This document shows, piece after piece, positions 1-64,000 of a stretch of DNA of 64,000 nucleotides. Both the position numbers and the translations under genes were made by a program. Within the stretch, counting starts at the first letter, position 1, and the number at the start of each line of letters is the position of its first letter. Below the pieces are notes generated by a model. The model was not told the origin of the DNA. It saw nothing but the letters and a program-made list of their open reading frames with translations, and ran no database searches. The stretch spans positions 186,001-250,000 of the forward strand of contig NIVC01000827.1 in the NCBI GenBank assembly GCA_002269645.1, read 5' to 3'. This DNA comes from Macrostomum lignano (lineage: Eukaryota).

Positions 1-72
1 TCATGGCGGTGTTTGTCATTGAAGTCCGAGTTGGAAAAGGAAGCGAATGGAGCAGATCCGGGATGCACTCAC

Positions 73-599
73 CGATCCAGTAGTTTCCGTCGGGTCCCTC
101 GCCGAACTCGCTCTGGTACTGAGTCCAGTTGCGGTAAAAGTCCACTGAGCCGGACACCCTGTGCTGCACGGTGGTCCAGCAGTCTTTGCCGGCTGTCTGC
201 AAGGTGACACAACAGGTGTGTCAGCTTTTATGCTCTGCGTAAAAGCGTGGCTGTGATGCCGACACATCTAACAGAGTGACTCACCCACACTCGATGAGCT
301 CCCTTATTCGCATTGCGGCACTTCCTGCAGTGGCTCAGACCCAGACGACACCTGAAGTGAGCACACAGGCCGGAGCTGGCGTTGAATGCCACCAGGTGTA
401 CAGCGGAGTCGCTGCTAGCAGCAGCTGAGCACTCGATTTCGGACTCAATGGAGAGCGACCTCACGGCCTCGTAGTCGGAGAGGCTCTCGCGACTGGAATG
501 CCACTTCTGCACAGAGAAGGCAGCTTCGGTCACGTGACGCGGGACTGCAGCGAGCAGCAGCAGCAGCAGAGCAACTTGGCGAGCGGGTTGGAGCTGCAT
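73..599 (-). CDS. Secreted PAN-like + fibrinogen-related domain (FReD) protein, copy 1 (exon 1 599-285, exon 2 196-73; exon 3 lies beyond the window start)
   Basis: Signal-like [19 protein letters not shown]; exon 2 encodes [36 protein letters not shown], the canonical FBG motif; GT-AG sites match copies 2 and 4. Confidence 0.85.
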
Positions 600-2837
600 T
601 TGATCTGGATATGGAGTAGTGGGTGAGAGCTGTCATCGCACTTCGGAGTTTCAGGTCTGGTGAGATAATACTTGTAGAGAGAGACCGGGGGATGCAGAGG
701 GCGCAGGCCCAGTTTATGCCATATGCTCAGCAGACTTACCTGCTAAGCTGACTCTGCTGTAATTTCTCTGAATTCGGAAAAATCTGTCCGCAGTTACACA
801 CCAGACAGACGCTGCAAGCCAATATAAAAGCCCCGAGTCAGAAATATACAACAGCTGCGGTCGCCATGGCAACCAGGCAGCTACAGCTTTTAACAAGGGA
901 TGCCTCTCTTAGAGGCTGTTGTGATGGATCCACGCTTGCATCACACTACTACTGCTGGGGGTAAGAATTTACAAATTTATTTTGATTTGTTGGTCATATC
1001 TCATGAACTGAAGTAAATGAGTCACTTAAGCCGTACTTCTTGACTATTTAACAATCGCTCAACAGCCTAAAACTCTCCACAAAAAAAGTCCCACACGAAT
1101 TTCCATTAGCCAAAAACAAAAGCCTTGACATTTTAGGAATGTCTTAGAAAGTTAGGACGGTCAGGACATCTTAGAAAGCCCCCATAATTCTTTTATGGAA
1201 GACATGGCGATTACTCTATGGTGGAACTCTGACCCTAACCCCAAAACTGACCCTTAACCCTAATCATAATACCATGGGTGAGTCTTTGCATTTTAGCAAT
1301 TCCCCCATGAGCTTTGAGCCTCAACTTCTCAGCAGCTTTCTGGTTATCCGAAATCTAAACACAATTCCCCCGTAAGCCTTGACCTGTCAGCAATTCACAT
1401 GAGCACGGTCAACTCATGAGCATTGACATCTCAGCAGCTCCCCCTTGAGCCACAGCATTTCGCAGGGCAGTCCCCCTCGACGTCGATTCCGGTCAGAGAA
1501 CAGTGATATGCGAAATATCGGAGAGCTTATCAGACCATTAAGCGTTTATAATGATTAGCTAAATGTGCTTAACGATTAGCAGAATACTTTAATTTCAACA
1601 TACGACAGATTCTCCACTTTGCAGCGTCCACAAAAACTGAACGGATTGGGAAAACTTTTAGTCAGCCCCGTCTGGATCGGTGTAAAATGTCCGAGTCTGC
1701 AGTTGCCAAGATCAATGTTTGCTTGCAGCGCCAACCCGATGCCGGATGCCAACTCTCACAGGTAAAGCAGCTGCTAGATGTTAGATTGCTTTTTTCACTT
1801 TTACAACTGGGTCTGACTTTTTGCACAATTTCATCTACGATTCTGTACACAATACTGCATGGGTGTCAACTGCAGCATCCAGATCAGGTTCCACTAAGTA
1901 AATTTAGATTGTGGAAATCGACAAACATTGGAGAATAAAAAAATAATATTGGATATACTATTTTCTAGGAAGCCTTGCAAAGTTTGCATGCCTATGGCAA
2001 TAGTGTAATAATATCATTTCGTGAAGGTTTTGCGGGAGTTTTTCACACGTTTTTCAACATAAAAAACGATGAAGCTGCTTTGAGCTGTCACGAATGTTGT
2101 TTTTTGGCATCCATTTTTATTAAAATCACTAAATCAGGGATGCCACGCACCCTGGCGCACTTTAGGCGACAATGCCCAAAATTTCTCTTAATGGCAATGA
2201 CCAGCCATTGCCTAGAATTCCAATTTTAATGCAACCAATTAATTGAAGCCAAGTGTTTATCCAGCATCTGGCAAAGCGTATCGAGCCTCCTCCGAAACAC
2301 AATTCAATTCGTCCTAGGTCACGTGGCCCATCTCATTGCAGGGCTAATGTCCATCTTTGCAGCCGTCGTACGTCCATGTAATTAGTTTAGGGATGGCTGC
2401 AGAGCAAGGGGTGGGTGACTCTGGTAACCTTTTCCTTAAACCCCCTAATCAGCATCGACTGATAAGAATTCACGACAGCGTACATAAAGTGCGTACATTA
2501 CGTAAGGAAAAGGAATCAGTGTGTTGAAATGTTAAGCAATACGGGCTGGGTGCAAAGGGGGGAAAAAGAATCAATGGTCGGGTGTGTACATTCAGATTCT
2601 CTGACCCTGTCTGACTGGCAGTGACTCAGCTAACTCATTAATTTGAGCACTATAAGCGTATTTTACTCTACCAGTAACTAAAAGCTCGTGACTTCTCGAC
2701 TATGCGCCAAAAAAATTGTATTAAAAGGTTTTTCTTTATAATAGCCGCGTTGTAGGCAAATAGCAGCAGGCTAAGCATAAGGTTGACAGTTGAGTGTGTA
2801 TTGAAGCAGAAGATTGATCTGTGGCGAGTAGCGAGTA

Positions 2838-4000
2838 GTGCTAATCTGGGGGGGGGAGAAGTGCTAATCTGGGGGGGGGGAGAAGTGCTAATCTGGGGGG
2901 GGGGAGAAGTGCTAATCTGGGGGGGGGGAGAAGTGCTAATCTGGGGGGGGGGGAGAAGTGCTAATCTGGGGGGGGGAGAAGTGCTAATCTGGGGGGGGGG
3001 AGAAGTGCTAATCTGGGGGGGAGAAGTGCTAATCTGGGGGGGGGGAGAAGTGCTAATCTGGGGGGGAGAAGTGCTAATCTGGGGGGGGAGAAGTGCTAAT
3101 CTGGGGGGGGGAAGTGCTAATCTGAGGGAGTAATGCTAATCTGGTGGAGTAATGCTAATCCGGGGGGGGTGAGAAGTGCTAATCTGGGGGGGGAGAAGTG
3201 CTAATCTGGGGGAGTAATGATAATCTGGTGGAGTAGTGCTAATCCGGGGGGTGAGAAGTGCTAATCTGGGGGGGGGAGAAGTGCTAATCTGGGGGAGTAA
3301 TGATAATTTGGTGGAGTAATGCTAATCCGGGGGGGGTGAGAAGTGCTAATCTGGGGGGGGGGAGAAGTGCTAATCTGAGGGAGTAATGCTAATCTGGTGG
3401 AGTAATGCTAATCCGGGGGGGTGAGAAGTGCTAATCTGGGGGAGTAATGATAATCTGGTGGAGTAGTGCTAATCCGGGGGGTGAGAAGTGCTAATCTGGG
3501 GGGGGGAGAAGTGCTAATCTGGGGGAGTAATGATAATCTGGTGGAGTAGTGCTAATCCGGGGGGGTGAGAAGTGCTAATCTGGGGGGGGGGAGAAGTGCT
3601 AATCTGGGGGAGTAATGATAATTTGGTGGAGTAATGCTAATCCGGGGGGGTGAGAAGTGCTAATCTGGGGGGGGGGAGAAGTGCTAATCTGAGGGAGTAA
3701 TGCTAATCTGGTGGAGTAATGCTAATCCGGGGGGGGTGAGAAGTGCTAATCTGGGGGAGTAATGATAATCTGGTGGAGTAGTGCTAATCCGGGGGGGTGA
3801 GAAGTGCTAATCTGGGGGGGGGGAGAAGTGCTAATCTGGGGGAGTAATGCTAATCTGGTGGAGTAATGCTAATCCGGGGGGGTGAGAAGTGCTAATCTGG
3901 GGGGGGGGAGAAGTGCTAATCTGGGGGAGTAATGATAATCTGGTGGAGTGGTGCTAATCCGGGGGGTGAGAAGTGCTAATCTGGGGGAGGAATGCTAATC
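2838..4000. repeat. G-rich minisatellite, ~20-24 bp unit GAGAAGTGCTAATCT(G)n, with higher-order variant blocks
   Basis: Directly visible tandem units; variant subunits GGAGTAATGCTAATC and GGTGGAGT recur in order after ~3110. Confidence 0.95.
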
Positions 4001-4080
4001 AAAGAAGATTGCAAATCAAACTGTAATTTCAAGTTGAAAACATTTCAAATGCTCAGGGATTGTGCGAAACAGTGCAGGTG

Positions 4081-4180
4081 AACCATTGCTAAACTGCTGG
4101 TAAACCATTGCTAAACTGCTGGTCAACATTTACTAAACTGCTGGTGAACCATTGCAAAACTGTTCGTGAACCATTGCAAA
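4081..4180. repeat. Short 22-bp tandem repeat AACCATTGCTAAACTGCTGGTA (~4-5 degenerate copies)
   Basis: Visible period-22 repeat. Confidence 0.8.
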
Positions 4181-4696
4181 TTTTAAGCTTTTTTTAAAGA
4201 GAAAAAGACTCAATGAAAGACAGAACGAAAAAATAAACACCGTGTCAACCAAAAAAGAAGCGCCCGGTCGAAGGGTCTGCATATCAAAGTGTGTCAAACG
4301 TTTGAACAGCATTGCAAATGGCAAAGTGGCCTTGCTTTAAGACTTGACTTAGTCGTTGAATTCAAATGAACTCAAATTCCAACTGCTCATGATGGATGCG
4401 AGCATACGAGTATCCGAGACAAAGAACCATGCAAAGTGTTGGAGTTGTTCCCTGTTTCCCAAACTTTTAAAGGCCATTCCCTGCAGAATTTTTCAGGAAG
4501 GAAATTAAAATCGAAGTCCATCGCCTTTTAATGCAGAGGACACTTTGTCCTGTGTATTTTTACTATCAGAATCGAGCGCTTCATCTGACGGTTTCTGCTT
4601 GCGTTGGAACAAAATATTTCAATTTGGACCAATTTTTTTTAGGATGTCATGTTGCTTCAAAACTTCCTGATCTTCTGCGCCATCATGCTGGTGCTG

Positions 4697-5760
4697 CTAC
4701 AGAAGCAGCATCTCGATCTCCTTCAGCGAGTAGTAGTAGCCAAAATTGAAACTCCAAATAACTCCTTGTGCATAAACACCTCCGATGGTAACAGATGCAT
4801 CTCTGTACTCTCCGTTTGGGAGGGTTAGGTGACAGCTCTTAAACCACCAGGCACCTTTATACATTGTTGCGCAGTTGCCAGTGCTGGTGTCGTGATCGGC
4901 GTCCTTCGTGCTGAACTGCATGCCGTTGCTCCAGGGAGCGAGACTGTCGCCGATGCCGGCGCTGCCGGAGAAGCCGGTAGTTGTCCGACTCGGGACCCAC
5001 GGAGAAGCTGGAGTACTCAGCCCAGTGCTCAGAGTCGTTCCAAGCCTTCATCAGGACCCTCAGCTTCCGAGGACCAGAAGCAGTGAGAGCGTGGAGAGAG
5101 TTCAGGCCTGGGAAGATGCGGACGTCATGGCGGTGTTTGTCATTGACAAAAGGAAGCAATTGAGTTGGAAAAGGAAGCGAATAGAGCAGATCCGGGATGC
5201 ACTCACCGATCCAGTAGTTTCCGTCGGGTCCCTCGCCGAACTCGCTCTGGTACTGAGTCCAGTTGCGGTAAAAGTCCACTGAGCCGGACACCCTGTGATG
5301 CACGGTGGTCCAGCAGTCACTGCTGACGGTCTGCAAGGTGACACAACAGGTGTGTCAGCTTTTATGCTCTGCGTAAAAGCGTGGCTGTGATGCTGACACA
5401 TCTAACAGAGTGACTCACCCACACTCGCTGAGCTCCCTTGTTCGCATTGCGGCACTTCCTGCAGTGGCTCAGGCCCAGGCGATACCTGAAGTGAGCGCAC
5501 AGGCCGGAGCTGGCGTTGAATGTCACCAGGTGTACAGCGGAGTCGCTGCTAGCAGCAGCTGAGCACTCGATTTCGGACTCAACGGAGAGCGACCTCACGG
5601 CCTCGTAGTCGGAGAGGCTCTCGCGACTGGAATGCCACAGCTGCCCAGAGGAGGTGGCTTTGGTCACGTGACGCACGACTGCAGCCAGTAGCAGCAGCAG
5701 TAGAGCGACTTGACGAGCGGGTCGATGAATGTCGCTGGAAAATGGGTACTGCTGCATCAC
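4697..5760 (-). pseudogene. FReD copy 2 (exons 5760-5419, 5330-5207, 5107-4697), frameshifted by a 14-bp deletion in exon 3
   Basis: Same exon structure as copy 4; the FBG frame is split between ORFs 4857-5336 and 4697-4921; copies 3 and 4 carry 14 extra bp at the AGCCGG site (4972-4977). Confidence 0.85.
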
Positions 5761-5870
5761 ACCGACGCATGACTTAGCTTTTTCATAAAACTATTTGTCG
5801 GTGTAATGCAGAAGTACGATGGGTACTTTAAATTACCCTGCATTTTCCATCAACGCCGGGTAACGTCGGC

Positions 5871-5901
5871 TGACCTCGGAATGTTTCACATTCCGAGGTC
5901 A
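5871..5901. other. Perfect 14-bp inverted repeat with 3-nt loop
   Basis: TGACCTCGGAATGT-ttc-ACATTCCGAGGTCA. Confidence 0.9.
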
Positions 5902-6515
5902 ATCAGGTGTAAGTTTACTCTGCCAACCCACAGGCGGCACACGGCGAAGTCGTTGGAGCTGCGCTATGCGAGACCAAACGGCGCCCAAAGTGCATCGGCC
6001 GTTGCCGCCAGCCAAGCGGCGTCTGTCGCTAACAGGGCCTACCAGTTCCAGCCCAGAGAGTCGTCAAACCGCGAATGGCAGCACACGCAGAGCTTCTCCT
6101 GGCATCAGGCTTAGCTTTGCTGGCATTTAAAACTCGTGTGCACATTTTATTGGAGGCCTGTGCATGGCCAACAGGGGTTGGACGACGCAATGCTCTCAAC
6201 TCGTTCTGCTGATTTTTGCTGTAAAATGCATTCGCAATGCATGTAGGAAGTTTTCTGTTTTTTAGCACAAATTCGCAATATCTCACCTCAGGACTTTCGA
6301 ATTATGCTGGGTGCACCAACCAAATCCGCAAAACAGCGATCCTATTTTTAATGGTTAAATTGTAACTGTGGCAAACCTTTGATAAGACCCGATAGGTAAT
6401 CTAACTAAGCATGATTATCAAAAATTTGAGCCATTTCGTTTGCACAACTTTGGGCAAAACTGGTCCAGAGATAATCTCCCTGAGTATTGGGAAAAATAAG
6501 TTTGGCCTCTTTTCT

Positions 6516-6698
6516 TGTGTGTAGCTTGTGTGCACTAGTATCGCTTTTCATCGACTCTTTAGTTTCGTGTACTTCATGCAGTGTACACTACCCTTCTATG
6601 TACATTGGCGTCTCGATAATATATATTGGCTTGATTACCCAGACTCTGGGTGTAAGAGTTTTCGTACCTAGAAACATGACTTGGCATTTATCATAACA
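6516..6698 (+). repeat. 5' LTR
   Basis: 183 bp; 14 mismatches and no indels versus 9782-9964. Confidence 0.95.
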
Positions 6699-6740
6699 GG
6701 CGTCGCAATTCTAAACTACCTCGTATCCAGTCTGGCAAGC

Positions 6741-7530
6741 ATGGAAGGATTGAGGCCGCCAGAGCCTATGGCTTTTGACACCAATAGGGCAGACAATTGG
6801 AGAAAGTGGATCAAATCGTTCGATTTTTATAGGAAAACTACGAAGAGAACTGAAGAAAGCAACGATGTGAAGATCGCCATTCTGCTAACCGCCCTGGGAT
6901 CCGACGGTCAAGATATCTCCTCCACGTGTCATGCAGACAAGGTAGCTACTTACGACAAAGTAGTCGAGGCATTCAAAGACTACTGCGAGCCTCTGTCAAA
7001 CGAAACATTTGAGCGCTACCAGCTCCGGACAAAAGTGCAAGGAGATGCTGAGGACTTTGACCAGTTTGTCAGCTCCCTCCGTCAGATCATCAAACGCTGC
7101 AATTATACTCGTAGCAAGCCAGCCGACGAGGAGACCATCGAGAACAGCGTCCTTCGAGACCAGATCGTCATCGGAGTCAACGACCCAGCTCTGAGGGAAA
7201 GATTTCTGCGAGAGACGAAGCTGACTTTGGATCGCGCCATCCAGATGGGTCGAGTATCCGAGACTTCGAAGTGGCAGGCTCGGACCCTGGCAACTGCTCA
7301 GATCAGCCGAGCGGCGCCTGCAGCCGTGCCAGCGTCTGTCGATGCCGTGAAAAACCGAGCCAAAGCGACAGTCGGCCACGCCAGATCGGCTCGAAGCTGC
7401 GGATTCTGCGGACAGCAGCATGAGCAACGAAGTGCCCGGCCTTTGGTAAGACCTGCAATAATTGTGGTCGCACGAATCATTTTTCGTCCGTGTGCCGCTC
7501 AGCGAGCTGGCGGAGGACTCCAAGGCTGAC
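6741..7530 (+). pseudogene. Gypsy gag, frameshifted in the CCHC region
   Basis: MEGLRPPEP...NWRKW...LRDQIVIGVND..LRERFLRE..LTLDRAI; CGFCGQQH, with the next knuckle in another frame. Confidence 0.85.
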
Positions 7531-7599
7531 TGTGCTCGCGATGCTCCGGCAGCAGCAATCATGACGGTGGAGAACCCGAATGCTCGCCAGCCCAAGCTG

Positions 7600-9523
7600 C
7601 AGACTGATGCCTCGTCGATGATGGTTTGCCTGTCAGTCACCGACTCCGGAAGAAAGCCGCACTTCAAGGTAGACACTGGGGCGGATGTTAATGTGATTCC
7701 TCTGAGACAGCTGACCCAGCTCGCCCAGCAGCGGCAGTTGAGCCTACGTCCTGGACACTGACCACCTACGATAAGCAGTTTTTTGGACGTGGTCGGCACA
7801 ACATACCCGACAGTGTCATCGCCCTGCCGTAAGAATGTCAGACTTCAGTTTGTAGTCATCGGCGAGAACTCTACACCGATTATCGGCTGGAAATCAGCAA
7901 TCGAGGAGCTACGAGCTATTTGTTGTGCAGAGCCAGAGCAGCAGCATCAGCAAAGTGCAAAAACAGCAGGTGTCAGAACTCACAGCCTCTCAGTTGAAAG
8001 CCGCATACCCTGAAGTATTCAACGGCATTGGCTGCATGAAGCAACCGTACACCATCCAGCTCGCTGACAACGCCGCTCCAAAAGTGCAGCCTCCTCGAAA
8101 GGTGCCGTTCGCTGCGTATCAACCACTTAAATGTGAGTTCAAGAGACTGGAGAAAGAAGGTACCATTGTGCGAGTTGATGAGCCGACACAATGGGTCTCC
8201 AATGGGACCATCGTGTGGAAGAAGGACGAATCCATGCGGCTGTGCCTGGATCCGACATACCTGATTGGTTCATCGTCGTGAGTACCATCCAATTCCGACG
8301 GCCGAGGAAGTGCGAGCTGCGACCGCTGGAGCCATCCTGTACAGCTCGTTCGATGCGAACGAGAGCTTTAATCAGCTGAAACTGATGAAAGTTCTTTCCT
8401 GACAACATTCCCCACTCCGTTTGGCCGGTATCGCTGGAAGCGCGTGCCGTACGGTCTCTCGTCGATCCCGGAGGTCTTCCAGAAAAGAATGGAAGAGAAC
8501 GTCACCAACCACGTGAAGAACACCAAGAACTTCTTTGACGACATCATCGTTTGGGAGACTCTGATAACCTGATGCAGTCGAAGGAGACTCTGATGACCGT
8601 TGAAATGCCTGAGTTCCCGTTTCAAGTTTGCTCTACCGACCTGTTCGAGTACCGCGGTGCAACCTGTCTGGTGTACGTGGACGCCTACAGCCACTGGATG
8701 AGTGTCACCCAACTGCGCTCGATTACCAGCACGGCCGTGGTGCAGGTGCTCCAAGACCATTTCCAGAACTTCGGTCTGCCTGAGAAGCTCATCAGCGATA
8801 ACGGTCGGCAGTTCTCAGCCAAGGAATTCCGCCAGTTCATCAAAAGATTTCAAGTGGAGCACAGCACTTCGAGTCCAACCTACCCGCAATCGAACGGCAG
8901 AGCAGAGCGATATGTGCAGACAGCCAAGAATATGATGAGGAAGTGTCAGAAGACAGAGCCTGGCCATGGCCCTTCTGCACTATCGCAACACGCCAGTCGG
9001 TAGCAGCTTTCCAAGTCCCGCAGACATGGCATTCGGCCGCAAACTCCGGTGCGATTTGCCTACAGCAGTGCAGGATCTGCGGCCTCGGGAGACCCACGTG
9101 CACGCCAGCATTTAAGCTTTTGAGAAGCAACGGACCCAAGCAGCTCAACTCTACAATCGCGGTGCCCGCGCACTGCCGCGCTTGAAGGTCGGCAAACCGG
9201 TCTGGTTTCAATGCGTTCGTCGAGATTGGGCGGCTGCCAAGGTAGACGACGAAGTTGACGGCAGTCCAAGGTCCTACTGGCTTCGCACTGAGTCGGGACA
9301 GCTGCTCAGGCGCAATCGTCGGTTCATCCGGCCTCGTCAAATTGGCGTTCCGTTCCACGAGAGCTACCTGGAGGTCGGCGAGGATGGCGAGATGAAACTG
9401 GATGTGCAGCCGGCACCTGTGCAGCCTGACCAGACAGAGGGCTCCGGTTCGGAGCAGCCTGGATGCCGAACCAGACGAGGTCGACTCGTACAGCAGCCAA
9501 AGCGATACCAGGCCTCGTGGTGA
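7600..9523 (+). pseudogene. Gypsy pol remnants (protease, partial RT, integrase core), multiple frameshifts, RNase H missing
   Basis: Motifs spread over ORFs 7462-7761, 7925-8281, 8551-9003 and 9182-9523. Confidence 0.85.
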
Positions 9524-9781
9524 ACCAACCCAGTGAACTGATTATTGATTGTGTTGACTGTATTGACTGTAATGGCGTATTTTCTTGAATGCTAAATATG
9601 ACAAACTAATTATTGGTATGTTATTGGTATGTCCCTTGTTTTAATCCTGCTTTTGCTACAAATATTTAATTGTTATTTCGTGCGACTTTGTGCAATCCAA
9701 AACCAAGTATTTTATTTTAATGTTCCGTTACTTTTACTATTCGAACTCGTACTATTATCGTTAACTAATGGTGGGAGGTGC

Positions 9782-9964
9782 TGTGTGTGGCTTATGTATA
9801 CTAGTATCACTTTTCATCGACTCTTTAGTTTCGTGTACTTCATGCAGTGTACACTGCCCTTCTATGTACATTGGTGTCTCGATATTATATATTGGCTTGA
9901 TTACCCAGTGTCTGGGTGTAAGCGTTTTCGTAGCTTGAAACGTGACTTGGCATTTATCATAACA
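9782..9964 (+). repeat. 3' LTR
   Basis: Match to 6516-6698; preceded by AATGGTGGGAGGTGC. Confidence 0.95.
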
Positions 9965-11481
9965 TTCTTCAAGCCCTGCGTGGAGCGTCAGCAAGCGAGC
10001 TGAAGACACTGGAGATGCTTTTCGAGCTAAAACAGCCGAATTGATGGGAAAGCTGCATTGGGGATCAGTTTAAAAGGCGTGCAGCAGATTTTGATCGCAA
10101 TAACATACTTTATTCACAAGCTTGTCGAGAAAATTCTGCTTGAAAAAGAAGCATAGCGACAGGCGCTCCAAATACTAAACCAATTTTGCAGACTTTGAAT
10201 TTTTCCATAGGTTTTTGAAAGAGACAATATTCAGAACTGAGATGCTATACGAATTTATCGCTAAAAACTGGAAACTTCCAGTGTCGGCAATGCATTTCGC
10301 TGCGAGAGCGGTTGAGATTCAGCTTTCCATGGGCCTATGTTGTTGCTAAGTAAATTGGAGTTTTGCCTTCTCAAATTATGACTAGCAAAAAATCATTATG
10401 CAAAAGTAGATAATTTCGAATTTAGACTCAATGTTTTTGACGAAATATTTACACGCCTGCTCAATTCCGAGCCGATATGCGTGTCTGGAAGAACTGGAAG
10501 CTTCCGTATAAATCTATGAATATAGCCGTTCGATTGGCTCTTCTTGCTTGCTCTTGTTCTTTGCAGCTGTCTCCTGGCACCTATTTCTCGCCTAGTGGTT
10601 GCCTAGTGGTCGGACTCACTACGTACTCAAGCGTCGGGGTTTGACTCGGAACGATTTGCGCCCCTGACAAACTATATCTCAAAAGCACTAAACTAACCTG
10701 TTGCTAGGGGGGGGGGTCGGCTCTGCCCTTGCAGGGGTGGCGGAGTGGGGATTTGAACGCAACTGGTTGCGTTGGATGCAGCCCTCCCCTTTTCCAAGCC
10801 TCTGCCCTCACAGTAAATTCAGTCCCTCCCCGTCAACGGGGCATTCTTCTGTTCATCTCCAGGAAGGGCCTCTCCAGCTGTTTTCAGCTTGTCCCCCGGC
10901 CGGTCTGATCTCGTCTCGTTGCCAGAGGGTGCGCGGCCGTTGTTGATCTGCTGTTTTTCCGCGGGCCTGCCCTCCGACCCGGCTCTGGTCGGTGTGCTCT
11001 GCGACGGGCTGGCTGGCTGAAATGATGGAGCGCGCGGGCTCAGGACGTGTCTCATAGCTCATGAGTTTTAACTCTTATAATGATAGCTCTGCTCCTTAAT
11101 ATACGAATTCAGTACAGCTGCAGGCCAATGCATTCCTTGCCTCTGCTGTGTGTCACGCAAACGAATTGTTTCACCGGAAACCTGATGAAAATAAACTTAA
11201 ACCAGCAGCAGTTTATTTAGCAGGGCACAGGCTAATTCTGTGCTGCAGGCAGAGCCATGGACAACAGCCTTAAGTTGAATGCTTAACATCAGTGGGAATT
11301 CAGTACCGTGTATTTTCTCTATCAGTACCGAGCGCTTCATCTCACAGGTTTCTTTTGCGTTACAAAAAATGTTTCAGTTTGAACAAGTTTTCAAATTTTC
11401 AAAGTTGTTTAAAAACTGCTTGGGCGCTCGATTTTGCAAGTGTAAGCGGCAGAAATCTTCTGTGCCATCATGCTGGTGCTG

Positions 11482-11994
11482 TTACAGAAGCAGCATCTCA
11501 AACTCCTTCAGCGAGTAGTAGAAGCCAAAATTAAACCTCCAAATAACACTCTGTGCAAAAGCACCTCCAATGGCAGCAGATGCGTCTTTGTACTCTCCGT
11601 TCGGAAGGGTGGTGAAACAGCTCCTAAACCACCAGGCACCTTTATGACTTGTTGCGCAGTTGCCAGTCCTCGTGTCGTGATCGGCGTCCTTCGTGGTGAA
11701 CTGCATGCCGCTGTGACTTGTGAAGCAGTCGCCGATGCCGGCGCTGCCGGAGAAGCCGGACACGCTCAGCCGGTAGTTGTCCGACTCGGGACCCACGGAG
11801 AAGCTGGAGTACTCAGCCCAGTGCTCAGAGTCGTTCCACGCCTTCATCAGGATCCTCAGCTTCCGAGGACCAGAAGCAGTGAGAGCGTGGAGAGAGTTCA
11901 GGCCTGGGAAGATGCGGACGTCATGGCGGTGTTTGTCATTGACAAAAGGAAGCAATTGAGTTGGAAAAGGAAGCGAATGAAGCACATCAGGGAC
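11482..11994 (-). pseudogene. FReD copy 3: intact exon 3 (11903-11482) plus most of intron 2; exons 1-2 absent
   Basis: Exon 3 is 422 bp and open (GLNSLHALT...YYSLKEFEMLLL*); intron homology to copy 2 ends near 11995. Confidence 0.85.
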
Positions 11995-12214
11995 ATCTTC
12001 CCAATTTTCCCTACCGGGCTCGTCCGTGATGCTGGTAGTCATTTACTTTATTGGGGCTAGAAGTTATAAAATGTTGAATAATTTTGCAGTGAAGCGAGGT
12101 TGGAGGCTGCGGCACCAGCACTGGGGAGATAGGCGGCAATGCAGAGCGATAGGAGAGAAGAATGCACTGCTGTAGGCCTAGCTGCGGTGCGGCACGTGGG
12201 AAAGAGTCAGAGCT

Positions 12215-13402
12215 GGTGAGCATGATGTCCAGCGATTCCCCGGGGTTCTCAGCGAGCCGGCCATCCGGTCTTTTAATGACTGAGAGCTTTGACATTTTGT
12301 CGAGGGTGAGAGCCTTAACCACGCGTGAAGTAGGGCGGGTGCCTTCTAACTCCGCGCAGTATTGGCGCCACTTGTCGGACTTGGCTTTCCTGGTTTCACA
12401 CTGAAAGTCCCGAATCGCGTCCTGATAGGCGGCCAGGTCAGCTGGGTCCTTGCTCTTGCGAGCTTTCCGTTGGAGGCACTTTGCCTTGCGCCGGAGGGAT
12501 ACAAGCGCCGGGTGCCACCAAAGGGCGGATTTTTTGCCTTTGTAGGCTTTAAGAGGACAGGAAGCCTCATGAGCTGTCAGGACGGTCTTGCTGAGCAAGT
12601 CTGCAAGGTCATCCACTTCCTGACAGGTGGTTGGAGCAGCGGTAGTCAGCTGATCTGTCTGGCATTTCAGGGTTTCCGCGAAAGCGTTCCTTTTCCACAG
12701 GATGTTAGGTTTGGGGCCAGAGGATTGCAATCGAAAGCGAACGAAACGATGATCAGACAGAGACTCCTCTTCGTCCCACACCTCCCAGTCCTTGACCAGA
12801 GGAGCCAGGCCGTGGGAGACGAGGGTCTCGTCGAAGGCCTCCGTCCATCGTCCGTTGTCGAAGGTTTGAGTTTCACCTGTATTGCAAAACTTAGTATTGG
12901 TGGTGCAGATATAAGCCAGGAGTTCCTCGCCTCTGCTGTTGGACGTGTTACTGCCCCAGTGTGTGTGGTGCGCGTTAATGTCGCCCGCCACCAGCAGCTG
13001 GAACCTGCGGTCAGAGCAGTAGTCCACGAGGGAGGTGAGGTTAGGTGAAACCACGGGACCGTCGCCAGGAATGTAAATCGAGGCGATAATGATCGTGCGG
13101 TTGGCGATGATGTGATTGGATTGAATGGCACAGAGGTCTCTGTCAGAGAGGTCCTGTCTGTGCCAAGCTTTGAGATGGGTAGATACGAAAATGGCTGCTC
13201 TGGGGTTTTGAGTGTCCTAAAAACAGTCAAAACCAGCAGGAATATTCGGAATCTTACCTTTCTTCGTCCAGGGCTCCTGAAGTAGGATGATGCCCGGTTT
13301 TGCGAAGTTGGCCACCTGCATCAGGTTGGTCGAGGCCGCGATGCAGTGGTGCAGGTTCAGCTGCAGGATGTCCACTCTCGGAATTCCACGGATGGTCCGC
13401 AC
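12215..13402 (-). pseudogene. LINE ORF2 N-terminal APE endonuclease and linker, with a nonsense codon
   Basis: ORFs 13217-13402 and 12011-13054 are in the same frame, joined across a single TAG. Confidence 0.85.
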
Positions 13403-13416
13403 AGCTTCCTGCTTGC

Positions 13417-15220
13417 TCAGGGCGAGTTGTGCAAGAGAGCTGCCTCTTCCGCCTCGCCGATGGCTCCAGGCTCCAGTTCTATGGGCTCCTCCCGGATAGT
13501 TTCCAGGGTCGAGGGCGGGGCTGCCATAGGGGCGGCATTCGCATTCTCGGCCCGGTTTTCCGGGTGGGCCGCAGTGATGATACGAGTGGTGATACTGGGC
13601 TGGGGGTTGCTGCGGTTTTGAGCCTTGGCGGTGTCCAGCAGCTGCTTCGCGCGCTGAGTCAGACCAGAGCGGATAGTGTTCCGGGCGGGTTTCCGGCCCT
13701 TTCCACGTCCGCTTGTTACTGCAGCTTTCGCAGCTTTCCCCTTAACGGGGTCCACGTCCTCGGAGGGGTCGTGGCGCACAGCTGCTCCTTTTCCAGAGCG
13801 CTTCGGCCCGGCAGAGCTCCCGCTGGCCCGCTTACGCTTCTCCGGGGGCGGTGGACGGGTGGTGTCGGATTCAAAACAAAAGATTTGGATCTGCATCAGC
13901 CCGACAGAAATAAGGGACATGTCCGGATAGCGGAGAATCCAGCTATCCGACAGTCCGAGGATTGCCGTGAACCCGTCTCCGCCCGGCTTGGAGATAGTTC
14001 CATGAACCACGACGCCATTTGCCGGCAGGGCCGGATTGGTTGCCAGCAGCAGGCGGCGCAGCTCGTCGGCGTTGGTGATGGCGCTGCGAGCCGGAATCCA
14101 GGCACGGTGCCAATGTGTGTCCGGGGTCGCTCGTCCTCCCTGTAGATAAAAAGGTTTCCCAGCTCCGCACTCCAGTCGAAGGCTTTCAGCGTCTCAAGGA
14201 GCTGCTGCCCAGACTGGCTGTCGGCGGGCTGGATTTGGAGGGCCTGGTCCTCGACATTCGTCTTCAGGACTTGAATGACGGTGCCGCTCAAGGCCATCCT
14301 GACCAGGTAGGAGTCCAACCTCGGCTTAGTGGTATGGCCAGCACCCCCCGTTTTGGATCCCTCTGCAGCCGTGGGAGTTTCCACACGAGCAGAGGTCCCA
14401 CCGCGGGAGGGGCCAGCCTCACCAGAAGCTTTGGCGGCACCCGACGCTTCCGGCCGACGCGCGGAGTCCGCCCCTTTGTCGGATGTCGGTCCCTCCGCGG
14501 GATTCACAGAGTTTCCGGCACCCTCCTCAGAGGTGGCAGATGAGGCGGCTTTCGCACTCCTCTGTTCCTCCGCTTTGCGCTGGCGGAAAGTGTTATGTCT
14601 TCTGCTTCTTCTAAGACTAGCTCGTATAATTCCAGTCTCAATAGACTCTTCTAGATCAACGACATTAAAGTCGAAGTCCGTGATGTTTAATTGAAGCGAG
14701 TTACCGGCGTACGAGCCGGTACCGGCTCGTACTTTATATTTTATATATTATTTTACTTGTTGTTTCTTTCTCTTTTAGTCGCGGCTATTAAGAGCACTCA
14801 AGTCAAGCACATGGACATGAGCACTGTAATGCATAACACAAATGAAAACAACGTGCGTCGTATACGCAATAGTTACATTATAGCATATGCAACATTTCCC
14901 CTTTTGTCAAATAAAATTTGCATTGTCAGTGATCCGAATTATCAACTGTATTGCAACCTTACAGCTTAGTAACGAGCGATGCTACGGGCCTTCCGCTTAG
15001 AGATCGGGGGCCCGCTGCCCTGTTTTCCAGCCACTTCGGTGGGAGTGGGGGAGGCTACTAAAGCAAGTGGGGGGAGGCTGCTGGACCGTAACCCCAAACC
15101 CAACAGCCAGCCAAAAGAATAGCGACCAGGGGGTGGCTTAAGCTTTACTGGCCCGATCGCTAGCAACCGAGAAACTCCTCGGCTAAGAGCCCGGCTTGGA
15201 GAGAACAGAGGCCGAACCAA
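13417..15220 (-). pseudogene. LINE ORF1-like region, frameshifted and split by an insertion
   Basis: Lies immediately upstream of ORF2; basic low-complexity termini; fragments in ORFs 14966-15220, 13896-14507 and 13417-14010. Confidence 0.55.
14591..14963 (+). mobile_element. AT-rich ~373-bp insertion, possible solo LTR
   Basis: TGTTA...TTACA termini, AATAAA near the 3' end, abrupt GC drop inside the GC-rich ORF1 region; no TSD found. Confidence 0.4.
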
Positions 15221-15668
15221 AGGTCCATCAGCGCGGTGCTACACTGGGCCCTTGAGAGAGACAAAGAAGGCTGTGTCCGGAGCCTGCGGACTGGCAGCAT
15301 ACCCTGTTAAGGTCAGAGGGTAACACCTGTTCCTCAGAGCCGTGGCTGGAGATATCTGATACGCACAGGTTCACTTCCGGGCAGAGCCCGTACCCAAAGC
15401 GGCCAAGAAGAAGCCAAGGCCACGGATGGGTTGCCGCCGCCGGAGCCCAGTCAGTCCAGCAGCCCTAGGGCTGCCTTGAACACATGCGGGACGTGAACCC
15501 CTGGGTCGGCTTGTGAGTCAGCTTGGAGAGAGTTCTCCTGCCATTCCTGCGCCAGAATAGATCGAGGGGGTGCAGGTGTGTAGGATCGCAGACCTTAGCT
15601 CGTTAGCCTGATCTATCTCATGCTACACAGGCGTGCCGAGCTCACCATTTCATGTGTAACCAACCCCA

Positions 15669-15852
15669 GCATCCACCTGTAACCCAGCACCCACCTGTAA
15701 CTTAGCACCCACCTGTAACCCAGCACCCACCTGTAACTTAGCACCCACCTGTAACCCAGCACCCACCTGTAACTTAGCACCCACCTGTAACCCAACACCC
15801 ACCTGTAACTCAGCACCCACCTGTAACCAACCCCAGCATGCACCCACCCGTA
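15669..15852. repeat. 18-bp minisatellite CACCCACCTGTAAC(CC/TT)AG
   Basis: Alternating variants give a 36-bp period. Confidence 0.95.
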
Positions 15853-15870
15853 ATCAACTTCAGCATGCTG

Positions 15871-16330
15871 GAATATCTAGATCTCCAGATTCTCCATTAG
15901 AAATATCTAAGTCTAGATTCTCCATTAGAAATATCTAGATCTCCAGATTCTCCATTAGAGATATCTAGATCTCCAGATTCTCCATTAGAAATATCTAAGT
16001 CTAGATTCTCCATTAGAAATATCTAAGTCTAGATTCTCCATTAGAAATATCTAAGTCTAGATTCTCCATTAGAAATATCTAGATCTCCAGATTCTCCATT
16101 AGAGATATCTAGATCTCCAGATTCTCCATTAGAAATATCTAAGTCTAGATTCTCCATTAGAAATATCTAGATCTCCAGATTCTCCATTAGAGATATCTAG
16201 ATCTCCAGATTCTCCATTAGAAATATCTAAGTCTCCGGATTCTCCATTAGAAATATCGAGATCTCCAGATTCTCCATTAGAAATATCTAGATCTCCAGAT
16301 TCTCCATTAGAAATATCTAGATCTCCAGAT
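15871..16330. repeat. 28/30-bp minisatellite AATATCTAGATCTCCAGATTCTCCATTAGA
   Basis: Visible tandem units of two lengths. Confidence 0.95.
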
Positions 16331-16510
16331 ACTGATTGCAGCGGCTTCCGCAGAGGATATATTAACAAATTTGAGGAGGGCAAACGAGCTTGAGTCGGCT
16401 TCTGTGAACCCGAGAGAGGCAGAGACGAGAAAGAGCTTCAGCATCATCTGGGCCAAACTGATGGCTAAGGGAAGACACCTGCAGCATCCGCAGAGACAGA
16501 TGGCTGCAGT

Positions 16511-16965
16511 CTGGATCACAGTCTGGGTAACATTCTGGGTCACGGTCTGGGTCACAGTCTGGGTAAAATTCTGGGTCAAAGTCTGGGTCACAGTCTGGGT
16601 CACAGTCTGGGTCACAGTCTGGGTAAAATTCTAGGTCAAAGTCTGGGTCACAGTCTGGGTCACAGTCTGGGTCACAGTCTGGGTCACAGTCTGGGTCACA
16701 GTCTGGGTCACAGTCTGGGTCACAGTCTGGGTCACATTCTGGGTAAACTTGTGGGTCACAGTCTGGGTCACAGTCTGGGTAAAATTCTGGGTCACAGTCT
16801 GGGTAAAATTCTGGGTCAAAGTCTGGGTCACAGTCTGGGTAAAATTCTGGGTCACAGTCTGGATCATAATCTGGGTAAAATTCTGGGTCACACTCTGGGT
16901 CCCAGTTTGGGTCACAGTCCGGGTCAAATTCTGAGTCAAATTCTGGGTCGCTGTCTGGGTCACTG
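16511..16965. repeat. 12-bp minisatellite CTGGGTCACAGT
   Basis: Visible tandem units. Confidence 0.95.
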
Positions 16966-17135
16966 TCTGTGTCTTTAAAGTCAAAGTGGGGAAGTTTAAA
17001 GTGGGTAAAGCCTTTGGGTCACCTTTAACCCTTCACCTTTAAACCTTTAACCTTCACCTTTGGGTGCGGGTGTCGCTAGAGATAGATAATTGATAGAGGA
17101 TAAATGTGTAAGAGCGTGGATAGAGAGACAGGCTG

Positions 17136-18020
17136 GTAGATAGGGAGACAAACTGGTAGATAGGGAGACAAACTGGTAGATAAGGAGACAAACTGGTAGA
17201 TAGGGAGACAAACTGGTAGATAGGGAGACAACCTGGTAGATAGGGAGACAAACTGGTAGATAGGGAGACAAACTGGTAGATAGGGAGACAAACTGGTAGA
17301 TAGGAAGACAAACTGGTAGATAGGGAAACAACCTGGTAGATAGAGAGACAAACTGGTAGATAGCGAGACAAACTGGTAGATAGGGAGACAAACTTGTAGA
17401 TAGGGAGACAAACTGGTAGATAGGGAGACAAACTGGTAGATAGGAAGACACCCTGGTAGATAGGGAGACAACCTGGTAGATAGGGAGACAACCTGGTAGA
17501 TAGGGAGACAAACTGGTAGATAGGGAGACAAACTGGTAGATAGGGAGACAACCTGGTAGATAGGGAGACAAACTGGTAGATAGGGAGACAAACTGGTAGA
17601 TAGGGGGACAAACTGGTAGATAGGGAGACAAACTGGTGGATAGGGAGACAAACTGGTGGATAGGGAGACAAACTGGTGGATAGGGAGACAAACTGGTAGA
17701 TAGGGAGACAAACTGGTAGATAGGGGGACAAACTGGTGGATAGGGAGACAAACTGGTAGATAGGGAGACAAACTGGTGGATAGGGAGACAAACTGGTAGG
17801 TAGTGAGACAAACTGGTAGATAGGGGGACAAACTGGTGGATAGGGAGACAAACTGGTGGATAGGGAGACAAACTGGTGGATAGGGAGACAAACTGGTAGG
17901 TAGTGAGACAAACTGGTAGATAGGGGGACAAACTGGTGGATAGGGAGACAAACTGGTGGATAGGGAGACAAACTGGTGGATAGGGAGACAAACTGGTAGA
18001 TAGGGAGACAACCTGATAGA
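17136..18020. repeat. 20-bp minisatellite TAGATAGGGAGACAAACTGG
   Basis: Visible tandem units. Confidence 0.95.
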
Positions 18021-18650
18021 TAGGCTCACTAAGTAGATAGGTAGTTGATTCCAAATTCATCTGAAAGCAAGATTGCAAGGATTTGAAGCAGTGCTTTTTC
18101 AGAGAGCTGCCCCAGTTCCGCACCAGTTCATTGGGTCAGGGACGCACGCAGGAGTTTTGTGCGTCCAATAATTTTGTGAAGTGGCTTCTGTTGCCAGCCG
18201 GTCATTTTGCTCAGTGATGCATCTCAAAGTCTGTGGTTTGAAAAAATGCAGATAGAAAAGAGACCTGTTTTAAGACTAATAGGTAAGTTAATTTAAATGA
18301 ATTCAGGTGCCAACTGCTCAGAGTGGCTGCGAGTGCATCCGAGAGATGGATCCGATTGAAAGGGTTAGAGTTGCTCACTGTTTCTCCAAACTTTTGAAGG
18401 CCATTCTGTGCAGAAGTTTTCCGGCAGGCAATAAAAGTCGGAGTCCATCGCTTTTGAATGCAAAGGGGATTTTGTCATGGGTATCTTTATTGTCAGTAGT
18501 ATCGAGCGCTTTATCTGACGGATTTCTTCGCTGCGCAACAAAAGTTTTGGACAAATTTTCAAAAACGTCTATGTTGCTTCAAAACTGCTTGAGCGCTCGA
18601 TTTTGCAAGTTGCAGCAGCAGAAATCTTCTGTGCCATCATGCTGGTGCTG

Positions 18651-19681
18651 CTACAGAAGCAGCATCTCGATCTCCATCAGCGAGTAGTAGAATCCGAAGT
18701 TATATTGCCAAATGACTCCCTGTGTAAAAGCACCTCCAATGGCAGCAGATGCGTCTTTGTACTCTCCGTTCGGGAGGGTGGCGAAACAGCTCCTAAACCA
18801 CCAGGCACCTTTATGACTTGTTGCGCAGTTGCCAGTCCTCGTGTCGTGATCGGCGTCCTTCGTGGTGAACTGCATGCCGCTGTGACTTGTGAAGCAGTCG
18901 CCGATGCCGGCGCTGCCGGAGAAGCCGGACACGCTCAGCCGGTAGTTGTCCGACTCGGGACCCACGGAGAAGCTGGAGTACTCGGCCCAGTGCTCAGAGT
19001 CGTTCCACGCCTTCATCAGGATCCTCAGCTTCCGAGGACCAGAAGCAGTGAGAGCGTGGAGAGAGTTCAGGCCTGGAAAGATGCGGACGTCATGGCGGTG
19101 TTTGTTATTGAAGTCCGAGTTGGAAAAGGAAGCGAATGGAGCAGATCCGGGATGCACTCACCGATCCAGTAGTTTCCGTCGGGTCCCTCGCCGAACTCGC
19201 TCTGGTACTGAGTCCAGTTGCGGTAAAAGTCCACTGAGCCGGACACCCTGTGCTGCACGGTGGTCCAGCAGTCACTGCCGGCTGTCTGCAAGGTGACACA
19301 ACAGGTGTGTCAGCTTTTATGCTCTGCGTAAAAGCGTGGCTGTGATGCTGACACATCTAACAGAGTGACTCACCCACACTCGCTGAGCTCCCTTGTTCGC
19401 ATTGCGGCACTTCCTGCAGTGGCTCAGGCCCATGCGGCATCTGAACTGAGCGCACAGGCCGGAGCTGGCGTTGAACGCCACCAGGTGCACAGCGGAATCT
19501 CTGCTGGCACGCACGGTGCAATCCAAGTCGCTTCGGACAGGCAGCGACCTCACGGCCTCGTACTCGGAGAGGCTCTCGTGGCCAAGAGACCACTCTCGCC
19601 CAAGCGATGAGGCCTCGGGTGCAGCGGGCTGTTGTGCCATCAGCAAAATCAGAGCGGCGTGGATCACTATGTACTTTTCAT
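18651..19681 (-). CDS. FReD copy 4 (exons ~19681/19667-19374, 19285-19162, 19072-18651), ~280 aa; start codon ambiguous
   Basis: Open spliced frame with phases 0 and 1; FBG motifs FSTKDADHD-type and GAWWFRSC; the nearest upstream ATG (19681) is one base out of frame. Confidence 0.8.
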
Positions 19682-20695
19682 CGCGATTTCCTGGAATTCA
19701 TTTGGGGAAAATATCTTGCTAGTTGTGTACGAGTCGTACTAAATAATAAGAAATTTTAATTTTACATTTGGAATAGGTGGATTCATTTTGTACGATCAAT
19801 CTACGAGTAGTCACTTGATTTCTAAACGGTCGAGAGAGCGTCGAGTCAGAGATGAATTGTTCTGTACAGATCAAACAGTAGAAACGTACCGTTTACGGAG
19901 ATTTATAGATAGAGGCTAACGTTAAGCAGGGATGCAGAGCTGTTGCGACTCACTCCCTATCGCCAGGCTTATCTCAAGAACAGCCGCGCGAGCCCAAATA
20001 TTTATGGGCTGCTTTTTCAAGCAACGCCAGTCCTCACAGCCTGGCGTGAAGGCCCATAGCAACAAGCGATGGAATGCCGGGATAAGACAATAGAAAACGC
20101 CTGTCTCAGCTCGTCCTGCATCTTTTCTGGAAACTCAGTTGCCAGTAACGAAGTAATTGGCAAGCTCGTGGATCTGTCAGTTAGAGTTCAAGGGCTACCA
20201 GGAATACGAGTATACTCATTAAAAAAACATTTATACTCAAATCCACGTGGCTGATGGACAGACTGCTTGTTCGGACACTGCAGCGCCCCTGCGAGTGCAA
20301 TGTAGATTGAAGAGTTTTTAATTAAAACACAGTTTGCACTCCATGTAGAGAGCATCTTACACCTGTCTGTAACTGTTGCGTAGGGTGTACAATTTTTGTG
20401 TACAAAATATCATTATAATTAATATCTATCGCCGGGGCACTGATTAGCGCTCGTCTGTTTCGCTGAGTCATTTCCTGTTTCGAAAATAGTAATTTCCTCG
20501 GATGTTACATCCGGCTTCCGTTGCCAAGTCGAAGTCCAGATCCGTTATTGTTAGTTTCCATGCGCGTTTGCTTCTTTATTTTTATGGCAAATGAGAGTAC
20601 AATACAAAGTACGAAGTACAATGAAAGTAAATTTATTAAAAAAATACATTCTCATAAATACAAAATACATTTATTTATAACACAATATATTTATT

Positions 20696-20701
20696 TTTAT
20701 T
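20696..20701 (-). terminator. Candidate REV3L polyadenylation signal AATAAA
   Basis: About 35 nt beyond the distal end of the 3' UTR satellite, in AT-rich sequence; a second AATAAA at 20690-20695. Confidence 0.5.
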
Positions 20702-20735
20702 GATTTATGATAGTGAAACTTCAGTATACTCGTAT

Positions 20736-23700
20736 TCACAGAAGTGCCTCAGTCACAGAAGTGCCTCAGTCACAGAAGTGCCTCAGTCACAGAAGTGCCT
20801 CAGTCACAGAAGTGCTTCAGTCACAGAAGTGCCTCAGTGACAGAAGTGCTTCAGTCACAGAAGTGCCTCAGTCACAGAAGTGCCTCAGTCACAGAAGTGC
20901 CTCAGTCACAGAAGTGCCTCAGTCACAGAAGTGCCTCAGTCACAGAAGTGCCTCAGTCACAGAAGTGCCTCAGTCACAGAAGTGCCTCAGTCACAGAAGT
21001 GCCTCAGTCACAGAAGTGCCTCAGTCACAGAAGTGCCTCAGTCACAGAAGTGCCTCAGTCACAGAAGTGCTTCAGTCACAGAAGTGCTTCAGTCACAGAA
21101 GTGCTTCAGTCACAGAAGTGCTTCAGTCACAGAAGTGCTTCAGTCACAGAAGTGCTTCAGTCACAGAAGTGCTTCAGTCACAGAAGTGCCTCAGTCACAG
21201 AAGTGCCTCAGTCACAGCAATGCCTCAGTCACAGAAGTGCTTCAGTCACAGAAGTGCCTCAGTCACAGAAGTGCCTCAGTCACAGAAGTGCTTCAGTCAC
21301 AGAAGTGCTTCAGTCACAGAAGTGCTTCAGTCACAGAAGTGCTTCAGTCACAGAAGTGCTTCAGTCACAGAAGTGCTTCAGTCACAGAAGTGCTTCAGTC
21401 ACAGAAGTGCCTCAGTCACAGAAGTGCTTCAGTCACAGCAATGCCTCAGTCACAGAAGTGCCTCAGTCACAGAAGTGCTTCAGTCACAGCAATGCCTCAA
21501 TCACAGAAGTGCCTCAGTCACAGCAATGCCTCAGTCACAGAAGTGCCTCAGTCACAGAAGTGCTTCAGTCACAGCAATGCCTCAGTCACAGAAGTGCCTC
21601 AGTCACAGAATTGTCTCAGTCACAGAATTGTCTCAGTCACAGAAGTGCTTCAGTCACAGAAGTGCTTCAGTCACAGAAGTGCCTCAGTCACAGAAGTGCC
21701 TCAGTGACAGAAGTGCCTCAGTCACAGAAGTGCCTCAGTCACAGAAGTGCCTCAGTCACAGCAATGCCTCAGTCACAGAAGTGCTTCAGTCACAGAAGTG
21801 CCTCAGTCACAGAAGTGCCTCAGTCACAGAAGTGCTTCAGTCACAGAAGTGCTTCAGTCACAGAAGTGCCTCAGTCACAGAAGTGCCTCAGTCACAGAAG
21901 TGCCTCAGTCACAGAAGTGCCTCAGTCACAGAAGTGCCTCAGTCACAGAAGTGTCTCAGTCACAGAAGTGCCTCAGTCACAGAAGTGCTTCAGTCACAGA
22001 AGTGCCTCAGTGACAGAAGTGCCTCAGTCACAGAAGTGCCTCAGTGACAGAAGTGCCTCAGTCACAGAAGTGCCTCAGTCACAGAAGTGCCTCAGTCACA
22101 GAAGTGCCTCAGTCACAGCAATGCCTCAGTCACAGAAGTGCTTCAGTCACAGAAGTGCCTCAGTCACAGAAGTGCCTCAGTCACAGAAGTGCCTCAGTCA
22201 CAGAAGTGCCTCAGTCACAGAAGTGCCTCAGTCACAGAAGTGCCTCAGTCACAGAAGTGCCTCAGTCACAGAAGTGCTTCAGTCACAGAAGTGCCTCAGT
22301 GACAGAAGTGCTTCAGTCACAGCAGTGCCTCAGTGACAGAAGTGCCTCAGTCACAGAAGTGCCTCAGTCACAGAAGTGCCTCAGTCACAGAAGTGCTTCA
22401 GTCACAGAAGTGCCTCAGTCACAGAAGTGCCTCAGTCACAGAAGTGCTTCAGTCACAGAAGTGCTTCAGTCACAGAAGTGCTTCAGTCACAGAAGTGCTT
22501 CAGTCACAGAAGTGCTTCAGTCACAGAAGTGCTTCAGTCACAGAAGTGCTTCAGTCACAGAAGTGCCTCAGTCACAGAAGTGCTTCAGTCACAGCAATGC
22601 CTCAGTCACAGAAGTGCCTCAGTCACAGAAGTGCTTCAGTCACAGCAATGCCTCAGTCACAGAAGTGCCTCAGTCACAGCAATGCCTCAGTCACAGAAGT
22701 GCCTCAGTCACAGAAGTGCCTCAGTCACAGAAGTGCTTCAGTCACAGCAATGCCTCAGTCACAGAAGTGCCTCAGTCACAGAATTGTCTCAGTCACAGAA
22801 TTGTCTCAGTCACAGAAGTGCTTCAGTCACAGAAGTGCTTCAGTCACAGAAGTGCCTCAGTCACAGAAGTGCCTCAGTGACAGAAGTGCCTCAGTCACAG
22901 AAGTGCCTCAGTCACAGAAGTGCCTCAGTCACAGAAGTGCTTCAGTCACAGAAGTGCCTCAGTCACAGAAGTGCCTCAGTCACAGAAGTGCTTCAGTCAC
23001 AGAAGTGCTTCAGTCACAGAAGTGCCTCAGTCACAGAAGTGCCTCAGTCACAGAAGTGCCTCAGTCACAGAAGTGCCTCAGTCACAGAAGTGCCTCAGTC
23101 ACAGAAGTGTCTCAGTCACAGAAGTGCCTCAGTCACAGAAGTGCTTCAGTCACAGAAGTGCCTCAGTGACAGAAGTGCCTCAGTCACAGAAGTGCCTCAG
23201 TGACAGAAGTGCCTCAGTCACAGAAGTGCCTCAGTCACAGAAGTGCCTCAGTCACAGAAGTGCCTCAGTCACAGCAATGCCTCAGTCACAGAAGTGCTTC
23301 AGTCACAGAAGTGCCTCAGTCACAGAAGTGCCTCAGTCACAGAAGTGCCTCAGTCACAGAAGTGCCTCAGTCACAGAAGTGCCTCAGTCACAGAAGTGCC
23401 TCAGTCACAGAAGTGCCTCAGTCACAGAAGTGCTTCAGTCACAGAAGTGCCTCAGTGACAGAAGTGCTTCAGTCACAGCAGTGCCTCAGTGACAGAAGTG
23501 CCTCAGTCACAGAAGTGCCTCAGTCACAGAAGTGCCTCAGTCACAGAAGTGCCTCAGTCACAGAAGTGCCTCAGTCACAGCAATGCCTCAGTCACAGAAG
23601 TGCCTCAGTCACAGAAGTGCCTCAGTGACAGAAGTGCCTCAGTCACAGAAGTGCCTCAGTCACAGAAGTGCCTCAGTCACAGAAGTGTCTCAGTCACAGA

Positions 23701-23846
23701 AGTGCCTCAGTCACAGAAGTGCCTCAGTCACAGAAGTGCCTCAGTCACAGAAGTGCTTCAGTCACAGCAGTGCCTCAGTCACAGAAGTGTCTCAGTCACA
23801 GCAGTGTCTCAGTGACAGAAGTGCCTCAGTCACAGAAGTGCCTCAG

Positions 23847-23860
<14 letters not shown>
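20736..23860. repeat. 17-bp satellite TCACAGAAGTGC(C/T)TCAG, ~184 units, overlapping the REV3L stop codon
   Basis: 3125 bp of tandem 17-mers. Confidence 0.98.
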
Positions 23861-39401
<15,541 letters not shown>

Positions 39402-39710
39402 GGCTGCTGCCGGGCAAGACGGAGCTGCAACAGACAACAGGTGCCTGCTGTTGCTAGGGGCAGAGCTCAACTCCTACTCGCAACCCCGCTCCTCAGTCCG
39501 AGATGAAACTTCTGTGTCTCTACCGCAACGTGTCTTATGCTATACAGGAGTTGGCAGAGATTTCATTATCAACTCTGAGCTGTGTTCTGATTGTCAAAAT
39601 AAATAAATGGAATTGAATACACTGTAGATACAGACACAGGTAGTCAGATGGGGTACTTAGATAGGGATGATGGACAGACAGAAAGTAGGAGCCAGACAGA
39701 AGGGTAAATA

Positions 39711-39778
39711 AATAGATAGATTGATAGATAGATGGATAGATGGATAGATAGATAGATAGATAGATAGATGGATAGATG

Positions 39779-39848
<70 letters not shown>

Positions 39849-40350
39849 AAAACGGATAGATATAGATAGATGGATAGAAAAATGGATAGATATAGATAGA
39901 TGGATAGAAAAATGGATAGATATAGATAGATGGATAGAAAAATGGATAGATATAGATAGATGGATAGAAAAATGGATAGATATAGATAGATGGATAGAAA
40001 AATGGATAGATATAGATAGATAGATAGAAAAACGGATAGATATAGATAGATGGATAGAAAAATGGATAGATATAGATAGATGGATAGAAAAATGGATAGA
40101 TATAGATGGATAGAAAAATGGATAGATATAGATAGATGGATATAGATAGATGGATAGAAAAATGGATAGATATAGATAGATGGATATAGATAGATGGATA
40201 GAAAAATGGATAGATATAGATAGATGGATATAGATAGATGGATAGAAAAATGGATAGATATAGATAGATGGATATAGATAGATGGATAGAAAAATGGATA
40301 GATATAGATAGATAGATATTAGATAGATGGATAGAAAAATGGATAGATAT
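39711..40350. repeat. (GATA)n-derived microsatellite/minisatellite upstream of the REV3L ATG
   Basis: Visible; an AG acceptor (TGTTGCAG) just upstream of the ATG suggests a 5' UTR intron or outron. Confidence 0.9.
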
Positions 40351-41768
40351 ATGCACAGCCTACACAAACAGCACAAGCGCAACAAAGGAGAGAAGAGCAG
40401 CGAGTCCCAGCGGCTTATTAATAGGCCACAGCTCAACACTGCGGCAGTGCAGGACAACGGGGCTCCATGCGGAGCAGGCCTTCGTATTGGACCATCATTT
40501 ATTTCGCGCTTTGCTTTGCAATTCGTGTCAGTCACACCTTAAATTTGAAATTAAAACACTGCTAAGCAACAGAGTTTTCAACAGCAGATGAGCAAAGGCG
40601 AGTCGTCGGCAGGACGCGCGGTCGGGGCAGTCATGGGGAAGTTTGCACTTAATGGTCACCGTCACCGCAGGCGGAGGGGCGCGAATGCTTGCTACAGGTA
40701 AACAAGAAATAATGGATAGTAAAAAATATAAAAAACCACGGCATCACTGAGGCAGCCGACACCTGGCAATGCTGACCGCAGCCCCCAGCTCAGGCGGGAG
40801 GCACCCCAGCCAACACAGGTAAAATAGGAAAGAAGTACTGACTCTAGACAACTCAAAACCGACGAGATGTCGTGGTAACAGTCACCAAAAAGTCGTCCAA
40901 GATTCAAGAGTCTGGGGCGTACACTCGCGGTAGAATCACTGAGAATTACGTCTGAGGCGCATCAGCGTCACTATATTGACAGAATCGCTAATACTCATGG
41001 GCGACTTTTTATGACTCTTTTACAATCCCGCAACTCACGTGATGCGCTCGCGACTCAACAGTCGTTAAAAAGTCACAAGTATCACCCCTTAGAGTCGCTA
41101 GAGTCACAAGTGGGTTGTTTGCAATGACTCGTTAGAGCGATTCTTGTCACGGCGGTAACGTTTTCAACTGACTGACAGAAGACAAGCCAGAGCGATTGCG
41201 ATAAAAAAACCGTTATCGATTATCACACACGCGCTATAATCAGCGATGAAGCGAATAAACACGAAATCGGACTAAATTATATAAGGCAATTTTGCGTATA
41301 ATGCTACTAGCCAAATCGCAGCTGAGTAGCATATCGCTTAGCAAGTTCAGAGAAGGAAAATTCGAAGTTCAGTTCAGTATGCATGAATTATGAGCTCTCC
41401 GATGGAAGACGGCAACTTCAGTTGCACAGCTAAATAGCATGAACTGAATTTATAGAAAAACACAAGCTAAATATGAATCAAAAATCTATTATTTATGAAT
41501 CAGGCATGCTGTAACTGTCATGTACACGCAAAAAACGGAATAGATAATCAGAGAAAGTTGAGGATCAGGAAAAAGAAATAGACAAATAAAAATTTGCCAC
41601 AGGAATGTACACACACAGGATTAAATTAGCATCTTATCTTCGTTAAAAACAACACCACCCCCAGTGCAGTCTGACTGACTACTGAAAGTAGCGAGGAAAG
41701 AGCAGAAGAAAACTGGCGAGCGCGGGGCGGGGAGAGAGAAGGGGAGGCTGCGCTGGGGCGGCCCGTCA

Positions 41769-41993
41769 TCACTTGTCGGACTTGACGCTGCCGTTGCTGA
41801 GCGACGCCATGGGGATCCGGTTGCTGTTGTGGTCGGCCTTGGCGCCGCCGTCGCCCGCACCGCCGCTGCCGCCGCCCAGGCTGGGGTCGGAAGCGACCCG
41901 CCTGCTGTACACCGTGTCTTCTTCGTCTGAGCTCAGGCTGAAGCTCATGCGGCCGCCGGACTCGTTGCCATTGTTCAGCGGGGCGTAGAACAC
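41769..41993 (-). CDS. KIAA0319L: KIAA0319-family exon 8 (cytoplasmic tail and stop)
   Basis: VFYAPLNNG...[11 protein letters not shown]...DK*. Confidence 0.85.
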   Translation of the reverse strand: MFYAPLNNGNESGGRMSFSLSSDEEDTVYSRRVASDPSLGGGSGGAGDGGAKADHNSNRIPMASLSNGSVKSDK

Positions 41994-44900
41994 CTGCGGG
42001 TTGGGGCGGCCGGAGTCTCTGTGCCTGGCCTGAAGTGCTGCCTGGCCTCCAATATACTTTCTATCCCAAGCATTTCAATCACCTACTCTCTCCCACTCGC
42101 CCTTTCCTTTAAGCAAAAACAACCGGAAGCACCAACTGGAAGCACCAAGGACACAACCGGAAGCACCAAGAACACAACCGGAAGCACCAAGAACACAACC
42201 GGAAGCACCAAGAACACAAATGGAAGCACCAAGAACACAACCGGAAGCACCAAGAACACAAATGGAAGCACCAAGAACACAAATGGAAGCACCAAGAACA
42301 CAACCGGAAGCACCAAGAACACAACCGGAAGCACCAAGAACACAACCGGAAGCACCAAGAACACAGCCGGAAGCACCAAGAACACAAATGGAAGCACCAA
42401 GAACACAACCGGAAGCACCAAGAACACAGCCGGAAGCACCAAGAACACAAATGGAAGCACCAAGAACACAGCCGGAAGCACCAAGAACACAAATGGAAGC
42501 ACCAAGAACACAGCCGGAAGCACCAAGAACACAAATGGAAGCACCAAGAACACAACCGGAAGCACCAAGAACACAACCGGAAGCACCAAGAACACAACAG
42601 AAAGCACCAAGGACACAACCGGAGGCACCAAGGACACAACCGAAAGCACCAAGAACACAACCGGAAGCACCAAGAACACAACCGGAAGCACCAAGAACAC
42701 AACAGGAAGCACCAAAAACACAACCGGAAGCACCAAGGACACAACCGGAAGCACCAAGGACACAACCGGAAGCACCAAGGACACAACCGGAAGCACCAAG
42801 GACACAACCAGAAGCACCAAGAACACAACTGGAAGCACAAAGAACACAACCGGAAGCACCAATAAAACAACCGGAAGCACCAAGTAGACCACCAGAAGCA
42901 TCATAAACACAACCGGAAGCACCAAAAAGACAACCGAAAGCAGCAGAAGGCCTCCAATTAAGAAATATTCCTCTCACCTTATCCCTTGACCCGCCGCCGC
43001 CAGCCATCATAGCCGCAGCTTTCCTCAGCCGGCGAACTTTGCTGCCGCTGCCCGTCCGCAGGTGAGCAGCCGCAGCCGCAGCGCTGGCCCGCCGATAGCG
43101 CAGGCAGCAGTACAGCAGCCAGACCGCGGCGCAGAAGCCCAGCAGGCTGATGGTCACCCCCAGAGACACGTACACCACCGACCAGTCGCAGTTGGACTCG
43201 CCATCGCCGAATCGAACACGCAGCGGATTCTCCATCCAGAAGGAGGCGCAGACGCACTGTCTGGTGGAATTGTCGCAGTAGCCCCTGTCCGAGCAGCCCA
43301 GCTGGCAGACCTCCGTGTGCAGCTCCAGCACCGGGAACTCCAGCAGGGTGGCTGGCAGCCGGCGCTTCAACACGGCGGCCAGCCGAGGTCCCGGCAGGTA
43401 GGTGCCGTTGGCGAAGCCGGCCGACAGGCGCATGACGATGCTGGCCTGCCTCGGCCGCAGACCCAGCAGGCGCAGGTTGCAGCCGGGGTGCGGGCCGCGC
43501 AGAGTCAGCTGCATCTGCGACATCAGGTTGGACAGGTCCGACTGGCGCAGTGCCGACGGGTCCGCCCGAAGCTCAAGGCTGGCCACCGAGGCGGCGTGCG
43601 GCCAGGGCCGGACAAGGATGGCCGCATCGGCTGTCCCGGTGGCGCCTTCCGAGTCCTTGACGGTCAGGCGGAAACTGTAGCGGCCGGGCAGCAGGCCGAG
43701 CAGCAGCAGGCGGGGCGACGCGTCCGAGCCGTTCAGCACCTGCCCGACGGCCAGGGAGACGTCTTGCCTGCGGCGGGTCGGAGGCGGGGGTCATTTAAGG
43801 TCAATTAGCGCTGGAATGAGGCCATCTGGGGTCATTCTTCACTTTCTAAGAAATCAGGTCACTCATTCTATCTGAAAAATGGGGTCATCTGGGGTTACTT
43901 TAAGGGATCATCTAGAGGTCATTCTGAGTTCAGCCTACACTATGCAGGTATAATGGGGTCATCTAAGGTCGCTGTCCGACCTCCGAATAGCCAACAATCC
44001 CCGCACGGCGCACCTGGTCCACTTGTACTCCACAATGCCCTTATCGTCCCAGCTCTTGGAGGCGTCAAGCGCAACCAACGTAGCCCCGGTGCCGTCCATG
44101 TCGACAACCCGATCGCCGCCGGCATCGGCCTTCGGCGCCTGATTGGGGCCCGGCTTGACCGTGACGGTGACCACCGCCGATCCAACGCCGCCGTCCAGAT
44201 CGACAGCCTCGGCTCGCAGCTTGTAGACTCCGGCCTGCAGGTTGGTGAGGGTGACGCTGGGCTGGGTGGCGTTGGCCAGCTTCGCGCTGCCGGGGCCGGT
44301 CAGCAGAGTCCAGCGCCACGACTTCACGCCGGTGTCGTCAACGGCAGACGCGTTCAGCACCAGACGGGTGAGCGGCAGTTCGACCTGAAATTTCATAGCG
44401 TTGGGTGGCGCATAGCCTTCTTAAATTTGTAAATCTCGTACTTTTGTGAATTTTGCGTACTTTTGTGCATTATAAGTACTTTTGTGCATTTAATGTACTT
44501 TTCTGCATTACATGTACTTTTGCGAATTTGTGTACTTTTGTGCTTTATATGTACTTTCGTGAATTTTTGTGTACTTTTGTGCACTATATGTATTTTTTGC
44601 ATTATATGTACTTTTGTGACTTTTGTTTACTTTTGTGCATTACATGTACTTTCGTGAATTTCGTGTACTTTTATGCATTTTATGTACTTTTGTGCATGTT
44701 TGTTTTAAACTCTAAATATGATTTTGACCATTTTCGCATCGTTCCTCCCATCCGATCCATCGAATGTACATCTATACATCATATGTACATTATAACCCTT
44801 GTGTATATCCTAATATACACAGTACATTCTAAGTAACTGGTTTAAATTTTTGTTTAAGCAGATACAATGAAATCACTGACGCCAACTCACAGTCAGCTCT

Positions 44901-47900
44901 GGGGGCAGCAGTGTCACCACTGGCAAAGCATTCTTAGGCCTGCGTTTAACCAGCACGTTGACGGTTGCCGAGTCCGTCTGGCCGCGGGCGTCAGTGACGG
45001 TCAGTTCGAATGCGTAATCGCCTTCGACTAGGCCGGACAAGTGCAGGACTGGCGTGTGCACTCCCTGCGGTGGGGTGGCGGGGAGTCGACAAGTGCTCTT
45101 GTGCGAGCTTAGCTTACTAGGAATTAGAAACTGCTTTGAAATATTTTAATGAAAATGGGTAATGTAAAAAGGAAGTTGGTTTTTTATCAGCCTAAATACC
45201 GGAAGGTGGTGCTTTGAAGGCCTATTCTAAAGACTGGAAGTTGATTTTATAAAGACCGGAAGTTAATGCTTTAAATGCTGGAAGTTTATGCTTTAAATGC
45301 CGGCAGTTAATGCTTTAAATGCCGGAAGTCGATGCTTTAAATGCCGGAAGTCGATGCTTTAATGCTGGAAGTTGATGCTATAAAGGCCGGAAGTTGATGC
45401 TTTAAATGCCGGAAGTTAATGCTTTAAATACCGGAAGTTGATGCTTTAAATGCCGGAAGTTGATGCTTTTAATGCCGGCAGTTAATGCTTTAAATGCCGG
45501 AAGTTAATGCTTTAAATGCTGGAAGTTGATGCTTTAAATGCCGGAAGTTAATGCTTTAAATGCTGGAAGTTGATGCTTTAAATGCCGGCAGTTAATGCTT
45601 TAAATGCCGGAAGTCGATGCTTTAATGCCGGAAGTTGATGCTTTAATGCCGGAAGTTGATGCTATAAAGGCCGGAAGTTAATGCTTTAAATACCGGAAGT
45701 TGATGCTTTAAAGGCCGGAAGTTGATGCTTTAAATGCCGGAAGTTAATGCTTTAAATACCGGAAGTTGATGCTTTAAATGCCGGAAGTTGATGCTTTTAA
45801 TGCCGGCAGTTAATGCTTTAACTGCCGGAAGTTAATGCTTTAAATGCTGGAAGTTGATGCTTTAAATGCCGGAAGTTAATGCTTTAAATGCTGGAAGTTG
45901 ATGCTTTAAATGCCGGCAGTTAATGCTTTAAATGCCGGAAGTTGATGCTTTGAATGACCTAATCTCAAGACCGGAAGTTGTTTCTTTAAAGACCGGAAGT
46001 TGTTGCTTTGAATGACCTAATCTCAAGACCGGAAGTTGATTCTTTAAAGACCGGAAGTTGTTGCTTTGAATGACCTAATCTCAAGACCAGAAGTTAATGC
46101 TTTAAAGAGCCCAATCTTAAAACCGGAAATCGATGCAATAAAATTGCGTAATTTAATGACCGGAAGCTGGTGCAACAAGGGCAAAATAAACGATACAAAT
46201 CAAAGCAGACAAACTGCCTACCTGCATATCGGCGCTAAGATGGCTGCCCCCTTTCTGCCGCCACATATAGCTGACAATGCCGTGATCATCTGTGCTGGCA
46301 TTGCCGTACAGAGTGATGTTATTCTGAGGCAGGTAGATGACGCTGCTCTGGCCAGCGCTGGCCTTGGGCTTGTCGTCCGGCTCGGGAATGACGGTGATGT
46401 TTGCCGTGGCCGAATCGCTCAAACCTTTGGCGTCCTGCACAGTCAGTCGGATCACGTAGAAGCCGGCTTTGAGTTTGTTCAACTGGAGGATCTGCTGGTC
46501 CTGGGAGACGCTGTGCAAATCCTGGGCCGTCAGCGGACCGTCCACCACCTGCCAGTGGTAGGACTCGATCTTCTGGTCTCCGTCAACGCTGCCGCTGCCG
46601 TCCAGGATGACGTTGTTGGGCAGCTGGATGGATAAGGATGCCGGTTTGATTACCGCCTTTGGCGGCTTGCTCTTGTGCTTCGCCGGTTTCACCGTTACCA
46701 TGACAACGGCTTTGCCAACGCGATTCGAATCCGTTTTGTCAGTGACGTCGACCTGCGAGTAATTGGGAAAGGATTTACACACATCCTGTATCTATATCAC
46801 ACACACTCGGATGTAGATACGAGTATAGAGGATTTGCACACAACTGACCGGAAGTGGATATAGAGGATTGGCACGCAAATGACCGGAAGTGGATATCGAG
46901 GATTGGCACGCAACTGACCGGAAGTAGAGATAGAGGATTTGCACACAACTGACCGGAAGTAGAGATAGAGGATTTGCACACAACTGACCGGAAGTAGAGA
47001 TAGAGGATTTGCACACAACTGACCGGAAGTAGAGATAGAGGATTTGCACAAAACTGACTGGAAGTGGATAATAGAGGATTTGCACACTAACGACAGGAAG
47101 TAGAGATAGAGGATTTGCACAAAACTGACCGGAAGTGGATAATAGAGGATTTGCACAATAACGACCGGAAGTAGAGATAGAGGATTTGCACACAACTGAC
47201 CGGAAGTAGAGATAGAGGATTTGCACACAACTGACCGGAAGTAGAGATAGAGGATTTGCACACAACTGACCGGAAGTAGAGATAGAGGATTTGCACAAAA
47301 CTGACCGGAAGTGGATAATAGAGGGTTTGCACACTAACGACCGGAAGTAGAGATAGAGGATTTGCACACAATTGAGCGGAAATAGAGATAGAGGATTTGC
47401 ACACAACTGACCGGAAGTAGAGATAGAGGATTTGCACACAACTGACCGGAAGTAGAGATAGAGGATTTGCACACAACTGACCGGAAGTAGAGATAGAGGA
47501 TTTGCACACAACTGACCGGAAGTAGAGATAGAGGATTTGCACACAACTGACCGGAAGTAGAGATAGAGGATTTGCACAAAACTGACCGGAAGTAGAGATA
47601 GAGTATTTGCACACTAACGACCGGAAGTAGAGATAGAGGATTTGCACACAATTGAGCGGAAATAGAGAAAGAGGATTTGCACACTAACGACCGGAAGTAG
47701 AGATAGAGGATTTGCACAAAACTGACCGGAAGTGGATAATAGAGGATTTGCACACTAACGACCGGAAGTAGAGATAGAGGATTTGCACACAATTGAGCGG
47801 AAATAGAGATAGAGGATTTGCACACAACTGACCGGAAGTAGAGATAGAGGATTTGCACACAACTGACCGGAAGTAGAGATAGAGGATTTGCACACAACTG

Positions 47901-50900
47901 ACCGGACGTAGAGATAGAGGATTTGCACACAACTGACCGGGAGTAGAGATAGAGGATTTGCACAAAACTGACTGGAAGTGGATAATAGAGGATTTGCACA
48001 CTAACGACCGGAAGTAGAGATAGAGGATTTGCACAAAACTGACTGGAAGTGGATAATAGAGGATTTGCACACTAACGACCGGAAGTAGAGATAGAGGATT
48101 TGCACAAAACTGACCGGAAGTGGATAATAGAGGATTTGCACACTAACGACCGGAAGTAGAGATAGAGGATTTGCACACAACTGACCGGAAGTAGAGATAG
48201 AGGTTTTGCACACTAATGACCGGAAGTGGGTTGAGGATGCGCGCACTAACGACCGGAAATGGGTTAAGGAATTGCACACTAATGACCGGAAGTGGATACA
48301 GAGGATTTAACACTAATGAACGGAAGGTGTGGATAGAGAAACTATTCATTACGCGCTGAAACTAGCTAATCTACCAATAGTAGACTAATAAGTAGCAATT
48401 GTTTATTTTTCTTGTCTCTAAGTGAAAAAATATGTATGTAATAATTCTTCACAGTTAATCCTTTCGAGACTCGCGTAAGTTTGAGTAACTTGGTTTAGGA
48501 AAGTGGGGAAAAAGAAACACTTCAGTGAACGGAGACTAGGGGTAGAAATTGTGCAGCATTGCATAGCTGGGGCACGCAAACTATTAGAACTGCAACAGCG
48601 AGGAAGCCTTATAACTACTGCCCACCCCCACACAAGCAGCCAGTTAATTAATTCTTTAGCGCCAGAACGGAATGAGCCAGTTGTTAAAAGTGCACTCAAC
48701 TCAGAGAGTCAAGTCGCGTCCTTGACTTCACTATGTGGCGAATATTAAATAGTGGCCAGTATTGAAACTTTATTGAAAAAACTTGAAAGCTTCAGCAGTT
48801 AGAAAAATGACAACACACGCCGTACAAAGTTAGAGAAATTTCTACTTATAAAAATTGAATTAATAAACTCTCCATTTCAGTGGGCCAGTTTCAAATGCCA
48901 GATCAGTTTGAATTTGATCGAATCCACAGGTGTTCCAGGTCAATATCGAACTCCAGGTATGCCAGGAGTCAATACCTAATCCCAGGTATGCCAGGAGTCA
49001 ATACCTAATCCCAGGTATGCCAGGAGTCAATATGAAATCCCAGGTATGCCAGGGGTCAATATGAAATCCCAGGTATGCCAGGGTCAATATCGAATCCCAG
49101 GTATGCCAGGGTCACTATCGAATCCCAGGTAATCCAGGAGTCAATATTGAATCCTAGGTATGCCAGGAGTTAATATCGGATCCCAGATGTTCCAGGTCAA
49201 TATCGAATCCCCGATATGCCAGTTATGCCAGAAGTCAATATCGAATCCCAGGTATGCCAGGGGTCAATATAAAATGCTAGGTGTTCCAGGTCAATATTAA
49301 ATCCCAGGTATGCCAGGGTCAATATCGAGTCCCAGGTGCTCCAGGGGTCAATATCAAATCCCAGGTATGCCAGGGTCAATATCGAATCCTAGGTATGCCA
49401 GGGGTCAATATCGAATCCCAGGTATGCCAGGGGTCAATATTGAATCCCAGGTATGCCAGGGTCAATATCGAATCCCAGGTATGCCAGGGTCAATATCGAA
49501 TTCCAGGTGCTCCAGGGGTCAATATCAAATCCCAGGTGTTCCAGGGGTCAATATCGAATCCCAGGTATGCCAGGGGTCAATATCGAATCCCAGGTATGCC
49601 ATGAGTCAATATCGAATTCCAGGTGCTCCAGGGGTCAATATCAAATCCCAGGTACTCCAGGGGTCAATATCGAATCCCAGAAATGCCAGGTGTCAAGTTG
49701 AAACCCCAGGTATGCTAATCAGCAAAGGATAAGCTCACCTGCAGAACGTATTTGCCTTCAACCAGCTCGCTAAGCTTCAGGCTAGCTGTATTCCGGTTTT
49801 GGAACTGGCCCTTCCTGGGTCCCGAGATCACCTTCCACGAGTACGCCAGACGCTTGGCAGCGGCCCCCGTGGGCTCCGGGATGATGGAGGCGTGCAGCTC
49901 GATGCTGTTGAGAGGCAGCTCGATGGTGCGGTTGCTGCCGGCGCTAACAATGAGCTGCTCGCGCTTGCTCGGAGCTGGGCGCGGGAAAAAGGGAAGCGGA
50001 GAGGGCGCCAATGCAATTAAACTGCGCGGGTTTATCCTCAGGTTGATTCACAAGCACGAATTTGAGCATGTGAAATAAAAATAAAATATTCTGGTGTTTC
50101 ATGGAAAATCCGAGATTATTGATAAAAATCATCTCATACCTCAGAGGGTAAATAAACTGGTCAAAAACCACAAAACTTAATTGATATAAACTATTTTTCG
50201 TAAATCGCAAATCGAAAAAATGAAATAAAATTCAATGCCCAGATTTAAATGCAGTTAATAATAGACTTTTTAAAAAACTCACTTTGTAAACTTGAATCTA
50301 AATTATCATTATCTCAATCCCACAATCACAATTCCAGATTCCTAATTCCAGATTCCCGCAATCGAAAATCTAGAATACCATTATCCCAACTCCAGAACCT
50401 CATTATCCCAACTCCAGAACCTCATTATCCCAACTCCAGAACCTCATTATCCCAACTCCAGAACCTCATTATCCCAACTCCAGAACCTCATTATCCCAAC
50501 TCCAGAACCTCATTATCCCAACTCCAGAACCTCATTATCCCAACTCCAGAACCTCATTATCCCAACTCCAGAACCTCATTATTCCAACCCCAGAACCTCA
50601 TTATCCCAACTCCAGAACCTCATTATCCCAACTCCAGAACCTCATTATCCCTATTCCAGAACCTCATTATCCCTATTCCAGAACCTCATTATCCCAACTC
50701 CAGAATCTCCTTATCCCAACTGCAGAATGCCAACAATCTCAGTCTAGAGTGCTTCGCCAAACCTTTTTGCGGCAAACGATTTGAAATAGATTGACAATAC
50801 AGAGCCAAAGCACAATAGTGAAGGGCTCCGGTCTGCAGCACAGCAACTCAGCACGGGTATTGTCAAATAATTTGCTTGGCTAAATTAGGCTACACTAATA

Positions 50901-53327
50901 AACTGGAGCCACTGTTGCTGGGGGGGATTATAAATGCATTATAGAAGAAGTTCAGAAGCCCAGCTGGAGCAGGTCTCCCTGGATCAAGAGGATTAAGCTA
51001 ACTATGGAAAATAGAAACTTAGAGGCAGCTTGAGGGCAGTCTCGCAGGCACGTAAGGAGTACGAGCCATTGTGAACTCAATAAAGTAACTCGTATATAAC
51101 TACTAAGCATATCGATCTGTGCCGAATGAAATGCCCGAAGCCGCTCTGAGCAGGGAAGCGGGAGGGGGGAGACCCGGTTACTTACTAGAGCTGCTCAAAG
51201 CTGTCTCTTCTTAATCCCCAGTGGGTAAAAATGATTAGATTAGATTAGCAGAAGGCTAAGGCAGTAAGCATGGCATTATGGTGAGCGCCAGGGTGAGAGG
51301 GTTAGGCTGGTTGACTTAATCACGTCAAATCACTCAGGTCGAACTCCGAACCTGTGCAGTGCAATTAACAAAAAAAAAATTCGACAAAATCCAAGAAACA
51401 AAGGAAAATTCTAACTGGTTGCTGGCGGCGCGGTGGTGCCGGAGACAGCGGCTGAGTCTGTTGGCTGCTCAGACGAGTTTGAGCCAGCCGCAGGAGTTGC
51501 AGAAGTTGCTGAAGCAACTGTGTCGCCTGTTTCTGCAGAAGCCGACTCGTTGGTTTTGCCTGCCGCTGTTTGAGTTGTCACGCTATTGGCAGCTGGGCGT
51601 GATGTGTGCGTTTGTGAAGTTATTATTAATAACGGGTTATTAGCATTGTTACTTTTAAATAAAATCAAGACAACATTAAATATTAAGTATTTTAAATATG
51701 ATAGGCGAGTCACCATGGCATAGCGAAAGCTTAGTTAAAATATGAAGTTATTAACAAAAATAAATGGACTAAATGGTCAAGTGAAAGCTTATATAGCTAC
51801 AGCCCGGAACACTGGCTATGCAGTCAGTCACAGTTTTAGACTTATTTGATTTCAAATTTTAACTGTTTGGCAAGCGGGTTTAATAACATAATCCGTGTCT
51901 AAAAATGAAATATGCAATGTTGAACATTCTGGATTTTTAGCAATGCATTCTGTCACCATCCGCTTCTCTTCATGTCACCATCCGCTTCTCTTCATGTCAC
52001 TATCCGCCCTTCTCCTGTCACTATCCGCTTCTCTTCATGTCACTATCCGCCCTCTTCCTGTCACTATCCGCCCTCTTCCTGTCACTAACCGCCCTCTTCC
52101 TGTCACTATCTGCCCTCTTCCTGTCACTATCCGCCCTCTTCCTATCCCTATCCGCCCCTCTTCCTGTCTCTATCCGCCCTCTTCCTATCCCTATCCGCCC
52201 TCTTCCTGTCACTATCCGCCCTCTTCCTGTCACTATCCGCCCTCTTCCTGTCACTATCCGCACTCTTCCTATCCCTATCCGCCTATTCCTGTCACTATCC
52301 GCCCTCTTCCTGTCACTATCCGCCCTCTTCCTATCCCTATCCGCCTATTCCTGTCACTATCCGCCCTCTTCCTATCCCTATCCGCCCCTCTTCCTGTCAC
52401 TATCCGCCCCTCTTCTTGTCACTATCAGTCACCTTTTCTGTTTCTTAAACCCTCTACCTCTCTATCCCTCTCTTTCCGCTCTCTGCCCCTTTCTTTCCGC
52501 TCTCTACCCCTTTCTTTCCGCTCTCTACCACGCACCCTCCAATCAACAATAAAAAAATCTAGGGAACAGAGCTACGTAAAGCAATAAACATAAATACTAA
52601 AATCTAAACCGCAAGCAAAAGCCTCACCAGTTGTGACAGCAGTAGCAGTGGGCGCCGCTGTTGTAGCAGCAGCCGCGGTAGTCACGACTAGCGGCGCCGG
52701 CTGGCACCCGCTGGAGGACCGCCGGACGAAGCCGCTGCGACATTCGCAGAAGCCCTCGCTGCCGCTGCCGCTATCCGAGGCGCCGAAGTTGCACTCTTCG
52801 CCAGGGCCGCAGTCGCCCAGGGTGCTCATGCTGCAGGATTTCTTAGCCTGGCAGGCTGAGCTCATGCAGTAGTGCCCGTCGCCGCAGGCGGAGTCGCTGC
52901 CGGCGGCGCACACGGAGCGCAGCGGCAGGTAGACGGCCTTGTCGGCATCGGCAGATTTTCGCCGGCGAGGCTGACAGGCCAGCGCCGATCGGCAGCTGAC
53001 GATGAAGCACTCGCTCTTGTACAGCAGGGCCGAGTGGCAGGCGGGGTTGGCGCAGCACAGGCTGGCGCAGCCGGGCAAGTCGCTGATGTTGGCGAATTTC
53101 TTGTACACGCCCGCCAGCTTACCGGAGCGCGGGGCGGCCCGCGGCAGGCCGTCCAGCCGGAGCAGCTGCGGCTTCGGCAGAGCGCAGGCGTCGACGCCAT
53201 CGCCAGCAATGCCGGCAGCGGAATTTGCCGGCACTTCGACTGCGGTTGCCATGGGAACCACTATTATTGTTGCCGTTGCTAGGGCAACTGTCAGAGCCAG
53301 CAGAGGTCTATTAGATAATAAAGGCAT
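41769..53327 (-). CDS. KIAA0319L: KIAA0319/KIAA0319L (AAVR)-family type I membrane protein: signal, MANEC, Cys-rich module, S/T linker, 5 PKD domains, EGF-like C6, TM, tail; 8 exons, ~1067 aa
   Basis: [26 protein letters not shown] (MANEC); PKD repeats ([34 protein letters not shown]); [23 protein letters not shown]; [12 protein letters not shown] plus TM; [11 protein letters not shown] tail. The vertebrate paralog cannot be resolved. Confidence 0.9.
42119..42945. repeat. 21-bp ACCGGAAGCACCAAGAACACA intronic minisatellite
   Basis: Visible. Confidence 0.95.
42978..43767 (-). CDS. KIAA0319L: KIAA0319-family exon 7 (PKD5, C6, TM)
   Basis: See gene feature. Confidence 0.9.
44014..44384 (-). CDS. 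KIAA0319L: KIAA0319-family exon 6
   Basis: [13 protein letters not shown]...[11 protein letters not shown]...EYKWT. Confidence 0.9.
44445..44705. repeat. Degenerate GTACTTTT(G/T)TGCA-type intronic repeat
   Basis: Visible. Confidence 0.8.
44891..45064 (-). CDS. KIAA0319L: KIAA0319-family exon 5
   Basis: [25 protein letters not shown]. Confidence 0.9.
45195..46135. repeat. 22-bp GCCGGAAGTTGATGCTTTAAAT intronic minisatellite
   Basis: Visible. Confidence 0.95.
46222..46752 (-). CDS. KIAA0319L: KIAA0319-family exon 4
   Basis: PPKAVIKP...[19 protein letters not shown]...SADMQ. Confidence 0.9.
46825..48320. repeat. 35-bp GACCGGAAGTAGAGATAGAGGATTTGCACACAACT intronic minisatellite
   Basis: Visible. 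Confidence 0.95.
48935..49690. repeat. 28/29-bp GTATGCCAGGGGTCAATATCGAATCCCAG intronic minisatellite
   Basis: Visible. Confidence 0.95.
49739..49974 (-). CDS. KIAA0319L: KIAA0319-family exon 3
   Basis: [22 protein letters not shown]...[14 protein letters not shown]. Confidence 0.9.
50385..50725. repeat. 22-bp CATTATCCCAACTCCAGAACCT intronic minisatellite
   Basis: Visible. Confidence 0.95.
51416..51592 (-). CDS. KIAA0319L: KIAA0319-family exon 2 (S/T/A-rich linker)
   Basis: Phase 1-1, AG/GT flanked, open. Confidence 0.7.
51950..52430. repeat. 21-bp GTCACTATCCGCCCTCTTCCT intronic minisatellite
   Basis: Visible. Confidence 0.95.
52628..53327 (-). CDS. KIAA0319L: KIAA0319-family exon 1
   Basis: [17 protein letters not shown] signal, MANEC, Cys-rich module. 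Confidence 0.8.
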
Positions 53328-54996
53328 TGGGCAATCAATCTGCCTGGATGACTGGCATGCAATGTGTTCGGGTTTTGTGCATTCAAATTTGATCTCGGTT
53401 TGTTTTACTGTTATCATATATTTTACTCAATTTACTGTTCAAACTCTTGGACATATGATTGAAGGAATGCATCTGACATACCTTGTGCTGCAAACCAACA
53501 ATTTAATTCCATGCACAGATACCTTCATTTGCAGTTTGTTGTGATTATTCATGAAAGCCAACCCCCCCCCTATGTTAGGGTAACCAAAGGCTTTCACTAA
53601 ATTATTATAATTATTAAGCCCAAGCCCAAAGAAGACAAAGTGCATATCCACATACATATTTATATACCAGCTATGGGATAAATACTCAAATAAATGTATT
53701 ATTTCATTATCTAAACTAATACCCTTACCTAAAATAAGTCCAATAACTAATACCTAGCTTGCATAAAAATAATTATATATAAGTTTAAAATATATTATTC
53801 TCTTGACAATATTTATTCCCAATAGACTATTATACTGTTGCGTATTGAGAGAATATATACAAACTTGCTCATATTAATATTGATGTACTATTATCATTTT
53901 TCATATTGTCTGTTTGGTAAAGCCACTCTCTTGTCCCCTTCAAGTTTCACTTTTGTCTATGTCCTATCTCTCTGCAGGCATTCATATATTCTAGAGCATT
54001 GCTCCCTTGTTTTGTTTCCCCAAAATATACTTGAACCTTAAGGCAAATCCACAAGAATAAAAGTGCATCAGCATTTCTGCTACTTCAATTCTTTAGAAAG
54101 AATCTACATTCTCTTGATAACTTTGCATGAGCCACTTTATATACTAACCATCGCATTTAAATCATCTTAAATTTAAATATATAATATATGTAATTTTAAC
54201 AAAAATTATATTTCTATTAAGGCTAAAAGTACCTTAATATAACAAATCATATATATCACATTGTGTTTGACATCACCAATATTGCTAAATATGAGTTAGC
54301 TAAGTTCTTAGTCTAAGATTCTATTCTTTAGCCAAAAAATCTTTTAGAATTTAGGATCAACTTAAACAATCTGATTATTGAAGCTTTAAGATTTATAAAA
54401 CCAAATAATAATAATGATATTATGCTTTAAGCTTAGTGTTTAGAGTGACAAGTCACGCGACTTTTTGTGCCTACCAAAAATTTTTGCACCTGAGTTTTCT
54501 TGAGGTTCATATGTAAGTATATTGCATCTACAATGAGATATAAAAAGCCACCTTATAACCTTATTGAATATTTTCCTTTCTATATGCTATAAACACGAAA
54601 AAACAAGCACAAAAGAAAATCTGTTTACAGGGCTGCTTCTATGCCTAACTTCCAAAAAAATTCTTTTTTTTCTGGCAAAAAAATTGACTAAACTTTTTGT
54701 GCCATTTAGATACAATAATTTGTACCATTGTTACAATTTTTTTGTATTTGCATTTGGCAACATCAGATTTGCACCTTACTCCAAACACTGCTTAGGCCTT
54801 AAAGTTTGTGGCTAGATTTTCTATACTAGGCATTCCCTACTGATTATTTATTATTCCAAAGTATTGAGTAGGTCAATGGAATTTTTGTCATTGGAATCCC
54901 AGCTAGCTAGGATATTGCCATCACAATAACTAAGTACTTTAACTAAGACATTAAGTCATTGAGCCTATTGAGTCTATTAGATTTTAAAAATGCTAT

Positions 54997-55784
54997 GGGC
55001 TCATTCCATATAAGCATGGTCGTAACATGACAGGTTATTTTTACTTATAAAATGAAATCTAATAATAGAATATACTAAACCAATATTTTAAATGAAAGAT
55101 TATTTTGTCTAGAATATATTTATAGAGTTTCATATAGATATCATCATTAGTATAGATGCTATTAAACCTTAAATGACACTTATGGTCGTAACGACAGGAT
55201 TTTTGACATATAGAAACTAAAAGGTAAAAGTCTTATAACATTTTTCATTTTTGATATTTTGCAATACATTTTTAAAATTTGACTAAGAACATCTTTAGAA
55301 ATCATACTCTTTTATTAGAATATATAAACTCAAAAGGCAACAAAGATACAAAAGAAAAGGCAGCCTTATGGTCGGAACATTATGGTTGTAACATATTTTT
55401 TTCTGTCAATTCAGTAACTTTGAGGTACAAATACATTAAAAATATAATAGATTATTTGGTCACCAATGCTTTTATCTGATGATGCAAGTACTATACTTTT
55501 ATCTATAGTTTGTTTCAACCTTCAAAAGCTTTCTATTTGTTTTTAAAAGGTACAAAATCTTAATGATGTCTTTTGCTTCGAAAAATGTCCAAATTTTTAT
55601 AAAAATGACTTTTTGCCAATTGATAACATACTAATCCAACATTTTACCATTCCTTTATTCTTAGATTGTATATATTGCACAATATAAACATTTGGTAAAA
55701 AAATAGGCTAATTAGGCAATGGCAAGCAAAAATATTGACTTTTTTCTATTTTCCAAATATGTCCATCTTATATGGAATGAGCCT
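54997..55784. mobile_element. Non-autonomous DNA transposon (MITE-like), ~788 bp, ~22-bp TIRs, possible AT TSD
   Basis: GGGCTCATTCCATATAAGCATGG versus the reverse complement of CCATCTTATATGGAATGAGCCT; AT on both flanks. Confidence 0.6.
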
Positions 55785-56505
55785 ATGGGTATAACTTAAA
55801 TACTATGTTGATCAACTCTTTTTTAATTTTTAAATATTATATAATTATCTTTGGACTTTGAACTTCAAAGTCCAAAACACAAAACAACTTTTGTGTTTGT
55901 CATATTTATGCTTCTAATAGCTAAAATTGATTAGTTTGTTAGTAAGTTAAAAACAAAGCCAAAGGTCTTTATAGTTTTGTCTATTAATGTTATATACCAA
56001 TTGTTTTTTAGACCCTAGTAAACAAGTTGTTTTTTGCACATTGCATAGCCTATTGAAAACCAAAATGTCTTAAAAATTAGAATTAGAACAAAAGAACAAA
56101 CTGGCCCAATTTTGCTTGATATAATATTGATGATTTGCTTAACTATTAATAAATACAATGTTTATAAAATGAAAAAAATAAACAATAAGCCTATTAAGCT
56201 ATATAAGCCTAGATTTAACAAGCCTTAAATTTCAAAATCTTGCATATAAACCAGGATTGCAATTTTTTAATTTGTTGCATTGAATTATTTTTGTTTTTTT
56301 TACAAAAAATGTGGTCTTATAAGTTACAATTTTAGGATTCTTGTATGACTATATTTTATTCTTATTAGGGCCTATATTATTCTCCTTTATTTTCACTTCT
56401 ACATCCCACCTCACTTTACTTTAGTTTAATAATGCATTTATAAATTCTCTGACTCTATTGAGGGAGGGCATTGTATTACAAAAGTGAATATAAAGATTAT
56501 GCTCT

Positions 56506-56634
56506 AGTAAGCTAGAATTGTAACATTTTTGCAATCATTGCTATATCAATTTTATTTTTTGACTATTCTCTATTGGGTAGGCCCTATCATATTACAAAAT
56601 TGATGCAAAATGTTAGATAGGCCTACTATATTAT
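56506..56634 (+). repeat. Left copy of the 129-bp direct repeat flanking the LINE
   Basis: Identical to 57937-58065. Confidence 0.95.
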
Positions 56635-57936
<1,302 letters not shown>

Positions 57937-58065
57937 AGTAAGCTAGAATTGTAACATTTTTGCAATCATTGCTATATCAATTTTATTTTTTGACTATTCT
58001 CTATTGGGTAGGCCCTATCATATTACAAAATTGATGCAAAATGTTAGATAGGCCTACTATATTAT
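57937..58065 (+). repeat. Right copy of the 129-bp direct repeat flanking the LINE
   Basis: Identical to 56506-56634. Confidence 0.95.
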
Positions 58066-59029
58066 AAAATAAAAAATGCCAAAACTGATTAATATATGGG
58101 CCTATTTATAATATATATAGACATTTAGACTTGGTAAATTTAAGCCTTGATTATGACTAGGGCCTATTTATAAGTATAACTATAACTAGGCCTACTTAAA
58201 ATTTTGTTTTTTTTCATATAAAAAAATTATGGGGGCCTAGGCGGCTAGGCCCTAATCAAACTTTATGGGGGCACCCTGAGCACCCCCTTTAAATATCCAC
58301 TACTGTCTTTATTTAGCTCTTTAATTAGGCTCTATTCCTTGAAATTGAACTTACACTTCTTTACAGTTATTGTAGTCTTACTATAAAATCAATTTAAATT
58401 AAGCCTAGTTAGGCCTAGTAGTAGTTGTAATTCAATGTAACTTTAATTGATAGGCAAGCAACAGCCCATTTTTTGGCAATTGTTCATAGTCAGGACTCAG
58501 GATTCAGAAAGAGGAAGGTCACAATAGGTCACAAAGGATATTTGAATCCTGAATAGAATTCCTGAATAGAATCTAGAATGAATAAAATAGAATAGAATAG
58601 GGCCTAGAACAAATAGAATAGAATCATGAATAGAATCATGAATAGAATTTTAAATCAATAATACCATGCAAACACTATGTGGTGGTAATATCATGACATT
58701 GAAATGTAGTTGGGTATGCCCAAAGGAGATTTTGTAGCCTATAGCTTCTATTAAATCGACTTTGTTTGCTTCACCATCGGTCATAGACTCCATCAATTAA
58801 GCACTTGTTTCCAAGAAATTATTATAGCCTTAAACCAATTTAACACCGGAAAGTTTCAAATTTAAGTTAGATTAGTTAGATTTGGTCGGATGCACAGTTA
58901 CACATTTTGCATAAGCTTTGATATTTTTGATAAAAACTTTGGTAAAAACATTTTTGGTAAGTCGAGGAGCTGCAAATTTTTTCAGTTAAATTTAGGCTGC
59001 AGAACGGCGATACATTACTGTGCCGATCC

Positions 59030-59240
59030 CTGAAGGCTGGGCAAAGCATGCAGGCCCAATGGGCCCCGCGTCAGTTTTCTAGCTGTTCCTCCCAGGTCTC
59101 GGCGTTGTAAATCAGGATGGTTTCCGACTACCACCTAGAATAACGCCGTTCTCTGGTGGTCAGGTAGTCAGGTAGGGTCTCAGACTTCAGGCTGCCCTCT
59201 CGCATCCAAGGCAAAGCCTGTGGCAATGCAGCAGATCAAA
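59030..59240 (-). mobile_element. Highly decayed RTE/L2-like LINE fragment
   Basis: LPDHQRTALF*VV/ETILIYNAETW resembles the post-RT motif LFxAxVESVLLYGxETW; stops and frameshifts present. Confidence 0.4.
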
Positions 59241-59934
59241 CTGATCGTATAACCGTTGGAAACCAGCTGCAATAATTAATTATGAAGCACCCAGGCCATC
59301 AAGCAACACAACAAGCATGCAGGAACGGTGCTATTGAGCATGGTATCTTATTAGTCTTGATTAAGAAGCCCAAGAATTGATGCATGGAAAAATTCCGATA
59401 CATGCTATTCGGTGCAGTTGGCACAGCACTTTTCTTATCATTGTTACATCGCCATTATGCTTTAGCAAGTTGCACACCCGAAGGAGAATTGATGTCCAGC
59501 AATTCTATACACGCGGTAATATAGAACTAATTTTGACCCTAACGCTGCTTGCTGCATGGCACCCTTCGTGCTGGAACCCGATGCTCATGGCAACCCTTGG
59601 TGCCGGCGCCCTTAACTATCTGCTTCTGAGAGAGGTGTGCAGCTCCTGCGTTAGTGTAAACATCGGCCAGTTTGTTTCAGCACTCGTTGTTGTAATGTTT
59701 CGGTGTTGTTTCGTCGTGCATACAATGTACATGTACGTGCCATGCTGAGCAGGTCATGACTCTGCATGTATCACGACAGGAGCGCTGCCGTGCTGACACC
59801 CGGCCGGACGCCGGACAGTCTGTCGGATTTCTTTGAGACGTCCAGTAGGGTGGCTTCAGCCGGGAGATACCACCATTCGTGTTCCTCCTGGTGCTTGAAT
59901 TGGTGCTGCAGACCGCGCTCTCCCCTTCCCCTTC

Positions 59935-60965
59935 CGGCCCTTCCCCTCGGCTTAGCTCTCCCTTCCTCCATCTCTTCCTTCCCCCAGCTCTCTTTTCCTC
60001 CCAGCTCACCCCAAGCTTTCCCTTCCTTCCAGCTCTCCCCTAGATCTCCCTTCTCCCAATTTTTCCCTTCACCTAAGCTCTCCCTCCCCCCTGCAGCTCT
60101 CCATTCCCCCAGCTCTCCATTCCCCCAGCTCTCCCTTCCTCCCAGCTCTCCATTCCCCCAGCTCTCCATTCCCCCAGCTCTCCATTCCCCCAACTCTCCC
60201 TTCCTCCAGCTCTCCCTTCCCCCAGCTCTCCCTTCCCCCAGCTCTCCCTTCCTCCAGCTCTCCCTTCCCCCAGCTCTCCATTCCCCCAGCTCTCCCTTCC
60301 TCCCAGCTCTCCATTCCCCCAGCTCTCCCTTCCCCCAGCTCTCCCTTCCTCCATCTCTCCCTTCCCCCAGCTCTTCCTTCCCCCAGCTCTCCCTTCCTCC
60401 CAGCTCTCCATTCCCCCAGCTTTCCCTTCCCCCAGCTCTCCCTTCCTCCATCTCTCCCTTCCTCCATCTCTCCCTTCCCCCAGCTCTTCCTTCCCCCAGA
60501 TCTTCATTTCCCCAGCTCTCCCTTCCCCCAGCTCTCCCTTCCCCCAGATCTCCCTTTCCCCAGCTTTTCCTTCCCCCAGCTCTCTATTCCCCCAGCTCTC
60601 CCTTCCTCCCAGCTCTCCCTTCCCCAGCTCTCCCTTCCCCCAGCTCTCCATTCCCCCAGCTCTCCCTTCCCCCAGCTCTCCCTTCCCCCAGCTCTCCATT
60701 CCCCCAGCTCTCCATTCCCCCAGCTCTCCATTCCCCCAGCTCTCTATTCCCCCAGCTCTCCCTTCCTCCCAGCTCTCCCTTCCTCCATCTCTTCCTTCCC
60801 CCAGCTCTCTTTTCCTCCCAGCTCAACCCAAGCCTTCCCTTCCTTCCAGCTCTCCCCTAGATCTCCCTTCTCCCAATTTTTCCCTTCCTTCCAGCTCTCC
60901 TTTAGATCTCCCTTCTCCCAATTGTTCCCTTCACCTAAGCTCCCTCCCCCTGCAGCTCTCCCTTC
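59935..60965. repeat. C/T-rich CCCCAGCTCTCCCTT minisatellite; a ~115-bp block is repeated at both ends
   Basis: Visible; 59955-60070 is nearly identical to 60773-60890. Confidence 0.95.
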
Positions 60966-61296
60966 CTCAAAAGATTTTTTCGCTGTTCTCACTGTCAGAT
61001 AAGTTATCACCTAATCTGTCAAGACACTTCAAAGTAATGCAACCCGCATATCTTTGCTTGACAAGATAACCGCCCACAGGAGAGCTCTCACGTACTCATA
61101 GATCAACGTACATATCTAACATATATTTGTTGGGTGCAAGGGTCGATTTGAGTCGCACAAGATCGAGGCACTTATCGACGGCATTTCCAATCAATTTAAA
61201 GTTAAGGGATATAAAATTAGGGACAACACCGCGTGCCCTTATCTACCTGTCGATTTGATGTGCGAATTTGTCATCCGGTTGCTGCCAGAAGATTTC

Positions 61297-61304
61297 TATA
61301 AATA
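61297..61304 (+). promoter_or_regulatory. Candidate TATA box of the peptide gene
   Basis: TATAAATA ~100 bp upstream of the donor AAG|GTAAAC at 61401. Confidence 0.55.
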
Positions 61305-61684
61305 CAGCAACTGCATCACGCAAACTATTAACTAAACTAAACAAGCTAAAATACTAAAATATTTTGAAGAAATATACGGCAGCAACGAATAATCAAGAAG
61401 GTAAACAGCTGGTGTGTGTTCATTGCTTATTTGCGTGTTTTTTTCGTGTCTTTTTGTCTCTGTTTTTCTCTCTGTCCCTCATCTCGGCATATCCAGCTCT
61501 TATTCTCTTTCTGACTCTCTTTTTATATATATATATATCCAACTCTCTCCTTCACTGTCTACCAACCTTTATCTCAGTAGAACATAATCTCCCTCTATAT
61601 ATTTAAATGAATATTTGTCTTTCTCGCCCATTCAATATTACTCTTTTTATCAATCTGGCTCGCATTCGTTCTTCCCCCTATCTT

Positions 61685-61686
<2 letters not shown>

Positions 61687-61743
<57 letters not shown>
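61687..61743. repeat. (TC)n microsatellite in the 5' UTR intron (61401-61803)
   Basis: Visible. Confidence 0.95.
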
Positions 61744-61747
<4 letters not shown>

Positions 61748-61804
61748 CCGTCTGTATGTCTGATTTTGCGACTGATGCCAAGCCTGATCCCCAATCCTTC
61801 CAGA

Positions 61805-62104
61805 ATGAAGTGCGTCTTCCTGATTCTCCTGGGACTGGCGGCCTTCATGGTGCAGCCGTCGGAGCAGAAGGTCAACTGGGGCATCTCGGTGGACCTCACG
61901 AAGATCATCAACTACGGCCTGAACAAGCTGGACACGATGTTCTCCTGCGCCAAGTACGACGGCGTCAGGGGCGCCGGCTGCTGGCACAACAACTGGGAGA
62001 AGCGGGACCTCATGTGCAAGAGGCTGAGCGCGTGCTGGTCCAGGCGGTGGTCCTACAGCCACAGCCTGCTGGGCGGCCGCTGCTACTGCTGCCACTGCCC
62101 TTGA
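61805..62104 (+). CDS. Small secreted cationic 8-Cys peptide, 99 aa, family unrecognised
   Basis: MKCVFLILLGLAAFMVQPSEQ signal; GC3-rich coding-like codons against AT-rich flanks; acceptor CTTCCAG 1 nt before the ATG; ATTAAA at 62152-62157. Confidence 0.85.
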   Translation: MKCVFLILLGLAAFMVQPSEQKVNWGISVDLTKIINYGLNKLDTMFSCAKYDGVRGAGCWHNNWEKRDLMCKRLSACWSRRWSYSHSLLGGRCYCCHCP

Positions 62105-62873
62105 ACTGGCTGTCACTAACTGCCATTTTGTGGCTGTCGTAATGACAGGCAATTAAAAAGCAAATATACTTAAGGTCTTGTTTGGTCAGCCTGCAAACCT
62201 TCGGCATTGTAAAAGCAGCGGCTAACGGCCTTGAGTCTCATTTTGCATTTTAATGAGTAATGAATCCACGGGTGATGAATCCATTGGAGACAGTGAATCG
62301 TTAGCTGAGTTAGTGATTAAAATCCATGAGTGAGGGATTCCTTAAGGAGCTGAAAGTCTGCTAAAATATACATGTGAAAGGTGTCTCGGTCACTTACATA
62401 CTTTAGGGTAATTCTTCATCGTGGTGAATCCTAGGGTGATTGTGAATTTACGTGTGGTTAATGTCTCTCCATGATGCTTAGCATGCCAATTATAGGGAAT
62501 TAGGGCAATATAAAAATGGTTCTAGGTTAAATGCTTGTGAAGCTTAGTAATTTAAAGTGAAGAACCAATTTTGCAGAAATTTGATAGGCTACTTATTCTC
62601 AAATCTGTAAATCTTTGTCTTTTTTACTTTCTCTCTTCCCTCTCTCTCTCCTCTGTTCTCTTTCAATATTCGAAATCACAGCACTTCGCTTAATGCTTTG
62701 GGGTTCGAGAATTCTTCCTGTTCTAACTGCCCTGTGGTGTCAACTGGCTGACAAAGAATTGCAAGTCTTACAGACTGATAGAGTTATAACACGCTTGGCA
62801 ACTCTTAACTTCTTAGCCCCTAATCCGAGCGGGGCCTGTGCATTTAACAGAACCCGTTTCGATCTCGTACCAC

Positions 62874-63657
62874 AGACTGAAAATTTTCTGTCTATGGTCG
62901 ACACTCGCTGGCTCAGCGGAGTTCAATTTAATCCTGGGGCATCAATTTGATCATTCTACTCATATAACGTTAGATATCCAGTGCTATAACACAAGTCGTT
63001 TACTTATCATTGAGAAAATCTAAAACAGAACAATACAATAAACAAATAAAAGCTTTAGCGTCGGATGTCGTCGAGTCAGGCTGGAATAAACCTCAGCATC
63101 TGCCGGTACCAGCCTCCGCATTTTGCAACGGTCACTTCACGGGTTGCGTCCTCTGCAACCCTCTGTAGGACAAGGATTCGCCACTCTCGTAGCGAATGAC
63201 CATCAGGCGGATTGTCCAGCTCTTCTTGCAGTTGTGGTTGAGCCAGCTGGCGTTTGGTGCCTTCAGGCAGGCATGCGCGTTCTCCACAGGATTGAGGAAT
63301 GGCGAGTAGCTATGGAGGCAATGTCACCAGGCGCCAAGCGGGCTGAAATTGATCTGGGATTGTCACTCCATGATGAAAACGGGCGTCATCCATGATCACA
63401 CAGACTCCTCGCCATCAGGTGCATCACCACACCACGACTCGTCACGCTTTGCACCAGATCATTGATGAACGTTTGGTACCTGACTGCCATCATAGTCTCT
63501 CCGAAGATCATATGATGTAAAAACAAGTTGAAAACAGGTTTCGCTAACAGTAAAAATGTGCATTGAATGCAGAGAATGATCAAATTGATGCCCCCAGGAT
63601 TAAATTGAACTCTGCTATGCCAACGAGTGTCGACCATAGACAGAAAACTTTCAGTCT
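62874..63657 (-). mobile_element. Internally deleted Tc1/IS630-like DNA transposon with ~85-bp imperfect TIRs and a DDE C-terminal remnant
   Basis: TIRs 62874-62957 and 63573-63657; VIMDDARFH...LPP/YSPFLNPVENAHACLK...CGGWYRQ on the minus strand, with frameshifts. No TA TSD seen. Confidence 0.8.
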
Positions 63658-63801
63658 CGCAAGCCTGATTTCCGTATCTATGATTAAATTGAAAGCTTGC
63701 AGTACCAACTAGGCCGCAAAAAGGAATACTGTAGGGTGGGGAGGCCGGGGATGAGACAGCTTAGTCATGCTGTCTGTGCTTGGGAAAGGGAGCATGGTTG
63801 C

Positions 63802-63856
63802 ACTGGGTCAGGGACTTCTCTATATAGCATCCCTATAGAGAAGTCCCTTACTGGGT
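63802..63856. other. 41-bp foldback (15-bp perfect stem) flanked by a 7-bp direct repeat ACTGGGT
   Basis: AGGGACTTCTCTATA-tagcatccc-TATAGAGAAGTCCCT. Confidence 0.8.
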
Positions 63857-63941
63857 ACGCAGCAGACAGGGTATCAAGCCTAGACAGGTTCTAACGTGTT
63901 ACCCCTCGCTCACAGTCACAACACTTCCCTCTCTCCCCTTT

Positions 63942-63945
<4 letters not shown>

Positions 63946-64000
<55 letters not shown>
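63946..64000. repeat. (TC)n microsatellite running off the window end
   Basis: Visible. Confidence 0.95.

What the first reader, a model, noticed from the sequence alone, without database searches (positions are those of the whole stretch)
20736..23863. 3.1-kb satellite born from the last 17 nt of the REV3L CDS, amplifying its stop codon ~184 times
Seen: the CDS ends GTC GAA GCA CTT CTG TGA. Its terminal 17-mer TCGAAGCACTTCTGTGA matches the satellite unit CTGA(A/G)GCACTTCTGTGA at 15/17 positions, so the first unit is coding. The array ends precisely on a TGA followed by unique AT-rich sequence with AATAAA ~35 nt later, reconstructing a compact ancestral 3' UTR. Inference: a snapshot of satellite birth by tandem duplication at a stop codon, leaving the protein intact but inserting 3 kb of repeat into the 3' UTR of a translesion polymerase. 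Possible effects on mRNA stability, NMD or RNA-protein binding.
Basis: partly seen in the sequence, partly recalled or inferred. Interest (0 to 1): 0.75.

Follow-up and report, generated by a model that had tools for sequence, protein, structure and literature searches.

The report
Minisatellite seeded by REV3L's stop codon
In a Macrostomum flatworm, the last 15 coding bases of the DNA polymerase zeta gene (stop codon included) were copied about 184 times into a 3.1-kb repeat just after the gene; this is a tidy but ordinary example in a genome where such repeats fill almost all non-coding space.

Summary
Window 20736-23863 (sense = minus strand) holds 184 units of 17 nt in perfect register: 94% matches, no indels.

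- **Boundaries:** Unit 1 is the end of the REV3L (Pol zeta catalytic subunit) coding sequence, GTC GAA GCA CTT CTG TGA. The array is followed by 34 unique nt and a cluster of AATAAA signals.
- **Direction of origin:** Orthologue tails (vertebrate ...YLRQLLEQF*, here ...[10 protein letters not shown]) show that the coding end is native. The array therefore derives from the coding tail plus stop codon, not the reverse. The protein is unchanged. The inferred 3' UTR before the first AATAAA grows from ~35 nt to ~3.15 kb.
- **Age:** "Snapshot of birth" is overstated. There are 11 unit variants, and a 68-unit (1,156 bp) block was duplicated very recently (1 substitution, 2 unit indels).
- **Context:** The source is a Macrostomum flatworm. 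34% of the window is private minisatellites, REV3L introns are 73-96% array, and arrays stop 5-9 nt from splice sites. An array abutting a stop codon is the expected extreme of this local pattern.
- **Untested:** No empty allele, transcript data or genome-wide search was available, and no function is indicated.

Verdict: a real feature, a new member of a known kind, of modest interest.

The parts
20736..23863 (-). The alternative phase is 20734-23861. The majority unit in the sense orientation is CTGAGGCACTTCTGTGA.
   Evidence: TRF period 17, 183.7 copies, 94% matches, 0 indels. Unit-by-unit listing and variant counts. Period-17 boundary profile.
23847..23863 (-). Unit 1, the progenitor copy: the last 17 nt of the REV3L coding sequence, (G)TC GAA GCA CTT CTG TGA. 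The stop codon is at 23849-23847.
   Evidence: Translation ends ...[14 protein letters not shown]. 15/17 match to the A-variant unit. The tail aligns with orthologue C-termini.
23847..24323 (-). Last REV3L exon (477 nt including the stop). It encodes the CysA/CysB metal-binding C-terminal domain. GC3 is 0.87, falling to 0.33 in the last 15 codons.
   Evidence: Acceptor ccccgcag|GTTCTGCC and the in-frame spliced model. Pfam zf-C4pol. GC3 profile.
23541..23846 (-). Head of the array (units 2-19). It is enriched in rare unit variants: 7 of 18 units, against 31 of 165 in the rest.
22385..23540 (-). Higher-order block copy 1 (units 20-87, 1,156 bp).
   Evidence: Unit-level and nucleotide-level self-alignment: 1138 of 1139 aligned bases are identical to copy 2, plus two whole-unit indels.
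21229..22384 (-). Higher-order block copy 2 (units 88-155, 1,156 bp), directly adjacent to copy 1.
20736..21228 (-). Tail of the array (units 156-184). It contains a third partial copy of the run of seven A-variant units (unit-level match ABBBBBBBAA to block copy 1) and a run of 12 identical majority units.
20702..20735 (-). 34 nt of unique 3' UTR between the array and the first AATAAA: ATACGAGTATACTGAAGTTTCACTATCATAAATC. It contains CTGAAG, identical to the first 6 nt of the A-variant unit.
20575..20709 (-). Poly(A)-signal cluster. CATAAA starts at 20709 and AATAAA hexamers start at 20701, 20695, 20675, 20637 and 20580 (sense-strand 5' base given).
   Evidence: Hexamer scan: no hexamer between the stop codon and 20709.

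Best explanation
This is a young, locus-specific minisatellite. It arose in place by tandem duplication of a 17-nt segment made of the last 15 nt of the REV3L coding sequence (GAA GCA CTT CTG TGA) plus 2 adjacent nt.

- **Protein unaffected:** The duplicated segment contains the stop codon, so every extra copy lies downstream of translation termination and the protein is unchanged.
- **Progenitor preserved:** The first copy stays under protein-coding selection and so preserves the progenitor sequence.
- **Growth in two modes:** Unit-scale slippage or unequal exchange spread a few variants (A to G at unit position 5, and others). Large unequal exchanges followed; the latest duplicated a 68-unit block and took the array from about 2 kb to about 3.1 kb.
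- **Most likely neutral:** This Macrostomum genome generates private minisatellites everywhere selection allows, and each array grows until it meets a functional boundary. Here those boundaries are the stop codon on one side and the poly(A) signal region on the other.
- **Likely consequence:** The 3' UTR is lengthened from about 35 nt to about 3.15 kb upstream of the first AATAAA.

Shown: the anatomy, the native coding end and the block duplication. Inferred: the empty ancestral state, the slippage or unequal-exchange mechanism, transcription through the array, and neutrality.
For: - **Perfect in-register array whose first unit is the coding tail**.
- **The coding end is native.** Owenia Pol zeta aligns to its last residue at 23850. 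Animal orthologues end 25-28 residues after the DCP of CysB with R-[QE]-h-h-[ED]-x-(x)-F/L, and the window's tail fits the same columns.
- **Composition.** The low-GC3 tail begins 24 nt upstream of the repeat homology, so the shared 15 nt are compositionally continuous with unique coding sequence.
- **Ancestral variant.** Unit 1 carries the A-variant state, which 50 of the other 183 units share. This fits A being ancestral.
- **Edge versus core.** Rare variants concentrate in the head next to the coding sequence, and two adjacent 1,156-bp blocks are 99.9% identical. That is the usual pattern of old edges and a recently homogenised core.
- **No related repeat nearby.** There is no copy of the unit elsewhere in the window, and it is unrelated to the 27 other array units beyond chance.
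- **Poly(A) signals.** No poly(A) hexamer lies inside the array, and a cluster starts 35 nt after it.
- **Local context.** 34% of the window is array. The last six REV3L introns are 73-96% array, and arrays stop 5, 7 and 9 nt from exon junctions.
- **Lineage.** The source is Macrostomum. In M. lignano, simple and tandem repeats make up 15% of the genome, and ORF-to-poly(A) gaps that are 'repetitive' were common enough to need a merging rule in the annotation pipeline (PMC5730564).
Against: - No unexpanded allele, homeologue or congener locus could be retrieved. The empty site is reconstructed, not observed.
- The direction of derivation rests on distant orthologues (49% identity or less) and a loosely conserved tail motif.
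- The two bases linking the units (CT) match neither flank exactly (TC upstream, AT downstream). At least one substitution or a junction filler must be assumed.
- Only 64 kb of the genome was searchable for other copies of the unit.
- There are no transcript data. Copy number depends on assembly accuracy.
Confidence: 0.8

Rival explanations
1. Capture rather than birth. A pre-existing repeat (a dispersed satellite family or a repeat carried by a mobile element) landed in or spread into the 3' end of REV3L. It overwrote the last codons and now supplies the stop codon, so the coding tail derives from the array.
For: The relation between unit 1 and the other units is symmetrical in principle. The majority unit differs from the coding tail at 3 of 17 positions. 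The rest of the genome could not be searched. TE-derived tandem repeats are a documented route (PMC6947457 and PMC3389668, listed).
Against: The tail has the length and residue pattern of Pol zeta orthologues. The low-GC3 tail extends 24 nt beyond the shared 15 nt. No related unit occurs in the window among 27 arrays or as single copies. The upstream flank is the coding sequence itself, and the downstream flank runs straight into the poly(A) signals, with nothing that looks like an element terminus on reading it (not scanned formally).
Confidence: 0.07
2. Assembly artefact. The array, or at least its length and its duplicated 1,156-bp block, was produced by mis-assembly of repetitive reads.
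For: Zero indels over 3.1 kb, and two adjacent blocks 99.9% identical, are also what an assembler-made duplication would look like. Tandem repeats are a known source of assembly error (PMC6868369, listed).
Against: The array has 11 ordered variants, a distinct head and a distinct tail. The two blocks differ by one substitution and two unit indels, so they are not carbon copies. About 27 other arrays in the same window show the same kind of structure. The genus is known to be rich in tandem repeats. The junction with the coding sequence, which is the core of the finding, does not depend on copy number.
Confidence: 0.05
3. Selected 3' UTR element. The array is kept because it regulates REV3L mRNA, for example as a multivalent platform for an RNA-binding protein or small RNA (159 GCACUU sites), as a long-3'-UTR decay trigger that keeps this mutagenic polymerase low, or as a fail-safe wall of stop codons.
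For: If the first downstream poly(A) signal is used, the whole array is in the mRNA. There are 159 GCACTT and 51 AGCACTT motifs, and 353 TGA close all three frames within 16 codons. GCACUU is the complement of the AAGUGC seed known from vertebrate microRNAs (PMC5311252).
Against: Arrays of the same kind fill introns and intergenic DNA nearby, so no special function is needed. Very recent block duplication and variant turnover indicate drift, not conservation. The predicted RNA structure is no better than shuffles, z = -1.5. There is no Rfam match. No evidence was found that flatworms have AAGUGC-seed microRNAs.
Confidence: 0.05

Closest known systems
Minisatellites / VNTRs within gene 3' UTRs (classic example from general knowledge: the 40-bp VNTR in the human SLC6A3/DAT1 3' UTR; human VNTR survey 10.1101/2020.11.03.367367, listed)
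   Same: Head-to-tail units of 10-60 bp, a kilobase-scale array, interspersed variant units, a location in a transcribed untranslated region, and growth by slippage or unequal exchange.
   Different: Here the first unit overlaps the coding sequence and contains the stop codon, so the progenitor copy is identifiable and held in place by protein-level selection. Polymorphism was not tested.
Minisatellite birth by slipped-strand mispairing (Taylor and Breden 2000, Genetics 155:1313, cited in PMC3599147)
   Same: A short unique segment is duplicated in place and then amplified. The flanks still show the single-copy progenitor.
   Different: That model needs short direct repeats one period apart. 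Here only CTG recurs at a 17-nt offset in the reconstructed ancestor. A CTGAAG 6-mer in the flank sits 28 nt from the coding tail's GAAG, not 17 nt. The initiating event is therefore not resolved.
Tandem-repeat-rich genome of Macrostomum lignano (Wudarski et al. 2017, PMC5730564; Wiberg et al. 2023, PMC10468722)
   Same: Same genus. Simple and tandem repeats are 15% of that genome, and repetitive stretches between ORF and poly(A) site were common enough to need a merging rule.
   Different: Those papers give bulk fractions only. Neither paper, as read, describes the private-unit, intron-filling architecture or an array seeded by a stop codon.
Higher-order repeat structure of satellite DNA produced by unequal crossing-over
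   Same: A multi-unit block (68 units) is duplicated as a whole, and the array edges are more variant-rich than the core.
   Different: A single small euchromatic, genic locus with only about 2.3 block copies. No evidence of a chromosome-wide family.
Tandem repeats derived from transposable elements (PMC6947457, PMC3389668)
   Same: A kilobase array of short units next to genes.
   Different: The left flank is the conserved coding tail of REV3L and shares 15 nt with the unit. No element sequence is visible in the flanks (read by eye, not scanned for terminal repeats).

Membership tests
Minisatellite (VNTR-type tandem repeat) | Head-to-tail copies of a unit of roughly 10-100 bp | tested here: met
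   Period 17, 183.7 copies, 0% indels. 184 in-register units.
Minisatellite (VNTR-type tandem repeat) | Array of about 0.5-30 kb at a single euchromatic locus, with interspersed variant repeats | tested here: met
   3,128 bp inside a gene-dense stretch, with 11 unit variants in an ordered pattern. Single-locus status was tested only within the 64 kb.
Minisatellite (VNTR-type tandem repeat) | Copy-number polymorphism between individuals or haplotypes | not testable with these tools
   Only one haplotype is available. The 99.9% identical duplicated block shows recent length change but is not population data.
Satellite DNA family (dispersed or heterochromatic) | The same monomer is present in long arrays at several genomic locations | tested here: inconclusive
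   No other copy in the window at up to 3 mismatches. Unrelated to the 27 other array units. 0 hits in metagenome contigs, which is uninformative. The rest of the genome could not be searched.
TE-borne tandem repeat | The array is embedded in element sequence (terminal repeats or element ORFs in the immediate flanks) | tested here: not met
   The upstream flank is the REV3L coding sequence, sharing 15 nt with the unit. The downstream flank is 34 nt and then poly(A) signals. Retroelement ORFs lie more than 7 kb away. The flanks were read by eye; the repeat finder was not run on them.
DNA polymerase zeta catalytic subunit (REV3/REV3L), the host gene | REV3 N-terminal domain, B-family exonuclease and polymerase domains with YGDTDS, and a C-terminal CysA/CysB C4 module | tested here: met
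   Pfam REV3_N 1.4e-17, DNA_pol_B_exo1 8e-8, DNA_pol_B 6e-42, zf-C4pol 1.9e-8. Best database hits are named Pol zeta. YGDTDS is read in exon 26135-25806.
DNA polymerase zeta catalytic subunit (REV3/REV3L), the host gene | The C-terminus ends about 25-28 residues after the DCP of CysB, with a hydrophobic or aromatic last residue | tested here: met
   28 residues after DCP, ending ...VEALL. It aligns column for column with ...LEQMF and ...LDQYF. Owenia aligns to its last residue.
microRNA or RBP sponge in a 3' UTR | Many seed-matched sites for a small RNA or protein expressed in the same organism, with evidence of binding or conservation | not tested
   Only motif counts were made: 159 GCACTT and 51 AGCACTT. 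No flatworm small-RNA data were examined. Recent turnover argues against conservation.

The most novel reading that the evidence does not exclude
In Macrostomum, in-place minisatellite genesis may be so pervasive that arrays expand to the exact nucleotide limit of selective constraint. In this gene the limits are the stop codon, 7 nt after a donor GT, and 5-9 nt before an exon. Array edges would then be a genome-wide, single-genome footprint of functional boundaries. Arrays seeded inside coding tails would record their own progenitor sequence. A further, less likely layer is that the REV3L array has been co-opted to hold down the mRNA of a mutagenic polymerase through a 3-kb UTR carrying 159 identical motifs.
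Probability: 0.15. Interest if true: 0.6.

Novelty: new member of a known kind. Interest (0 to 1): 0.3.

Why it matters
Minisatellite origins are usually impossible to reconstruct because the single-copy progenitor decays. Here the progenitor copy is the end of a conserved protein-coding sequence, so selection has held it in place. That gives the direction of origin, the ancestral unit state and the empty-site sequence from one haplotype.

It also shows one way a tandem duplication can start inside a gene without harming it: the duplicated unit must carry the stop codon.

Practically, such arrays break transcript assemblies and gene models in Macrostomum. REV3L is missing from the protein databases searched here. 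They also inflate 3' UTRs by kilobases, which matters for annotation and for expression studies in this regeneration model.

The broader pattern may deserve more attention than this single array: introns are 73-96% filled with private minisatellites that stop at the core splice signals.

Tried and rejected
- **Orthologous or unexpanded locus.** Three protein searches were run: REV3L C-terminal exons, REV3L N-terminal exon, and the neighbouring fibrinogen-domain gene. They gave no Macrostomum REV3L, only 49-56% hits from other phyla. Exact-match contig look-ups for the best M. lignano fibrinogen hit and for the 485-aa REV3L exon ORF found nothing.
- **Public DNA scan.** A scan of metagenome contigs for the unit dimer gave 0 hits, which is uninformative for a eukaryote.
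- **Paralogous flank.** The fibrinogen-gene duplications cover only 18218-19579, so no paralogous copy of the REV3L 3' flank exists in the window.
- **Shared core with other arrays.** The best p is about 0.01 over 27 comparisons, as chance predicts.
- **RNA structure.** z = -1.5, not significant. Rfam gave 0 matches in the window.
- **Antisense coding.** The plus strand reads open for up to 532 codons, but only because the unit lacks stops in that orientation. Variant units break every frame, so coding was rejected.
- **microRNA-sponge idea.** The AAGUGC seed is documented for vertebrate families, but nothing links it to flatworms. Kept only as a low-probability rival.
- **First gene model.** The first spliced model failed to read through. 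That led to a 61-nt micro-exon at 29408-29348 and one more short intron inside 28402-28061. Neither affects the finding.
- **Literature.** Searches for a described minisatellite seeded at a stop codon found no direct precedent.
Full report

Yes. Tandem Repeats Finder reports one array at 20736-23858 with period 17, 183.7 copies, 94% matches, no indels and score 5497.

The gene lies on the minus strand. Read in that sense from 23863, the sequence falls into 184 consecutive 17-mers in perfect register, followed by unrelated sequence. Unit composition:
- 98 units are CTGAGGCACTTCTGTGA.
- 47 units are CTGAAGCACTTCTGTGA.
- Nine rarer variants make up the rest.
- Only 6 of the 17 positions vary at all.

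Unit 1, TCGAAGCACTTCTGTGA, is the end of an open reading frame...CGT CAA ATC GTC GAA GCA CTT CTG TGA, translated ...RQIVEALL*. The stop is at 23849-23847.

After the last unit come 34 unique AT-rich bases. AATAAA follows at 20701-20696, with four more AATAAA by 20580. None of 13 poly(A) hexamer variants occurs between the stop codon and 20709.

Two details need correcting:
- 171 of the 184 units keep the terminal TGA and 13 have TCA. Each unit also has a second TGA (in CTGAGG). So 353 TGA triplets follow the real stop, and every sense frame is closed within 16 codons.
- The repeat phase is ambiguous. Period-17 identity starts at GAAGC (23861). The first two bases after the last TGA (AT) match the inter-unit CT at one position. 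The array can equally be written as 183 x (GAAGCACTTCTGTGA+CT) plus GAAGCACTTCTGTGA+AT, spanning 23861-20734. That reading needs one mismatch instead of two. Only 15 nt are demonstrably shared with the coding sequence.

**2. What is the gene, and is that really its end?**

The minus strand from about 39.47 kb to 23.85 kb encodes a compact DNA polymerase zeta catalytic subunit. Pfam finds:
- REV3_N (1.4e-17) in the exon at 39048-39473.
- The B-family exonuclease domain (8e-8) in the 485-codon exon at 32392-33849.
- DNA_pol_B (6e-42) and the C4 zinc-finger module (1.9e-8) in the spliced 3' exons.

All named database hits are Pol zeta. I mapped the 3' exons by tblastn and fixed the junctions by reading splice sites and checking that the spliced product reads through:

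| Exon | Window coordinates (minus strand) | Note |
|---|---|---|
| -4 | 30343-29940 | |
| micro-exon | 29408-29348 | 61 nt |
| -3 | 28402-28061 | contains one further short intron |
| -2 | 26135-25806 | YGDTDS motif |
| -1 | 25389-24973 | |
| last | 24323-23847 | |

The annelid Owenia protein aligns through its final residue (681 of 681) to window 23850, the codon before the TGA.

Across animal orthologues the protein ends 25-28 residues after the DCP of the CysB motif. The ending follows the pattern R-[QE]-h-h-[ED]-x-(x)-F/L, for example YLRQLLEQF*, YYRDLLEQMF* and YIRKILDQYF*. The window has 28 residues and ends [10 protein letters not shown]. In a MAFFT alignment its last residues fall in those same columns.

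Codon composition agrees. GC3 is 0.87 over the exon but 0.33 over the last 15 codons. That shift begins 24 nt upstream of the repeat homology, so the shared 15 nt are continuous with unique coding sequence.

**3. Direction and mode of origin**

A 15-nt identity at the junction cannot be chance, so either the array descends from the tail or the tail descends from the array. The tail has the family's length and residue pattern, and its composition extends beyond the shared segment. The array is therefore the derived partner.

The duplicated segment contained the stop codon. That is the one way a 17-nt duplication (17 is not a multiple of three) can begin inside a coding sequence without changing the protein.

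Unit 1 carries A at unit position 5, a state that 50 of the other 183 units share. This suggests A is ancestral and the majority G is derived.

The reconstructed empty site is ...ATCGTCGAAGCACTTCTGTGA|ATACGAGTATACTGAAGTTTCACTATCATAAATCAATAAA. That leaves about 35 nt between the stop and the first AATAAA, against about 3,146 nt now.

The initiating event is not resolved. In the reconstructed ancestor only CTG recurs at a 17-nt offset. A CTGAAG 6-mer in the flank, identical to the start of the A-variant unit, lies 28 nt from the coding GAAG rather than 17 nt. The inter-unit CT matches neither flank exactly.

**4. It is not a snapshot of birth**

The array has an internal history:
- The 18 units next to the coding sequence are enriched for rare variants (7 of 18, against 31 of 165 in the rest).
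- Units 20-87 (23540-22385) and 88-155 (22384-21229) are two adjacent 1,156-bp blocks. They differ by one substitution and two whole-unit indels (1138 of 1139 aligned bases identical).
- The remaining tail holds a third copy of the run of seven A-variant units (unit-level match ABBBBBBBAA to block copy 1).

Growth was therefore stepwise. It began at unit scale, and later at least one very recent unequal exchange added 1.16 kb in one step.

**5. Context changes how remarkable this is**

The neighbouring fibrinogen-domain ORF finds 21 Macrostomum lignano proteins at up to 85% identity, and nothing above 52% from any other taxon. The window's four paralogues reach only about 85-88% over long stretches. 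The source is therefore a Macrostomum flatworm, either M. lignano (unannotated paralogues) or a congener.

In M. lignano, simple and tandem repeats account for 15% of the genome. The annotation pipeline there had to merge ORF-bearing transcripts with downstream poly(A)-bearing fragments when 'the spanning region was repetitive'. Transcripts overlapping repeats were also dropped from the GenBank annotation (PMC5730564). That probably explains why no Macrostomum REV3L exists in the protein database.

In this window, 34% of the bases lie in 28 arrays of at least 200 bp. Each array has its own unit, and the 17-mer is not related to any of them beyond chance.

The last six REV3L introns are 73-96% array, and the arrays stop at the core splice signals:
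- One begins immediately after the 7-nt donor GTGAGAC (array edge 29932, exon end 29940).
- One ends 5 nt (CGCAG) before exon start 30343.
- One ends 9 nt (CCCGTCCAG) before exon start 25389.

An array that fills the whole 3' UTR and abuts the stop codon is the same phenomenon at a different kind of boundary. At the local density, an array start falls in any given 17-nt window with probability about 0.7%. Across tens of thousands of genes, similar cases should recur. That last step is inference.

**6. Function**

Nothing points to one:
- Ten units fold no better than shuffled sequence (z = -1.5).
- Rfam finds nothing in the window.
- The open plus-strand frames are a by-product of a unit that lacks stops in that orientation, and variant units interrupt them.
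- The array carries 159 GCACTT and 51 AGCACTT motifs, the complement of the AAGUGC seed documented for vertebrate microRNA families (PMC5311252). I found no evidence that flatworms have such microRNAs, and the recent turnover argues against constraint.

The most probable consequence is simply a 3' UTR about 3.1 kb longer, if polyadenylation uses the first downstream signal. That could not be checked. One small side effect is that the base after the stop changed from an inferred A to C.

**7. What could not be done**

No other haplotype, homeologue or congener locus could be retrieved. The metagenome scan for the unit was empty and uninformative. There were no transcript or population data. The empty site, single-locus status, transcription through the array and copy number all remain inferred.

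**8. Verdict**

This is a real, well-delimited minisatellite. Its progenitor copy is the stop-codon-bearing tail of REV3L.
- 'Satellite' and 'snapshot of birth' are overstated.
- In this genome the configuration is an expected extreme rather than an anomaly.

It is a new member of a known kind and of modest interest. The architecture around it, private minisatellites filling introns up to the splice signals, is the more notable feature. The Macrostomum genome papers I could read did not describe it.

Noticed in passing
window 24324-31476 (REV3L introns); whole window for the totals: 34% of the window is minisatellite: 28 arrays of at least 200 bp, each with a private unit. The last six REV3L introns are 73-96% array. 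Arrays stop at the core splice signals: the 29932 edge comes right after the donor GTGAGAC, the 30349 edge is 5 nt before exon start 30343, and the 25399 edge is 9 nt before exon start 25389.
   Followed up: partly
window 23847-24323 (-): GC3 is 0.87 across the last REV3L exon but drops to 0.33 in the last 15 codons (CTT GAA GAA ATT CGT CAA ATC GTC GAA GCA CTT CTG). This is a sharp compositional switch inside the coding sequence, just before the AT-rich 3' region.
   Followed up: partly
window 2-632, 4278-5790, 11324-12042, 18218-19667 (-): Four tandem fibrinogen C-domain genes, 82-92% identical at the DNA level. Their best protein hits are Macrostomum lignano family members at up to 85-88% identity, which identifies the lineage. 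None is identical, so the source is either unannotated paralogues or a congener.
   Followed up: partly
window 29348-29408 (-) and inside 28061-28402 (-): A 61-nt REV3L micro-exon (…[20 protein letters not shown]) sits on a 275-bp unique island between two arrays. Exon 28402-28061 has an in-frame stop unless a further short intron (about 90 nt) is removed.
   Followed up: partly
window 35220-35782 (-): A 16-nt-unit array lies in an open minus-strand frame in the middle of REV3L, giving [14 protein letters not shown]-type repeats. Whether it is an intron or a coding repeat in the poorly conserved middle region was not resolved.
   Followed up: no
window 41700-53430 (-): A KIAA0319-like gene (K319L-like PKD domains 8.6e-22 and 7e-18, KIAA0319_N 6e-8) lies upstream of REV3L on the same strand. 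Several large arrays (for example 46825-48326 and 45236-46128) fall between its coding ORFs.
   Followed up: no
window 8539-9000 (+), 12014-13216 (-), 56604-57485 (+): Retroelement fragments: an integrase core (rve 6e-17), an endonuclease/reverse-transcriptase (5e-18) and an RNase H (6e-14). They are interspersed with the fibrinogen-domain genes and lie in the AT-rich stretch at 54-58 kb.
   Followed up: no
window 20736-23863 (-): The array carries 159 GCACTT and 51 AGCACTT motifs, the complement of the AAGUGC microRNA seed known from vertebrates. It also carries 353 TGA and no TAA or TAG. The expansion changed the base after the stop codon from an inferred A to C.
   Followed up: partly
window 20719-20724 (-), in the 3' flank 11-16 nt after the array: CTGAAG, identical to the first six bases of the A-variant unit, occurs in the unique flank. 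It could be a remnant of the short direct repeat involved in the first duplication, or chance (roughly 1% for a 6-mer within 30 nt).
   Followed up: no
window 61687-61743 and 63946-64000: Two perfect (TC)n microsatellites of about 28 units each. The second runs off the end of the window.
   Followed up: no
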